From an uncultured virus (IMG/VR IMGVR_UViG_3300025141_014349) (taxonomy: Duplodnaviria; Heunggongvirae; Uroviricota; Caudoviricetes), in the IMG/VR virus record IMGVR_UViG_3300025141_014349: a stretch of DNA of 64,000 bases; one strand, 5' to 3'. This document shows positions 1 through 64,000 of this stretch, piece after piece. The first letter of the stretch is position 1; each line of letters opens with the position of its first letter. A program made the position numbers and the translations under genes. The notes below the pieces were generated by a model. That model worked only from the letters and a program-made list of their open reading frames with translations. It did not search any database and was not told the DNA's origin.

Positions 1-183
1 ACTGGGGGGATAGTGACGGGTTCTGATGGCAAGAAGATGGTAAAGTCGGATAAACTAGTCCCTCAAATGTGGGAATTTGAGGCGGTGATAGCACATCTAG
101 TAAAAGCAGTTCAGCAGCAGAACACCAGCATAGAAGAACTAAAAAGCGAGATTGACGACCTAAAGAAAGGTGAAGCATCCTAA
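1..183 (+). CDS. C-terminal end (partial) of tail fibre protein with intramolecular chaperone (peptidase S74-like) coiled coil
   Basis: Frame 1 is open from base 1 to TAA 181-183: ...EAVIAHLVKAVQQQNTSIEELKSEIDDLKKGEAS*, the typical chaperone-domain tail. Confidence 0.6.
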   Translation, partial: TGGIVTGSDGKKMVKSDKLVPQMWEFEAVIAHLVKAVQQQNTSIEELKSEIDDLKKGEAS

Positions 184-241
184 TTATCCTCCGATGATGC
201 TAAAAGCGATAACTGTTCCTACCACTGTTGGCGATGGAACG

Positions 242-285
242 TAAATATAGTTTAGGAGATATAAATATAGTTTAGGAGATATAAA
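242..285. repeat. 20-bp tandem repeat (TAAATATAGTTTAGGAGATA, about 2.2 copies)
   Basis: Directly visible in the intergenic DNA; each unit contains AGGAG. Confidence 0.9.
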
Positions 286-318
286 GGTTTTAGATAAACC
301 AAAATCTAATTATTAAGT

Positions 319-714
319 ATGAAAAATCTTTCTGAAGTGCAAAATCTAATTAGGGAATTTTATTCTTTCGCGAAACAAAGGTTGGGGTTCAAAAAACCAG
401 TCAGATTATTTCTCAAGAGAGATGCAGATAATTCTCAAAATCTTTTAGGAAAAACTGCGTATTATGACCCCCAAAGCATGTCTATAACGGTCTATATTAC
501 AGATCGACATCCAAAAGATGTTCTTCGTTCTTTTTCTCATGAGTTGGTTCATCATAATCAAAACTGCAATGGAAAATTTGAAATGAATGGAAAATTTGAA
601 GAAGGATACGCACAGGAAAATCCACATTTGAGAAATATGGAAAAACAAGCCTATTTAGAAGGTAACTTAGCATTCCGCGACTGGGAAGATTCTAGACAAA
701 CTCAAGGAGAGTGA
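319..714 (+). CDS. Zincin-like metallopeptidase domain protein
   Basis: HELVH (HExxH) plus downstream E in 'MEKQAY'. Confidence 0.6.
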   Translation: MKNLSEVQNLIREFYSFAKQRLGFKKPVRLFLKRDADNSQNLLGKTAYYDPQSMSITVYITDRHPKDVLRSFSHELVHHNQNCNGKFEMNGKFEEGYAQENPHLRNMEKQAYLEGNLAFRDWEDSRQTQGE

Positions 715-2093
715 AAATGAAAAAAGCAATTGATCAGAGGAACAAGATGAGAGGGGAGAATCTCATGCAGAAGTGGGGATATGCTAGCGATGCAGTCTCA
801 GAAGATGAAGGCGGCGACGAAATTGTCGATGAGGAAGAAGAACCTGGTGAGGTAAGTGAGTCCGTTTTACGAGAAATGCATAAGGGTTCTCCCGGCGAGG
901 AAATAGGGTATCTAATGGCTGTGGCGCGCCACATGACGGACGACCCTGCGATCAAACTTGCACCCGATGGGGAACCAGACGCAGAATGGATACGAAGGGC
1001 AGAATATCTTGCCGATCCTAACAGTTTTGAATCTTACGGTACGTTTGAGGACCTGGATGCTGCGGATATAAGCAAATTCTGGCAACAAGTGCCGGATAAC
1101 TATGGTGGAAGCGGTGTCTACGAAGAGTGGTCTGCGGAAATGCAAACCAGTCGTGCGCACGAGAGAGGGGGAAGACCCTATAGCAGCACTGAAAAACAAT
1201 CTGATCCAGCATCACTAAAACATGATGCAAGCGGATTAGAAGAAAAGCAAAACATTATTCAGAAAATGATTTCAGATATCTTAGCAGAAAGTGACTCAGA
1301 TCTTGATGAAAAATCTCTATCCGAAATAGAAGACTCGGTTAAGAAAAAGTTAAGAGAAGGAATATTTGATCGACTCGGCGCTAGAGCGTCTTCTCTGGGA
1401 AAAGGTCTCAAGCGCGCTGGTAAGGGTCTTGGGCCCACATTTAAGGGTCAAGAGGTTGGAGCAGTAGATACGAGTGCCGAAAAGTTTTGTCACCTTCTTT
1501 CTGGGCGGGCAAAAAATTTGAGGAAATTTTACATCGATATGAAAAAAGACTTCACAAAACTACAAATTGATATAAGCAAGTCTTCTGAAGGATCCAAAGC
1601 AGATATTGGTGCACAAGGAAAAATAAAGGCATTAGAGGCGGAACTTGCCAAAGCACAAAAGGGAGAAGGCGATTACGAAGACGTGGATCCAAATGTGCGG
1701 AAGTCCGATATCGAAAAGATAAAGAAAGACATGGAAAAGATAAAGAAAGACATGGAACTGAATGAGGCGAAATATACGGGAAGAGGGACGCCGGCGGCAG
1801 ATATAAAAAATGTAGGGCAGGCAGAGCGACCTGTGCAAGATCCGAGCAAACCACTAAATCCCGCAGATTTTGGAGACTGGCCAGAGTCACCAATAAAAGA
1901 AAAACCACCAAATCCCGCAGAAGGTGCGATGTCTAAAGGATCTGTTCCGTACCTGGCACTCCAAGAAATAGCACAAGCTGTCAAGGCACTAGATCGTCTA
2001 GCAGCAATGTGTGACGAGGGAACAATGTCTCTTGATCCCAAAAAGCAAAATAAGAAAATTTTTACTACGTTCCGACAGGGACAATTTGAATAA
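711..2093 (+). CDS. Hypothetical charged protein, possible internal head protein
   Basis: 460-aa ORF with AAGGAG SD; repeated LxE-type motifs (LREM, LREG, LNEA). Confidence 0.55.
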   Translation: MKMKKAIDQRNKMRGENLMQKWGYASDAVSEDEGGDEIVDEEEEPGEVSESVLREMHKGSPGEEIGYLMAVARHMTDDPAIKLAPDGEPDAEWIRRAEYLADPNSFESYGTFEDLDAADISKFWQQVPDNYGGSGVYEEWSAEMQTSRAHERGGRPYSSTEKQSDPASLKHDASGLEEKQNIIQKMISDILAESDSDLDEKSLSEIEDSVKKKLREGIFDRLGARASSLGKGLKRAGKGLGPTFKGQEVGAVDTSAEKFCHLLSGRAKNLRKFYIDMKKDFTKLQIDISKSSEGSKADIGAQGKIKALEAELAKAQKGEGDYEDVDPNVRKSDIEKIKKDMEKIKKDMELNEAKYTGRGTPAADIKNVGQAERPVQDPSKPLNPADFGDWPESPIKEKPPNPAEGAMSKGSVPYLALQEIAQAVKALDRLAAMCDEGTMSLDPKKQNKKIFTTFRQGQFE

Positions 2094-2107
2094 AGGAGAA
2101 CTAAATT

Positions 2108-2386
2108 ATGGCTAGTCCAAAAAGACGAAGACTTGCAAAACTTGCAAAACTTGCTTCAATGAAAGCAAAATCAGAAAAAGCAGTGGGAGCCCCGGCGGCC
2201 GCAGCGAAAAAGGTAGAAGTTCCGATTACTCCTGCGCCGGCAGCGATAGAAGAACCTCCTCGCATTGCTGAAGAAGTCGCCCCGATGGCGGCAAGCACTT
2301 CCGAAGGCGCCTTAGAGCGAAAGGCAAAAAGAGCGGCGCGTAGGGCGGCCGCAGTAGCGCGCTCACTTTCTAGCAAAGAGGAATAA
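2108..2386 (+). CDS. Small Ala/Lys/Arg-rich hypothetical protein
   Basis: ORF with AAGGAG SD; low-complexity basic sequence. Confidence 0.65.
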   Translation: MASPKRRRLAKLAKLASMKAKSEKAVGAPAAAAKKVEVPITPAPAAIEEPPRIAEEVAPMAASTSEGALERKAKRAARRAAAVARSLSSKEE

Positions 2387-2388
2387 AA

Positions 2389-2637
2389 ATGGACTTAAAT
2401 CGAGTGACTCGAAAATTCCTATTAGGAGAGTCACATGAACCTCCTAGTGTCTATAGTTATCTTCAATCTTTACGAGAGATTTTAGGTAATATGCGCCCAT
2501 CTACCGCCTCGGATCGCAGGCGCGTGGAGATGGCACAGAATCATCTGCGAGAAATTAGACGACATTCGCGCAAGCTCCAAGAAAGAGTTGATTTGCTCGA
2601 AGAGCAGGTGAGGGTACTAGAAGAAGGGAAGGGATAA
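2389..2637 (+). CDS. Hypothetical coiled-coil protein
   Basis: Tightly packed ORF with a heptad C-terminus. Confidence 0.7.
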   Translation: MDLNRVTRKFLLGESHEPPSVYSYLQSLREILGNMRPSTASDRRRVEMAQNHLREIRRHSRKLQERVDLLEEQVRVLEEGKG

Positions 2638-2639
2638 AT

Positions 2640-5510
2640 ATGGGTGGACGCGCCGGCCACATGATGCATCTTTATGATAATCCAAATTTGACTTTTGGTC
2701 AAATAAGGGATATCTTTAATAAGGCATCTAAAGGCGAACTGATCGGAACCGAAAAGACTGACGGGCAAAATCTGTTTGTTTCATATAGCGTAAGAGGAAA
2801 AGAAGCCCGTGCCGTTCGAAACAAGAGCGAGGCGCTTCGAGGCGGACTAGATCCCGAGGCGCTTGCTAAAAAGTTTAGTGATCGTGGAGATCTTACAAAA
2901 ACTTTTGTTGAAAGTTTTGATGCTTTTGAGAGAGCAGTAAAATCGCTCCCCATCGAAGACCAACTAGAACTATTTGGTCCCGACGCTAATAATTTCTATA
3001 ATGCAGAAATCATGAATCCAAGTTCTGCAAACGTTATAAACTATGACACAAAAAGTCTAGTTATTCATCGCGTGGGACATGAACAGAGAGACAAACATAC
3101 TGATAAAATAGAACCACTTCAAAATCCTGAATTAGTGAAAAAATTAGAAAATGCATTGGAAAGCATGCAAGATGCACAAGCAGAAGACGACTATGGCATT
3201 CAAGTCAACGCCATGAAAAACTTGGGCGCTCTAACTAGTGATAAACCGCTAGATAGGGCGCTCTCTCGACTCAGTTCATTTATGGAAGCGAACAGATTAG
3301 ATGATAAGAGCACTGTGGGAGATTATATAGTAGAAACACTGAACTCTCAAATCGAGAAATTTCTACCCGACTTGAATGAAGAAACCAAGCAACTTCTCCT
3401 AGGAAGGATGCTGGGGCAAAAAGGCGTGAGCATTACACAGGTTTTATCTCAAATTCCCAAAGAGGCAGAATCAACACGGAGCGCTATCCGAGAATTGGTG
3501 GAAGATGGCAAATTTATGATTAAGACTGCCATATACCCACTAGAAGATATTGTTCATGATTTTTCAGTTGAGATGCTGAGAGGTTTAGAGAGCGCTTTCA
3601 TACTTGACAACAAAAAAGAAGTTCGTCGACTAAAAGATGAAGTGGCGCTAGCGATACAAGTTATTGAAGATTCTGGAAATGAAGAAGCAATGGAGATTTT
3701 GAGTCGGCAGATGAAGAAACTCAAAAAAGTTAATAAAGTTTCGACTGCAACTGAAGGATTTGTTTTTGACTATGACGGGAACACTTATAAATTTACGGGT
3801 AACTTCGCGCCGGTCAATCAAATACTGGGATTGTTTAAATACGGCAGAGGAAATGTTCCTCCTCTTCGAAAAGTAAATGAAGAGGAAGGAGATGCAGAAT
3901 TAGAGGTGAAAAAAGCAGATATTGCTTTATTGCCCGGTTCTTTTAAACCACCTCACCGTGGACATCTAAGTTTAGCAGATAGATACTCTGATTTAGCGGA
4001 TAAAGTAGTAATCCTTATTTCAAACCCTCAGAGCGAGCGATCCATAAGAAGTTTGTCGTCGGGAGATATTATCGCACCAGAAATGGCAAAAGAAATATGG
4101 GAAATCTATCTTGAAAATGCTGGTTTAAATAATGTTGAGGTCATGATATCGCCATCTCCATCTCCCGTAGGAGCAGTCTATGACTATTTGGATAGTTTGG
4201 TCGCAAATGATCAAACTGCGGATGTTATTGTAGGCGCCAGTACAAAAGGTGATGATCAGAAGGGCAGATATGAAGATATAGAAAAATATCAAGGAACAAA
4301 TGTTTCCGTCGTTTCCAGCCCCATGGAACCTCTGGGAGTCGATGATACTGTACTAAGCGCGAGTGATATGCGAGTGGCAATTGATGAATTAGATATTGAT
4401 ACTTTAGAAAAATATTTCTTACCTAGTGGAGTTTCGCCTGAAATGATAGTAAGTATTATAAAGTCACAAAATCCAGATCCACTTGAAGGGGAGGAGTTGG
4501 AGGAAATTTCTGCGGCACCAAGTGTGGGAGGATACGCGGGTAATGATCGGAAAAAGAAAAGAATCAGCGGCATGATTCAGAGGGAAGATATTATGTTTGA
4601 AATAAAACTTAGAGAATTGATTCGTAAAAGAATTATTCAAAGTATGAACGAAAATAAGAAAGAGGGGATGATTTTTATCAATAAAAATCAAAATAGAATA
4701 TTAGATAAATATCATTCTGAATATGTTCTTCGAAAATGTATTCGGCAGATGATACTCAAGGAAAAAACAGAACCTACTCCTCATAGTAACACTGGAATCA
4801 ATCAACTCTCAGACTTGTTGAAAAAAGTAGTTCCTATTTTGTCTGTTGGATATAAGTCTCTCACCACCGACCAAGCACAGCGAACTTCCTATAGAAGTCA
4901 TATTATCAATGCGGTGATTAACTCTCTTGCACCAGCGCAAGCAGAGGCAAATATTGACAACCCAGAGGCAGCAGAAGAATTAGAAGAAGTAGACATTAAT
5001 ATAGAAGACGAGACAGCGCTCGCCGACGATAAATTTATTGATATTGATCCCGCTCCTGCGGCCGAAGAAGAGGAAGAATCATTTCAAACCCTTGCGGGAC
5101 AAGATTTGACTGGAAGAAACATAGCACTTAAGGATTTTGACAGAATTGAAAGAATTATTCTCGATGCCTATGATGTTTTGGGTGATCAAAAGGACCAAGA
5201 TCTTTTTTATGATTATTTGCTAACCAATCTCAAACTATATTTTGATAAATTTGAAAGTGAACTCAGTGCCACGGAACCTGAACCAACTACTGATGAATAT
5301 GAATCTGAAAAAGCAGAAGAGGAAGAACTTCCGCAAGAAACGCCTGCCGAACTTGAAGGAGGAGAGGAGGAGTTGACCTTGCAGGAAGTGGAGTCCGAGA
5401 AGCAGAGGAAATGGGCTCATTGGCAGAGAGGTCTCAAGAAAGGCGACAAAAGAAAGAAACTAACTAATGACGAAGCAGAAGAATTCATTGCCTCTTCCGC
5501 GCACAAGTGA
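2640..5510 (+). CDS. Fusion of DUF6267-like/ATP-dependent ligase-like domain, HxGH nucleotidyltransferase and acidic C-terminal domain
   Basis: EKTDGQN (KxDG), EGFVF and YKFTG motifs; PGSFKPPHRGH and LSASDMR motifs. Confidence 0.7.
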   Translation: MGGRAGHMMHLYDNPNLTFGQIRDIFNKASKGELIGTEKTDGQNLFVSYSVRGKEARAVRNKSEALRGGLDPEALAKKFSDRGDLTKTFVESFDAFERAVKSLPIEDQLELFGPDANNFYNAEIMNPSSANVINYDTKSLVIHRVGHEQRDKHTDKIEPLQNPELVKKLENALESMQDAQAEDDYGIQVNAMKNLGALTSDKPLDRALSRLSSFMEANRLDDKSTVGDYIVETLNSQIEKFLPDLNEETKQLLLGRMLGQKGVSITQVLSQIPKEAESTRSAIRELVEDGKFMIKTAIYPLEDIVHDFSVEMLRGLESAFILDNKKEVRRLKDEVALAIQVIEDSGNEEAMEILSRQMKKLKKVNKVSTATEGFVFDYDGNTYKFTGNFAPVNQILGLFKYGRGNVPPLRKVNEEEGDAELEVKKADIALLPGSFKPPHRGHLSLADRYSDLADKVVILISNPQSERSIRSLSSGDIIAPEMAKEIWEIYLENAGLNNVEVMISPSPSPVGAVYDYLDSLVANDQTADVIVGASTKGDDQKGRYEDIEKYQGTNVSVVSSPMEPLGVDDTVLSASDMRVAIDELDIDTLEKYFLPSGVSPEMIVSIIKSQNPDPLEGEELEEISAAPSVGGYAGNDRKKKRISGMIQREDIMFEIKLRELIRKRIIQSMNENKKEGMIFINKNQNRILDKYHSEYVLRKCIRQMILKEKTEPTPHSNTGINQLSDLLKKVVPILSVGYKSLTTDQAQRTSYRSHIINAVINSLAPAQAEANIDNPEAAEELEEVDINIEDETALADDKFIDIDPAPAAEEEEESFQTLAGQDLTGRNIALKDFDRIERIILDAYDVLGDQKDQDLFYDYLLTNLKLYFDKFESELSATEPEPTTDEYESEKAEEEELPQETPAELEGGEEELTLQEVESEKQRKWAHWQRGLKKGDKRKKLTNDEAEEFIASSAHK

Positions 5511-5524
5511 AGGAAACATATATT

Positions 5525-5890
5525 ATGAAAATTTCAAAAAAACAATTAGAGAAGATTATCCAAGAAGAAATATCTAAGAAAGTTATTAAAGAAGAGTTCA
5601 GCATGGAAACGGGTGAGTGGGAGGAGCCGTCGGACGATAAAAGGGCGGCCGCGACGGATAAGGAAGACCTCGAAAAAACTCGGTGGCCTCCATCGCAAGA
5701 ATCAGAGGCCGAACGGGAAGCCAGACTGGATAAGGAAGACCTCGAAAAAACTCGGTGGGGCCCGACCACGAGGATGCGCAAGAAAGCTGCGCAAAAACAG
5801 ACTGGCGGCGACGGCGGAGATAATAAAAAGCTGGTTCTTATTTATAAAGAATTAGAATTATTATTGAATAAGATTAAGAAGGCATTATAG
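5525..5890 (+). CDS. Hypothetical protein with MKISKKQLEKIIQEE N-terminus (putative head-associated)
   Basis: ORF; internal DKEDLEKTRW duplication. Confidence 0.6.
   Translation: MKISKKQLEKIIQEEISKKVIKEEFSMETGEWEEPSDDKRAAATDKEDLEKTRWPPSQESEAEREARLDKEDLEKTRWGPTTRMRKKAAQKQTGGDGGDNKKLVLIYKELELLLNKIKKAL
5656..5758. repeat. 31-bp perfect direct repeat at 5656-5686 and 5728-5758
   Basis: GGATAAGGAAGACCTCGAAAAAACTCGGTGG twice, period 72, in frame. Confidence 0.9.
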
Positions 5891-5894
5891 TAAA

Positions 5895-6317
5895 ATGCCT
5901 AAAATTTCTGAAAGTATTAAAAATTGGGAAAAGTATGGATTGAATCAAGAGACCGAAATTCGGAATCTTAGTTTTGGCGATCTCATTATTAGTCGGGGTA
6001 ATTACAATACGGGGATAATTGCAACTTATCGTGACATTTGTGAAGGTAAAATAAGTAGGACTCCCGGCGTTCCAATACAGGTTTGTTGGATAAGAGAAGA
6101 AAATAAATTTCTAGTAACCGATGGTTATCATAGACTCGTAGAGCGCGTGCTAAAAAAAGAGAAATTATTTTTATGTGAAATAGAATGGACCGGATATACC
6201 CTTCAGTGGTCAATACCGATCAAGGAAGAACGATTATTGGAAACGAAAGAAATATTTAAATTAACTGAGGAAAAAATAAAATCTCTTATCAAAGAGGGAA
6301 GAAAAAAAAGATCTTGA
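5895..6317 (+). CDS. ParB/Srx N-terminal-like domain protein
   Basis: PIQV...FLVTDGYHRL motif. Confidence 0.55.
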   Translation: MPKISESIKNWEKYGLNQETEIRNLSFGDLIISRGNYNTGIIATYRDICEGKISRTPGVPIQVCWIREENKFLVTDGYHRLVERVLKKEKLFLCEIEWTGYTLQWSIPIKEERLLETKEIFKLTEEKIKSLIKEGRKKRS

Positions 6318-6342
6318 CATTGCTTCCCGTTTATGATAACCT
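6314..6342 (+). promoter_or_regulatory. sigma70-type promoter
   Basis: TTGACA-17 bp-TAACCT with extended -10 TG. Confidence 0.65.
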
Positions 6343-6380
6343 AGTGAGGTTGGTTGGGCAGGAGGCGGAAAGAAGCAAAG

Positions 6381-6737
6381 ATGGTTTGGAACAGAAAAAA
6401 GAGAATTCAAGGTAAAAATCAATACTATAGTGTAAGTAAGAAATTCTTAAGAGAAAATAAAACAAATTCAGAATTTGAAGTAATTCTAAACTCGCTTACC
6501 TTAGAAGAAATAATAGCATTAAAATTAGAATTAGCAATGCATGCAGCAGGCGCCCCCATATATGGAATTCCTTTGTGGAGATCTGTTCGAGATATTTGCA
6601 AAGATGCAATGATGAAACTGGCACTTAGCGCCACGCGTACTAAAAAAGAAGCTGCTAATTTTCTAGGTCTCTCATATGTGGAATTCAAATCAGAGTTAAA
6701 AAAGATGAACGTAGAGAGTTTTTTCACCGAACAATAG
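6381..6737 (+). CDS. Hypothetical protein with Fis-like HTH
   Basis: ALSATRTKKEAANFLGLS resembles a Fis-type HTH. Confidence 0.55.
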   Translation: MVWNRKKRIQGKNQYYSVSKKFLRENKTNSEFEVILNSLTLEEIIALKLELAMHAAGAPIYGIPLWRSVRDICKDAMMKLALSATRTKKEAANFLGLSYVEFKSELKKMNVESFFTEQ

Positions 6738-6743
6738 GAAGTC

Positions 6744-7244
6744 ATGGTCAGGAAAAGGAAACGAAAAGTAGTAGCGATAAGCGGGGGTTTTGATCCAATG
6801 CACATTGGACATGTCCGCATGATAAAAGAAGCAGCAAAATATGGAAAAGTTGTTGTAATTCTAAATAGTGATGTTTGGCTGATGAAGAAAAAAGGTTATT
6901 TTTTTATGTCATATGAGGAAAGAAAAGAGTTGTTAGAAAGCATGAGACATGTCTATCAGGTGATGCCATCGAATGACGATAGCGATGATGTATGCGAAGA
7001 ACTAGAAAAAATAAAGCCTAAATATTTTGCAAATGGTGGCGGAAGAAATTCAGCGAACACACCAGAAGCGGATTTATGTAAAAAATTAGAAATTGAAACC
7101 CTATGGGATATAGGGGGCGCAAAAATTCAAAGTAGTTCACGATTGATCAATGATTTGAAAAAGAGAAAAATAGGAAAAACAGATTTGGTAAGGTTTAGCG
7201 ATATTATAAATTCTTTCTATGGATCTGAAAATAACAAAAAATGA
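6744..7244 (+). CDS. Cytidylyltransferase-like nucleotidyltransferase (TagD/RfaE-II/RibL family)
   Basis: SGGFDPMHIGH; KIQSSS. Confidence 0.85.
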   Translation: MVRKRKRKVVAISGGFDPMHIGHVRMIKEAAKYGKVVVILNSDVWLMKKKGYFFMSYEERKELLESMRHVYQVMPSNDDSDDVCEELEKIKPKYFANGGGRNSANTPEADLCKKLEIETLWDIGGAKIQSSSRLINDLKKRKIGKTDLVRFSDIINSFYGSENNKK

Positions 7245-7245
7245 G

Positions 7246-7359
7246 ATGATAAACGGAGAACTTTTCTTTTTTATAATGTGTATATCTGTATCACTTTTTA
7301 TAGTTGGAGACATGATAGGCGAAACGGATGAAGAAGTGAAGTCTAAAAAAAATAAATAA
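7246..7359 (+). CDS. Small putative membrane protein (37 aa)
   Basis: Hand translation MINGELFFFIMCISVSLFIVGDMIGETDEEVKSKKNK; starts right after the previous stop. Confidence 0.45.
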   Translation: MINGELFFFIMCISVSLFIVGDMIGETDEEVKSKKNK

Positions 7360-7360
7360 C

Positions 7361-7436
7361 TTGACAAAATCTATTTTCTGTGATATTATTATATATGGAG
7401 TTCTTAGTTGACAATAAGTGAATTTTGTTATAGGAT
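7361..7436 (+). promoter_or_regulatory. Two tandem sigma70-type promoters
   Basis: TTGACA(7361)-17-TATTAT with TG extension; TTGACA(7408)-17-TAGGAT. Confidence 0.7.
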
Positions 7437-7473
7437 AAGGCGTAAACTGGTAATCTTTGAACATTATATTATT

Positions 7474-7575
7474 ATGAAAAAAGAAATAGATATAAATGAA
7501 ACAAAACACCCAAAAGAATGGTTTGCTATGTTTGTTGAGTGGATAAAATTTTTGCCCGAGGATAATGATGATTAG
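7474..7575 (+). CDS. Small acidic hypothetical protein (33 aa)
   Basis: MKKEIDINETKHPKEWFAMFVEWIKFLPEDNDD; only sizeable ORF downstream of the tandem promoters. Confidence 0.4.
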   Translation: MKKEIDINETKHPKEWFAMFVEWIKFLPEDNDD

Positions 7576-7576
7576 A

Positions 7577-8353
7577 TTAGTGAGTAAATGTTACTGGATC
7601 TACATCTGCCTTTCCTTCGAATAAACTTTTCAATTCTTTGTGAGTAGGCGAGAGAAGAACATGATGAAACTGACCATTGACCCGACTCACGATTCCCACT
7701 ATCTCCCCCTTAGAATCAAGAACGGGGGACCCGGAAGCACCGGGACCCGAAGGCACAGTAAACGTAGACATCTCATGCGCGCCATCTATCTTAAGATTTC
7801 CACTATAATAACCACTAAATATGAGAGATACATCTTTAGAAAAAATAGCGAAAGGAGAAGAGATATTGATAACCGGTTCGCCCAGCGGCGCCGCAGTTGC
7901 GCTGATATTTAGATTTCCGGAATCTACTAAAGGAATGTGTATTATGCATGCATCAAAATTTTTAGCAACAAAGGCGGCAAAAGCAGTATGTATTTTTTCG
8001 TTCTTATCTGCAATATGCAGATCCCACTCTATGGGTGGTTCTGATGGCGGCACACTATTAAGTGAGTCGGGAACGCAAACATGCGCAGCACTTAGTACGG
8101 CGGTGCCCCATTTCTCATGATGCGCAACAATGGCGCCACTCCCATACCATTCTCCAAGTTTTTCATCGCCACTTCTGGCAGTGCCCGTTACGAGAACTGC
8201 ACTTCCCGCCGCCTCTACTAAATTATATTTTTCATCTTTTTCTTTACTACATCCAGTCGATTCATGATCTTGTTTATGAGAACATGCTAAAAATAAAAAA
8301 AGCACCAGGAAAGATACAACCTGCTTTGGGGTCTTTATCAGAGAATGTCCCAT
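7577..8353 (-). CDS. Trypsin-like serine protease, predicted lipoprotein
   Basis: LSAAHVC (His), FDAC (Asp), GPGASGSPV (Ser); hydrophobic N-terminus ending in LAC. Confidence 0.85.
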   Translation of the reverse strand: MGHSLIKTPKQVVSFLVLFLFLACSHKQDHESTGCSKEKDEKYNLVEAAGSAVLVTGTARSGDEKLGEWYGSGAIVAHHEKWGTAVLSAAHVCVPDSLNSVPPSEPPIEWDLHIADKNEKIHTAFAAFVAKNFDACIIHIPLVDSGNLNISATAAPLGEPVINISSPFAIFSKDVSLIFSGYYSGNLKIDGAHEMSTFTVPSGPGASGSPVLDSKGEIVGIVSRVNGQFHHVLLSPTHKELKSLFEGKADVDPVTFTH

Positions 8354-8424
8354 ATAATATCTATCTTCTCATTGAAAAAAACGTCAAGAAACAACTAATT
8401 ATTTATGGTGAAAAGGTTTAGTAA

Positions 8425-9750
8425 ATGAGAAAAATTACATATGTGCTAGACACTAGTGTATATTTACATGACGCAAATTCTATCTATCATTTCGGTCAAA
8501 ACGATATTGTAGTCCCTCTTAAGGTTCTAGAAGAAATAGATAAGCACAAAAAAAGACAAGATAGTGTGGGATCTAATGCTCGGAAGATTATTAGAATTTT
8601 GGATTCTTTACGAGTTGGCGGCAAAAAAAGTCTTAAACTAGGGACAAGGATTAGAAAGGGAAAAGGGAATCTCTTTGCACGCACAGTCAGCGATATCGGA
8701 AAACTTCCCCCAGATTTAGATCCTAAAGTTCCTGATCATATTATAATTGCCACCGCTCTTCATTTATCCGGAGAAGGAAAGAATGTCGTATTGGTGTCGC
8801 GAGATATCAACATGCGCGTTATATGTAACGCCTTGGGAGTGATTTCCAAAGACTATAGTCCCGAAAGAATAGTCGAGGACCGAACAGAACTATATGAAGG
8901 TTGCCGTGATATTTTAGTAGATCAGCAAGATATCGATTTGTTTTATCGGGGTGAGGATTTAGTATTGCAGGAGAGCGTAAGTCAAAATATTCATCCCAAT
9001 GAGTTTTTGATGCTTATATCTAATTCTAATAAAACCACCACAGCACTGGCGCGGTTCGAAGATCAAGGTAAACCGCTGAAAAAGATTAAGCAATATAAAA
9101 ATGGCGGTGGGAGTATATGGGGAATCAGCCCAAAGAATAAAGAGCAAAATTATGCCATGGATTTGTTGATGGACCCCAACATCCCAGTTGTAACTCTGGT
9201 GGGAAAGGCAGGATGCGGTAAAACGCTATTAGCAGTTGCTACCGGATTGCAGCAAGTGTTGCAAGAAACTACATACAGTAAAATGATTATATCGCGCCCG
9301 GTCCAACCCATGGGACGAGATTTGGGTTATTTGCCAGGAACGATTGAAGAGAAGATGACCCCATGGTTGGCACCCATCAAAGATAACCTGGAATTTTTAA
9401 TGGCGAGCGATAAAGAAAATTTAAAAATGCAAGTAGATAGTGGTAAAATACAGATTGAAGCGCTGACATATATCAGGGGTCGATCCATATCTAACGCATT
9501 TATTATTATTGATGAATCACAAAATTTGACTTATCATGAGTTGAAGACTATAATTACTAGAGTTGGTGAGGGAACTAAGATTATTCTAACTGGTGATATC
9601 GAGCAAATTGACAACGCTTATATAGATGAAACATCTAATGGGCTGACATACGCAGTGGAGAAGTTTAAAAATCATCTTCTTGCGGGACATGTGACGTTGT
9701 TGCGAGGGGAAAGATCCGCCGTAGCAACGTTAGCATCAAAAATTTTATAA
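8425..9750 (+). CDS. phoH: PIN-PhoH (PhoH2/YlaK-like) protein
   Basis: VLDTSV PIN motif; GKAGCGKT Walker A; YIRGRS, IIDESQN, LTGDIEQID. Confidence 0.95.
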   Translation: MRKITYVLDTSVYLHDANSIYHFGQNDIVVPLKVLEEIDKHKKRQDSVGSNARKIIRILDSLRVGGKKSLKLGTRIRKGKGNLFARTVSDIGKLPPDLDPKVPDHIIIATALHLSGEGKNVVLVSRDINMRVICNALGVISKDYSPERIVEDRTELYEGCRDILVDQQDIDLFYRGEDLVLQESVSQNIHPNEFLMLISNSNKTTTALARFEDQGKPLKKIKQYKNGGGSIWGISPKNKEQNYAMDLLMDPNIPVVTLVGKAGCGKTLLAVATGLQQVLQETTYSKMIISRPVQPMGRDLGYLPGTIEEKMTPWLAPIKDNLEFLMASDKENLKMQVDSGKIQIEALTYIRGRSISNAFIIIDESQNLTYHELKTIITRVGEGTKIILTGDIEQIDNAYIDETSNGLTYAVEKFKNHLLAGHVTLLRGERSAVATLASKIL

Positions 9751-9761
9751 AGGAGAAAAAA

Positions 9762-10106
9762 ATGTCTGAAGTCATAAATGAAAAAGAGATCGTCATAGAC
9801 GAAAAGGAAATTGATGAAGCACAACAGGTGATTCAAGCAACAGAGGGTCCACTTAAGCAAATGCTGGTGGAATATGTAGGAGGAGTGTTGGAACCGGAGG
9901 ATGGGCAGGTAACTGTTGAAATGATTGTCCAAGCAATGGCGTCTGAATTTCCCGAGTTTTTGTTCGTTATTGCCAAAGAAAATTGGATGCGTGGATACGA
10001 ACAAGCGCTAACCGATGTAGAAAACGTCGAAAAGGAAAGGGCACAAGGGGTCACGACCGAGAAACCAGAATCCGAAGGGGAAGACGACAGCGCATTCGCT
10101 GGTTAG
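9762..10106 (+). CDS. Hypothetical acidic protein
   Basis: ORF with AAGGAG SD. Confidence 0.7.
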   Translation: MSEVINEKEIVIDEKEIDEAQQVIQATEGPLKQMLVEYVGGVLEPEDGQVTVEMIVQAMASEFPEFLFVIAKENWMRGYEQALTDVENVEKERAQGVTTEKPESEGEDDSAFAG

Positions 10107-10112
10107 AAAATA

Positions 10113-10790
10113 ATGTACATACAGAACTCCCACGATAGAATGAAATCTCAATATTTTTTGTGGGAGGGAAAGATTAATGTATATAACTCTAAAAATCTTC
10201 CAGAAGAGATAGATATTGAAAAAATATTACTTACTATAGGAAGTAAACTTCCTTCTCATCTTTTGAAAAATATTGAATCTATCTTTATTGGAGAATTCGA
10301 GCATATGCGCGAGAAAGAAGTTGATGCCCTATTCCAGGATGGAGCGATTTATATATATCCTGATTATGTGCGCACCGCTAACGATTTGAGAGATGATATA
10401 GTTCATGAAATAGCGCATTCTTTGGAAGAGGCATATTCTGTTGATATCTATGGTGATGGTCAAATTGAAAGAGAGTTTCTTATCAAAAGATTACAACTCT
10501 TCAATTCTTTGAAGGAGGAAGAAATCCCCTTTCTCTCTCGGGATTTCTTTTTAGATACTGATTATTCACAAAAATTTGATAGTTATCTTTATAAAGTGGT
10601 GGGATACCCTCTCTTGGCGACGCTGACATCTAATATATTTGTCTCACCCTATGGCGCCACATCCTTGAGGGAATATTTCGCCAACGGGTTTGAAAACTAT
10701 TATATGGGTAATCCAGGGGACGTTAAGGATATATCTCCTACTATTTATAAAAAGGTAAAAGAATTGTCCGAATTAACAGAGGAGTTTTAG
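10113..10790 (+). CDS. Zincin metallopeptidase-like protein
   Basis: HEIAH plus 'PYGATSLREYFA'. Confidence 0.65.
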   Translation: MYIQNSHDRMKSQYFLWEGKINVYNSKNLPEEIDIEKILLTIGSKLPSHLLKNIESIFIGEFEHMREKEVDALFQDGAIYIYPDYVRTANDLRDDIVHEIAHSLEEAYSVDIYGDGQIEREFLIKRLQLFNSLKEEEIPFLSRDFFLDTDYSQKFDSYLYKVVGYPLLATLTSNIFVSPYGATSLREYFANGFENYYMGNPGDVKDISPTIYKKVKELSELTEEF

Positions 10791-10792
10791 AT

Positions 10793-11245
10793 ATGGCAAA
10801 AATTGAAATTAAAGAAGGCAAAGATACTGTTTCCGTCCAAGTATCAGTTCCGGCATTGCCTCCTAAGGCGAAAGACGCAAAAGAGTTGAAAGAATCTCTA
10901 ACTCGACAGCAGGTGTGCGACCACATAAAGGCAAAGGGCATCAAAATTGGTGCACTAGTATCTGGTCCCCACAGTGTAAGTAATTTATCTGGTCGCTCTC
11001 AAACGGGAACTTTTGTGTTCAAGAGGGAAATGCCTCCTGCGACTAAAAAAGTCTTGACACCGGAGACTAAGCATGTTATAATACCTGAAGCGACGCGCTC
11101 GTGGGTAGAACCAATGCTGGGAGATAAACATCCACCCGCGTCGCCTCCCGCTTCTGAAGCAGGGGAAGAAATTAGCAAACCTCCGAGGAGGAGGAGAAAG
11201 CGAGTCTCGCGTGCATCAAAAACAACAAACTCAACAACCAGTTGA
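10793..11245 (+). CDS. Hypothetical protein with basic C-terminus
   Basis: ORF with AGGAG SD. Confidence 0.65.
   Translation: MAKIEIKEGKDTVSVQVSVPALPPKAKDAKELKESLTRQQVCDHIKAKGIKIGALVSGPHSVSNLSGRSQTGTFVFKREMPPATKKVLTPETKHVIIPEATRSWVEPMLGDKHPPASPPASEAGEEISKPPRRRRKRVSRASKTTNSTTS
11054..11082 (+). promoter_or_regulatory. Perfect consensus sigma70 promoter inside a CDS
   Basis: TTGACA-17 bp-TATAAT with TG extension. Confidence 0.85.
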
Positions 11246-12032
11246 GTATGTATCTTTCAGTGGCATAAAAGATTGGCAAACGTGCCCCACTTATTATAAA
11301 ATAACGCGCATTGATAAAGCGTACAAGTTTCAAGGAAATATACATACAGCATTTGGAACAGCAATGCATTGGGTCCTCGAACATATGATTTTAGATCGAG
11401 AGAGTATGAATCGATCTCGTCTGATTGCCGAATCCAAAAGAATGTTCCAGAGTGCGTTTTCACGAGAACTAAAGAAACTAAAATCACATCCGCCAGAAAA
11501 AGAAATAGAAAAGATGCGATCTGAATCAGATCCCATTATCGATCAGGTCCTGCTCGCTGTAGAAACTAATTTTGGAAAAGATTTTGAACTGATTTCTACT
11601 GAAGAACAAATAGATATTTTGATTGATGAATATAAGTTATCGGATTATGATTTTAGGGGAATCGTCGATTTAACTATTCGCACAAAAGATGGCAAATATC
11701 ATGTAATCGACTGGAAGACGTGCTCGTGGGGTTGGGATCAGAGAAAGAAATCAGATCCAATGGTAACTTATCAATTAACATATTATAAGCATTTTTTAGC
11801 GAAAAAGCATCAAATTGATTTAAATAATATAGAAACATATTTTATACTGCTAAAGAGAATAGCAAAAAAAGACCATGTAGAAATTGTTAGGATTTCTAGC
11901 GGCGACCAAAAAAGATCAAACGCACTGAAGTTGTTAGAGAATGCGGTTTATAATATTGATCATGGAAATTTTATAAAAAATAAGGCATCATGCCAAAGGT
12001 GCCCGGTTTGGAAAACTTTATGCGAAGGTTAG
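11211..12032 (+). CDS. PD-(D/E)XK exonuclease, Cas4/AddB-like with 4-Cys cluster
   Basis: N-terminal CP; GTAMH; GIVD...IDWKT; QLTYY; C-terminal CQRC...LC. Confidence 0.85.
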   Translation: MHQKQQTQQPVEYVSFSGIKDWQTCPTYYKITRIDKAYKFQGNIHTAFGTAMHWVLEHMILDRESMNRSRLIAESKRMFQSAFSRELKKLKSHPPEKEIEKMRSESDPIIDQVLLAVETNFGKDFELISTEEQIDILIDEYKLSDYDFRGIVDLTIRTKDGKYHVIDWKTCSWGWDQRKKSDPMVTYQLTYYKHFLAKKHQIDLNNIETYFILLKRIAKKDHVEIVRISSGDQKRSNALKLLENAVYNIDHGNFIKNKASCQRCPVWKTLCEG

Positions 12033-12033
12033 T

Positions 12034-13287
12034 ATGAGTGATAAAAAAATAAAGATTCTTACAATAAGTGATCACCCCCTCTCTCCATCTGGAGTGGGAA
12101 GTCAAACTAAATATATTTTAGAACACTTGCTATCTACGGGTAAATATTCTTTTATCTCTCTTGCGGGTGCCGTGAAACACGAAGACTATAAGCCGCAGAA
12201 GACTAAAGAATGGGAAGATGATTGGATTATCTTTCCCGTCGATGGATATGGGGATCAAAATATGATTCGCTCCATCATCAGGGCTCATAAACCTGACATG
12301 CTATGGTTTATGACGGATCCTAGATTTTTTGGATGGTTATGGGATATTGAGGATGAAATAAGGGCGCACATTCCGATGGTTTATTATCATGTGTGGGATA
12401 ATAGACCATATCCCACATTCAACAAACCCCTATACGATAGTAATGATGTAATTTGTACTATATCTAAGGTGACTGATGATATTGTGAAAACCGTTTCGCC
12501 ATCTGTAGAAAGGCACTATATTCCTCATATTGTTGAACCCAACATTTTTAAGAAAATAGTAGGCGACAAGGTGGAAGAGGTTCGCAAGCAGTCTAATCTG
12601 GGTGACAAATTTACGATTTTTTGGAATAGCAGGAACGCCCGCCGGAAGTTGTCGGGAAGTTTAATATTTTGGTTCAACGATTTCCTAAATATAGTAGGGC
12701 GGGATAAGGCAACACTTCTAATGCATACAGATCCCAAAGACCAACACGGTCAAGATTTAGAGGCGATTATCAAAGAATTAGATTTGACAAAGGGTCAAGT
12801 TTTATTTTCTTTGCGCCGAACTCCTCCTGAAGAGTTGTGTATGATGTATAATATGGCGGATGTGACATGCGGTATTTCGGACGCGGAAGGGTTTGGGTTA
12901 TCAACATTTGAATCCTTGTCCTGCGAAACTCCCATAGTTGTTACTATGACCGGAGGACTTCAAGAGCAAGTCACTGATGGCGAAGATTGGTTCGGAGTAG
13001 GCATTGAGCCGGTCGCGAAGACAATTGTAGGGTCTCAGCAGGTTCCTTTTATTTATGAAGACCGCATTGCTGGCACTGACTTTGTGGATGCTCTAGTGAA
13101 GATGTATGAGATGAGTCCGGAAGAGAGAGCGATGATGGGTCAAAAAGGACGACAGCATATACATAAAAATTATAATTTTGAAAAGACTCTAAAAAGGTGG
13201 GATCAGTTATTGACTGGAATTCATCAAGAACATGGTTCATGGAAGAGTCGTAAACGATATAAAAGGTGGGAAGTTATTCCGTTTTAG
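12034..13287 (+). CDS. Glycosyltransferase family 4 (GT-B)
   Basis: NSRNARRK; EGFGLSTFESLSC; GGLQE. Confidence 0.9.
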   Translation: MSDKKIKILTISDHPLSPSGVGSQTKYILEHLLSTGKYSFISLAGAVKHEDYKPQKTKEWEDDWIIFPVDGYGDQNMIRSIIRAHKPDMLWFMTDPRFFGWLWDIEDEIRAHIPMVYYHVWDNRPYPTFNKPLYDSNDVICTISKVTDDIVKTVSPSVERHYIPHIVEPNIFKKIVGDKVEEVRKQSNLGDKFTIFWNSRNARRKLSGSLIFWFNDFLNIVGRDKATLLMHTDPKDQHGQDLEAIIKELDLTKGQVLFSLRRTPPEELCMMYNMADVTCGISDAEGFGLSTFESLSCETPIVVTMTGGLQEQVTDGEDWFGVGIEPVAKTIVGSQQVPFIYEDRIAGTDFVDALVKMYEMSPEERAMMGQKGRQHIHKNYNFEKTLKRWDQLLTGIHQEHGSWKSRKRYKRWEVIPF

Positions 13288-13301
13288 GGAGCGAGTTGCA
13301 T

Positions 13302-15290
13302 ATGAAAAAGAAGGTATTTGTGAGGGGACCTGCTCTTACTGCAAGCGGGTACGGGGAACACGCCAGGCTTATTTTACGAGCTTTGCGCGCCCATGAAGAG
13401 AATTTTGATATTTTTTTAGAAAGTATAAATTGGGGACAAACTGGGTATCTCATTGAGGACAATGAAGAGAGAAAATGGTTAGACCATCTCTGCATAAAGA
13501 CTCAAAGTTACAAGACTAGCGGTGGAACATATGATGTCGCCGTCCAGATAACGATCCCAAATGAATGGCAAAATATCGCCCCCGTGAATATAGGAGTAAC
13601 TGCTGGTATAGAGACCACCAAGATATCCCCCCAGTGGGTAGAAAAGTGTCAAGTTGTTGATAAGATTATTGTTCCTTCGAACCATGCGCGGTATGCATTC
13701 GATCACACTTCCTATAAATTAAAAAATGAGCAAACTGGCGACGAGATGGATTTTATAAATCGCACTCCTATCGAGGTAGTTCATTACCCGGTTAAGAATA
13801 CTATACCGGAATCAATTCCTCTCGAACTCGCTCATGATTTCAATTTCTTGGCGGTTGCTCAGTGGGGCGTTAGAAAAAATTTAGAAAATACCATAAGATG
13901 GTTTGTGGGCGAGTTCAGACACGAAGAAATTGGGTTGGTAGTGAAAGCGAGCACACGAAAAAATAGTATAGGAGATCGCCAACAGTGTCAGAGTCGCCTA
14001 GAAGATCTTTTAGCAGACTTTCCTGATCGGAAATGTAAAGTTTATTTGGTGCATGGGAACATGACGGAAGAAGAGATGGGTGGACTTTACACGCATCCTA
14101 AAATAAAAGCAATCGTGTCTGCTACGCACGGGGAAGGGTTTGGACTTCCTCTCTTTGAAGCAGTATATAATGAGTTGCCGGTGATAGCGCCCAACTGGGG
14201 CGGACATATAGACTTCCTATACGCCCCCAAGAAGGACAAGAAGGGCAAAACGAGAAGCAGGGCACACTTCACTAAGGTTGATTATAATATCGCTCCTATC
14301 CAATCTCAGGCGGTCTGGGAGGGTGTTCTACAGAAGGATAGTCAATGGTGTTTTCCTAAAGAGAATTCCTTCCGGAATGCTTTGCGGGAAGTATATAAAA
14401 ATTATGGGGTGCACAAGTCAGAATCGAAAAAGTTGGCCAAACACATAAAGGAAACTTTTACGCTTAGGGATACTTACAAAAAGATTGTTAGTGTTATTTC
14501 TGGAGAAGAGATAGCGGAATTTGACATGGATGATATTCCTAAAATTTCTATTATAACTTCCATGTATAAAGGTGACGACTTTATCGAACCTTTCCTAGAA
14601 GATATAACTCAACAGACTATTTTTAAAGATAAGTGCGAATTGATTATTGTCGATGCCAATTCTCCTGGAAATGAAAAGGAAAAAATAGATAAATATTTGG
14701 AGAAATATCCGGAAAATATTAAATATTATAGATTAGGAAAAGATCCTGGGATTTACGGTACGTGGAATTGGGCAATAGAAAGATCTACGGGAGAGTTCAT
14801 CACTAACGCCAATCTGGATGATAGAAAATCTATTCTGTCATTAGAGAAGCATGCCAAAGAGTTGGTACTAAATCCGGATGTGGATTTGGTATATGCTGAT
14901 TCCTTCATTACTCATCAACCCAACGAGACATTTGATAAGAACTCTTCCGGGGGCAAGAAGTATAATTTTGAACACTTCTCTAAAGAGGCAATGTTGCGCG
15001 GAAATCAAGCGCACAATAATCCGATGTGGCGAAAATCCGCCCACGCAGACCATGGTCTGTTCAACGATAAGTACAAATCCGCCGGCGACTGGGAATTTTT
15101 CCTTCGCTGTGCTTTCGGCGGATCTCAATTTAAGAAAATTGATACGGCATTGGGGTTGTATTATTTTAACCCTCAAGGAATTTCTACGAACATAGAAAAT
15201 GACTCTTGGAAACGTGAAGAAGAAAAAGAAATTTATATGAAATATAAGAAACTTGCCGAAGAGGAAAAGAAGGGAGGAATCATTTTATGA
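13302..15290 (+). CDS. GT4 + GT2 glycosyltransferase fusion
   Basis: SGYG; GEGFGLPLFEA; then PKISIITS...IIVDANS...NANLDD...AGDWEF. Confidence 0.9.
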   Translation: MKKKVFVRGPALTASGYGEHARLILRALRAHEENFDIFLESINWGQTGYLIEDNEERKWLDHLCIKTQSYKTSGGTYDVAVQITIPNEWQNIAPVNIGVTAGIETTKISPQWVEKCQVVDKIIVPSNHARYAFDHTSYKLKNEQTGDEMDFINRTPIEVVHYPVKNTIPESIPLELAHDFNFLAVAQWGVRKNLENTIRWFVGEFRHEEIGLVVKASTRKNSIGDRQQCQSRLEDLLADFPDRKCKVYLVHGNMTEEEMGGLYTHPKIKAIVSATHGEGFGLPLFEAVYNELPVIAPNWGGHIDFLYAPKKDKKGKTRSRAHFTKVDYNIAPIQSQAVWEGVLQKDSQWCFPKENSFRNALREVYKNYGVHKSESKKLAKHIKETFTLRDTYKKIVSVISGEEIAEFDMDDIPKISIITSMYKGDDFIEPFLEDITQQTIFKDKCELIIVDANSPGNEKEKIDKYLEKYPENIKYYRLGKDPGIYGTWNWAIERSTGEFITNANLDDRKSILSLEKHAKELVLNPDVDLVYADSFITHQPNETFDKNSSGGKKYNFEHFSKEAMLRGNQAHNNPMWRKSAHADHGLFNDKYKSAGDWEFFLRCAFGGSQFKKIDTALGLYYFNPQGISTNIENDSWKREEEKEIYMKYKKLAEEEKKGGIIL

Positions 15291-16099
15291 TTTTGCCTGT
15301 CTCATCTGTCGTTACGAAAAAGACAATTACTGAATTTGATTTGCTAAAAGCGAGTCTCGAAGAATTTCACGAGTGTGATTGGATCATATCTTGTGATCAA
15401 TCCGCCTATGACAAATATAATGATCTGTCGAATACTACATGCCTCAATCTGATTGAGAGCGATGATTGTGATCACAACACTGGAACCCCGGAACAAAAGG
15501 ACACTTGGATGAAGGTTATGATGACCAAGTTTGATGTAGTCGACGCGCTGATTGAAAAGCACGGACATGGGTTATTTTTGGATTCTGATATGATTTTTGT
15601 GGGTCCTTTAGAGAAAAAGATTTTATCTGCATTTCAAAATCCCGACATTGATGCATGCGTATGTCAGCATATGACCAACAATTGGCAAGTAGAGGCGAAA
15701 CATGGATTATATAATGCGGGGATGTTTCATGTAAAGAATATAGAATTTATTAATCAGTGGAGGAGTCTTTCTAAAGATTATAAGAAATATGGATTTTATT
15801 ACGAACAGCAACCGCTGGAGTATATTCAAAGAAATTTTGTTTCTCTCAATTTGCCCATCAATTATAATATTGGATGGTGGAGGTTCAACTCCCCTCAAAC
15901 TCAAGCAAGGTTGGCGATGCTCGGAATCCAGGCCGGGACCATTAGGTTTGGCAATGCTCCAGCTGTTAATTTCCACGTTCACACTTCCCGCGAACTTGAG
16001 TATCAAAATTTTGGGCAGTTTTTGGTAGATAGAATAAAAGATTTATTATCTCAAACCGGGAGCGAATCCCACCAGAAGATATTGAAAATGTTGGAGTAA
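15287..16099 (+). CDS. GT-A fold nucleotide-diphospho-sugar transferase
   Basis: LFLDSD (DxD), YNAGM, EQQPL, NYN, NFH. Confidence 0.75.
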   Translation: MILPVSSVVTKKTITEFDLLKASLEEFHECDWIISCDQSAYDKYNDLSNTTCLNLIESDDCDHNTGTPEQKDTWMKVMMTKFDVVDALIEKHGHGLFLDSDMIFVGPLEKKILSAFQNPDIDACVCQHMTNNWQVEAKHGLYNAGMFHVKNIEFINQWRSLSKDYKKYGFYYEQQPLEYIQRNFVSLNLPINYNIGWWRFNSPQTQARLAMLGIQAGTIRFGNAPAVNFHVHTSRELEYQNFGQFLVDRIKDLLSQTGSESHQKILKMLE

Positions 16100-16105
16100 A
16101 TTGTT

Positions 16106-16759
16106 ATGCTATACAAAATGACTGACGGGACTTTTTTTTATCACGTTCCTAAGACCGGCGGAAGGGCATACAAAGCTTTCAATTGTGATAAGGGCAATGG
16201 GAATGCATCATCATCACTCGCTGCGGGTGATGAAAAGTGGGATAGGTGCCCTCATATCCTTGGTTCGCCCCTCACAGAACATCACATAGCGAAACCAAAT
16301 AAAAATCAGCGTATAAGGGTTATTATCAGAGACCCGGTTGATAGGTTTCTAAGCGCCTACTATTTTACGAAACGATGCTCAGTGGGGGGTCCACACAAAA
16401 CGTCTCCTATCATCCGCCAGATTAAAAAATGGAGGCATTGTCCGAACTGGGGTTCCAGTCCTTTTGAGATGGTTACCAAAATTTTGAATCACACCGACGA
16501 TATTGATAAGTTAAATTTTTTTCACTTCAACAGTCAGCATAAATGGCACAGCGATCTCAAACCTAAAAATGTAATTTATATAGATTTTAAGGATTTGAAC
16601 TTTAAAGAAAGATTGGGAAAAGCACCCCGCCGCGCACCTTTACAAAGTGAACACAACCTTTCTCAAATAGTGGATGCCGTAAAAATTCTATATAAAAAAG
16701 ATTATGATTATTTTCAAAATATTTCTCGATTGAAAAGTATAACGGACGCGTGGTTATGA
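16106..16759 (+). CDS. Sulfotransferase (Sulfotransfer_2 / carbohydrate sulfotransferase-like)
   Basis: HVPKTGG 5'-PSB; RDPVDRFLSAY 3'-PB; LYKKDY C-terminal motif. Confidence 0.8.
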   Translation: MLYKMTDGTFFYHVPKTGGRAYKAFNCDKGNGNASSSLAAGDEKWDRCPHILGSPLTEHHIAKPNKNQRIRVIIRDPVDRFLSAYYFTKRCSVGGPHKTSPIIRQIKKWRHCPNWGSSPFEMVTKILNHTDDIDKLNFFHFNSQHKWHSDLKPKNVIYIDFKDLNFKERLGKAPRRAPLQSEHNLSQIVDAVKILYKKDYDYFQNISRLKSITDAWL

Positions 16760-16786
16760 CAAGCAACGCCGAGAGGGTGAATAGTT

Positions 16787-17410
16787 ATGGGGTTTAAATT
16801 ATGTGGAACGCAATATGGTGGATGGATGATCGACCTAGATATGATTCCGGAAGGAAGTCAAGTTATTTCTGCTGGCGTAGGAGAAGATATAAGTTTTGAT
16901 TTGCGTCTTATAGAAGAGCGAAAATGCGAAGTGATAGGAATTGATCCCACTCCAAAGAGTCATACTTTTATAGAAAATCAAAAAAAGTTGGATAATTTTG
17001 AATTAGTAAAAATGGCACTCCATGCTACCGACGGCGAGATCGTTTCGATGTATAAGAACAAGCGTCCCGACCATGTATCCGAGTCTGTACTTCCCGATCA
17101 TCATAGTGTAAATGACTTTGATTCATATTTCGCGGAGACCATAAGTCTTCCAAGTCTGTTTATAAAATATGATAATATTTCTTTGGTTAAGATGGATATC
17201 GAGGGATCCGAGTATGACGTGCTACATAGTTTAGATTCTATTCCAAGCACCGTAAAACAATTTTGCGTGGAATGTCATCATTTCTGTTCTTCTAAAACCA
17301 TTCAGGATACCCACGAGATTATCAAAAAAATGACCACTCTAGGATTTGATAAATTTTTAGAAAAGCCGGGGTCTAAAAAGTTGGCGGAGATAACGTTTTG
17401 GAGAGAATAG
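16787..17410 (+). CDS. FkbM-family methyltransferase
   Basis: YGGW; SAGVGEDISFD; VKMDIEGSEY. Confidence 0.85.
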   Translation: MGFKLCGTQYGGWMIDLDMIPEGSQVISAGVGEDISFDLRLIEERKCEVIGIDPTPKSHTFIENQKKLDNFELVKMALHATDGEIVSMYKNKRPDHVSESVLPDHHSVNDFDSYFAETISLPSLFIKYDNISLVKMDIEGSEYDVLHSLDSIPSTVKQFCVECHHFCSSKTIQDTHEIIKKMTTLGFDKFLEKPGSKKLAEITFWRE

Positions 17411-17411
17411 T

Positions 17412-18218
17412 TTGAATATTATAGAGGTCGAGGATTTTTCGAAAGTGGATGATCCAGTTAAGACAGAAGAGACTTTGCACTTACAATTGACTGCGATGGC
17501 GTCAAGCATCGATACACAATATTCTTATGTATCGATGCCTTTGGCATGGAGTATAAACAAGCGCGGACTTGGGGACACACAGCGTCGCATTGATAGCATA
17601 TGCCGGCATTCTAAAAAGTTATTTTTCATTTGTCAACATATTCTAGTAGATCGTTTGAACTTTCATGGAAACTTGGTATTTACTCCGCATGCTACAACGA
17701 TGGACTTTTTCACGCCAATTCCCCATTATAGTTGTAATTATGATTTGAACTTTTCTAAACCTTGGGAAGAGAGGGAATATACTTTTAGTTTTGTAGGATC
17801 CTTTTTGACTCATCCTGTGAGGCGGAGAATTGCTGAATACCTTAGGGGGAGAAAGGATTGTTTAGTAGTAGATACTGGACAATGGCATTTTGAGGGCGCC
17901 CAAGAAAAGCAACAGAATAATTCTAGAAATTATAGTGAAGTCTTGGGTGATACCAAGTACAGTTTGTGCCCTCGTGGAACAGGTCCGTCCACGATTAGGA
18001 TATGGGAATCTATGGCGATGGGCGCTAAACCAATTATCCTCAGTGATCATCTAAAGATGCCCTTGTCCCTCGAATGCGATACACAACTCTGGGAAAGAAC
18101 GCCGGAAAAATTTGATAATTTGGATAAATTTTTCAATAATGAAAAGTATGACAATAAAGAATATTTTCAATTTTTCTCAAATGAGAATCTTTACAAGTCC
18201 GTTACAACTTTGCTGTGA
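17412..18218 (+). CDS. Exostosin-like glycosyltransferase (GT47)
   Basis: FSFVG...R; YSLCPRGTGPSTIRIWESMAMGAKPIILSD. Confidence 0.8.
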   Translation: MNIIEVEDFSKVDDPVKTEETLHLQLTAMASSIDTQYSYVSMPLAWSINKRGLGDTQRRIDSICRHSKKLFFICQHILVDRLNFHGNLVFTPHATTMDFFTPIPHYSCNYDLNFSKPWEEREYTFSFVGSFLTHPVRRRIAEYLRGRKDCLVVDTGQWHFEGAQEKQQNNSRNYSEVLGDTKYSLCPRGTGPSTIRIWESMAMGAKPIILSDHLKMPLSLECDTQLWERTPEKFDNLDKFFNNEKYDNKEYFQFFSNENLYKSVTTLL

Positions 18219-18865
18219 GGAATCGAGATACTTTGATGTCGAAAATGGTAGAAATTAAATATGTAGAGGGACACTTGCTTGTAAATCCTAAAATTGCTCT
18301 TGTAGGATCAAGCGACTTGCTTCTTAAATCTGGATATGGTGTAGAAATAGATATATTTCCGGAGGTGGTACGGTTCAATCGTGCACCCACCATAGGGCAT
18401 GAGCACGATGTGGGATCGAAGACAACCATTCGTGTTGCGAACAACCACGTATTTGATGGGGTGAAGTTAGATTCATCTCAATGGCCAAACCAGCCGTCGG
18501 ATTTTATAAAAAACTTACGCAATACTAAAATATGCTATTTAGGACCCGATATGACACCTTGGTTGGATCGCAAGAAAAAAGCACATGATAGTTGTAGTTT
18601 GTTTAGATTCAAATATGAAAAAATGACAGAATTAAAAAAGATATGCGGTTACGATCAAAAGAAAAATTTTAGCGTTGGTACCACCTTTGCTTGTCTTTGT
18701 GTCATATCGGGGGTAGTGCCTCATCTATATGGATTTGATGTAGAGGACAGATATCGTGGGCATTACTTCGAGGCGCGCCCGCCCGCCGGTCCAATCCACA
18801 ATATAATTCAAGAAAAGAATTTACTAAAAAAAATGAATGAGGAAGGTCTCATAATCGTAAAGTAG
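18215..18865 (+). CDS. GT29 sialyltransferase-like protein
   Basis: Sialylmotif L (ALVGSS..LL..GYG.EID....VVRFNRAP...DVGSKTT), S (SVG...HLYGF), III (HYFE), VS (HNIIQE). Confidence 0.85.
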   Translation: MRNRDTLMSKMVEIKYVEGHLLVNPKIALVGSSDLLLKSGYGVEIDIFPEVVRFNRAPTIGHEHDVGSKTTIRVANNHVFDGVKLDSSQWPNQPSDFIKNLRNTKICYLGPDMTPWLDRKKKAHDSCSLFRFKYEKMTELKKICGYDQKKNFSVGTTFACLCVISGVVPHLYGFDVEDRYRGHYFEARPPAGPIHNIIQEKNLLKKMNEEGLIIVK

Positions 18866-18877
18866 TGTAAATTTTTG

Positions 18878-18916
18878 TTGACATATGCTTGACATTATGC
18901 TAATATAAGATAGAAT
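18878..18916 (+). promoter_or_regulatory. Overlapping sigma70-type promoters
   Basis: TTGACA(18878)-17-TAATAT with TG extension; TTGACA(18889)-16-TAGAAT. Confidence 0.7.
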
Positions 18917-18934
18917 TCCATCGAAAGGAGATTT

Positions 18935-19885
18935 ATGAAATATCAAAAAATTAAAAATCATCTGAAGGGTCCTGTCTTTCCTATAATTACGCCATTTACT
19001 TCAGCACCCTCTTATGGTATAGATTACGATTCGACATGTGCTTATGTTGATTTTTTATATGAAAGCGGAGTGCGCCACTTCTATGTCATGACTTACAACA
19101 GCAGATTTAGTTTGCTTTCATGGGAAGAGATGAAAAAATTGAACGAAGTTGTCACTAGGCGCGTGAAAGACAAGAAAGAGGATTGTATAGTTATTGTAGC
19201 TGACCCTCTGACTAACCCCACTAATGTGAGTGTTGACTTCGCGAAGCATGCCCAAGACATTGGTGCCGATCTCATTAGTTTGATTTTTATGGAAAGATAT
19301 TATAGTGATGATCAGATTTACAATCACTACAACACTGTCGCTTCGAATTCAGATATCGCAATACTAATTCACGAGCAAACCCTTCCGTCATCAAAGGGAG
19401 GACCGGCAACGCTTTATCCAATAGAGTTATTAGATAGACTTGCTGATATAGATAACGTAATAGCGCTAAAAGAGGATAGTAAGATTCCCACATTTTCTGA
19501 GCAAGTGATTGAAGCAGTCGGAGACAGACTAAACATTATTATTTCTGGAAGAGGAAAGAGACAGTTTATACATTTTAGCAGGATGGGGTGCGATGGGTAC
19601 TTAGTTGGTGTAGGCAGTTTTGCACCAAAGGTAAGTTTAGATTTTTACGAAGCATGTCTGAAAGATGATATGGACACTGCGTGGGGAATTATCAACGAGA
19701 TTGAGCGACCCTTTCTACGGGCCGGCATGAAATACGGTTGGCACCCAGCTCTCAAATCGGCAATGGATGAGTTGGGCATCATGAGCAGGACAGAGCGCCC
19801 ACCACTAGTCCAAATATCAGACCAAGATCATTCGCAACTAGTTAAAGTTTTGAAGAAGATCCAAGACTCAAAATATTACAGATAG
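18935..19885 (+). CDS. DapA/NanA family class I aldolase
   Basis: IITPF N-terminus; Schiff-base Lys in VIALKEDS; ALKSAM...ERPPL. Confidence 0.8.
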   Translation: MKYQKIKNHLKGPVFPIITPFTSAPSYGIDYDSTCAYVDFLYESGVRHFYVMTYNSRFSLLSWEEMKKLNEVVTRRVKDKKEDCIVIVADPLTNPTNVSVDFAKHAQDIGADLISLIFMERYYSDDQIYNHYNTVASNSDIAILIHEQTLPSSKGGPATLYPIELLDRLADIDNVIALKEDSKIPTFSEQVIEAVGDRLNIIISGRGKRQFIHFSRMGCDGYLVGVGSFAPKVSLDFYEACLKDDMDTAWGIINEIERPFLRAGMKYGWHPALKSAMDELGIMSRTERPPLVQISDQDHSQLVKVLKKIQDSKYYR

Positions 19886-19894
19886 GAGGAGAAT

Positions 19895-20587
19895 ATGAAC
19901 ATAGCTGTTATCCCGGCTCGCGCAGGATCTACCAGATTGAAGAATAAAAATATTCATCTTCTTGGAGGCAAGCCTCTTATTCGTTGGACAGTGGAATCTG
20001 TAGTTGAGTCTGGGTGCTTTGATAAAATAGTTGTTTCTACTGATGGCGATGAGATATTTGAAGCGGTCAAAGATCTTCCAGTTGCGAGGCATATACGCCC
20101 AGATAATCATGCCACTGTTACTGCCACCGCTCTTGATGCGATGGTGGATTATATGAAGCACAATCCACCTCACAACACCTCCCGGCCAGACGATGTAATC
20201 TTTGCTTATTTTCTTCCTACTTGTCCCTTTGTTTCTCCAGAAGATATTAAAAGAGGCATTGAAATGATGAAAAAAGGTGCAGATACCGTCGTTAGTATGA
20301 CTGAAATGCCTGAAACTATTCAATTAGCATGTATTATGAGGGATGATTGGGTGATGCCTGTTTTTGATAATCTAGAATGCGGATTGACTAACAGCAAATT
20401 CATTAAAAAATATCACAAACCTTCCGGTGCCTTTTATATGGGGCGCTGGGATAAAATTTTAGAAAATAGAAACTTTTTTAAAGGAAATGTAAAGGGGGTT
20501 CTCATGCCACCGGAAAGGTCGGTAGATATTAATACCATCGAGGATGTGCACTACGCGTCCACCGTGTTGAAAAGGGGAACTAAATGA
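19895..20587 (+). CDS. neuA: CMP-nonulosonate (acylneuraminate) cytidylyltransferase
   Basis: IPARAGSTRLKNKN; STD; PTCPF; SVDINT. Confidence 0.9.
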   Translation: MNIAVIPARAGSTRLKNKNIHLLGGKPLIRWTVESVVESGCFDKIVVSTDGDEIFEAVKDLPVARHIRPDNHATVTATALDAMVDYMKHNPPHNTSRPDDVIFAYFLPTCPFVSPEDIKRGIEMMKKGADTVVSMTEMPETIQLACIMRDDWVMPVFDNLECGLTNSKFIKKYHKPSGAFYMGRWDKILENRNFFKGNVKGVLMPPERSVDINTIEDVHYASTVLKRGTK

Positions 20588-21480
20588 AATGGGAACCCAC
20601 GCTCTTAACTCCCGGATCCCCAGTATATGTGAGAGATCTTGATATGGATTTTTTAGAGGAAAGATTGCGCGCGCGGAAACCTTTTAGTTTTTGGAAATTA
20701 AATCATGCGCATTGGGAATTGTTGTTGAGATATTACAGGTCGACCGAGGGGGATTCTCCTATTGAGAGAGAGGTTTTATTATCTTCTCGCTTCTGTGAAG
20801 GGTTTGCTAGGTGGATGCTTAAAGAACAACGGTTTTATCCATGCGCGTCACCGGAGGCGTTTGTGGAGGTGCTGACGCGCATCAATACCTTATTATCCAC
20901 GATGCCTTACGACTCCACAATTGATAGCAATTACTATATTGGAGTTTCGGACTCATCGGTATGGGACTATAAAAATATTAATGGAAAAACTAATAGCAAA
21001 CACAAAGTGTCAGTGAGGGGAGTTAATGAGATTATAAGAGGCCATCTCCCGCTGGATCATTCTATGGAGTCTTCCAACCTTCCCGTGAGAGGCACTCTAT
21101 TTAAAAAAGCATACCGCCAACACCGGAAGCGCTTGGAGAGTTTTGTAGCAACGGCGGCTCATGGTTTTCCCACCTTATACGTGGGGAACATTGAGATAAG
21201 ACCTCATCTTCGCAAAAAAATAGCACATATTCCTACACATCCACACAACAACCTTAGTGCATCAAACGCTATATTAGATAAAATACGGGCATGGCATGCC
21301 ACCCTTGATCCCGGTGCACCAAAGATTATTTTTTTTAAAGGTGGACACACGCAAGCACTCTGGATTGATACCCTCTACCAGGAATTGGAAAATACTTACC
21401 TTCTTGATGTGGGACAGGCACTTGATCCCCTCGTCAGGCACAGTCATATAAGTAAGAGATGGGAGAGGGTGGGGCAATGA
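20584..21480 (+). CDS. Hypothetical protein (possible divergent glycosyltransferase)
   Basis: Translationally coupled ORF; C-terminal LLDVGQALDP is reminiscent of GT-D-like proteins. Confidence 0.5.
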   Translation: MKWEPTLLTPGSPVYVRDLDMDFLEERLRARKPFSFWKLNHAHWELLLRYYRSTEGDSPIEREVLLSSRFCEGFARWMLKEQRFYPCASPEAFVEVLTRINTLLSTMPYDSTIDSNYYIGVSDSSVWDYKNINGKTNSKHKVSVRGVNEIIRGHLPLDHSMESSNLPVRGTLFKKAYRQHRKRLESFVATAAHGFPTLYVGNIEIRPHLRKKIAHIPTHPHNNLSASNAILDKIRAWHATLDPGAPKIIFFKGGHTQALWIDTLYQELENTYLLDVGQALDPLVRHSHISKRWERVGQ

Positions 21481-22688
21481 CTTTTAAATTACTTTTTCTT
21501 GGTGGCAGCGATATTCAAATTCCCGCCATAAGGCGCGCCAAACAAATAGGATACGAAATTATTTTGTGCGACTATCTTCCCACGAACCCAGGACGAACGG
21601 TGTGCGACAAGTATTATGATGTGAGTACTACCGATTTTGAGGGTATACTTGAGGTGGCTCGTACAGAAAATATAGATGGTATTATTGCTTATGCATCTGA
21701 TCCCGCCGCCGCTACTGCTGCTTTTGTATCTGAAAAGATGAATCTGCCCGGAAAACCCCTCAGTGGAGTACAGACTCTCACCAATAAGTATCAATTCCGT
21801 TCGTTGCTTAAGACGAGGGGTTATCGATGCCCCACCTTCGCCAAGGTGGAAGGACCGCTTGATTGTATAGCATTTGTAGGAAAGCATGGAAAAAGTATTA
21901 TAAAACCGCTAGATTCGTGTGGAAGCAAAGGAATTAGGGTGGTAGATAAGCATACAGATTTTGGTGACGCCTTTAGTATTTCTAAGTCATTTTCTAGAGA
22001 AGGTGGCGTAATTATAGAAAAATTTATTGAGAAAAAGGGATTTCAAATGTCTGGAGATGTATTGATAATCGAAGGAAAAGTAGCTTTTTCTAAGTATGGC
22101 GACGTGCATTTTGATGCGCAGTGCAATTCTATTGTTCCCTGCTCCATCACAGTGCCTTCGACCCACTCTCCTTCCGTCCATAGTGCCATAGATGATATAT
22201 GTGAGAGAATATTTGAGGATTTAAAAATAAGATGTGGAACATTTAATGTGGATGTCCTTGTGGGTGACGATGACGGCATTTACATAATAGAAATTGGAGC
22301 ACGGAATGGAGGAAATTTATTGACTGAAGTGATTTCCATGCAGTCCGGTTATGACTTGGCGGGGATTACCTTGCGGAATGCTATGAGACATCCCACCATA
22401 GGAGAGGCACTGCGTAGCGAGAATTGGAGTGAAGGTGCACCTGCCTGCGCGCACTATGTTATTCATGCCGAAAAAGACGCCACCCTCGACAATATTATTT
22501 ATTCGGAAGAGATTGAAAAAAACATTGTGTATCAATACTTAGCAATTAAACACGGCGCCGAAGTTAAAATGTTTGATGGGTCGAATAAAAGGGTGGGAGT
22601 CTGTCTGTTGAGATTTGACTCGCCGACTGAGATGCGCGATAAAATTATTAATATGAAAGATCATATAATTCTTAAATATAAAAGATAA
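21477..22688 (+). CDS. ATP-grasp ligase
   Basis: IIKPLDSCGSKGI; IIEKFI; IIEIGARNGG. Confidence 0.85.
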   Translation: MTFKLLFLGGSDIQIPAIRRAKQIGYEIILCDYLPTNPGRTVCDKYYDVSTTDFEGILEVARTENIDGIIAYASDPAAATAAFVSEKMNLPGKPLSGVQTLTNKYQFRSLLKTRGYRCPTFAKVEGPLDCIAFVGKHGKSIIKPLDSCGSKGIRVVDKHTDFGDAFSISKSFSREGGVIIEKFIEKKGFQMSGDVLIIEGKVAFSKYGDVHFDAQCNSIVPCSITVPSTHSPSVHSAIDDICERIFEDLKIRCGTFNVDVLVGDDDGIYIIEIGARNGGNLLTEVISMQSGYDLAGITLRNAMRHPTIGEALRSENWSEGAPACAHYVIHAEKDATLDNIIYSEEIEKNIVYQYLAIKHGAEVKMFDGSNKRVGVCLLRFDSPTEMRDKIINMKDHIILKYKR

Positions 22689-22699
22689 GATGGTGTATA

Positions 22700-23566
22700 G
22701 TGAAGAAGATGAATGAGACTAATGATGGCATATATATAGGTCCAAAATCGGACACTCCAGGCGCTACTTTTCATGAGAAGAGGGATAAACCCGCCCTTCT
22801 AAGGAATTTGGCGGAGGATTACCGCCAGCAATCTTATTGGGAAACTCCTTACTACTTCTCGTTTTTAGATAAATGTTTAGAGGGGATCCCCCTCCAAGAT
22901 AAGGTGTGTCTGGACGTGGGATGCGGCGACGGACGATTCGCTGAATATCTTATTAAGAGGGGAGCGCGCAAGATTATTTGTATAGACTCTGATTATGAAT
23001 CTTTAAAATCTTTGCTGAGTTATAGCGAGGAGAAAGGGTTTAGAGAGTCGCTAACTCTTATACAAGCGGGAGCAGAGAATATTCCCCTCCCACCAGACTC
23101 AGTAGACGTGGCAATTGCCATTGGAGTTTTTTATTATTTGGGAGGCGACTATGAGAGGGGCATTGAATCCGTTTATGAAAAGATTAAGAAAGATGGTATT
23201 CTTATCTCATCTGAACCTAACCTAGAGGGACTCGCATTGCGTTCGCTTTTATTTGATTCTTTGGGCGAGATGATATCTATTTTTCAAGATGGCGTGTTTA
23301 GAGAAAAATCAGGCGACATTAGTTGCATCTTCCCTCTTCATTCTACGGGAAAGATTGAATCTTTCTACGAAACGGCAGGATTTAAATTGATTCAAAGGCA
23401 TGCAATTTCTCTTTTCCACCAGTTGGTGCGTATTTTATATTTGCGAGGAAATATTAGTGACGATGAACTAGATACTAATAGGGGCAAGTTGCGCGAGGTC
23501 TTTGACTATTTAGATAGAGAGAAAGGCCAATTTACGAAAACTTGGATTTATGGGTGGCAAAAGTAA
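22700..23566 (+). CDS. Class I SAM-dependent methyltransferase
   Basis: CLDVGCGDG; AENIPLPPDSVD. Confidence 0.85.
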   Translation: MKKMNETNDGIYIGPKSDTPGATFHEKRDKPALLRNLAEDYRQQSYWETPYYFSFLDKCLEGIPLQDKVCLDVGCGDGRFAEYLIKRGARKIICIDSDYESLKSLLSYSEEKGFRESLTLIQAGAENIPLPPDSVDVAIAIGVFYYLGGDYERGIESVYEKIKKDGILISSEPNLEGLALRSLLFDSLGEMISIFQDGVFREKSGDISCIFPLHSTGKIESFYETAGFKLIQRHAISLFHQLVRILYLRGNISDDELDTNRGKLREVFDYLDREKGQFTKTWIYGWQK

Positions 23567-24483
23567 TTTATGAGAATATGCTCGACTCAATAGGCAATAC
23601 TCCCTACATACGCTTCCAGACAGATGAAGTAAAGGGGGCGAAAATTTATATTAAACTAGAGGGTTATAATCCTACGGGGAGCATCAAGGATCGTGCCTGT
23701 TTGTATAATATTAAGGGCGCAATTAAATCGAAAAAGTTAAAAAAAGGAATGACTATTCTAGATGCATCTAGTGGTAATATGGCCTGCGCCATCGCGTACT
23801 ACGGAAAGATTATGGGATATAAAACGCATTTGGTGTGCGGGAGTAAATTAACTTCAGAAAAGAAAAATTTTATAGAATATTTTGATGGCACATTAGAAAT
23901 GCACGGAGACTATACCATTCAGGGAAATGATTATTGTCGTAAAATGTTGGTGCCCTCGGATTCTTCTTATTGTTTTTTAGACCAACTTCATAATGAAAAT
24001 AATCCTTTGGCATCTTATGAAACTCTTGGGCCTGAAATTTTAGAGTCATTCCCGCAAGTTAAAGCTATTGTAGGTTCGTTGGGATCGGGGGGGAGTATGT
24101 ATGGGTCCGGAAGATATATAAAGGAAAATTCTCCTTTGACTAAGGTGATCGCTGTTGAAGCAGGGCACGGGTCTAAAATTCCGGGTACTGGTGCATTTGC
24201 TGATGGTGATTATATTACCCCTTTTATTGGAAATGCTCGTAGGGAAGGTATTTTTGATGACTCTATTTCAATCTCGATTGACGATGCTATACTGAGAACT
24301 AAGCAGTTGTCGGAGCAGGGAATATTTGTGGGATTTCAAACGGGGGGCGTTCTTGATGCTTGTATAAGGACGATTGCTCGCGATGAAATTAAAGGAGATG
24401 TTGTGATGGTGTCCGGAGATTCGGGGTGGAAAAACATTGACAAGTTAGTGGCACATGCCCAGGAGGTACCTAATTGTGTGTAA
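23554..24483 (+). CDS. PLP-dependent cysteine synthase family protein
   Basis: IGNTP; KLEGYNPTGSIKDR; SSGN; GSLGSGGS. Confidence 0.9.
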   Translation: MAKVIYENMLDSIGNTPYIRFQTDEVKGAKIYIKLEGYNPTGSIKDRACLYNIKGAIKSKKLKKGMTILDASSGNMACAIAYYGKIMGYKTHLVCGSKLTSEKKNFIEYFDGTLEMHGDYTIQGNDYCRKMLVPSDSSYCFLDQLHNENNPLASYETLGPEILESFPQVKAIVGSLGSGGSMYGSGRYIKENSPLTKVIAVEAGHGSKIPGTGAFADGDYITPFIGNARREGIFDDSISISIDDAILRTKQLSEQGIFVGFQTGGVLDACIRTIARDEIKGDVVMVSGDSGWKNIDKLVAHAQEVPNCV

Positions 24484-24949
24484 TTTAGGCGTAGATTTTC
24501 ACGACACTATTTCATTCGCTCCCGACTTCTTTAAAGAAATATTTCGGACGTGGGGAACAAAACGATATATAGTAACTGGCACTCCGGAGTCAAGGAGGGG
24601 TGAGACTATAAAACAATTAGAAGACATGGGGATTACTGCGGATTTATACGATGAACTTTTAATGGGGTATGAATATAATAAGAGCGAAATGACAATCGAT
24701 CATTTCCATCGGATGAAGGTGCATAAATTACAAATAATAAAGGATTATAACATATCAATTTATTTTGATGATAATCCCTTTTACGTAGAATATTTGCGCA
24801 ATCATAATATAATCGTTTTTCAAACAATATTGAATGATAAATATTTGACAGAGTTCGAAAATAAAAACAATTTTTTCACCTGCAATTTACAGAGAGGACA
24901 GTTTAAATATTTAGCAGATGGCGAGAGCGGGCAAAATAATGAGAGCTAG
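24455..24949 (+). CDS. HAD-superfamily phosphatase-like protein
   Basis: GVDFHDTI motif I variant; VTG; K; YFDD. Confidence 0.65.
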   Translation: MPRRYLIVCNLGVDFHDTISFAPDFFKEIFRTWGTKRYIVTGTPESRRGETIKQLEDMGITADLYDELLMGYEYNKSEMTIDHFHRMKVHKLQIIKDYNISIYFDDNPFYVEYLRNHNIIVFQTILNDKYLTEFENKNNFFTCNLQRGQFKYLADGESGQNNES

Positions 24950-25580
24950 CGGCGTATATAAGGTCACGGAAGAATTCGAAAGTGAAGTGGCGAAATACAC
25001 AGGTGCTCCCTACGCAGTAGCGGTGGATAGTTGTAGCAATGCACTTTTTCTGGCGTTGAAGTACGAGGGAGTTGAGGGTATGGAAATTACTATTCCTTCT
25101 CGGACTTATCCGTCCGTTCCGTGTGAAATAATTCATGCTGGCGCTTCAGTTAATTTTGAGAAGGTTAGGGGAACTACTATTAAAGGCGCTTATCAGTTGT
25201 TTCCTACTCCCATATGGGATTCGGCGCTAAGATTTACTCATAATATGTATATGTCAGGTACCCATATGTGTCTATCTTTTACGGGTCCCTTTAAGCACCT
25301 TAAGCTTAGCAAGGGTGGAATGATTTTAACTGATAATGAAGATGCATACGAATGGTTTATGCGCGCCCGATACTCGGGCCGACGCCAATGCCCTTACCAT
25401 GAAGATAATCTAGATATGCTGGGGTGGAATTTTTATATGATGCCAGAACTCGCAGCACGCGGACTTTTGTTGATTCGCCAATTCTATACTCCTATAGGGA
25501 AACTCCCCATCGCATATGAAGACGCCGAGATGATGTATCCTGATTTGTCCAAATTTACTGTTTACGGAGGTAAAAAATGA
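24918..25580 (+). CDS. Short DegT/DnrJ/EryC1 sugar aminotransferase
   Basis: AVAVDSCSNALFLAL; DSA; SFTGPFKHL; GGMILT; GWNFYM. Confidence 0.85.
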   Translation: MARAGKIMRASGVYKVTEEFESEVAKYTGAPYAVAVDSCSNALFLALKYEGVEGMEITIPSRTYPSVPCEIIHAGASVNFEKVRGTTIKGAYQLFPTPIWDSALRFTHNMYMSGTHMCLSFTGPFKHLKLSKGGMILTDNEDAYEWFMRARYSGRRQCPYHEDNLDMLGWNFYMMPELAARGLLLIRQFYTPIGKLPIAYEDAEMMYPDLSKFTVYGGKK

Positions 25581-25850
25581 AGAACTATATAGACTGGCGC
25601 CCAACCGAGGATAAATATACGAAGAAGGGGCAAAAACCTTAGAAAACTCCAGCGCGGCAAGCCTTACGGAGAGCAAGCAAATAGAATAAAAATTGATTAT
25701 CCTGAGTTGTATGAAGATATCAAATCAAGCATAACTCCTATTTATGGACCATCTGGGACTCTGGTAATATTTGAGACTGATACATTTCATATGGGCGGAA
25801 CAGTAAGCGGCGGTCATGAAAGAAAGATATGCCGGTTGCATATGAGATAA
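25577..25850 (+). pseudogene. Broken gene: 21-codon start plus out-of-frame C-terminus of a PhyH/2OG-Fe(II) dioxygenase-like protein
   Basis: MKNYIDWRPTEDKYTKKGQKP*; another frame gives ...PIYGPSGTLVIFETDTFHMGGTVSGGHERKICRLHMR* with no in-frame start. Confidence 0.55.
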
Positions 25851-25861
25851 TGATAGAAGAT

Positions 25862-26869
25862 ATGAAGAAAAGAGCATTGATTACTGGTATAACAGGTATG
25901 GACGGAAGTTACATGGCAGACCTCCTTTTGTCTAAAGGATACCAAGTATATGGATTATCCAGGAATTTACCTCTAGAAAATGATAATGCGTCGCACCTTC
26001 ATGATGATGTAGAGTTCTTTACAGTTGACATTAGAGATTTTGGTGGTGTAAAATCAGTGATATCAGACATTCAACCTCATGAAATATACAATTTTGCTTC
26101 TCAGTCTTCTGTTTCTTCTTCGTGGAAAGATCCGCTTCTTACTCATCAGACGAACACAACCGGAGTTCTAAACTTATTAGAATCAATTAGAGAGGTGAAT
26201 AAGAATATTAAGTTTTTTCAGGCTAGTTCGTCAGAAATGTTTGGCGAACTTATCGGCGAGAAATCCCCAGCGAAGCAAAGCGAAATAACTCCATTTTGGC
26301 CTAAGAATCCCTATGCTTCTTCTAAACTATACGCTCATTGGATTACTAAAAACTATAGAGATGCATACGGAATATTTTGTTGTTGCGGTATATTGTTTAA
26401 TCATGAGAGCGAAAGACGTGGGAAAAATTTCGTTAGTAGGAAGATAACTTCTGAAATAGCTAAAATATATTTAGGAATGTCAAATGGATTTTCTCTTGGA
26501 GATATAAGCGTGAAGCGTGATTGGGGATATGCCAAAGATTATGTTGACGCCATCTGGCGCATGCTACAGCAGAGTGAGGAATCTTTCTGCTCTGGCAAGA
26601 GGGGAGATTTTGTGATAGCAACCGGCGTTACGAGGTCTATCAGGGATTTCTTATCAACTGCGTTCGGCGTAATAGGGGTAGAAAGGTGGGATGATTATGT
26701 ACAATATGACACCGAACTTCTCAGACCGGATGACACCCGCGTATTGTGCGGCGATCCATCTAAGATTGAAAAAATTCTTGGATGGCGCCCAACAACTTCT
26801 TTTGAAGAGATAGTGAAAAGAATGGTAGAGCATGATATAGATATCTTAGGGGGAGATCTTGATCTCTAA
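25862..26869 (+). CDS. gmd: GDP-mannose 4,6-dehydratase (copy 1)
   Basis: ALITGITGMDGSY; QASSSE; YASSK; GILFNHES; RDWGYAKDY. Confidence 0.9.
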   Translation: MKKRALITGITGMDGSYMADLLLSKGYQVYGLSRNLPLENDNASHLHDDVEFFTVDIRDFGGVKSVISDIQPHEIYNFASQSSVSSSWKDPLLTHQTNTTGVLNLLESIREVNKNIKFFQASSSEMFGELIGEKSPAKQSEITPFWPKNPYASSKLYAHWITKNYRDAYGIFCCCGILFNHESERRGKNFVSRKITSEIAKIYLGMSNGFSLGDISVKRDWGYAKDYVDAIWRMLQQSEESFCSGKRGDFVIATGVTRSIRDFLSTAFGVIGVERWDDYVQYDTELLRPDDTRVLCGDPSKIEKILGWRPTTSFEEIVKRMVEHDIDILGGDLDL

Positions 26870-28721
26870 GGGCGAGACCTATATCATAAGCGAGATAGGA
26901 ATCAATCATAACGGGAGTCTTAAGACGGCACTCGAATTGATTGAAGCTTCCGCCGCTGCGGGTGTCGATGCTGTTAAGTTTCAAAAAAGAAAACTTGAAA
27001 ATATATATGCGAAAAGTATCCTTGACAACCCCAATTCGGCGGAGTGGAATTTTGATTATCTGATTCCTCTCTTGAAAGAATTCGAATTGACTCATGAAGA
27101 ATATTATGTAATAAAAAAGAAATGTGATGATCTTAATTTAGAACTAATTATCACTCCTTTTGATGAAGATTCTGCTACTTTTGCGCATGAGTTAGGCATA
27201 AGTGCTTTCAAGATCGCTTCTGCCGACATGACAAATTATTCACTAATACGGAAATGCGCTTCCTTTGGAATACCACTTATAATTTCCACGGGAATGTGGA
27301 ATGAAGAAGATATAAGAAAGTGTGTAAGTTATTGTGATACATTAGAATTTGAATATACTTTGCTTCTTGCCAACTCAACCTATCCAACTCCTTATGAATC
27401 TCTAAATTTGGGATTTTTTGATACACTAAAAAGCATTCATTCCTCAGTTGGATATTCGGGTCACGAAAGGGGCACCTTTATCCCCATTGCCGCAGTTGCC
27501 AAGGGCGCCACGATTGTAGAGAAGCATATAACCTTTGACAGATATGCGGAAGGACCCGATCACAAAGCTTCTATGTATCCTGAAGAATTTAGGGAAATGG
27601 TGGATAATATAAGAAATCTTGATCTTGCCATGGGAGATGGAAAGAAAGTTAACCAGGCGGAGACTTTGGCAAAGGAAGCTTTCGCTAGGTCGGCGGTGGC
27701 AGTGACCGATTTGAAGGTGGGTCATATTTTGTCACTGGAGGATGTGGACTATAAATCACCAGGGAAAGGAATCTTTCAGCATGAAATTGAAGATTTTATC
27801 GGTCGCCCTCTAAAGAGAAATATCAAAGAGGGTGGATATATCGCAAGCAAAGATTTTGAAGAAATTGTTCCCATCAAGGAATGGAAGATTCCCGATTTTA
27901 CTAAAAGGTGGGGAGTGAAATGTCGCTTCCATGATTATGATGAATATGAATCGGTCAAATCACCCGTGGTAGAGTTTCACTGTTCCGAGACGGATCTAGA
28001 TGTTGACTTTACGGGAGAAAGCAAGCACTCTCAACTCGTTGTCCACGCGCCGGAAATAGTAGGAAGAGAACTCGTGGATCTCTGTTCTGATGACCCAAGA
28101 ATCGTGAAGAACTCCATAGATATACTGCAAAAAACCATAAGCAAGACTCTCCAGATGGCACAGAGATTCCCATCTGCGAAACCAAAGATTGTTATGCACT
28201 TGGGGGGAATGAGTTTGAAGCACGTCCTTAGTGAGAAACCAAACGAACTAATGATCGAGAAATCGATAGATAATTTTAAAAAACTGAAGTTCAATAACGC
28301 AGACGTAGAAATACTACCAGAAAACCTTCCGCCCAGACCGTGGTACTTGGGAGGACAGTGGTTTCAGTATGGATTTATGCCCGCAGAAGATATGATTAGA
28401 TTTTGCGAACATTTCGATTTAGGGATGACTTTTGATATTTGCCATGCGGGACTTTACTGTAATCATAGTGGAGTGGATTTGAAGGATTATAGTAAAGACG
28501 TATTGCACCTTGTTAAGCACGTACACATCTCCGATGCCCGAGGAATAGACGGCGAAGGAGTTGGCATAGGGGAGGGAAATATAAAATTTGAAGAAATTTT
28601 AGATGTTTTGCGACCTGGTGATTTTTCGTGGGTAACTGAAATATGGAGCGGACACTTACATCAGGGATGCGGGACATATAAGTCTATGCACCAACTGAAG
28701 AAATTCTCTTCTTTACTGTAG
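26859..28721 (+). CDS. neuB: Nonulosonate synthase NeuB + SAF domain + xylose-isomerase/AP-endonuclease-like TIM barrel
   Basis: EIGINHNG; VKFQKR; KIAS; STGM; GYSGHE; EKHITFD; GPDH; C-terminal ENLPP, DICH, HVHISDA. Confidence 0.9.
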   Translation: MISKGETYIISEIGINHNGSLKTALELIEASAAAGVDAVKFQKRKLENIYAKSILDNPNSAEWNFDYLIPLLKEFELTHEEYYVIKKKCDDLNLELIITPFDEDSATFAHELGISAFKIASADMTNYSLIRKCASFGIPLIISTGMWNEEDIRKCVSYCDTLEFEYTLLLANSTYPTPYESLNLGFFDTLKSIHSSVGYSGHERGTFIPIAAVAKGATIVEKHITFDRYAEGPDHKASMYPEEFREMVDNIRNLDLAMGDGKKVNQAETLAKEAFARSAVAVTDLKVGHILSLEDVDYKSPGKGIFQHEIEDFIGRPLKRNIKEGGYIASKDFEEIVPIKEWKIPDFTKRWGVKCRFHDYDEYESVKSPVVEFHCSETDLDVDFTGESKHSQLVVHAPEIVGRELVDLCSDDPRIVKNSIDILQKTISKTLQMAQRFPSAKPKIVMHLGGMSLKHVLSEKPNELMIEKSIDNFKKLKFNNADVEILPENLPPRPWYLGGQWFQYGFMPAEDMIRFCEHFDLGMTFDICHAGLYCNHSGVDLKDYSKDVLHLVKHVHISDARGIDGEGVGIGEGNIKFEEILDVLRPGDFSWVTEIWSGHLHQGCGTYKSMHQLKKFSSLL

Positions 28722-28780
28722 GTTATGTTAGTATTTAAAGTAAATGAAATTGTGAGTTATACTACTGTAAAGGATGCCGA

Positions 28781-29761
28781 ATGAAGACAGCGATTGTAAC
28801 GGGCGTAACGGGTCAAGATGGATCTTATCTGGCGGAGTTTCTTTTATCAAAAGGATATCGGGTAGTTGGACTAAAAAGAAGAACCTCTCTAATAAACACG
28901 GAGAGGATAGACCACATCTATGAAGACACCAATCTAAAATTAGAATATTATGATTTAGATGATACAGGGTGTATATATAAATTCATACAGAAGTATGAAC
29001 CAGATGAAATATATAATCTTGGCGCGCAATCTCATGTAAGAGTATCTTTCGATATCCCCGAACATACAGTCAATACTGTTGCTTTAGGTCCCTTACGGAT
29101 TCTTGAGGCGATAAAAAATATCAATGATAAAATTAAGTTTTATCAGGCGTCATCTTCTGAAATGTTTGGAAACAATCCTAACCCACCACCACAAGGGTTT
29201 AACGAGGATTCAAAGTTGATGCCCGCATCTCCCTATGCCTGCGCGAAGGTATTTGCTCATAGTTTAGTAAGAAACTATAGAGATTCTTACGGGATGCATG
29301 TGTCTAGTGGGATACTCTTTAATCATGAGTCCCCCCGAAGAGGCGAGACATTTGTAACTAGGAAGATAACGATGGCCGCGGCTAGAATAAAACTTGGGTT
29401 ACAAAGTAAGTTGTGTTTGGGAAATTTAGATTCTCAAAGAGATTGGGGACATGCTAAAGATTATGTCGAGGCGATGTGGGCAATGCTTCAACAACCAGAT
29501 CCCGATGATTATGTCATAGCGACTGGCGAATGTTATTCTGTCAAGGAATTTTTAGAAGAAGTTTTTACATATGCTGGGATGGATCCATATGAATATTTAG
29601 ACATTGATGAGCGGTTGTTCCGCCCCCAAGAGGTTCCCTATTTGCTAGGGGATAGTTCGAAGGCACGCGCAAAATTAGGATGGAAACCAAAGTATACTTT
29701 TTCATCTCTCGTGAGAGAGATGTACGATGTGGATAGCAAGAAAGTTGAGGGGTATTTGTGA
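28781..29761 (+). CDS. gmd: GDP-mannose 4,6-dehydratase (copy 2)
   Basis: TGVTGQDGSYLAE; AQSHVRVSF; NHESPRRGETFVTRKI. Confidence 0.95.
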   Translation: MKTAIVTGVTGQDGSYLAEFLLSKGYRVVGLKRRTSLINTERIDHIYEDTNLKLEYYDLDDTGCIYKFIQKYEPDEIYNLGAQSHVRVSFDIPEHTVNTVALGPLRILEAIKNINDKIKFYQASSSEMFGNNPNPPPQGFNEDSKLMPASPYACAKVFAHSLVRNYRDSYGMHVSSGILFNHESPRRGETFVTRKITMAAARIKLGLQSKLCLGNLDSQRDWGHAKDYVEAMWAMLQQPDPDDYVIATGECYSVKEFLEEVFTYAGMDPYEYLDIDERLFRPQEVPYLLGDSSKARAKLGWKPKYTFSSLVREMYDVDSKKVEGYL

Positions 29762-30123
29762 GATTTTATTTTGAACGCCCGTGGGGGAAATATGACATCC
29801 TCTATGAGAGTGACGAGTGTAAGGTAAAAATTATAAATGTACACCCAGGAGAAAGGTTGTCTCTTCAATCTCATGACAGGCGACAGGAATCTTGGACTAT
29901 TGTGAGTGGAACTGGGAAAATGGTTCTTGGAGAGGATGAAATAGATATATGCTCTGGAGATAACATTATTATTGACAAAGGACAGAAACACAGGGTTGAA
30001 AGCACAGGCATTAATAATTTAGTGTTTATAGAAGTTCAAACGGGAGAGTATTTTGGGGAAGATGATATAGTTCGGTATGAAGATGATTATGGAAGATTGT
30101 CGAAGGAGCAGGATGATGCATGA
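29758..30123 (+). CDS. Type II mannose-6-phosphate isomerase-like cupin
   Basis: RPWG; LSLQSH..R.E.W; IEVQTGEYFGEDDIVRYEDDYGR. Confidence 0.9.
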   Translation: MRFYFERPWGKYDILYESDECKVKIINVHPGERLSLQSHDRRQESWTIVSGTGKMVLGEDEIDICSGDNIIIDKGQKHRVESTGINNLVFIEVQTGEYFGEDDIVRYEDDYGRLSKEQDDA

Positions 30124-30889
30124 ATCGATAGGCAAAGTTCCATGGACTAGAGACGACATTGGTTTTGAATTGGAAATGTTTCTAGATATCTATGACCGCC
30201 GGCCCATCACAGACAACCAGGGAGGCATGAACTCGGCACACCTATTCCCGACTTGGTTTTTATGCAAACGATTGCAACCCAGATATATTATAGAGAGCGG
30301 AGTATGGAAGGGGTTGGGCACTTGGATGCTCGAACAAGCATCTCCTTGCTCTAGTATAATATCCTTAGATCCTGTAACAGAAAACCGTCAGCACACATCA
30401 CCCGGAGTCGAATATACAACTGAAGACTTTTCGATAAAAGACTGGGATTTCATATCCAAAGAAGACAAGTCACGTACATTGTGTTTCTTCGACGATCACC
30501 AAGGGGCAGGAAGGTTGCGACAAGCACAGAACCTTGGGTTTGGGCATATAATATATGAAGATAATTATTCCGATGGAAGAGGGCATGAGGGAAAGTTTGA
30601 GTTGCCAAACGAGGACATATCTCCAAAATCTGCTCTCGCCGGTCTAAATACTACTTTGGGAGAGTGGATACGACAAAATACAGAAATTTATTATGAATTT
30701 CCGCCAGTCTATACGGCGCTGAATTCAAGCAGAGGCGCAGAGTGGGCGAATATAAGTTGGCAAGAATATTTAGATATCACGCCACGTCCCTTATTGTCTC
30801 AATACGAAGAAAAATATAAAGTGTTTTATGATGAATCAAACGGATACACTTGGTTATGTTATATAAAATTAGGAGAAAAAAAAACATGA
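30113..30889 (+). CDS. Hypothetical protein, methyltransferase-like fold
   Basis: IIESGVWKGLGTW; FFDDH; IYEDNY. Confidence 0.55.
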   Translation: MMHESIGKVPWTRDDIGFELEMFLDIYDRRPITDNQGGMNSAHLFPTWFLCKRLQPRYIIESGVWKGLGTWMLEQASPCSSIISLDPVTENRQHTSPGVEYTTEDFSIKDWDFISKEDKSRTLCFFDDHQGAGRLRQAQNLGFGHIIYEDNYSDGRGHEGKFELPNEDISPKSALAGLNTTLGEWIRQNTEIYYEFPPVYTALNSSRGAEWANISWQEYLDITPRPLLSQYEEKYKVFYDESNGYTWLCYIKLGEKKT

Positions 30890-31065
30890 AACTTTCAGAT
30901 CAAGCACAGGGCGCTCTCATGATGGCGCTACAAAAATGTCTCATGGAACAAATTGATATTGTTCCTATCTTAGAGGAGATGAATTTTATTACGGGGGAGG
31001 AGGGACACTTACATGTTGAAAATCCCCCCGTTGTAGAGGTGGAAGAGGAGGAGGGTGATGCCTAG
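30886..31065 (+). CDS. Small hypothetical protein (paralog A1)
   Basis: MKLSDQAQGALMMALQKCLMEQ...; AGGAG SD. Confidence 0.75.
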   Translation: MKLSDQAQGALMMALQKCLMEQIDIVPILEEMNFITGEEGHLHVENPPVVEVEEEEGDA

Positions 31066-31303
31066 ATACACTTATCATTGCGAAGAATGCGATAAGTATT
31101 TTGAAACATCTCATGGAATGACCGAAATCCCGTCTCTTAACTGCGAGTGCGGGGAGATCTTGGTTAAGGTACCTTCCCTTCCTTTACTATTAGAGGCCAC
31201 GAAAATTGATAGTAAAACAGGTGATGTAGTTAAGACTTCCATAGAAGAATTTAAAAAAGACTTGAAAGAGCAGCGCAAAGAAGCATCTGAGAGGGAAGTG
31301 TGA
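31058..31303 (+). CDS. FmdB-like zinc ribbon protein (paralog B1)
   Basis: MPRYTYHCEEC...CECG. Confidence 0.8.
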   Translation: MPRYTYHCEECDKYFETSHGMTEIPSLNCECGEILVKVPSLPLLLEATKIDSKTGDVVKTSIEEFKKDLKEQRKEASEREV

Positions 31304-31306
31304 ATT

Positions 31307-32035
31307 ATGATTGATAAAAAAGAAAGAAGCATCGTCAAAGCGCTTTCGTGGCGAGGATTCGCAGTGCTTATTTTAGGAATTGTTACCTACGCGGTTACTA
31401 AAGATGGGCAGCAGGCGTCGGTTATTACCATCGCTTACCATGGTGTCCAGATCGGCGCGTTTTTCGTTCATGAGAGGATCTGGAATTATGTAAACTGGGG
31501 ACGCACTCAAGGGTTATTTGTTCAGATGACAGGACTTAGCGGAGCAGGCAAAACAACGATTGCTAAGAAACTTCAACTTCGACTTCAAAAGAGGGGATTT
31601 AAGGTGGAGGTGATTGATGGCGATGAATATCGTGAAGGACTGTGTAAAGACTTAGGGTTTTCTAAGGAAGATAGGAACACCAATATTCGCCGTTTGGGTT
31701 TTGTGGGTAAAGTTCTGGCGCGCAATGATGTCATTACTATTATGTCCGCAATCAATCCTTATGAGGAGATTCGTAAAGAAGTTCGCCACCTGAGTCGACG
31801 AGTGAAGACTGTTTTTATCGATTGCGATATAGAAGAGTTGAAGAAACGCGACACGAAAGGACTTTATGCCAAGGCACTCCTCCCAGACGGGGATCCTAAT
31901 AAAATTCATAATTTTACAGGTATTTCGGATCCTTTCGATGCGCCTTTTGTGTGTGATTTAACCATTAACACTACCAATGAAGCAGAAAAACAATCTGTGG
32001 ATAGACTAGAAAAATTTATTTTGGAGAATATATAA
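31307..32035 (+). CDS. cysC: DUF2061-like membrane domain fused to adenylylsulfate (APS) kinase
   Basis: KALSWR...HERIW; TGLSGAGKTT; DGD..R..L; KRDTKGLY; FTGISDPF. Confidence 0.9.
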   Translation: MIDKKERSIVKALSWRGFAVLILGIVTYAVTKDGQQASVITIAYHGVQIGAFFVHERIWNYVNWGRTQGLFVQMTGLSGAGKTTIAKKLQLRLQKRGFKVEVIDGDEYREGLCKDLGFSKEDRNTNIRRLGFVGKVLARNDVITIMSAINPYEEIRKEVRHLSRRVKTVFIDCDIEELKKRDTKGLYAKALLPDGDPNKIHNFTGISDPFDAPFVCDLTINTTNEAEKQSVDRLEKFILENI

Positions 32036-32436
32036 TGAAAAAAAGAGCAATGTTTATTGGACGTTGGCAGCCTATGCACGATGGACATAAGTGGTTGATT
32101 AGTCAAAAGTTAGATAAAGGAATTCCCGTTCTTATCTGCGTTCGCGACATTCCACCTGACGAGAAAAACCCGTTTACCACCGAACAGACAGTTGAGATGA
32201 TCGGGGATGTATACGACGGCCGAGATGTTGAGGTTTTGGTGATATCGGATATAGAGAGCGTGAATTGGGGAAGAGGAGTTGGATATGAGACAAATGAGCA
32301 CAAACCACCTCCTGATGTAGGTTTTGTTTCGGCAACGAGCATCCGAGAGTCGATTAAGAATGGAACAGATAAGTGGAAAGAGAGTGTGGACGGAAAGATT
32401 CATGATAAAGTAATTCATTATTTAAAGGAGAATTAA
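32035..32436 (+). CDS. Small HxGH nucleotidyltransferase coupled to cysC
   Basis: GRWQPMHDGH; GRGVGY; VSATSIR. Confidence 0.8.
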   Translation: MKKRAMFIGRWQPMHDGHKWLISQKLDKGIPVLICVRDIPPDEKNPFTTEQTVEMIGDVYDGRDVEVLVISDIESVNWGRGVGYETNEHKPPPDVGFVSATSIRESIKNGTDKWKESVDGKIHDKVIHYLKEN

Positions 32437-32437
32437 A

Positions 32438-32611
32438 ATGAAATTATCAGATCAAGCGCAAGGAGCGCTTATGATGGCACTTCAAAAGTGTCTTATGGAA
32501 CAAAGCGATATTATGCCTATATTAGGAGATATGGATTTTGTTACTGATGAAGAGGGAAATTTACATGTTGAAAATCCACCTTCGTTTGAGGTAAAGACTA
32601 AGGATGCCTAA
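32438..32611 (+). CDS. Small hypothetical protein (paralog A2; missing from ORF track)
   Basis: Hand translation MKLSDQAQGALMMALQKCLMEQSDIMPILGDMDFVTDEEGNLHVENPPSFEVKTKDA. Confidence 0.75.
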   Translation: MKLSDQAQGALMMALQKCLMEQSDIMPILGDMDFVTDEEGNLHVENPPSFEVKTKDA

Positions 32612-32846
32612 GTATACTTATTATTGCGATCAGTGTAATGAGTATTTTTCAATAACTCACGGAATGACGGAATCTGCGAATCCATGCGAATGCGGTGAGG
32701 ACCTACGGAAACTTCCATCAGTGCCGCTGTCTTTGGAATCTAAAATTACTAAAAATAAAACAGGAGATGTGGTCAAGTCTTCCATAGAAGAATTTAAAAA
32801 AGATTTAAAAGCAGAGCGTCGCATTGCATCTAACAAGGAAATATAA
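32604..32846 (+). CDS. FmdB-like zinc ribbon protein (paralog B2)
   Basis: MPKYTYYCDQC...CECG; KTGDVVKSSIEEFKKDLK shared with B1. Confidence 0.8.
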   Translation: MPKYTYYCDQCNEYFSITHGMTESANPCECGEDLRKLPSVPLSLESKITKNKTGDVVKSSIEEFKKDLKAERRIASNKEI

Positions 32847-32849
32847 TTT

Positions 32850-33161
32850 ATGATATATATATTTTTGTCAATGTCCGTTATTTTAAACGGTATTTTGGCA
32901 TGGTTTGTTTATAGACTAATAGGAAAATCACTCCACTATGCAGAAAATATTAGTTTTCTTGTTGATTGTTTTAGTGATTTTGTGGCTCATTTAGAATCCA
33001 TTTATAAGATGGAAATGTTTTATGGCGAAGAAACACTGAAGGGACTCTTGGAGCACTCAAAGGGTGTGAAAGAGGAACTTGATATCTTCAAAGAAAACTT
33101 TCTTTTAGATGCGGCAGATGATAAGGAGACCTTCGATGAAGAGGAGACGACGCAGGACTAA
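32850..33161 (+). CDS. Hypothetical membrane-anchored protein
   Basis: N-terminal hydrophobic helix; acidic tail. Confidence 0.65.
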   Translation: MIYIFLSMSVILNGILAWFVYRLIGKSLHYAENISFLVDCFSDFVAHLESIYKMEMFYGEETLKGLLEHSKGVKEELDIFKENFLLDAADDKETFDEEETTQD

Positions 33162-33831
33162 TACCAGAGGGGGAAACAAACCCTATTTTACCGGTGTTCA
33201 TCAAGAGGCAATCGTTTCATACGCCTTGTCTACTGATTCTAAGGAGCGCGAGCACCTATACGTTACACTGATAGGACCTGCTTTTAGTGAGATGGTCGAT
33301 AAGATTGTGTATACATATAAGTTTACTAATCTTCCAAATATTGATGATCTTCGGGCAGAATGTAAAATTTGGCTGACCACTATTCTGAATAAATTTGATC
33401 CCGAAAAAGGTTCCAAAGCGTTTAGTTATTTTAGCGTTATAACCAAAAACTGGTTTATTCACAAAGTAAAGACAAATAGTGTCCGGGTCAAGAGAGAAGT
33501 CACCTTTGATGATTCTTCCAAAATAAAAGAATTGTCGGAACTTGTGTCTCATAATACTTATGTGGAGGATAGAGAAAAACAAGAATTTTGGGTTCAACTT
33601 GGGAAAGAGACGGATTCCTGGAAAGAGGAAGCAGTGAAACCAAATGAAAAAAAGGTGGTAGAAGCGATACAGATACTCTTATCTGAACCAGATGCGATAG
33701 AAATTTTTAATAAAAAAGCTATTTATTTATATCTACGTGAAATTACAGGGTTGAACACAAAACAAATTGTCAATAGTCTAAACAAGGTTAGGGTTAAATA
33801 TAAAAATTTTAAAATTGAGTGGGATGAATAA
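33136..33831 (+). CDS. Phage late sigma factor (gp55-like)
   Basis: KFDPEKGSKAFSYFSVITKNWF sigma region-2-like motif; AAGGAG SD. Confidence 0.7.
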   Translation: MKRRRRRTNTRGGNKPYFTGVHQEAIVSYALSTDSKEREHLYVTLIGPAFSEMVDKIVYTYKFTNLPNIDDLRAECKIWLTTILNKFDPEKGSKAFSYFSVITKNWFIHKVKTNSVRVKREVTFDDSSKIKELSELVSHNTYVEDREKQEFWVQLGKETDSWKEEAVKPNEKKVVEAIQILLSEPDAIEIFNKKAIYLYLREITGLNTKQIVNSLNKVRVKYKNFKIEWDE

Positions 33832-34136
33832 TGGAAGACAAATTTAGCAGACATCTAGAAGAGGCGATTACCAATATTCATGATGACAGAAAGGTGGCGG
33901 CAGAGTTACTTAGGGATGTATCTGAATACATTGGAAAGAACAAGGAGCGCCACAAAGACGTGGGTCAAGTAGCAGCAAAATATTTGGAGACCTTGCAGAG
34001 GTCCAACGAGCAATTGGTAAAGTTAACTGGCATGTTGCAGAAAGCAAGAATTGAAGAGTTCAGCGATCTAGACGCGAATGACAGGGAAGATTTATTTCGT
34101 TCACTCGAAGAGGGGGGATTAGGCGATGGCGGATGA
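33831..34136 (+). CDS. Hypothetical helical protein
   Basis: Coupled ORF; AKYLETLQRSNEQLVKL. Confidence 0.7.
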   Translation: MEDKFSRHLEEAITNIHDDRKVAAELLRDVSEYIGKNKERHKDVGQVAAKYLETLQRSNEQLVKLTGMLQKARIEEFSDLDANDREDLFRSLEEGGLGDGG

Positions 34137-34788
34137 TATGCTAAAGCAAACTTGTGAGTTTGAATACGGGACACTCAATCCTGCTGTTCCTCATGACACT
34201 AATCCGATGCTAGATATTAATACGTATGATCCTCTCGCATTGGTTTCCAGAGTTTGTCATGATGCTGCTTATAAAGTGGGAGACAAAAAGGACAACGCCT
34301 ATAAGGCGATTGTTATGAGAGTAGATTATAATTTCAATGGATATTGCGAGGTGAAAGCTAGGATACCAGAAAAAGATGGATGCCGACCAGAACCAGCGGA
34401 ATTCTGCGCCACCAATATCAAATCCAACTCACATTATACTATAGATATGCATCGCACATACTCTTGGTCCGGCCGCACTCCTCTTATTGGTCAGGTGGTT
34501 CTGGTCAAAATACCCGAAGATGGGTCTTACAACACTCCCGGAGAAATAATAGATTTATTGCCTGAACGCTATGTCGCAGGTAGAATAAAAAGTTCAAAAC
34601 TTGATTCTCAGAGTGCAATTCCTCCTCCCGGCAATTCACTTTCAGTGGATCCTCCGCCTGGTGATCAGCCTGGCGGACCAATGGATCCGGGATCTCAAAC
34701 TTCGCCGTTCGGGGAGCAGTTGGCTTCCGCAGCGGATGAGGCAGTAGAGGCAGCTTCAGATTATCTGTCAGGATTGTTTGGGGCATAA
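34126..34788 (+). CDS. Hypothetical protein, possible baseplate hub OB-fold fragment
   Basis: VKARIPE...PLIGQVVLV; position before the spike/baseplate genes. Confidence 0.45.
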   Translation: MADDMLKQTCEFEYGTLNPAVPHDTNPMLDINTYDPLALVSRVCHDAAYKVGDKKDNAYKAIVMRVDYNFNGYCEVKARIPEKDGCRPEPAEFCATNIKSNSHYTIDMHRTYSWSGRTPLIGQVVLVKIPEDGSYNTPGEIIDLLPERYVAGRIKSSKLDSQSAIPPPGNSLSVDPPPGDQPGGPMDPGSQTSPFGEQLASAADEAVEAASDYLSGLFGA

Positions 34789-34807
34789 AACATATTTAGG
34801 AAAAAGT

Positions 34808-35434
34808 ATGAGACTTACACAGGAACAGGCAAAGGCGCTTTTAGAGAGAATCAATACTCCCTTTTATTTATACCCTGATTTTACAGAGACTATGTTTGAT
34901 CTAATAAGGGCAATCCGTCAACAGCGCCTCCCCTTCGCCGTATACGAGACCTATAGGACCCCGCAGCGACAAAGAAAGTTAATTTCTTTGGGGTTTTCAA
35001 AGTTGAAAAATGTATACCAGAGCAAACACGTTCACGGATTGGCAGTTGATTTTTTGATTGAAAGCAAAGTTGTTACTTCTCCCAGCAAGAACAAGATTAT
35101 TGAAATGGTTAGTAAGGGGAATATAAATGATAACCCGGAGATTGCCAAAAGTAATCTTATTTACAATACTGGCGTCAATATATTGGGAACTGAAAGTAAA
35201 AAACCACGAACAATCGTGGAGGATGGGCAGGTTCTAGAGTGGTGGAAGACGCTGGGATTGCTGATAGAAAGACAGTTCCCTGACTTGGTGTGGGGGGGAG
35301 ACAAGAATATTAGCGACGGACAATTGATAGGAAGTGATCCTATGCATGTAGAATCTCGGCACGCAGATAAGTTGATGCGTGGCGGTCATACGATAAAGGC
35401 ACTGAGAGCAAACGGAAATCCAGGATTACACTAG
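34808..35434 (+). CDS. Peptidase M15 (L-Ala-D-Glu type) peptidoglycan hydrolase
   Basis: YRTPQRQ; SKHVHGLAVDF; WGG; DPMHVE. Confidence 0.8.
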   Translation: MRLTQEQAKALLERINTPFYLYPDFTETMFDLIRAIRQQRLPFAVYETYRTPQRQRKLISLGFSKLKNVYQSKHVHGLAVDFLIESKVVTSPSKNKIIEMVSKGNINDNPEIAKSNLIYNTGVNILGTESKKPRTIVEDGQVLEWWKTLGLLIERQFPDLVWGGDKNISDGQLIGSDPMHVESRHADKLMRGGHTIKALRANGNPGLH

Positions 35435-35449
35435 GGAGATAGATAAAAT

Positions 35450-36358
35450 ATGAGTGTCAAGCCAGCAGTATCAGGAGTGAATAAATCTTATGAAGCGGCA
35501 ATCGAAGAGTTGCCAAAAGATCGCCAAGGACTAACTAAGGGCGCCGCCGGTACCCAAAATATCGAAACTATTCCCACATATGTCGTGGGTGATCGGGATA
35601 CGATTTACGGAGACGAAAATAAAGCTAATGCTCAGATTGTGTGCGGAGTAGACCGACCCGCCAGCAGATGGAGCGGGTATGGTGGTAAAGGACACACTCA
35701 ATGTGGCGCCATCGATATTGTAACTGGTCGTATGTCCTATAGACCTCGTAATGTTTTTTGTGATCCATCTTTCGAAGACGATGCAGCGCGCATATACATC
35801 TCGGCGAAGACGGACGCAGATACTAATTTTGGATTAGCGCCTGGCACTGTGGGGACTGCGGACGCACGTTCGGCAGTAGTTCTCAAGGCAGATGGCATCC
35901 GAATTATAGCGAGAGAGGGAATAAAAATTTGTAGTTCTATGCACTCCAAGAATTCTCAAGGAGGCGACTTGAAGTCTATCATAGGGGTGGACATAATTGC
36001 AGGTGGCAAGACTGATGACTTACAACCACAAGTAAAAGGAAGGAACTTGACTGAGGCTCTTAACCGGGTTGTTGAGCACATCAATGGTTTGAACGGAATT
36101 GTGGATCACATGCTTACGACACAAATGAATTTTAACGAAAGTCTGACTCATCACTTTCACTATTCTCCGTGGTACGGTAACGCGACTACTCCTTCTGATG
36201 CGGTAGTGGGGAAGGGCGTTAAGACTTCAATTGATTTTTTACAGGATACTAAGAGATCTTTGGTTACTCATAAAACTAACTTGGTGAATTTTAAACAAAC
36301 TTTTTTGGAACCGTCGGGTTGTAAATATATCAATAGTCGCTGGAACAACGTAAATTAG
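35450..36358 (+). CDS. Putative baseplate central spike protein
   Basis: Beta-rich core (AVVLKADGIRIIAREGIKI), GxNL helix, THHFH metal-tip-like motif; gene context. Confidence 0.5.
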   Translation: MSVKPAVSGVNKSYEAAIEELPKDRQGLTKGAAGTQNIETIPTYVVGDRDTIYGDENKANAQIVCGVDRPASRWSGYGGKGHTQCGAIDIVTGRMSYRPRNVFCDPSFEDDAARIYISAKTDADTNFGLAPGTVGTADARSAVVLKADGIRIIAREGIKICSSMHSKNSQGGDLKSIIGVDIIAGGKTDDLQPQVKGRNLTEALNRVVEHINGLNGIVDHMLTTQMNFNESLTHHFHYSPWYGNATTPSDAVVGKGVKTSIDFLQDTKRSLVTHKTNLVNFKQTFLEPSGCKYINSRWNNVN

Positions 36359-36369
36359 AGAGAACATAG

Positions 36370-39300
36370 ATGTCCAAATTCAAAGATAGCGGATACGTAA
36401 GTATAAACCAAAGTTTCAATGAGTGGTGGTTGAAACCATCCAACAAACCCATTCTTGACAGGCAAGAGGTGGCCTATGCTTGGATTATAAAAGAATCTTC
36501 TCCTCAAATAGATCCAGCACTCGTATATTATCCCGAAGAAGTCGTAAAGGAACGATGGGAGGAGGACCCATCTCTTTATTATGACTATCAACCAAAAGAA
36601 GAAAAAACTCAAGAAGGCGAGACGGTTTCGACCTATCCCCTTATATTAGATCAAGATTACTTGCAACCTATTAAAGAAATGGCGATTGATAAGTTAATCG
36701 AGTTTTATAATAAGGAAGACGATGATGGACTGAAGAGAGATTGGGTGCGTCCAATTTTGAGGGAAAATTCTAAAGTAAAGGCGGTATGGTGGGACGAGCG
36801 CCCCGATCCAGGTGGTGCTCCACCAATTTCTTTTTATTGTATTGTCGATGCAAAATCTTTCGATGACATTTTACCTCTAGGATCCTATAAGCTTACGACT
36901 CTCAGTTCTGGCGATACTCTGAATAAGTTGGAAAATGATTTCAAGGAGTATTTTGAAGTCGTAGATGGAAGCGACGCGGCAAAGAGAGCAAGAATTGCCG
37001 AAATTCTAAAAGCAAATGGGGTTCTTTTGAATAACTTGAGTTCCTCGACTGATGTCACGGACTGGATTCAGAAACAGAATGAACCTGTATTCAACTATGA
37101 TGAGATCAACAGCGATCCCCAATATGATGAGAATGGTGATATCTGGACAACCCTCACCGCCTATGATCCGGATCTCCTAAATCCCCCGTCTACTTTCTTT
37201 TCTCAAGGCGCTCAAATTTATCTTCCCAACCCCGAGCCCCCGCAACCTCCATCACCCGCACACCTAATTTCTTTACCTATAAGCCTTATCAATCCATGGA
37301 TCGAACATTTGACAGAACCGAATGTGGGTCTTCTCGATATTTATAAAAATCAGGTGAAGGGCAGTGAAAAGATGATTGAAAATTTTGATTTTGATCATCA
37401 CCGCGATTTACTAGATAATTTTGAACCTGCATTACGTCAGCACCTTTCTTTCAATGACTACGAGAAGAAAAACGTTCTTGGCAATAGGGTAGAAATATTC
37501 TTTAATAGTGAATATAAAGTTATTTATATGGCACTAGATGTCGCCGGATATAAGATACCTCTACCTAAAGGATTATCTGCATTACAGTTTGACAGTCCAT
37601 TTGGAAACTTACGAACAATGGCACTTATTTCCAGATTGGATGCCATTCAGCAGATTACTACCACTGGTGGCGAACCATCGATGGGATACCAAGAATTTTT
37701 TCTTGGACCGGAACTGACGCCAGCAGATAGCGCCATGATCGAACCACCAGGAGATTCGGACACTGCAACTCCTCCACCTCCCCCTGTCCGACCTCTTGGA
37801 TTTATAATACCTAGACCCATTATAAGAAATCTGATTCCTAGCAATCCTTTCGATCAGGCTCGACAAAAAACTCTGTCAATTGCTGAAGAGTTGGCAAAAA
37901 AGTTTGATAAGTATGGTACCAAAACGGATTCTATTTTAGATGAGGAAGACGAATCTATAGGAAATAGTCAATACGCAACTGCGGTCGGCGCACAGGCAGC
38001 ATCCGATGTTACCTTTTCGGGCGACTTGATTGTTAGTAATTTATCCAATATTCAAATGAAGATTGCGATGACCGGCGGCGGCGCCGAAGCAATTAACGCT
38101 GCCTATATGCTCCTTCTAAATAAATTAAGCGTCGATAATTTGATGAAGGCAGCCATCGATTGTTTAAAGGCACAAATTCCCTTTGATTGTGAGGATGTCG
38201 TCAAGGCAATCATGGAGTCGGATTTAGATGCTGGTTATTTATTTTTCAAGTACAGATTGCGCGGTGAACTACAGATTTTAGCAGACGAGGCATATCAGGA
38301 AGCAGATGGTAGTGCGGACGAGTTTTTAGCTATTTTGGAAGGCAAACTAGAAGTGGAAGGATCTGTAAGTTATGACGATACTTTTGAAGAAGTATGTGCA
38401 CTTATAACAAGCATTCTTTTGAATCCTGAGAAAATATTTGATATTCCGCTTATGGCATTTCCGGACGACCTACCTACTGTTGATATTATGGGTAGTATTT
38501 CTATTATGCTAAATTCAGCTATTGTCGAGTTGATCACATCCCTTATTATGACTTTGGTTTCCACTCTTATTGATAATATTCTGGAAAATTGCAGCAGTGT
38601 GGTGGAAGTGTTTGCAGATAATGATTTTGGAACTGCGGATATCGCCGGCGCCATAGCGCAAAAAATGGGAGACGACAGTCTTGGTGCCGCATTGGCCGCC
38701 TTTTTGGATGCCCTTTCTCCGGATGGAGCATTTGAATTAGGGTTGGGGCCCCCTCCTGAGAGTGAGCAAGGATTAGACAGTGCCGGCGAAGAAGTGCTTC
38801 CGGAAGAAGAGGACATTGAACCTCCTCCGGAATGTCCCGAAGGAATGACATGGAACGAAGAGACAGAAAAGTGTGAGTCATACAGTTTCATAGATAGCAT
38901 AATCCCAAAGAGCACCACCACAACTCAGTTTGAAAAGGAGCATCCACTAGCTCAAAAGGTTGCGGCCGCAAAAAACTTGATAGATGATTTATCTGATATC
39001 CTTACTCCAGTTGAAACAATTGCCTTGTTTGAAGATAGGGCAGCAGGAGTCGTTTATGATGCTATTCTGAGAGTGATAGAGGCGCGCCACGAAGAATTAC
39101 ATAGAGTTCTTCGAACCCACGATGATATAAGACTTTTCTTTAGGCAACTTGCTCCCATTGTCAACATTGGCGCTATTACCGAAGTTGTAACTACAATGCC
39201 AAATGGACTTCTTGGGTGCACCTACGATAGCACTTGTGAGCGCATCGCCAATCTGAAGGTTAACTTTGATGTTGGACCGCAAGTAACTCAAATTGTGGAG

Positions 39301-42300
39301 GAGCAGGGAGGAAAGAAGCGAGAAATATTGGCGAAACTTATTGCTGACTACGTTACTCCACCGCCCACCCCGGACGGCGAACCGGGCCCGATAACAGACG
39401 AACAAACAGATACTTTTTGTCAAGAGGGAAAGAATAAAACTGGTAAAGCACTTATACCCAAAGATAATGCATCGTTGATATTTTTGCTGGAAAAAGTGAT
39501 CGACATTATGTACGACGGCACTTACATGTCGTTCGATCAAGAGATAAGTAAGATAGCGGATTCAATGAACGTAATTGAGAGCATCCCGAAGGTTATTCCA
39601 CGGGTACTCGACATGGAGCAGGGACTCAAGTTTGATGTCTTTAGTATGCATGAGTTACGAACTGAAGAATATATAATGCCTATTCCTGATTGGATGTCGG
39701 ATCATCTCCCAGGCGGCAAGACTTTGAATCCCGAATTTCGGAGACTATTGGCGACTGGATTTGTCCCGGCACAAGGCGAAGAGGATGGAAAATACGGACC
39801 CTATACTACCTTGAAAGCAACCACTGAGCAAACAGCAATGATTATTCACGCCATTGCTGGTACTTTGGGCACAGCCGGCGTTGTCATGGCTGGCGCCGGA
39901 GGGCAAATGATAGGCGAGGGCGCCATGGCCGCCCTGTTGATGCCGGGGTACGGTACCGGTTTTGGGATGGCCCACGCAACAGTAGGCGCCGGTTTGGTGG
40001 GCGGCGGCGCCGCCCTGGGATTGACTGGGTTTCTTTTGGAGATGGCGATGATGATGGGGATGTTCAAGACAGATGTTCTCGCACCGGATGTTAGGTACGA
40101 CGAGAAAATTCCAAAATTTGCGGGAACTTCTATAAAGGGGTTCAATAAGATTTCCGAAATTGTAATATTGCCTCGCTATGAACCCGGTTCCGACGCTCGC
40201 TGGCCTATTGCAATAAATCTTTCTCTGAGTCAACCCATGCCGTCGGAACCGGGAACAAGTCCTAGTTTTAGAGCATCCAATTTTGTGATGAAATTTATGA
40301 TGGGAGTTGCGTTATCGAAGGATGCGCGAGAGTCCGAGCAAAACCTACGACCCAGAGATCCCTTTGCCACGGATTCTTCTATACAAGGAATGGGACTATA
40401 CGAAAACAAATTTATTTTGCGCATTGGTGATCTCCCGTTAGATGTGAGCAACCTCATGGCACCACAACCTGGTCATGAACTTGCATACGAGGCAGGCGCG
40501 CCCCTTTTTCTAGATCAAGATCAACCTTCTATGGATGCCGCCATCTTTCGTTCTAAGTATTATGGAACCGCCGCCGTTCCCGAACCCGCCAGTCATCTAA
40601 TCAAACAGATCGAACAAGAAAAACGCTCGCCCCTGACTTCGCCCGGTCGGAATCCTCAAATAGACGTACTGACAGAGTTTATAGAATCTATTTTTCGAAA
40701 GGGAGGACTGGATGAAGAATCCGATCCGCATTCTAGACCGAATCTAAATGGAGATACTCGAAAACTAGCGCAATTCCGCATGGTAGACGACATGACAACT
40801 CAGATAATGACAACGATAGGTCGGGAAATTCTTAAGAGTCCACTCTTCTTGAAAACTGAAGGCACTTCACGTTATGATTCTGGGGGTCTTCCAATCTCTA
40901 CTACCGAAGGGATATCCTATGTTAGGTTGATTGATTGGGCGCCCATCACCACTCCGGATCAGAGAGCGTGTGGTTTTGACCCTCACATCCTTGCTTTAGA
41001 TACTATCAAAAAACGAACACGGGAAGACTACGAAAACATGATTGAATGTTCTCCTCTCGAAGACGAAATAAGCACCGCTGGTTTGGGAAGACCGGAACTT
41101 TCTGCCCTTGAGGCAGCTTCCATGACAGGGTGCGTAATGACCACGATCAGAGCATATGCGCTAGAGCAACTGGTTCGTGCTATGTTTCCGCTATCAGTTT
41201 TTGTGGGTAGGGAAGTGGTAACTAAACTTCTCGTTGAATTCATAACCGAGGAAACACTTGAGCAAATAAAGAAAAAGGAAGAAAAATATTATGAGGAGTT
41301 TTTAATTCAAGTTGAAAACTCTTTTGCCTCACGAATGAACGAGTTTAGTCCCTATGGATACGTTCCAGATATTGTACAGCAGAGTCGCGAGATTGGGTTA
41401 GACTGGCTTTATGCAGATTCAGCGATAAAGGAATTCAATGGAGAATACACGGGAGAAGAGATTGATGAAGAGCAGGTAGATGCAGGGGTGGTGAACCCAC
41501 CGGGACCACCGTCGTGTCCAGACACGGGCGAGGATTCAAGTACACAGGCGGCAGAAGACGAGTCTCTTGAAAAATTGTTGATGAGCGAAACTGAACAAAG
41601 GGTTCGAAGCCGCTTGAGATTTTTGGTTGAAGAGCAAATTTACTCTGTTTTGGTAAAACTTCAAGATATGATTTGTTTCGGAAATACCTTATCTTTTGAT
41701 GATAATTTCCTTGCACGCCAGTTGCCGCTTGTTCCTGTTCAGAAATTTCCGGGAGAAGCAAGATTCGCCGAAAAGAAATTCGATTTAGAAACGATGGAGC
41801 AAAACGAGATATCCCGCCAATTTCAGGAATATTCTACTCAATGGGCTCTCTGGGCCCAGGCGCGCCCATTTGCAATGGTAGGCGGTACCATACAGTCGAT
41901 ACAAGATGCAGCAACAGCAACAGGAACTTCAATAGCATGTGTGGGCGAAGCATTAACTTTTGACATTCCCGAGATTCCAGATCCTCCTGAAATGCCATCC
42001 GCAGAAGAACTCGCTACGGAGATAGATTTTTCAGACGACAACGTTGCCAATTTCGCGCCATCAGGGAACAAACCGCTAGCAGAGAACTATGAATATGGGA
42101 TATTTGACTTGGATTTTCTCAAGAATATTGCGGAGTATAATCTAGATAAAGCGTTGGAAGAGAAGTTTGACGAACTCGCGGCCGGTGGATTGTCGGCGAT
42201 TGAAGCCTTTGAAGAATCCGCGGCCTGGGATGTGATCGAGGGACTGGTCAGCGCAGCCAGTGCGGCCCGCGTTGCCGCCGGCGGGTCGGGTATTGATATC

Positions 42301-45222
42301 AACAATGTCAGTCTTTCCGGGGTGTATACAGGCGCGGTGAGTGCCGGTCTCAGCGGTTACAACGAGGCAGTAGACCAAGTGAACGAGGCGGAGTCTGCTT
42401 TTGATTCATTTATGGATAATTTTGATGTGATGGGCACCCTCCAAGAAGCTGGATCTTGCATCACCCAGGGCGCAGAAGGAGTTAAAGACGCTGGACTTCA
42501 GTTGCTTAGAACGACCCTAAACAGTCCTACGCCGTTTTCTGAATTTGCGAAAGGTCGAGACGTGGGGACTACTGATCGCATGGGGAACATTACTGAATTT
42601 GGTGCACGCGTGCAGACCGAACCGGGAGAAGGGCGATTTGATAATCCCATTGCTTCCAATCTGACTGACAAGACTGGGATGTTGATGTTGGAGAAATACA
42701 TAAAAGTAAAGACTGCTCCCGGCGCCAATGCCGTACTAAATCTCCAAGCGCTCGATGAACCCTCTAATATAGTTCTGCCACCACCGAGCGACTCGCCACA
42801 ACCTCTGGAAGATATTCATAACGATTCGACTGACTCTCCACCAGAAGATGCTGTGAACTGGCCTCCAAGCGATTCCACTACATCCGACACCGGTACGCCT
42901 CCGCAGGCGTATAATGATAGCACAGTAGACCCCAACATCGGCGACTCCGCTGCGGATGACTCGTCTCCCGCAGGAGTAGTCGAGGGCAACAACTATGTGG
43001 TATCCACTTTTGGAACACTCGATCTAGAAGGGTCTCCATTCGCCGGAAGTCAAGACAGGATGCACAACCCCTCCCTTTCCCAAATCTTAGGACCCAGAGA
43101 GGTGATCAATACATCTCGCCGCCTAGATCCCAAGAAACCGATTGATACTGCTCCTAAAACTGTTGATCTTGTAGGAAATAAGGCGAACGTCTCTTTGGTT
43201 CCGAGCACCTCTCCACATCGCGAGAAGATTTACAACATAGATAAGTGGCAAGAAATATTCCAACAGTTAGCAACTGATAATCCTGATGCTAAGTTCAGTG
43301 ATTATTTTGAGGAATGGTCATACGGCACCAGGTTGGTTTACATAGCGCCCACTAATGATTTTCAAGTCGTGAGTGAAACCTCAGAACCCGGCGCCCAAGT
43401 TGATCGCACCATAAAAATACCTCAGAGTCCTCTTGGAGATGCCAATCCTGTTCGATATTTATTTGACAAGGATTTGTCCATTGCAAGTAACGCCTATATG
43501 CAGTATGAGCGCACCACCGTAAGAGAGAAAGTAGAGGCAGTTAATTATAAGTTTTATCACGAGTCGCAAGCTTTTAGGACCGACGGGATTATAACCATCG
43601 AGGAGCAAAAGCGAAACGAAGAAGTGCTAGCAGATCTCTCAGAGCAAAGTCTGATTGATATTGTTGCAACCGGAGCAGAAGACTTGTCGAAATTGACATT
43701 TGATGCCGGCATGATGGAGAATCCTTATTTGGATACGTCGGTATTTGAGAGTTTCTTCGGTCGTCAGTTTCGCGATTCGACAAAGGAGTCTGTGGTAGAG
43801 AGGGCACTTACAGTAATACCTCTCTCGTCGGCGGAAATACCCATTGACTTTCCCGATCCCAATATTCCCCTTTCTAAAATTTTGGGGTACGATGGATTAT
43901 CTCTCGAACCCTCTCCTGATAAAAGTGCAGATGCGGGGACTGCCTTTAAAGATTTAGACGAGTTATATACTAGAAGATTCATGAGCAAGACGCTCAATCT
44001 CCTCAAGGGATCTCCCGGATATAAACTGGCATTGAAATATTGCGTACCGGGCAACACTCTTCTTTCATTCGCTACTATCTATGCGAATCTTCTTAGCGAA
44101 CTCCCAGAAACATTCTTCGACCAGACAAAATTTGAATTAAAGAATTTATTTGAGATTCTTTTGAATGGCGGAGATTATACTTTCGAAGGTGCAACAGAAA
44201 AAGAAAAGGGCAGTAATCGAGAACAGATGGCACTCGCACAAAGCAACATGGGTACCGACGGTGGTGCCCGCAAGCCTGGGTTAGTTGATCTCGCGATTCA
44301 AACTCCTAAACTTATTTTCAAGGGATTAGCAGAATTTGCCGATCCAGTAATCGCGCCTGCTGCTTTGATTGCTAAAAAAGCGAAGGGAGGAGAATTTTTT
44401 CCTCGCATGATGAAGAATGGCGATGTAAAGGGGACCTGGTATATGCTCCCCATCGAATTGAATCAGTATGACATGCCTCCTCCAATTGGAACGGTTGACG
44501 ATCCCACCAAGACTGTTTCGTACATAAACGAGGAAGAGTCTCGCATTATTATACCCGAAGAAAACGAGTTTGTCCCCGGACTTCCGGACAACATAAACCT
44601 CTCTGTCCCCGTTCCTGCTTTCATGGATAAGATTACGGGGAAGGATTTAGACGGATTTCTAAAAGATTATTTCTTTAAATTGGGCGACATCGGCAACGCC
44701 CAGCAGAAAACAAATTATTATAATTTTACGAGAGCGCTTGCGGGATTCCAAATAGCGCAAACTATCAATATAATTATTACTGAATATATGTATGCGATGA
44801 ACGATCCTGTTCTAAGGTGTAAAGAGTTTATGATTAAGAAGGACGGCAAGGTAATCGTCCCCGTCGTGGTATTGGATTTCCCAGGCGATCCCATAGATAT
44901 TCCCGTTACTGCTTTGGGCAACTCTTTCTTGCCGATGGATGTTACAATGGGATTTGGTGTGTGGCCACCACATAGTCCACTTGGTTGGATTTACCGAGCA
45001 ATCGATGCAGTAGAGTCTCTTAAAATGCCAAGTTTGGTAGATATGGAGCGATTGCGGGAGAAGGAAGGGTTTGAGAACAAGAAAAACACTTTGGATCGAC
45101 TATGTATAGATGTGGATCAGTTGCGCGAAGAAAATACAACCCGAACCAGGGAAAACGAGGCCCGCGCAGAACAAATGAGGATTAGTTTGAGCAATACCGA
45201 TAAAGCGAAAAAAGCTTGTTAG
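36370..45222 (+). CDS. Giant (2950 aa) acidic virion-associated protein
   Basis: Long ORF between the spike-like gene and gp25; LysM-like segment; Gly/Ala hydrophobic hairpin. Confidence 0.7.
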   Translation: MSKFKDSGYVSINQSFNEWWLKPSNKPILDRQEVAYAWIIKESSPQIDPALVYYPEEVVKERWEEDPSLYYDYQPKEEKTQEGETVSTYPLILDQDYLQPIKEMAIDKLIEFYNKEDDDGLKRDWVRPILRENSKVKAVWWDERPDPGGAPPISFYCIVDAKSFDDILPLGSYKLTTLSSGDTLNKLENDFKEYFEVVDGSDAAKRARIAEILKANGVLLNNLSSSTDVTDWIQKQNEPVFNYDEINSDPQYDENGDIWTTLTAYDPDLLNPPSTFFSQGAQIYLPNPEPPQPPSPAHLISLPISLINPWIEHLTEPNVGLLDIYKNQVKGSEKMIENFDFDHHRDLLDNFEPALRQHLSFNDYEKKNVLGNRVEIFFNSEYKVIYMALDVAGYKIPLPKGLSALQFDSPFGNLRTMALISRLDAIQQITTTGGEPSMGYQEFFLGPELTPADSAMIEPPGDSDTATPPPPPVRPLGFIIPRPIIRNLIPSNPFDQARQKTLSIAEELAKKFDKYGTKTDSILDEEDESIGNSQYATAVGAQAASDVTFSGDLIVSNLSNIQMKIAMTGGGAEAINAAYMLLLNKLSVDNLMKAAIDCLKAQIPFDCEDVVKAIMESDLDAGYLFFKYRLRGELQILADEAYQEADGSADEFLAILEGKLEVEGSVSYDDTFEEVCALITSILLNPEKIFDIPLMAFPDDLPTVDIMGSISIMLNSAIVELITSLIMTLVSTLIDNILENCSSVVEVFADNDFGTADIAGAIAQKMGDDSLGAALAAFLDALSPDGAFELGLGPPPESEQGLDSAGEEVLPEEEDIEPPPECPEGMTWNEETEKCESYSFIDSIIPKSTTTTQFEKEHPLAQKVAAAKNLIDDLSDILTPVETIALFEDRAAGVVYDAILRVIEARHEELHRVLRTHDDIRLFFRQLAPIVNIGAITEVVTTMPNGLLGCTYDSTCERIANLKVNFDVGPQVTQIVEEQGGKKREILAKLIADYVTPPPTPDGEPGPITDEQTDTFCQEGKNKTGKALIPKDNASLIFLLEKVIDIMYDGTYMSFDQEISKIADSMNVIESIPKVIPRVLDMEQGLKFDVFSMHELRTEEYIMPIPDWMSDHLPGGKTLNPEFRRLLATGFVPAQGEEDGKYGPYTTLKATTEQTAMIIHAIAGTLGTAGVVMAGAGGQMIGEGAMAALLMPGYGTGFGMAHATVGAGLVGGGAALGLTGFLLEMAMMMGMFKTDVLAPDVRYDEKIPKFAGTSIKGFNKISEIVILPRYEPGSDARWPIAINLSLSQPMPSEPGTSPSFRASNFVMKFMMGVALSKDARESEQNLRPRDPFATDSSIQGMGLYENKFILRIGDLPLDVSNLMAPQPGHELAYEAGAPLFLDQDQPSMDAAIFRSKYYGTAAVPEPASHLIKQIEQEKRSPLTSPGRNPQIDVLTEFIESIFRKGGLDEESDPHSRPNLNGDTRKLAQFRMVDDMTTQIMTTIGREILKSPLFLKTEGTSRYDSGGLPISTTEGISYVRLIDWAPITTPDQRACGFDPHILALDTIKKRTREDYENMIECSPLEDEISTAGLGRPELSALEAASMTGCVMTTIRAYALEQLVRAMFPLSVFVGREVVTKLLVEFITEETLEQIKKKEEKYYEEFLIQVENSFASRMNEFSPYGYVPDIVQQSREIGLDWLYADSAIKEFNGEYTGEEIDEEQVDAGVVNPPGPPSCPDTGEDSSTQAAEDESLEKLLMSETEQRVRSRLRFLVEEQIYSVLVKLQDMICFGNTLSFDDNFLARQLPLVPVQKFPGEARFAEKKFDLETMEQNEISRQFQEYSTQWALWAQARPFAMVGGTIQSIQDAATATGTSIACVGEALTFDIPEIPDPPEMPSAEELATEIDFSDDNVANFAPSGNKPLAENYEYGIFDLDFLKNIAEYNLDKALEEKFDELAAGGLSAIEAFEESAAWDVIEGLVSAASAARVAAGGSGIDINNVSLSGVYTGAVSAGLSGYNEAVDQVNEAESAFDSFMDNFDVMGTLQEAGSCITQGAEGVKDAGLQLLRTTLNSPTPFSEFAKGRDVGTTDRMGNITEFGARVQTEPGEGRFDNPIASNLTDKTGMLMLEKYIKVKTAPGANAVLNLQALDEPSNIVLPPPSDSPQPLEDIHNDSTDSPPEDAVNWPPSDSTTSDTGTPPQAYNDSTVDPNIGDSAADDSSPAGVVEGNNYVVSTFGTLDLEGSPFAGSQDRMHNPSLSQILGPREVINTSRRLDPKKPIDTAPKTVDLVGNKANVSLVPSTSPHREKIYNIDKWQEIFQQLATDNPDAKFSDYFEEWSYGTRLVYIAPTNDFQVVSETSEPGAQVDRTIKIPQSPLGDANPVRYLFDKDLSIASNAYMQYERTTVREKVEAVNYKFYHESQAFRTDGIITIEEQKRNEEVLADLSEQSLIDIVATGAEDLSKLTFDAGMMENPYLDTSVFESFFGRQFRDSTKESVVERALTVIPLSSAEIPIDFPDPNIPLSKILGYDGLSLEPSPDKSADAGTAFKDLDELYTRRFMSKTLNLLKGSPGYKLALKYCVPGNTLLSFATIYANLLSELPETFFDQTKFELKNLFEILLNGGDYTFEGATEKEKGSNREQMALAQSNMGTDGGARKPGLVDLAIQTPKLIFKGLAEFADPVIAPAALIAKKAKGGEFFPRMMKNGDVKGTWYMLPIELNQYDMPPPIGTVDDPTKTVSYINEEESRIIIPEENEFVPGLPDNINLSVPVPAFMDKITGKDLDGFLKDYFFKLGDIGNAQQKTNYYNFTRALAGFQIAQTINIIITEYMYAMNDPVLRCKEFMIKKDGKVIVPVVVLDFPGDPIDIPVTALGNSFLPMDVTMGFGVWPPHSPLGWIYRAIDAVESLKMPSLVDMERLREKEGFENKKNTLDRLCIDVDQLREENTTRTRENEARAEQMRISLSNTDKAKKAC

Positions 45223-45239
45223 AGTAGGAGTTTAGTATT

Positions 45240-45614
45240 ATGGCAGGGTTTTCGCCAGCGTTACCATTTGGAATGTCACCAGGAGAGGGAATCGTTCTAA
45301 CCACGAGTTTGTTGGAAGTTATCAAGCAAAACTTTAAAAATCTTGTTTTGACAAATCCAGGGGAAAGAGTGATGCTTCCCGATTTTGGCGTGGGAATAAA
45401 GAGATATTTATTTGAAATGAATGACGCCGTGACTCAGAGTAGTATCCAATCCAAAATAGGCGAGCAGGTAAAGAAATATATGCCTTTCTTATCTTTGGAC
45501 AATATACAATTTTTATCTACAAACGATATGTTTGACGCGGGCACTGTCAATATTCGGATATTTTATCATGTTTCTCCCCTAGAAGCCGCTGATGTGCTGA
45601 CCCTAACAATATAG
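45240..45614 (+). CDS. Baseplate wedge subunit, gp25-like
   Basis: NLVLTNPGERVMLPDFGVGI..YLFE. Confidence 0.9.
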   Translation: MAGFSPALPFGMSPGEGIVLTTSLLEVIKQNFKNLVLTNPGERVMLPDFGVGIKRYLFEMNDAVTQSSIQSKIGEQVKKYMPFLSLDNIQFLSTNDMFDAGTVNIRIFYHVSPLEAADVLTLTI

Positions 45615-45632
45615 AGCAGGAGAAAAGTTGAT

Positions 45633-47432
45633 ATGCCAGATGGTAAAAAAGTTGCGATAAATTACACAAGCAGAGATTTTGCTACCATTAAGAGAGACCT
45701 AGTAAGTTACGCTAAGAAATATTATCCCAACACATACCAGGATTTCAGTGAGGCGGGTTTTGGTTCCCTCTTGATGGACATGGTATCTTATGTGGGAGAT
45801 ATGTTATCTTTCTATGTTGACTTTCAAGCGAACGAAAGTTATTTGGACACCGCAGTAGAATATGATAATGTCGTTCGCCTCGCTCAACAGATTGGTTACA
45901 AACTAAATGTCAACCCGTCTTCTTACGGCATAGCATCTTTGTATATTATTGTGGATGCAGATATCACTGGTCTCGCTCCCGACAGAGCCTACATACCTGT
46001 CTTAAAGCGGGGTTCTCTATTCTCAACTGAAAACGGAGTTGGTTTTATTCTGAATGAAGATGTCAACTTTGCCGACTCTAAGAATAAGATAGTGGTTTCT
46101 CAAGTTAACGAGGCAACTGGCATCCCGACCTCTTACGCTATTCAGGCATATGGACAAGTCGCTTCTGGAAAGTTAGTTCAACAGAACGTAACGGTGGGAA
46201 ATTTTGAAAGATTCTATAAAGCGGAACTAATCGGAACAGACATTACTGAAGTGATATCTGTTCAGGATTCCGAGGGAAATGATTATTACGAAGTAGACTA
46301 TTTGTCTCAGAACACAATTTATAAATCAGTCATGAATACTGATACGGATGATAGAGAATTGACCCCCGCTCTTATAAAATCTCAGATAGTTCCGCGCCGC
46401 TTTGTTGTTGGGAAAGTAGGAACCAGGACATTTCTTCAATTTGGCGCAGGCGATGAAGCGAGCGATATAAACAGCGCTTTTTCGGAACCCAACTCAGTAG
46501 TTCTATTTCAAAACGGCCGCAACTATATTAGTGATACGGCGATTGATCCAACTCGCTTGTTGGATTCTAATAAGTTGGGCATTGCTCCATCTAATACTAC
46601 ATTGCGGGTTGTGTATCGAGTGAACGACGCAGGGAATGTTAATGCTTCTGCTAATTCTTTAGTTGTTATTAATGAACCTACATTCGCATATTCGGACATC
46701 GCCAACCTCATTCCAGATAAGGTTCAGAGTGTAAGCGACTCTTTGGAAATTTCCAATGAAAGACCTATTGTAGGAGATATTTCGTTACCGTCGTTGACAG
46801 AACTTAAGTTGCGCGCACCCGCCGCCTTCTCCTCTCAGAACAGAGCGGTTACTCGGGAAGATTACTTATCTTTGATGTACGCGATGCCGGAAAGGTTTGG
46901 AGTTATCAAAAAAGCAAACGTGGTACAAGACAGTGAATCTTTTAAAAGAAATCTGAATGCTTATGTAATTTCCCAAGGTACAGCGGGAAATTTAGTAAAA
47001 GCTAATGAGTCGCTAAAATCTAATTTGAAGTCGTGGTTGAATAAGAACAAAATGATTACGGATTCAATTGATATTCTCGATGCAAAAATTGTCAATTTTG
47101 GGATTGTTTTCGAGGCTGTGGGGAAAAGTAATCAGGATAATTCAGACCTCCTTTCCACTGCCGTCGGCGCCCTCTCGCTAAAGTTTCAAAAATATTTTGA
47201 TCTTTCCGAGAATCTTTATATTTCTGATATCTATTCCTCCCTAAAGGATGTAGAGGGAATATTGGATGTTATAAGTGCTAAGGTAATTTTGAAGAATGGT
47301 GGTGCATATTCAGATACCTTTTTCGACATGACAGAAAACTTATCCGCTGATGGTAGAATGATTAAGATTCCTCAAAATGTTGTATTGGAATTGAAATTTC
47401 CGGATATTGATATAAAAGGAGTCATCAAATAA
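45633..47432 (+). CDS. Baseplate wedge subunit (T4 gp6 / Baseplate J-like)
   Basis: INYTSRDF..IK..L..Y; SYVGDMLSFY.D; QNRAVTREDY. Confidence 0.85.
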   Translation: MPDGKKVAINYTSRDFATIKRDLVSYAKKYYPNTYQDFSEAGFGSLLMDMVSYVGDMLSFYVDFQANESYLDTAVEYDNVVRLAQQIGYKLNVNPSSYGIASLYIIVDADITGLAPDRAYIPVLKRGSLFSTENGVGFILNEDVNFADSKNKIVVSQVNEATGIPTSYAIQAYGQVASGKLVQQNVTVGNFERFYKAELIGTDITEVISVQDSEGNDYYEVDYLSQNTIYKSVMNTDTDDRELTPALIKSQIVPRRFVVGKVGTRTFLQFGAGDEASDINSAFSEPNSVVLFQNGRNYISDTAIDPTRLLDSNKLGIAPSNTTLRVVYRVNDAGNVNASANSLVVINEPTFAYSDIANLIPDKVQSVSDSLEISNERPIVGDISLPSLTELKLRAPAAFSSQNRAVTREDYLSLMYAMPERFGVIKKANVVQDSESFKRNLNAYVISQGTAGNLVKANESLKSNLKSWLNKNKMITDSIDILDAKIVNFGIVFEAVGKSNQDNSDLLSTAVGALSLKFQKYFDLSENLYISDIYSSLKDVEGILDVISAKVILKNGGAYSDTFFDMTENLSADGRMIKIPQNVVLELKFPDIDIKGVIK

Positions 47433-48856
47433 TGGCAATCAAGAGATATGTCGCCGATGCTGACAACACTATTACAAACGCCTTCGAAGCAAACCTCCTC
47501 ACGCGCGGCACAGGATCTAACATGGGGATGTCAGATGTCTCCGAAGTATTTTCCCTCTACGCGCAAGCGAATTCATCTTCGGTAGAACTATCTCGTATTC
47601 TTACTAATTTTCCGGTCAGCACCATTATTAGTGACAGAACTGCCGAAAAGATTCCTGTAAGTGGAAATGTAAACTTTGTATTGAAAATGTCAAATGCAGA
47701 TTTCGCCGGAACTCTTCCTACCAAATTTACACTCACCGTTGCTCCCATTTCAAGATCCTGGGATGAAGGTTATGGATTGGATATGGAAGATTATAGCGAT
47801 GCCGGATCATCAAATTGGATATCTTCCTCCAATACCCAAGCATGGACCGCCGAGGGTGGAGATTATCTTACGTCTCCCGTATATAATACATATATGGAAA
47901 AGGGAACTGAAAACTTAGAGGTTGACATCACTTCTCTTGTGGAGAAGTGGATAGATGGCACTGTCTCAAGTTATGGCGTGGGCATTCACCTAACAAGCAG
48001 CGAGGAGAGTTCCTCTAGAAGTTATTACAATAAAAAGTTTTTTGCACGAGGGAGCGAGTTCTTCTTCAAGAGACCCTACGTCGAAGCACGCTGGGATCCT
48101 TCCATTACTGATGACAGGAACGATTTTGTATTGAGTAGTTCATTGCTCCCCGCCGCAGATAACTTGAATAAACTTTATCTTTATAATAAATTCCGTGGTC
48201 GACTTGTAAACATTCCCGAGGCGGGAACCGGAAGTATTTACCTTAGTTTATATTCAGGATCCACGTCACCTTGCGGGTCTAGGTTGCCTCTTCAGGGCGG
48301 CACCCATGTGGTAACGGGGGGATATGTAAGCACAGGAATTTACTCTGCTTCTGTAGCGATGGGAACAGATTTAGATCGGGTTTTTGATGTTTGGCACGAT
48401 AATGCTATTTCTGATCATACTGAATATTATACGGGAAGCGCAATTACTGTTCGCGATCATCTAGCAGACATTAATGACGATCCGGGCGAATATATTGTTA
48501 AAATAACCAACTTGAAATCTTCATATTCCACGATAGAGACACCACGATTTACTCTCTATGCACGCAGCAAAGATTGGTCTCCAACAATATACACAATCTC
48601 TAGCGGCGAAATTGAAAATACTACAATTCATAGCATGTATTATAAATTATATCGAACCACTGATGATTACGAAGTCATACCTTATGGTACGGGAAGTGTA
48701 GAGTATACGAAGTTGTCTTACAATGACTCAGGAAATTATTTTAATTTTGACATGTCAATATTGCAACCCGGATATGAATACGCTTTTAAATTTATGATAC
48801 TGGAATATGGGGAATATCACGAGCAACCGGAAGAATTTAAATTTAGAGTAGAATAA
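47432..48856 (+). CDS. Virion structural protein (DNRLRE-like beta-sandwich)
   Basis: ADNTI; SRILTNF; SWDEG; WTAEGGDY; VDITSLVEKW; located in the baseplate operon. Confidence 0.6.
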   Translation: MAIKRYVADADNTITNAFEANLLTRGTGSNMGMSDVSEVFSLYAQANSSSVELSRILTNFPVSTIISDRTAEKIPVSGNVNFVLKMSNADFAGTLPTKFTLTVAPISRSWDEGYGLDMEDYSDAGSSNWISSSNTQAWTAEGGDYLTSPVYNTYMEKGTENLEVDITSLVEKWIDGTVSSYGVGIHLTSSEESSSRSYYNKKFFARGSEFFFKRPYVEARWDPSITDDRNDFVLSSSLLPAADNLNKLYLYNKFRGRLVNIPEAGTGSIYLSLYSGSTSPCGSRLPLQGGTHVVTGGYVSTGIYSASVAMGTDLDRVFDVWHDNAISDHTEYYTGSAITVRDHLADINDDPGEYIVKITNLKSSYSTIETPRFTLYARSKDWSPTIYTISSGEIENTTIHSMYYKLYRTTDDYEVIPYGTGSVEYTKLSYNDSGNYFNFDMSILQPGYEYAFKFMILEYGEYHEQPEEFKFRVE

Positions 48857-48858
48857 AC

Positions 48859-51800
48859 ATGGGAATTAAAAATCTTTTCAATAGAGATGCTGACACTAAG
48901 ATAGTGTCTCTCACAAATAAGACCGAAGCATCTGAGAATATTGAATCTACGAGTTATTATTCTGCGAAAGTAAAGCAGAAAGGTAGATTTGAACCTCATA
49001 TTGATTATTCTAATCCTCTGTTTTTTTCCAAGTTTGGTTCTGCTGAAAAATATTATCACGATGCGATAACCAATATCTATACTTACTATCCCTTTGATGG
49101 ATCTCTCTATGAGAGAACCGCATGGGAACTGAGCGCGTCTGGAATTCAGAAATATATTTTTGAGGAAGAATATCCGCGAAGAAATGGTTATATAGACTTT
49201 TCTTATGGTGGTTGGGGATCAACAACCCTTTCTACTGGATCTTACGCGCTCCCCACTGACGCCGAGTATATTACTGTCCATGGCGGACCGAACAAAGATC
49301 CAGAGGGGAACGGCAAATCTTTAGCTAGTATTTTTATAAACTCTAGTTCCAACTTTTATAATGTCAGTCATAACCGAGAATCAAATCTAGAATTCGCCAG
49401 CGCCGGAAACGCGATTGAATTTTGGATGAAAAAAGACGGTTTCGTCGCCGCCGGTCAACAAGAAGTCATATTTGACCTCTGGTCCAGCGGTTCGGCAGTG
49501 GCCAGCGCTGATTACGGAAGATTCTGCATTCTTATTAATAGTTCTTCTTCCCCTCTTCATGTTACTTATTTATCGGGAACAACTGGACTTTCGGCAAGTT
49601 TTAGTGGCACAAGCGCTCCCACCACTGCTTCTTTGGCAGATGGACAGTGGCACCATTATGCGGTAAGTGCAGACTCTTCTACTGGAAAGGCGGAACTGTA
49701 TGTTGATGGCGTCTATAAAGATTATATTCTAGGCGCCCCCATCACTGAGGTAACCGGCGCGCTCATTGCTAACATAGGATCTTATTATGAAGCACGCAGC
49801 GCCGATACACTTGAAGCGTTCACGGGGTCACAAGTCCCTGGTTGGTGTAAATTATCTGCCTCCTTAGACGAATTTAGGTTTTGGAAAACTACCCGTAATG
49901 ATAAAAATATTGGGCAATATTGGTTTACTCAAGTTGGCGGTGGCACTAACGAAGATAATGCCAATACTGATTTGGGAGTTTATTATAAATTCAACGAAGG
50001 TATTACCCAGACTGCTTCCATAGATTCTAGAGTTCTCGACTATTCGGGAAGATTCTCAGATGGAACGTGGACAGGATACGCTGCCGGCGCGCGCAACACT
50101 GGATCTGCTATGGTTATTGCGGGAGCAGCAGAGAGAGAGTTTAAAGATCCTATTATCTATTCTTTTCATCCTGCTGTTGTTTCATTGTTGTCGGATAAGA
50201 AATCTATTGGGAAGCAATACGATTATACTAACGCTGCTTCCTTATATTACAGTCTTCCATCCTGGATTATTGACGAGGACCATGATGTCGGCGGCGACTT
50301 ACTGAATGTCGTCCAGATTGTGTCTAACTATTTTGATTCTCTTTATTTACAAACCAAAGAACTTCCTAAACTAAAAAATGTTCAGTATCTTAGTTCTTCG
50401 GAGAAACCTTATCCATTCACCAACAAGTCTCTTGAATCTCTGGGGTTTGCCACGCCCGACCTGTTCTTAGAGTCTGATATTCTAGAAGCAATTGGTTCAC
50501 GCAACGATACAGAAGAGTTCGATGAAAAAATCTGGAATGTTAAAAATCTAATTTATCAAAACATTTATAATAATTTAGTTTACATTTATAAAACTAAAGG
50601 AACGATGAAATCTTTTAGGAACCTTCTTAGATGCTATGGTATTGATGAAGAGTTAGTAAGAGTAAACTTGTATGTGGATGGCACCACCTATGAGATGAGA
50701 GATGATTATAAATTACAGGCGCTAGAGAAAAAGTTTGTAAATTTTGCTGGTACCGACAGATTCAATGGAACTGTGTATCAGACTGCATCTTCGGATATCG
50801 CTGATTCGCGAACCTATATAGCGGGTTCTTCTCATATTGCGTCTTCTTCTTGGACATGGGAATCTCAAGTAGTGGTCCCATCTAAGTTTCCTATTAGTTC
50901 TGATTTATATTTCGAAACTGCATTTATATCTGCTTCATTGTTCGGACAACACCAAGCAGTCTCTGATCAGGCAGATTATACATGGCATACAGATGATAAT
51001 AATAATTTTCAAGTTTATCTTGTCAAGGAAGAAAAAGAATCTCTTAATGCTAAGTTTGTGTTGAAAAGTTTGTCGGAGAACTCTCCCCTTCCAACACTAG
51101 AGAGTCCTATCTACACGGATATATATGACAATACTAATTGGAATATAGCAGTCCGCATAAAACCTCAATATGAATTATACAATACTAGTTCAGCAACTCT
51201 TACAAGTTCTTATACTTTAGAGTTTCAAGGAGTGGAAACAGAGGGAGAATATATAAGGAATGAGTTTATTCTTTCCGCGTCCCTCGATGCCACATCAGGT
51301 TCGAACTTTGTTAAGAGCAATAAGCGCGTTTATGCTGGTGCACACTATACTAATTTTACTGGCACCATCTTAGAGCAAACTGATGTAAAGGTTACGAATA
51401 ATAGAGTTTGGGCGAGTTTTCTACCCAGCGACGTGATTAGAATACACGCCAAGGATAGTACCAACTACGGGACCAAGTACCCATACCGAAATGCATATCC
51501 AGAGAATTCTGACATTTCCGCTAAATCTATTCCGGCGATAGAGACTCTATCTTTGTTTTGGGGATATGATACTCTAAGCAGCTCAGACGATGGTGCCGGA
51601 CCTGGGTATACGGCGGGGTTCAATGTCGATGATATATCTTCGGGATCAGCAGACCCATATAGAAATTATGGGTTTCTCAATGACGCCCTCAAGACACAAC
51701 ATCCCGGAAGAGGAAACAAATTTTTAGCAAATGACACAGATGCTATCCAAAAAGAATATCTGTCTAATGCCAAACTCCAATCAATTGAAACTGTCCAGAG

Positions 51801-52566
51801 CGATGATCTCGTAGAAATCATTAGCGAATCAGATGAGGAGATATTTACACGCGAATCTCGTCCGCTCGAATATGTGTACGCTATAGAAAAAGGCATGCAA
51901 CAAGTTATTTCTGATGAAATGATTGATGTCTTCGGATCTATTGCAGATTTTAATAATATAATCGGGCAACCTGTCAATCGTTATCGACAAAATTATCATG
52001 ACATGGGCAAACTGAGACAGATATTTTTTAGTAGAGTTAAAAACATACCAAGTCTCATAAAGTATGTTGAATTCTATAAGTGGATCGATGGAGCAATAAC
52101 ATCCATGATTCAGCAACTAATTCCTGCTACTGCTCAATTTTCGGACAGAGTGGCAACGGTTGTAGAAAGTCACGTATTAGAAAGAAATAAATATTGGAAT
52201 AAATTTCCCACGGTGGAACTGGAAGAGGACACCCCTAGTTCGCCCTTAAGGGGCGTCAATGAACTTTCTTATCCATGGAAATCGGGATCGCCGCCCCTCA
52301 ATACCTCTCAAAGCAGAAATTGCTATTGGTGGAAAAACAGAGCAGAATTTCATGGGTCTGCTCGCGCCTCGATTATTTCGTCTTCCCATAGCACCTTTGA
52401 CCGCGAATTTGGGAGTCCTATTCAGTTCGATGCTCCAGGCGTTGAAAGAACCGGCGGCGGTGTGATAAAATTAGATATAACACGCCAAACGACAAAATTC
52501 GGATCAAACGGATATTTATTAGTATCCACGAGTAGCTTTTCGCAAGCGGACTGTTTAGATGACTAG
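48859..52566 (+). CDS. Virion structural protein with LamG/concanavalin A domain
   Basis: IEFWMK; DGQWHHYAV; LYVDG; SLDEFRFW; YYKFNEG; IYKTKGT baseplate-like motif. Confidence 0.75.
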   Translation: MGIKNLFNRDADTKIVSLTNKTEASENIESTSYYSAKVKQKGRFEPHIDYSNPLFFSKFGSAEKYYHDAITNIYTYYPFDGSLYERTAWELSASGIQKYIFEEEYPRRNGYIDFSYGGWGSTTLSTGSYALPTDAEYITVHGGPNKDPEGNGKSLASIFINSSSNFYNVSHNRESNLEFASAGNAIEFWMKKDGFVAAGQQEVIFDLWSSGSAVASADYGRFCILINSSSSPLHVTYLSGTTGLSASFSGTSAPTTASLADGQWHHYAVSADSSTGKAELYVDGVYKDYILGAPITEVTGALIANIGSYYEARSADTLEAFTGSQVPGWCKLSASLDEFRFWKTTRNDKNIGQYWFTQVGGGTNEDNANTDLGVYYKFNEGITQTASIDSRVLDYSGRFSDGTWTGYAAGARNTGSAMVIAGAAEREFKDPIIYSFHPAVVSLLSDKKSIGKQYDYTNAASLYYSLPSWIIDEDHDVGGDLLNVVQIVSNYFDSLYLQTKELPKLKNVQYLSSSEKPYPFTNKSLESLGFATPDLFLESDILEAIGSRNDTEEFDEKIWNVKNLIYQNIYNNLVYIYKTKGTMKSFRNLLRCYGIDEELVRVNLYVDGTTYEMRDDYKLQALEKKFVNFAGTDRFNGTVYQTASSDIADSRTYIAGSSHIASSSWTWESQVVVPSKFPISSDLYFETAFISASLFGQHQAVSDQADYTWHTDDNNNFQVYLVKEEKESLNAKFVLKSLSENSPLPTLESPIYTDIYDNTNWNIAVRIKPQYELYNTSSATLTSSYTLEFQGVETEGEYIRNEFILSASLDATSGSNFVKSNKRVYAGAHYTNFTGTILEQTDVKVTNNRVWASFLPSDVIRIHAKDSTNYGTKYPYRNAYPENSDISAKSIPAIETLSLFWGYDTLSSSDDGAGPGYTAGFNVDDISSGSADPYRNYGFLNDALKTQHPGRGNKFLANDTDAIQKEYLSNAKLQSIETVQSDDLVEIISESDEEIFTRESRPLEYVYAIEKGMQQVISDEMIDVFGSIADFNNIIGQPVNRYRQNYHDMGKLRQIFFSRVKNIPSLIKYVEFYKWIDGAITSMIQQLIPATAQFSDRVATVVESHVLERNKYWNKFPTVELEEDTPSSPLRGVNELSYPWKSGSPPLNTSQSRNCYWWKNRAEFHGSARASIISSSHSTFDREFGSPIQFDAPGVERTGGGVIKLDITRQTTKFGSNGYLLVSTSSFSQADCLDD

Positions 52567-55500
52567 AAATAAAAGATTATATAACTCCCTAGAATTACCA
52601 TTCAACATTTACAGTTCTTCTGCTGAGAATGCATATCTGTCTAGTAGTTTCCAAGGTTTTGATATTACAAACCTTCATGAAGATACCTATGGCGGCATAA
52701 AAGATGCTCCCATGCAAGGTCCATTTGCATACAAGTATGTTGGAGGAAACCAACACAGGCATGTTGCTCTCAACCCCGGAAGCGATAATATTGCTAACCG
52801 TCCTGAGTTATTCCGCATAGATTTTAATTCTTTGGGTGGAATAAAGGTTGTGGGGCAAGACAGCGGATCGACTTCTTATCCCCGCGCGCCATATACTCGC
52901 GACGGTTTGGCAAAAAGGCCGCTCAATTTGGCGAACATACAGCAGCGAACTGGGTCCACTATTATCGGAAACTATACTCATGATTATGAGGTAGTTCAGA
53001 CAGTGGGAAGAACTTCAAACAACAGGGCGTTTATTGAGGCGAGCGGAGTGGGGTTTATTGGTGATCCTAGTTTACCTCACAGCGGAGCCCTGGTAACACA
53101 ATTTGTAAGCGGCGCAAGAAGCACACAAAGAGCACTTCCGCCCATGAACGTCTCAGGCACAAATAGTTTTGTCTTTGTCAATCGTTTTAATGCCCCAGGA
53201 GGCACTGACGTTAGTTCTAGGGGCGTTTTGGATACATACGCTGAAGAGTATGCACCCAATAACGCAATGCCCTGGAGGAACCGCTCAGTGCGTTCTGTGC
53301 TAAGATCAGATTTGACAAGATATACCCCAAAAGCGACGGATATACCGCCCCAAACACCAACTCTATATCATACAACCAATAGGAATCCGAAGAGGATATT
53401 CTATAAGCCCACCATCAGTACGCAGTCGTTTGACAACGGATTTGTAACACACGCCATTCCACAATGTTCACTACAATACGCGTGGATTAAGGCATCAGCG
53501 ATAACGACAAAATTAGAATTACCAGGATATGAGAATAGCAGTTCTGTTCCTTATGGACCATATACAGATATAACTTTTGTTCAATCAGGAGCATATGATC
53601 GGGGAGATTTCGTTGGCATCAGTGGAACCATGATTGATAAGTCACAGATCGAAATTCAAACTCCTCTTGGATCAACGAATTTTCTTTCTCGATCTTCTGC
53701 CACTTTTTTGAATGCTTATAACGGACCCTATCAGTATCCATCTTGGCAACAAGTTAGAAATCTTTATAATCCTGTAGTAAGGCAATTAGTAAAAGAAAGT
53801 ATTCTTTCTTTAGCAGATGTCCCGCCGTTGAAAGTAAATTCTATAGGCAATCAAGTTCGCGCACTTCGCGGAGGAGTGACAAACTTCAAAGAGCCCGTTG
53901 TGAGCAACAACTCTTTCGCCCTTAATCACGGACTTCGCGCACGACCAGATCCAAATATTGGAAATTTCGTCACTTCGTCTCTTACTTATACCTATAATAA
54001 TAATCTTTCATCTTTTACCAATCCAAAAATTCGTAATAGATTGGGCATGCACATATCGGATGCGGGATCGCCATATGATAACCTAAGTTCACTTTATTTA
54101 GTTGATTCCACGAACAACGATGAGTCCAATTCATATGCCATGTTTCTTTCGCTAGAATATTCACAAGTTCTTTATCCTGCTACTCTTAACGCTTTTCTAA
54201 ATGAAACTAGAACTAGGACAGAATATGCGGAAGTTTCTGGAACTGGGAGCAATGGATATGACCGGATATTTGGTCACCAAAGAACATTCTTTAAAGAGGT
54301 CCCCGCTTCCGGTGATCTTACGGGATTGATAAGGACTGCTGGAGTTGCTCCAAATTCACAAGGATACGCCGGCATTGCTGGTGCGGAAGGACCCAACACT
54401 AGACGATCATTTCCTTTTACATCTCAGTTTGATTCGTATATATTCGACAAGGATGCACAAAGCGGCATACAGTCCGCACTCTACGCGGGATGCGGATCGG
54501 GTGGTACCGACCCAGGCGCATATTGTTTCAGTTTTGGCAACGTTACCGACATCAGTGTCCCTATTAGGTATTTGAGGTGGAAATCGGCGCAAGCAGTCAA
54601 CACGTCCACAGGTTCGGGGGACGGTACCATTGTGGTGGAGTTTACGGTCATGAGGGGAGATCATAGCGAATACCCCGCTCTTGCCTACCCAGACGGCGCC
54701 GAGGATAATTTATATGTTCAATATAAACATCTTCCTTCTGGTAGTTGGACAAATATGGAATATGGCGGCACCATAACCGCCGCCGATTGCAGTAATGTTG
54801 GATTGTGCACACCGGTGACCGCAAGTATATCCGCATCAACGATGTTCACAGAGACTGACTTATTTGAGATCAGAATTGCAATGACCAACTTTCAAGGTCA
54901 TCAATTCGATCACTATGCTATTGGGGACTTGTACCTTTCGTCTCGATTCGCCACGCAGTGGGTTGATTGTCTCAATTTTGATCCTATGGCAACTGATGGA
55001 ATAAGGTCTTTTCCCGAAAGCGGATCCTATAGGAGCGTATTGGGAGAATTGATGGGCGACACTGAAAAATCCATGTTTGGAGCATCTGGTGAGGCCCAAC
55101 CATCAATGGCATTTAATGAATTATATTATCTATCTAATGCATCTGGAAATTTGGAGGTTTATAGTGATTATACCGAGAGACTGACACAACAAATTGCCAA
55201 CAAGAATTCTTGGTATAATACTTATGAAAAATACGCTTCCGATCTTCGGACTATGGATAAAAGCATATCGATTCTTCCAGAATTTAAAATATCAGATTTT
55301 ATAGATTATTATTTGATTGAGCGCGGCGGCAACTTTAGAGTAAAGAATCATAAATTTCTTTCTCTCCCCGGCGCATCGATTACATCAAGTGCAGACACAG
55401 AAGACTCTCCTATCAGCGCCGATTTTGTTTCCAGGTATGTAGATTCATCAAAAGCAGATAAATTTTCTAAAATATCACGAGAGCATAAAGAAGTCGCCGC

Positions 55501-58500
55501 TATTTCGCGTGTAGAGTTATCTTGCAAGGGGATTAAAAAGTTGCTGCCATACAATGGATTCTACCCAGCAGATAGAACTCTTCAGTTGGGAAATCTTTTG
55601 AGTCAATCTGTCTCTCCGCATATAGCGGGGAAGGGAGAAAATTCGACATCTACTTTTTTTGACCAAGGACTTCAAGGATTGTTGAAACCATTAGTTTCTC
55701 CGGGAATTCTATATAACAGTATAAAATCTGGCATTGCTGTAGACTATCCGATCTATACAGGTTCGGTTCCTGGGTTGGTTGCCGGCACAGATGCCCCTTC
55801 TGATTTTAGGTTGTCTAGCGGGTCCAACTATAGACTACCTTTCGACTCTTTACTAAACCTTAAGGGCGCCCTCCCAGAGGGTGAAGATAAACCAGTTAGA
55901 TTGGTTTCTTCCTTTTCTACTTTCGATGACTCTATTTCAACTGAAGACCTTTTTCAATATTCTTTTACTTGGGATGGCGAGAAGTCTCCTTTATTTGAAC
56001 TTGGAATGCATAATTTTCTAGCAGAAACGGTAGACTTTTTTCTAGAAGATGGTCAACTTACCTCTTACAAGTCACAAGTTCAACCTACGGATGGTTGGGT
56101 ATTTGAATCTAACAAAACTTATTATATGGACGTGGTGCTAAGAGATACAGTTGAGATGAGTAGGTTTGTGGAGTATAGCGGAAGCAAGACCGTGAGAGAA
56201 AATCTAAAGTTTGGTGCTAACGATGGTGCGCAATATGATGCTTTCGGAAACGAGACTCAAGTTATAACAGGAAGTCCTGGATCGGGTCTCTTTTCGATAG
56301 TCGGCGCACGATACAATGGTGAGGTTGGATACAAAGCCGGCGCCGCCTATGTTTTCCAAAACGCGCTCGATACACGAGGGTGGAGGCAACTGCACAAATT
56401 AACAGCCAGCGATGGTGCATCCCAGACTGAAGCCTTTTTTGGCAACGCAGTGGGTCTCGTATCCGGCACCAATGAGTTTCACTATCTTGTCGGCGCCCGA
56501 CGTGATGACGATGTAGGTGAAGATGCCGGAGCTGCCTATCTTTATCATTCAACGAGCGCCGGCGTAACGGAACTGAAAATAACAGCAAGTGACGGCGACG
56601 AATCAGAGGAATACGGTTATTCCGTTTCAATCACATCCAGTTCGAATGGCATCTATTTTGTTGTGGGCGCCCCGCGCCAGCGCGATACTACTGGCACCGA
56701 TTACGGCGGGGCCTATCTCTACCATTCAACAAGTGCCGGCATGACAGAATACATTTTGGAACCAAGCGCTGAAGAAAACAATGATGCCTTCGGAAGTGAT
56801 GTTTCAGTGGTTTCTAGTTCGAATGGGGTATATGTGCTGGTAGGTTCTTATGGCAAGAACGAATCCGTGAGCGATCAAGGCGCGGCATATCTCTACCACT
56901 CCACCAGCGCGGCGGTAACAGAGCAAAAACTAACAGCGTCCTCGCCGACGGGAGTGAAATATTTTGGCGTATCCGTTAGTTTAGCATCTGGTTCAAATGA
57001 TGACGGCATTTATGCTCTTATTGGCGCTAACTATGGCGATGGCCCAGCCACGGATTGTGGCGAGGCATATCTTTTTCACTCCACAAGTGTCGGCGTGACA
57101 GAGCAAATACTAACGGCGAGCGATGGGCAGCTAGGCGACCGCTTCGGACACTCTGTTTCTATCGCATCAGGATCTGACGGCATTTTTTGTCTCGTGGGCG
57201 CCATATATGAAGATACGCCGGCCTCGAAGGCGGGCGCCTTATATCTTTTTCACTCAACTAGTGCTGGAATAGCGGTGCAATTGCTGGAGAATGATGATAG
57301 GCGCAAAAACAACGAATTGGGATGGGGCACCTCCCTGATTAGTTCTAGTGACTCTCTATATGCACAAGCGGGAACCTACAACGGCGATTTTAACGCCAGC
57401 GGATCTGGTGCAGCGTATGTGTTCGCTGGATCCTTTGGATCTTTATCCCAATTTATACCGCATTCAGGCACTCAATTTGATTACAAGCAGCATGGCAAAC
57501 TTTTTGGCATGGCGATATCCGAAGAATATGTGACTCGAACCGGATCAAACTATCAAACCCTCACTTGTCAGGCAAACTCACAAGATCCTGCTTATATTTC
57601 TTACACCCCTCCCTACTTTTATGGTGAGTCGGTTGCACGTATTAGTTTTAGTCCAGGAATTCTTGGACCCATCTCGTTTACCTTAGATGAAATATTTGAA
57701 AGAGTAAAGGTTGAAAATATATTAACTCCTGACAGCAATAGAATGGCGACTCTTTTTGGTATAAAAAATTCAATAACTTCACTGCAAAATGAAAACAGAA
57801 TGCCCCTCTCGGCATCAGCGAATATGTTTGGCAGGTTTTATAAACCGGGGGTGACCTATGATCCACAGAGCGGCGAGGCAACCTCCATTGACGACAACAT
57901 AGATACCAAACCTGCTTGGGTTATTTCTACGAGGTTTGAAAGTCCCGTTCTCGATGTATCTAGTAGCAAATATAATGAACTTTATACTGCTCACAACCCG
58001 GCGATGACTGCGACATATGGTTGGGAAGGTGACGGCGCGTCTCATATCAGGCACAACCCGCGCTCAATGTGGACAAGTTATGGTGATGTCCCTCAAGGAA
58101 CTAAGGGGGTTTATTTTGAGATAAGAGAGTCTTATCCGAGTGAATTAAACCAAGACTCCTCTACTACTGCCTCTCTTTTGCAAACCTGTGGGTTTACCAT
58201 TCCTGAGCAGGGTAAATCAAAGATCGGGAAGGTAAGAGAGAACAAAGTTATTAGCGAGGCAATTGTTGCCCTTCCTTACTTAGATAATGATGAAGCGAGC
58301 GTTCCAACTACCTTTATTGACGGGAAATATTTCATCAAAATAAACAAAGCAATGTTTTCCTATCAGAAACTTAACATTCAGAGTAGCAAACCCGCAGTGC
58401 TTTCTGTCAACAATGATGATCTGGGCGATATTCAAACGACCACCATAAGTGATATGATAATGTCAATGACAAAATATGTTATGCCGCCCCACATGGATTT

Positions 58501-58930
58501 TGTAAAATATGATGATATTGATCCTTTTATTGCATATTTTCTAGAGTTTGAACATACATTGGACCAAAAGGAATTGACTGATATCTGGCAGGGCGTCATG
58601 CCCGACTCGGCACTAAAGATTGAAAAGGATGAGGTTATGATTTCCCATGATGTTGGTAAGTTTGATTTCTTTGGAGGGATTTTTGATCCAACAGTTTTTA
58701 GTAAAATAAAATTCTTTATTTTCAAAGTTAAAAGAAAGGCAAAGCATAACTACTATGAGATAACTAAAGATTCTACTGATGATTCGAGATTCAACTTTGT
58801 ATTTTCCGGAGATCCTACACAGGCGGCAATCCCGCTACAAGGAAGTTACAATTGGCCATACGATTTCTTCTCTTTAGTAGAGGGCGCGAAAATAGAAGCA
58901 AAGTTTACTTTGAGAAATAAAACTGGTTAG
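52559..58930 (+). CDS. Large virion protein with 7-blade FG-GAP beta-propeller
   Basis: Seven FG..V...VGA...GAAY(L/V)(F/Y) repeats at about 56200-57430. Confidence 0.75.
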   Translation: MTRNKRLYNSLELPFNIYSSSAENAYLSSSFQGFDITNLHEDTYGGIKDAPMQGPFAYKYVGGNQHRHVALNPGSDNIANRPELFRIDFNSLGGIKVVGQDSGSTSYPRAPYTRDGLAKRPLNLANIQQRTGSTIIGNYTHDYEVVQTVGRTSNNRAFIEASGVGFIGDPSLPHSGALVTQFVSGARSTQRALPPMNVSGTNSFVFVNRFNAPGGTDVSSRGVLDTYAEEYAPNNAMPWRNRSVRSVLRSDLTRYTPKATDIPPQTPTLYHTTNRNPKRIFYKPTISTQSFDNGFVTHAIPQCSLQYAWIKASAITTKLELPGYENSSSVPYGPYTDITFVQSGAYDRGDFVGISGTMIDKSQIEIQTPLGSTNFLSRSSATFLNAYNGPYQYPSWQQVRNLYNPVVRQLVKESILSLADVPPLKVNSIGNQVRALRGGVTNFKEPVVSNNSFALNHGLRARPDPNIGNFVTSSLTYTYNNNLSSFTNPKIRNRLGMHISDAGSPYDNLSSLYLVDSTNNDESNSYAMFLSLEYSQVLYPATLNAFLNETRTRTEYAEVSGTGSNGYDRIFGHQRTFFKEVPASGDLTGLIRTAGVAPNSQGYAGIAGAEGPNTRRSFPFTSQFDSYIFDKDAQSGIQSALYAGCGSGGTDPGAYCFSFGNVTDISVPIRYLRWKSAQAVNTSTGSGDGTIVVEFTVMRGDHSEYPALAYPDGAEDNLYVQYKHLPSGSWTNMEYGGTITAADCSNVGLCTPVTASISASTMFTETDLFEIRIAMTNFQGHQFDHYAIGDLYLSSRFATQWVDCLNFDPMATDGIRSFPESGSYRSVLGELMGDTEKSMFGASGEAQPSMAFNELYYLSNASGNLEVYSDYTERLTQQIANKNSWYNTYEKYASDLRTMDKSISILPEFKISDFIDYYLIERGGNFRVKNHKFLSLPGASITSSADTEDSPISADFVSRYVDSSKADKFSKISREHKEVAAISRVELSCKGIKKLLPYNGFYPADRTLQLGNLLSQSVSPHIAGKGENSTSTFFDQGLQGLLKPLVSPGILYNSIKSGIAVDYPIYTGSVPGLVAGTDAPSDFRLSSGSNYRLPFDSLLNLKGALPEGEDKPVRLVSSFSTFDDSISTEDLFQYSFTWDGEKSPLFELGMHNFLAETVDFFLEDGQLTSYKSQVQPTDGWVFESNKTYYMDVVLRDTVEMSRFVEYSGSKTVRENLKFGANDGAQYDAFGNETQVITGSPGSGLFSIVGARYNGEVGYKAGAAYVFQNALDTRGWRQLHKLTASDGASQTEAFFGNAVGLVSGTNEFHYLVGARRDDDVGEDAGAAYLYHSTSAGVTELKITASDGDESEEYGYSVSITSSSNGIYFVVGAPRQRDTTGTDYGGAYLYHSTSAGMTEYILEPSAEENNDAFGSDVSVVSSSNGVYVLVGSYGKNESVSDQGAAYLYHSTSAAVTEQKLTASSPTGVKYFGVSVSLASGSNDDGIYALIGANYGDGPATDCGEAYLFHSTSVGVTEQILTASDGQLGDRFGHSVSIASGSDGIFCLVGAIYEDTPASKAGALYLFHSTSAGIAVQLLENDDRRKNNELGWGTSLISSSDSLYAQAGTYNGDFNASGSGAAYVFAGSFGSLSQFIPHSGTQFDYKQHGKLFGMAISEEYVTRTGSNYQTLTCQANSQDPAYISYTPPYFYGESVARISFSPGILGPISFTLDEIFERVKVENILTPDSNRMATLFGIKNSITSLQNENRMPLSASANMFGRFYKPGVTYDPQSGEATSIDDNIDTKPAWVISTRFESPVLDVSSSKYNELYTAHNPAMTATYGWEGDGASHIRHNPRSMWTSYGDVPQGTKGVYFEIRESYPSELNQDSSTTASLLQTCGFTIPEQGKSKIGKVRENKVISEAIVALPYLDNDEASVPTTFIDGKYFIKINKAMFSYQKLNIQSSKPAVLSVNNDDLGDIQTTTISDMIMSMTKYVMPPHMDFVKYDDIDPFIAYFLEFEHTLDQKELTDIWQGVMPDSALKIEKDEVMISHDVGKFDFFGGIFDPTVFSKIKFFIFKVKRKAKHNYYEITKDSTDDSRFNFVFSGDPTQAAIPLQGSYNWPYDFFSLVEGAKIEAKFTLRNKTG

Positions 58931-58945
58931 GGGTATTTACTATAA

Positions 58946-60061
58946 ATGACGTTTTTTGATCCCAAAGAAGATGTACTTGATGTCGAATTCACTCAATTCG
59001 GAAAATATTTACTTTCGCAAGGAAAATGGAATCCTTTTTATTATTCTTTCTTCGACGACGATATAGACTACGACGCGCAGTACGGTGGAATTAGTGAAGG
59101 ACAAAACGAAGCACAAGATCGTATTGTTGAAAGTGTCCGACCTCGAACTCAATATGCTTTTGCTGGAATTGAGACTGAAATAAAGAAACAATTGTCTTTG
59201 ATCCCGTGGGGCGCGAGCGAACATGATAGAATAAGTTTGCAACCGACTGCCGATAGAGATTACGCTCTTAGCATGCCGATGGGACGAAGCGACATAGGGA
59301 ATCCAAATTTTCCCGCCTGGTCAGTTACTTTTCTTAACGGCGAACTTGATTCTGTTATACCGTATAGCACCTCGTCTTTAGGGAACATTCCCATTGTCCA
59401 AATGACCGCAGATAATGTAGTCTTCAAGACAGAGGTCAGAAATAAAAATGAAGAAGGCACGATTCGGAAATCTGATTGTACGGAAACATTAGACTTAGCT
59501 AAGAATTTGAATCAAGTTGGAGAGTCGGCACCAGAAGCAGAACCATCCGATTTGATTTTAGCTAATCGAGTATATGAGGATGGTTCTTACATCGGGATTG
59601 ATGAAGACTATGTGTTGTTAGAAATTCTAGAAAAGAACACTCCCTTCGAAGAAGAAAATGTGGATATTCAAGTTTTCAAACATGAGGAGAATACGAAAGG
59701 ACAACCAGTTCTAACTCCTTTGAAATTTTATAAAAAGAAAAAGATGGTTGTAAACGATATCCTTTTAGATGATACAGACGCGGAACTTAATCAGCAAGCA
59801 GAATTGACCCCAGAGTATGTTGAATATTTTTTCAATGTTTGGGTCGATGACGAGATAGATATAGAAACCCTATGCAAAGCAGTCACGGTTAGAGAAACTT
59901 TGGGACTATATGCTCCTCCTATCGATTGCCCCGAGCGCCTCCCCAAAGATCTTGATGCGCCCAGATATGATTGTGATCCTGAGTGCGAAGAGTGTGACGT
60001 ATGTGACGGCCCGTGCTGCGGCGAAGAGGGTCATGTATGTCCTGAGGAGGGAACAGCATGA
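58946..60061 (+). CDS. Hypothetical structural-module protein with Cys-rich tail
   Basis: MTFFDPKEDVLD..FTQFGKYLLSQG; C-terminal CDPECEECDVCDGPCC. Confidence 0.65.
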   Translation: MTFFDPKEDVLDVEFTQFGKYLLSQGKWNPFYYSFFDDDIDYDAQYGGISEGQNEAQDRIVESVRPRTQYAFAGIETEIKKQLSLIPWGASEHDRISLQPTADRDYALSMPMGRSDIGNPNFPAWSVTFLNGELDSVIPYSTSSLGNIPIVQMTADNVVFKTEVRNKNEEGTIRKSDCTETLDLAKNLNQVGESAPEAEPSDLILANRVYEDGSYIGIDEDYVLLEILEKNTPFEEENVDIQVFKHEENTKGQPVLTPLKFYKKKKMVVNDILLDDTDAELNQQAELTPEYVEYFFNVWVDDEIDIETLCKAVTVRETLGLYAPPIDCPERLPKDLDAPRYDCDPECEECDVCDGPCCGEEGHVCPEEGTA

Positions 60062-63000
60062 TACCAATAAGCGCTGTTGAAAGTCTCCTCCCTGCGATCA
60101 AAATAAAGAGCGTCGTCATTGCCGACCCAACTCAAGTTACTGCTGATCCGTCGAGATCAAGAAGAAGAAATGCTATAAAAAAACCTAGTACTTTAGATGT
60201 GAGGGTTAAGGTTTCTGCTATTACCACCGTTGGAACATCCGACCCGGACAACGTGGATTCTCAAGATTTCCTATCTATTCCTAATTTCAAATTCAAAGAG
60301 CACTTGCGAGTCGCTATTATTCAGAGTTCCCATCAGAAAGCAACGTGGTTACTTCAGACGCTGGGGGATGAAATATTAGAATATATCGGTCCTCTTGATC
60401 AGTGGCACGGGAACGCCAAATTTGATGATCTTCTTTATACGAATGTGGTCTCGCGCCTGGGAATTTCAAAAGGCAGAACAGCGGCGTTCAAGTCCTCCTC
60501 CTATGAGGTTCAGACTAAAAAATTATTTGAGCAAATAACTAAACCTATTTTAGAAAAAATCGACGAAGATGGAAACCGCGTCGAGTCTATTCCCATAGAT
60601 TTTTCTTTTACAGTCCCTCAAAAAAATCCCAAGCATTTGGCATACTTTGTTCTTTGTTATATCGATTATGATTCTCTTGCTGAGTCTCTGAAGATTCCAT
60701 CTCAAGATAAATTTATAAATTTAGATTTAAATCCTAGAGACTTTGAGCAACTCGGGTTTTTTGCCACTCCCCTAGAGAATGAAACTGTTTTTGATGATGG
60801 AGCATTGTCTAATGTGACTCATTTTTTTAAGTCCCCCGACAATAAGATATGGACGGGCACCGTTCACAGGACGAAGGGCGGCAAATATATGACAGGGTTA
60901 CGCTCAAGTGCAGACTCGGTGAACTTGACTTCTTTCCAAACGAAGAATGTGAAGATTCAGGATTTCAGGAATAGAGAAGCATTTATGAGAATAAACACTA
61001 TGAGTGATTTTCAGGATGAGCAGGCGGCCTTATTTAATGTTGTAGGAAATTTTGATCCCAAACTAAGAGTTCTAAATCCGAAACTCAGCGCCAAACACCC
61101 TTATGTTAGTGACGCTTTTTTGTCTGTCAATGCAGCCAACACGGTGAAGTTCATGTTTTTGGTAAATATGGATTCCTTGTTTACTTCTAATTCTATGTTT
61201 GGCAAGGTGATAAAAACAAGCAGACCCTCTTTACGGAGAGAAATTCTCTCTAAATCTACTATAAAATCTATGAAGATTTATAGAGAAACTGTTCGGAAAG
61301 TGATAGGGTCCAACGCCTTGGGAGATCCGGCTGAAAAATATTTGGAACAAAATGAGGCGCCCGTTCTAGTTGCTTCCGTCTCTCAACCACGGAACTTCAA
61401 AACAGTAAATAGGACGACTAGCCTAGATGAGGAAACAAAGATGTCCTTTTCTGATCTCCATATCAGAAGTTTCAATGTGGTAGATAGAGATTTTCATGGA
61501 GCATCCAAGGGTCAATATCGGTATAGATTAGAATTGGAAATTTTTGATGGAACCATCGAATATTTTCGAGAACAGGTTTTCAAATTAAGAAGATTTGCCG
61601 ATGTGCTGAAAAACTTCGCCTCGGATATGAACAATTCTCTCGTCCGCCCAGACGAAGAGAGAGATAACCCATATATTGCAGACGCCGCCGTATCCTTATC
61701 TCGCACCAGAGAAGTGGGGGGGTATGATTCGAGGTTTGGTAATCTAACTCCGAACTATGCGATTAAGATGAAGGCGAAATATTCTACCGACATCAGAGAG
61801 GGCATAGATGGTTTTATAAAGATAATGAAGATCTTTATGCATGATAAAAATTTTGATATTGCGGCACAAAGTAGAATTAAAAACTTTTTCATGCTTATTA
61901 CGAACCCCAACACAGTCAACCCCGAGAGTGTTCTGTCAATATTATCGCTCGTTGACCTTACGATTGGTAAAATTTCTTCGTTTATTGGAGAAAATGTTGA
62001 AATTACTGATCCTAAAACCAAGAAATCTGAAAATATAATAGGCGGATCCAATTCATCTGCGGACAGCAAGACCATTACAATAACTAAACAATTTGGTAAT
62101 ATTGCAGATTTGTCCACTTATAATGTGGGAGGGTATGATTACTTATCCCCCAGCATCAGACAAAGTATCGCAGAAGGTCCGGCACAAATTGGATTGAAGT
62201 TTATTAATGGAAGAAGTTATCGTCAAAGGGCGCAATCAGAAACGTTAAGATATTTTTTGACCACTACTCCCAATATTAGCAAAGGGATGACTGGGGGCAA
62301 CCCCCCTCAAAGTTGGTCAGGCGGCGACAGCGCACAAAGCAATTCTCTAACTTTTTTTGCACCATCCATTGTGAAAGTTGATGGATTGGTAGATATCTTA
62401 AACGGGGATAATATCAGAAATAATGAAATGCTTCGAAAACTGGAAGCAAGAATGGCGCTCGCCACAACAGAGAAAGAGAAATCTTACGAGACACCATCGT
62501 TTATGCGCACCACAACGTCCCAACTCAGAGCAAACACCTCCCCGGCCATCGCGTTGCAGGATCAGGTGGATTATTTTGCGACAAATTATAGTCTCATACC
62601 CACCCCTCCCAAATCTATCACCTTGGCAGAGAGGGGAAATACGACCCCCGCCTTGCCGACTGAGGAGGAGGATTTCGATCCATCTCCGCTTGCCCTAACC
62701 GACCCGTCGACCCATCCCGGCGCCCTTTACCAAGAAATGTTTCGTAGAGACGTAAGCAAATCTAAAGAAAAAGATGCTGCAATGTATTTCGGCTCCGGCG
62801 AAGAGAACCAGATTAACTTGTTCAATCTCAACGATACGTCAAACTATCTCCAGCGCGCACCCAGGTCTTCGGTAATGAAATTACCTAATCAAATAAAAGC
62901 GCTCTTTATGGCGGCAACTGGTAATTTTGCCGAGATTAAAACTCGCCCTTTCGTGAAACCAAACATATTTTTGGATCCTAGTCGAGGATCTGCCTCGACT

Positions 63001-64000
63001 ATGCAATATAAAATGCTTGTTAAAGTAGAATATTTGGGAGGGTTCTCCTCCAGCACGCTAACTTCTAAGAAGGCGTTGCTGATGAGTGCACCACAGTGGC
63101 TCCCCCTTACCTCCGGCGCGTTTTCAAAAATGGTAGGAAAAAAACTCCTGTGTCGTCTAAAGAAGTATGAAGTGGGCACATGGGGATTGACCAGACCAGC
63201 GCATATGGATCTTCCTATTTTTGATGAGTATTTTATTTTACAACCAGATGTCTCCTTTACGACCCCCCTCGGCGCAGAGGAAGACATTTCCTCAGAGAGT
63301 TTTTCAGATAATGATATTATTCCAGAGGGGTTTGGAGAGTTAGAAGATACCTTCGCAGGACTCAGGGAGTTCGGAAGGACCAATAGACCGAAGAAGGTGT
63401 ATCGACTTCGTTCAAGCAATTTTAAGAATATCATATCTAAACTAAGAGACTCCAAAGAAACCATTCACAGTGATGTGGTAGCGGATGCTTTCAACTTCAA
63501 TCGTATTGCGGTCGATGCTCACGGAAAGCGTATGTTTGTGGGAAGCGGGAAGATTCCAAAAAATAGTGCAATCGCTAAGAGAATTTCATCTCTTCCAAAA
63601 GATAAAGCTAATCCTTCTTTGTTGGAGGCGATCAAGGGAGGAAAGGGTTCTTCACGAATGGAATTGAAAAGTAATTTTCAAAGTTTTGAATTTGTAGGAC
63701 GACTTCCTCAGTTGAGGGAAAAGTTGGTAGAACTTAGAACTCAATCGAATATCATGAAGCAAAGGAAAGAAACCTTGCAGCAAAGATTAAAAAATTTCAA
63801 CGAGAAGAAGGGGGTGGAATCTAAGAACCTAAGTTCTGTTCGCCCAACTCAAAAAAATAAGAACTCAAGAGACGCTCTTCTAACGAGGATGGGCAAGTAT
63901 GATAATATAATAGACAAGATGACCACTCGCATGAATGGGAGCAACCGCGAGATGAAAAAGTTAGATCGCGAAGAACGAGACACGGTTGCTGCCATAAAAA
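60058..64000 (+). CDS. Large hypothetical protein, over 1300 aa, runs off the window (missing from ORF track)
   Basis: ATG overlaps the upstream TGA; MIPISAVESLLPAIKIK...; frame 1 open in the lines spot-checked and at the window end. Confidence 0.75.
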   Translation, partial: MIPISAVESLLPAIKIKSVVIADPTQVTADPSRSRRRNAIKKPSTLDVRVKVSAITTVGTSDPDNVDSQDFLSIPNFKFKEHLRVAIIQSSHQKATWLLQTLGDEILEYIGPLDQWHGNAKFDDLLYTNVVSRLGISKGRTAAFKSSSYEVQTKKLFEQITKPILEKIDEDGNRVESIPIDFSFTVPQKNPKHLAYFVLCYIDYDSLAESLKIPSQDKFINLDLNPRDFEQLGFFATPLENETVFDDGALSNVTHFFKSPDNKIWTGTVHRTKGGKYMTGLRSSADSVNLTSFQTKNVKIQDFRNREAFMRINTMSDFQDEQAALFNVVGNFDPKLRVLNPKLSAKHPYVSDAFLSVNAANTVKFMFLVNMDSLFTSNSMFGKVIKTSRPSLRREILSKSTIKSMKIYRETVRKVIGSNALGDPAEKYLEQNEAPVLVASVSQPRNFKTVNRTTSLDEETKMSFSDLHIRSFNVVDRDFHGASKGQYRYRLELEIFDGTIEYFREQVFKLRRFADVLKNFASDMNNSLVRPDEERDNPYIADAAVSLSRTREVGGYDSRFGNLTPNYAIKMKAKYSTDIREGIDGFIKIMKIFMHDKNFDIAAQSRIKNFFMLITNPNTVNPESVLSILSLVDLTIGKISSFIGENVEITDPKTKKSENIIGGSNSSADSKTITITKQFGNIADLSTYNVGGYDYLSPSIRQSIAEGPAQIGLKFINGRSYRQRAQSETLRYFLTTTPNISKGMTGGNPPQSWSGGDSAQSNSLTFFAPSIVKVDGLVDILNGDNIRNNEMLRKLEARMALATTEKEKSYETPSFMRTTTSQLRANTSPAIALQDQVDYFATNYSLIPTPPKSITLAERGNTTPALPTEEEDFDPSPLALTDPSTHPGALYQEMFRRDVSKSKEKDAAMYFGSGEENQINLFNLNDTSNYLQRAPRSSVMKLPNQIKALFMAATGNFAEIKTRPFVKPNIFLDPSRGSASTMQYKMLVKVEYLGGFSSSTLTSKKALLMSAPQWLPLTSGAFSKMVGKKLLCRLKKYEVGTWGLTRPAHMDLPIFDEYFILQPDVSFTTPLGAEEDISSESFSDNDIIPEGFGELEDTFAGLREFGRTNRPKKVYRLRSSNFKNIISKLRDSKETIHSDVVADAFNFNRIAVDAHGKRMFVGSGKIPKNSAIAKRISSLPKDKANPSLLEAIKGGKGSSRMELKSNFQSFEFVGRLPQLREKLVELRTQSNIMKQRKETLQQRLKNFNEKKGVESKNLSSVRPTQKNKNSRDALLTRMGKYDNIIDKMTTRMNGSNREMKKLDREERDTVAAIK

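Follow-up and report, generated by a model that had tools for sequence, protein, structure and literature searches.

A predicted soluble GT29 glycosyltransferase encoded beside CMP-ulosonate genes in a T4-like marine phage

The window analyzed here is a stretch of 64,000 nucleotides taken from the start of a 134.5-kb virus record, which is 74% complete. The same contig carries genes for a T4-like terminase, portal, prohead protease, gp23 capsid protein, sheath, and baseplate, together with endolysin-like and SLT genes. The T4-like structural genes bear out the phage origin given in the initial annotation, and the endolysin and SLT genes indicated that the host would be a bacterium. The best-matching sequencing runs are marine metagenomes, and pieces identical over the GT29 gene described below were present in contigs from all four other marine runs examined. 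The source is a T4-like marine myophage. Its tail region (48859-58930) encodes large proteins with a ConA-like/LamG domain (1235 aa) or FG-GAP repeats (2123 aa), which are possible receptor-binding parts, and a trypsin-like protease gene is located at 7577-8353 on the opposite strand (-).

A glycan island of 22 ORFs, recognized by Pfam matches, extends from 12034 to 32436 on the plus strand. Its products include GT4, GT4-GT2, and GT47 glycosyltransferases, a nucleotide-diphospho-sugar transferase, sulfo- and methyltransferases, two GMD-like proteins, a PMI cupin, and an APS kinase. No membrane protein was found among the 22 ORFs, all 19-residue hydropathy windows being below 1.9. A perfect sigma-70 consensus with an extended -10 element was seen at 11054-11082, upstream of an exonuclease gene and the island, and two overlapping sigma-70-like matches (11 and 10 of 12; consensus match only) are located at 18878..18916 (+), at the start of the donor block that follows the GT29 gene. 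The T4 late-promoter pattern gave 7 matches against 4.8 expected, with none at the island. The APS kinase gene (DUF2061 plus PF01583) occurs in two copies, at 31307-32035 in the window and at 86692-87420 on the full contig (G000:C1), and a second glycan island (C1, 86121-93202) contains rml-like genes, a sulfotransferase gene, and two GT92 genes. The doubled APS kinase and the sulfotransferase of the second island suggest a sulfated glycan.

The gene under study is the ORF at 18215..18865 (+), which reads through 216 codons, starting at a GTG that overlaps the stop of the preceding GT47 gene; the reverse frame over the same positions contains many stops. The database gene call begins at Met8 and yields 209 aa, so the true length is probably about 206 to 216 aa. 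The protein matched PF00777 with an E value of 3.5e-18 and 66.4 bits against a Pfam cut-off of 23, and a single-sequence search of solved structures returned ST6Gal-I and ST3Gal-I as the best hits. Among 5.8 billion proteins searched, 248 candidates were retrieved, 136 of which are relatives, and an alignment and profile were built from 88 of the 120 relatives listed (identity, about 36 to 63%). This profile aligned with pig ST3Gal-I (2wnb) over positions 10-205 of 207 (E value, 3.6e-23). The AlphaFold model (pLDDT, 96; pTM, 0.92) has GT29 structures as its four best structural matches (Z, 17.0 to 14.7; rmsd, 2.9 to 3.4 Å; 184 to 192 residues), and Foldseek concurred. GT42 was rejected as the family, since CstI reached a Z of only 9.2 versus 17.0 for GT29. 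Neither PHROGs nor NCBIfam contains a model for the protein. The profile score, the end-to-end match, and the comparison with ST3Gal and ST6Gal folds confirmed the GT29 membership proposed in the initial annotation.

All four sialylmotifs are placed in order by the alignment with ST3Gal-I, in agreement with the earlier assignment. Motif L spans aa 27-76 (18293..18442), and motif S spans aa 152-174 (18668..18736). Motif III reads HYFE (aa 183-186, 18761..18772), corresponding to HYWE in ST3Gal-I, with H in 87/88 and Y in 88/88 rows. Motif VS extends from H195 to E200 (18797..18814), corresponding to H..E in ST3Gal-I; its His, the predicted catalytic residue according to the role described for it in the available part of PMC10225777, is present in 88/88 rows and its Glu in 86/88. 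Residues H195, Y184, R53, N55, G67, and G173 are invariant in all 88 rows. At the sites of the animal disulfide cysteines, the phage protein has Ile27 in motif L and Gly166 in motif S, and the four residues most often seen at either column of the 88-row alignment do not include Cys. A hydrophobic stretch before motif L was found in 0/88 rows, and the top 19-residue hydropathy window of the phage protein (1.58) falls on the motif-S helix. The lack of a membrane anchor therefore stands as well, and we conclude that the ORF encodes a minimal GT29 protein, soluble as judged from its sequence, of the anchor-less and disulfide-less kind known from bacteria.

Such bacterial enzymes, with four sialylmotifs and neither a transmembrane segment nor an L-S disulfide, were described by Petit et al. 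in 2018 (PMC5811610), and the phage protein agrees with them in all these features as far as the available part of that report goes. It differs in being phage borne and about 210 aa long, and no exchangeable donor cassette like the one described below is seen in that part; the words "phage," "virus," and "viral" are absent from the text. With the animal Golgi enzymes (pig ST3Gal-I [2WNB/2WNF], ST6GalNAc-II, ST6Gal-I, and ST8Sia-III), the phage protein shares the fold (Z, 14.7 to 17.0), the motif order, and the VS histidine, but it has no type II anchor, stem, or disulfide, is only 20 to 25% identical, and is encoded next to a donor pathway.

The closest relatives are phage proteins and a protein from a SAR11 island (31% over 215 aa, 108 bits), whereas the best eukaryotic sequence scores 26% and 58 bits. 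In a quick tree of 104 rows, built without seven rows that were weak or duplicated and without clade rows shorter than 185 aa, the phage GT29 lies among phage and metagenome rows as sister to the three relatives L030-L032 (support, 99). The five eukaryotic rows are placed elsewhere in this tree, which is unrooted and contains only these 5 eukaryotes, and most cellular GT29 proteins lie outside the phage clade on long branches, the sequences of Petit et al. not being among the rows. The phylogeny called for earlier was thus run, and it groups the protein with phages, apart from eukaryotes. The label "eukaryote-type" in the initial annotation had to be dropped: the disulfide cysteines and the anchor are absent, and the protein is nested among phage rows and nearer to the SAR11 protein. 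Direct transfer from a eukaryote was rejected on the basis of the tree placement and of the SAR11 and eukaryotic scores.

Judged by its relatives, the phage GT29 belongs to a clade made up mainly of viral proteins, bacterial ones being rare. Viral sequences account for 78 to 90% of the members with a record in its three best ESM Atlas clusters (65, 473, and 131 members), and BFVD already contains GT29 models for mimivirids, for herpes- and poxviruses, and for one uncultured tailed phage. GT29 is rare in cells, being found in 2/401 SAR11-family genomes, in 6/401 genomes of the class, and in 3/401 genomes of a Bacteroidota sample (1 above cut-off). Among the SAR11 genomes, one carries a close, same-clade GT29 gene within a chromosomal glycan island, next to NeuB, lyase, and NeuA genes; this island also contains a second, stop-interrupted GT29-like match (L216, G051:C5:38301-38660). 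When GTDB was scanned with the clade motif as a pattern, none of the 8 matched stretches proved to be a relative; the scan also missed the SAR11 copy, so its empty result is no evidence of absence. Plasmids gave zero GT29 matches, and a single relative was found among 50,697 GenBank phage records. The 484-kb GenBank phage LR756508.1 carries five GT29 paralogues within 40 kb, with NeuB, NeuA, and small HAD genes (L029:3237-22369), followed at L029:24671-33064 by about eleven unknown ORFs of 200 to 285 aa with similar N termini.

The genes downstream of the GT29 gene lie on the same strand. The gap to neuA is 1029 bp, so that the distance of about 1 kb noted earlier is correct, and it contains a gene for a DHDPS/NAL-family lyase (18935..19885, +). 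This lyase matches PF00701, falls below every NCBIfam cut-off, and, according to alignments, keeps the Schiff-base Lys179, has His in place of the catalytic Tyr, and carries YNSR instead of the usual GxxGE loop. The same subtype is part of a bacterial NeuB-lyase-NeuA cassette, with a CMP-synthetase gene in 41 and a NeuB gene in 39 of 44 GTDB loci; in marine bacteria (L171-L213), the cassette is often accompanied by a PhyH-like dioxygenase or a TylF-like methyltransferase. The NeuA-type CMP-ulosonate synthetase (19895..20587, +; PF02348) is below the PseF and KdsB cut-offs, and its best solved matches are CMP-Neu5Ac synthetases, with NeuA 9ftb at the top. It is followed by six genes (20584..25580, +) for an unknown protein, an ATP-grasp protein, a methyltransferase, a PLP enzyme, a HAD-like protein, and a DegT aminotransferase, an insert that the three closest relatives (L030-L032) do not have at this position. 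The HAD-like protein (24455..24949, +; PF25109, E value of 0.007, under the cut-off) is a weak candidate for a ulosonate-phosphate phosphatase; its own copy was the sole match among the fetched loci, and it differs from the small HAD protein of the relatives.

Beyond the insert, a GDP-mannose 4,6-dehydratase-like gene (25829..26869, +; PF16363) is coupled to neuB and occupies the same position in L030-L032. We rejected GMD as an obligatory partner of NeuB, as it adjoins only 13 of 44 barrel-type NeuB genes. The neuB gene itself (26859..28721, +), 7993 bp from the GT29 gene, encodes a 620-aa protein in which a PEP-dependent synthase domain (PF03102) is joined to a SAF domain (PF08666) and a xylose-isomerase-like barrel (PF01261). 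The NeuB model TIGR03569 is its best-scoring model at 303 bits, below the cut-off of 399.65, and the protein is also under the PseI equivalog cut-off. It has KFQKR and GYSGHE where Neisseria NeuB carries KHQTH and GLSDH, and KFQK/GYSGHE may be a mark of phospho-sugar synthases.

The association of GT29 with donor genes was examined in 26 viral and 80 metagenome loci, which form 80 clusters at 90% identity; 37 clusters have at least 7 kb downstream. Neighbor profiles were seeded from Pfam-labelled genes and pooled over cluster members, with L027, L028 (weak), and L029 left out. A CMP-synthetase gene was present in the fetched flank of 35 of the 37 clusters. The synthase is NeuB in 21, KdsA in 11, and an HMGL-like aldolase in 1, with none in the flank of the remaining 4, and NeuB and KdsA never occur together. 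A DHDPS-like gene was found in 30/37 clusters, including 11/11 with KdsA and 18/21 with NeuB, a small HAD protein in 19/37, and a kinase in one cassette. In addition, a natural 695-aa fusion (P0122) joins GT29, NeuA, and NeuB. These data support the earlier statement that donor and transferase are encoded together, although they do not establish sialic acid as the donor. A WxcM/FdtA cupin is fused to GT29 in P0039 and P0123, and in a 442-kb record (L025:9968-12830) the GT29 gene is accompanied by genes for an HMGL-like aldolase, a HAD protein, and a KdsB-like synthetase, which form a third donor route.

The control set consisted of 50 sister phage records selected through the first GT4 gene of the island, after L114 (the phage itself) and L162 (6.8 kb) had been dropped from 52. 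GT29 was found in 5/50 and a CMP-synthetase in 16/50 of these, and all five GT29 records have the synthetase (Fisher P = 0.002); only one of the five GT29 proteins belongs to the clade of the window. A sixth, weak GT29 match (L121; 32 bits by our own profile, without Pfam support) is in a record without a CMP-synthetase. Eleven of the 16 synthetase records lack GT29, indicating that such donors can serve other transferases as well; some records have two different NeuB genes (L115-L165).

Comparison of close relatives revealed that the genes between GT29 and the synthetase are replaceable. The 19 whole related records (counted without L020; mostly fragments and non-independent) comprise 8 with NeuB, 9 with a KdsA-family gene, and none with both. 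In L023 (KdsA) versus L009 (NeuB), GT29 is 89% and the CMP-synthetase 86% identical, whereas the lyases are only 20% identical; the corresponding values are 85, 74, and 25% for L039 versus L055 and 73, 66, and 23% for L105 versus L103. In three lineages (with L008 standing for L009), DNA similarity breaks at or just past the end of GT29 and returns after the synthase-lyase block. A single clade for the 16 KdsA-linked GT29 proteins was rejected (AU P = 0.00016, a test chosen after seeing the tree, with labels fixed before the first tree), and 10 label changes were counted among 51 rows. The window NeuA is 67 to 70% identical to those of KdsA-type loci and 67 to 71% identical to those of the nearest NeuB relatives. 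A KANRT/S motif is conserved in the KdsA-like enzymes of relatives, two of which score high enough to pass the Kdo-8-P synthase cut-off (PRK05198). Thus, GT29 and the CMP-synthetase form a fixed frame in which either NeuB plus lyase or KdsA plus a different lyase is inserted. It is likely that this frame accepts several ulosonates, or else that the two blocks give a similar product.

Since near-identical GT29 proteins occur with exchanged sugar-making genes, a Kdn-like or Kdo-like sugar is likely, rather than ordinary sialic acid, and we consider that the donor is probably not N-acetylated. NeuC was found neither in the phage contig nor in any of the 19 relatives, but it may have been missed or be supplied by the host, given that the contig is 74% complete and the relatives are mostly fragments; PF00793 (KdsA) was likewise not found in this 74%-complete contig. 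In the available part of PMC6200933, Kdn is made from Man-6-P by a synthase, a phosphatase, and a CMP-synthetase without NeuC in Bacteroides thetaiotaomicron and Prymnesium parvum. The phage resembles this pathway in its synthase and CMP-synthetase genes, with the weak HAD-like gene as a candidate for the phosphatase, but differs in its DHDPS-like lyase and isomerase-like barrel, which are not seen in that part. A Kdo-type donor in the sister phages would have precedents, as far as the sources go, in the plant GT29 RCKT1/MGP2, a putative Golgi CMP-Kdo transferase acting on pectin (PMC11288761), and in CroV, in which Kdo-8-P synthase is paired with a NeuA-type activator (PMC9614988). By description, the plant enzyme is similar to the phage protein in that a non-sialic ulosonate is likely for both.

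A true sialyltransferase would use CMP-Neu5Ac (or a Leg/Pse counterpart) made from an amino-sugar precursor of the host, and it would account for NeuB being the best model at 303 bits, for the CMP-Neu5Ac synthetases nearest to NeuA among solved structures, and for the DegT aminotransferase in the island. We regard it as unlikely, because the scores lie below the NeuB (399.65), PseI, and PseF cut-offs, NeuC was not found in the contig or the 19 relatives, near-identical transferases occur with KdsA, and the DegT gene belongs to the insert, which is missing here from the closest relatives. Rather less doubtful, although still a minority view, is that both blocks yield the same or a very similar undescribed ulosonate for a specific transferase, the DHDPS-like enzyme remodelling the synthase product, e.g., by retro-aldol/aldol C4 epimerisation or dehydration. 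The near-constant presence of this gene with both synthases (11/11 KdsA and 18/21 NeuB clusters) as two distant subtypes (20 to 25% identical) is consistent with such convergence, and so is the finding that no GT29 column clearly separates NeuB- from KdsA-linked rows (best balanced accuracy of 0.75 versus 0.72 for the 95th percentile of shuffles, uncorrected for kinship). On the other hand, the lyase is absent from 3/21 NeuB clusters, from fusion P0122, and from the fetched stretch of the huge phage, and the KdsA-like enzymes with the KANRT/S motif, two of them at the PRK05198 cut-off, also argue against it.

From its sequence, the protein is very probably an active CMP-ulosonate transferase. 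As a whole, we slightly favor a soluble, cytoplasmic, inverting CMP-ulosonate transferase with a likely Kdn-like donor, likely capping a glycan on virion proteins. NeuB would condense PEP with a mannose-type sugar, free or phosphorylated, into a nine-carbon acid; a mannose-type substrate is suggested because NeuC was not found, a small HAD protein accompanies 19/37 relatives, and one cassette has a kinase. A phosphatase would release the free acid, which may be remodelled or recycled by the putative DHDPS-like lyase, and NeuA, clear in its family, would convert its presumed ulosonate substrate into the CMP-sugar. His195, aligned with its counterpart in ST3Gal-I, would then deprotonate the acceptor hydroxyl for inverting transfer.

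The acceptor is the least certain part of this scheme, and we see roughly balanced chances that it belongs to the virion. Glycosylation of virion proteins has a precedent in mycobacteriophages, and the membrane-free island favors a glycan made on such proteins. The strong rival is modification of the host surface, for which the acceptor would be a host glycan (a lipid-linked O-antigen or capsule repeat, or flagellin) at the inner membrane face, and receptors would be masked against other phages. The NeuB-lyase-NeuA cassette is indeed bacterial (44 GTDB loci, 41 with CMP-synthetase and 39 with NeuB), a same-clade GT29 lies in a SAR11 surface-glycan island, and O-chain modification has been proposed for glycosyltransferases of SAR11 myophages in the available part of PMC7029224. 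We nevertheless rate host-surface modification as somewhat less probable than a virion acceptor, for an island with glycosyltransferases, sugar pathways, and tailoring enzymes but zero membrane proteins suggests that an entire glycan is assembled in the cytoplasm, sister phages vary island content despite a common first glycosyltransferase, and bacterial loci carry exporters. It is highly improbable that the glycan is placed on phage DNA bases or that the gene is an idle passenger: phage glycosyltransferases that modify DNA are known (PMC9614988, in the part available), but the island enzymes are of the polysaccharide type, and catalytic residues invariant over 88 rows at about 36 to 63% identity argue against an idle gene. 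A search for TET/JBP genes returned nothing, but neither did its controls, so it carries no weight either way.

GT29 or Kdo genes have been described in eukaryotic viruses, namely, myxoma virus, a turtle herpesvirus (F-sial), EhV-18/156, CroV, and Fadolivirus, in the available parts of PMC3462797, PMC5371807, and PMC9614988. F-sial is membrane anchored and nearest to vertebrate enzymes, whereas the phage GT29 is anchor free and belongs to a virus with a bacterial host. At abstract level, no description of a phage GT29 or of a NeuB/KdsA-lyase-NeuA cassette was found in the open-access literature.

Taken together, these sequences widen GT29 to a large, mostly phage branch in which membership of the family does not determine the donor. 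The proposal of a proteobacterial origin for GT29 (PMC5811610) did not take these viral sequences into account. A 24-kDa GT29 protein without a disulfide or an anchor should be easy to express, its donor range (Neu5Ac, Kdn, and Kdo) is directly testable, and it may serve as a biocatalyst; donor testing is an open difficulty in plant Kdo-transferase work, according to the part of PMC11288761 available. Tentatively, we envisage a plug-in system in which a donor-tolerant GT29 and the CMP-synthetase are fixed, while a two-gene block would switch the terminal C9 or C8 ulosonate of the virion glycan; its DHDPS-like partner could be a new remodelling enzyme, making an undescribed sugar also present in many marine bacteria. 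An unstudied ulosonate pathway common to phages and many marine bacteria is suggested by the exchangeable block, which also draws attention to variable glycans as a phage-host interface.
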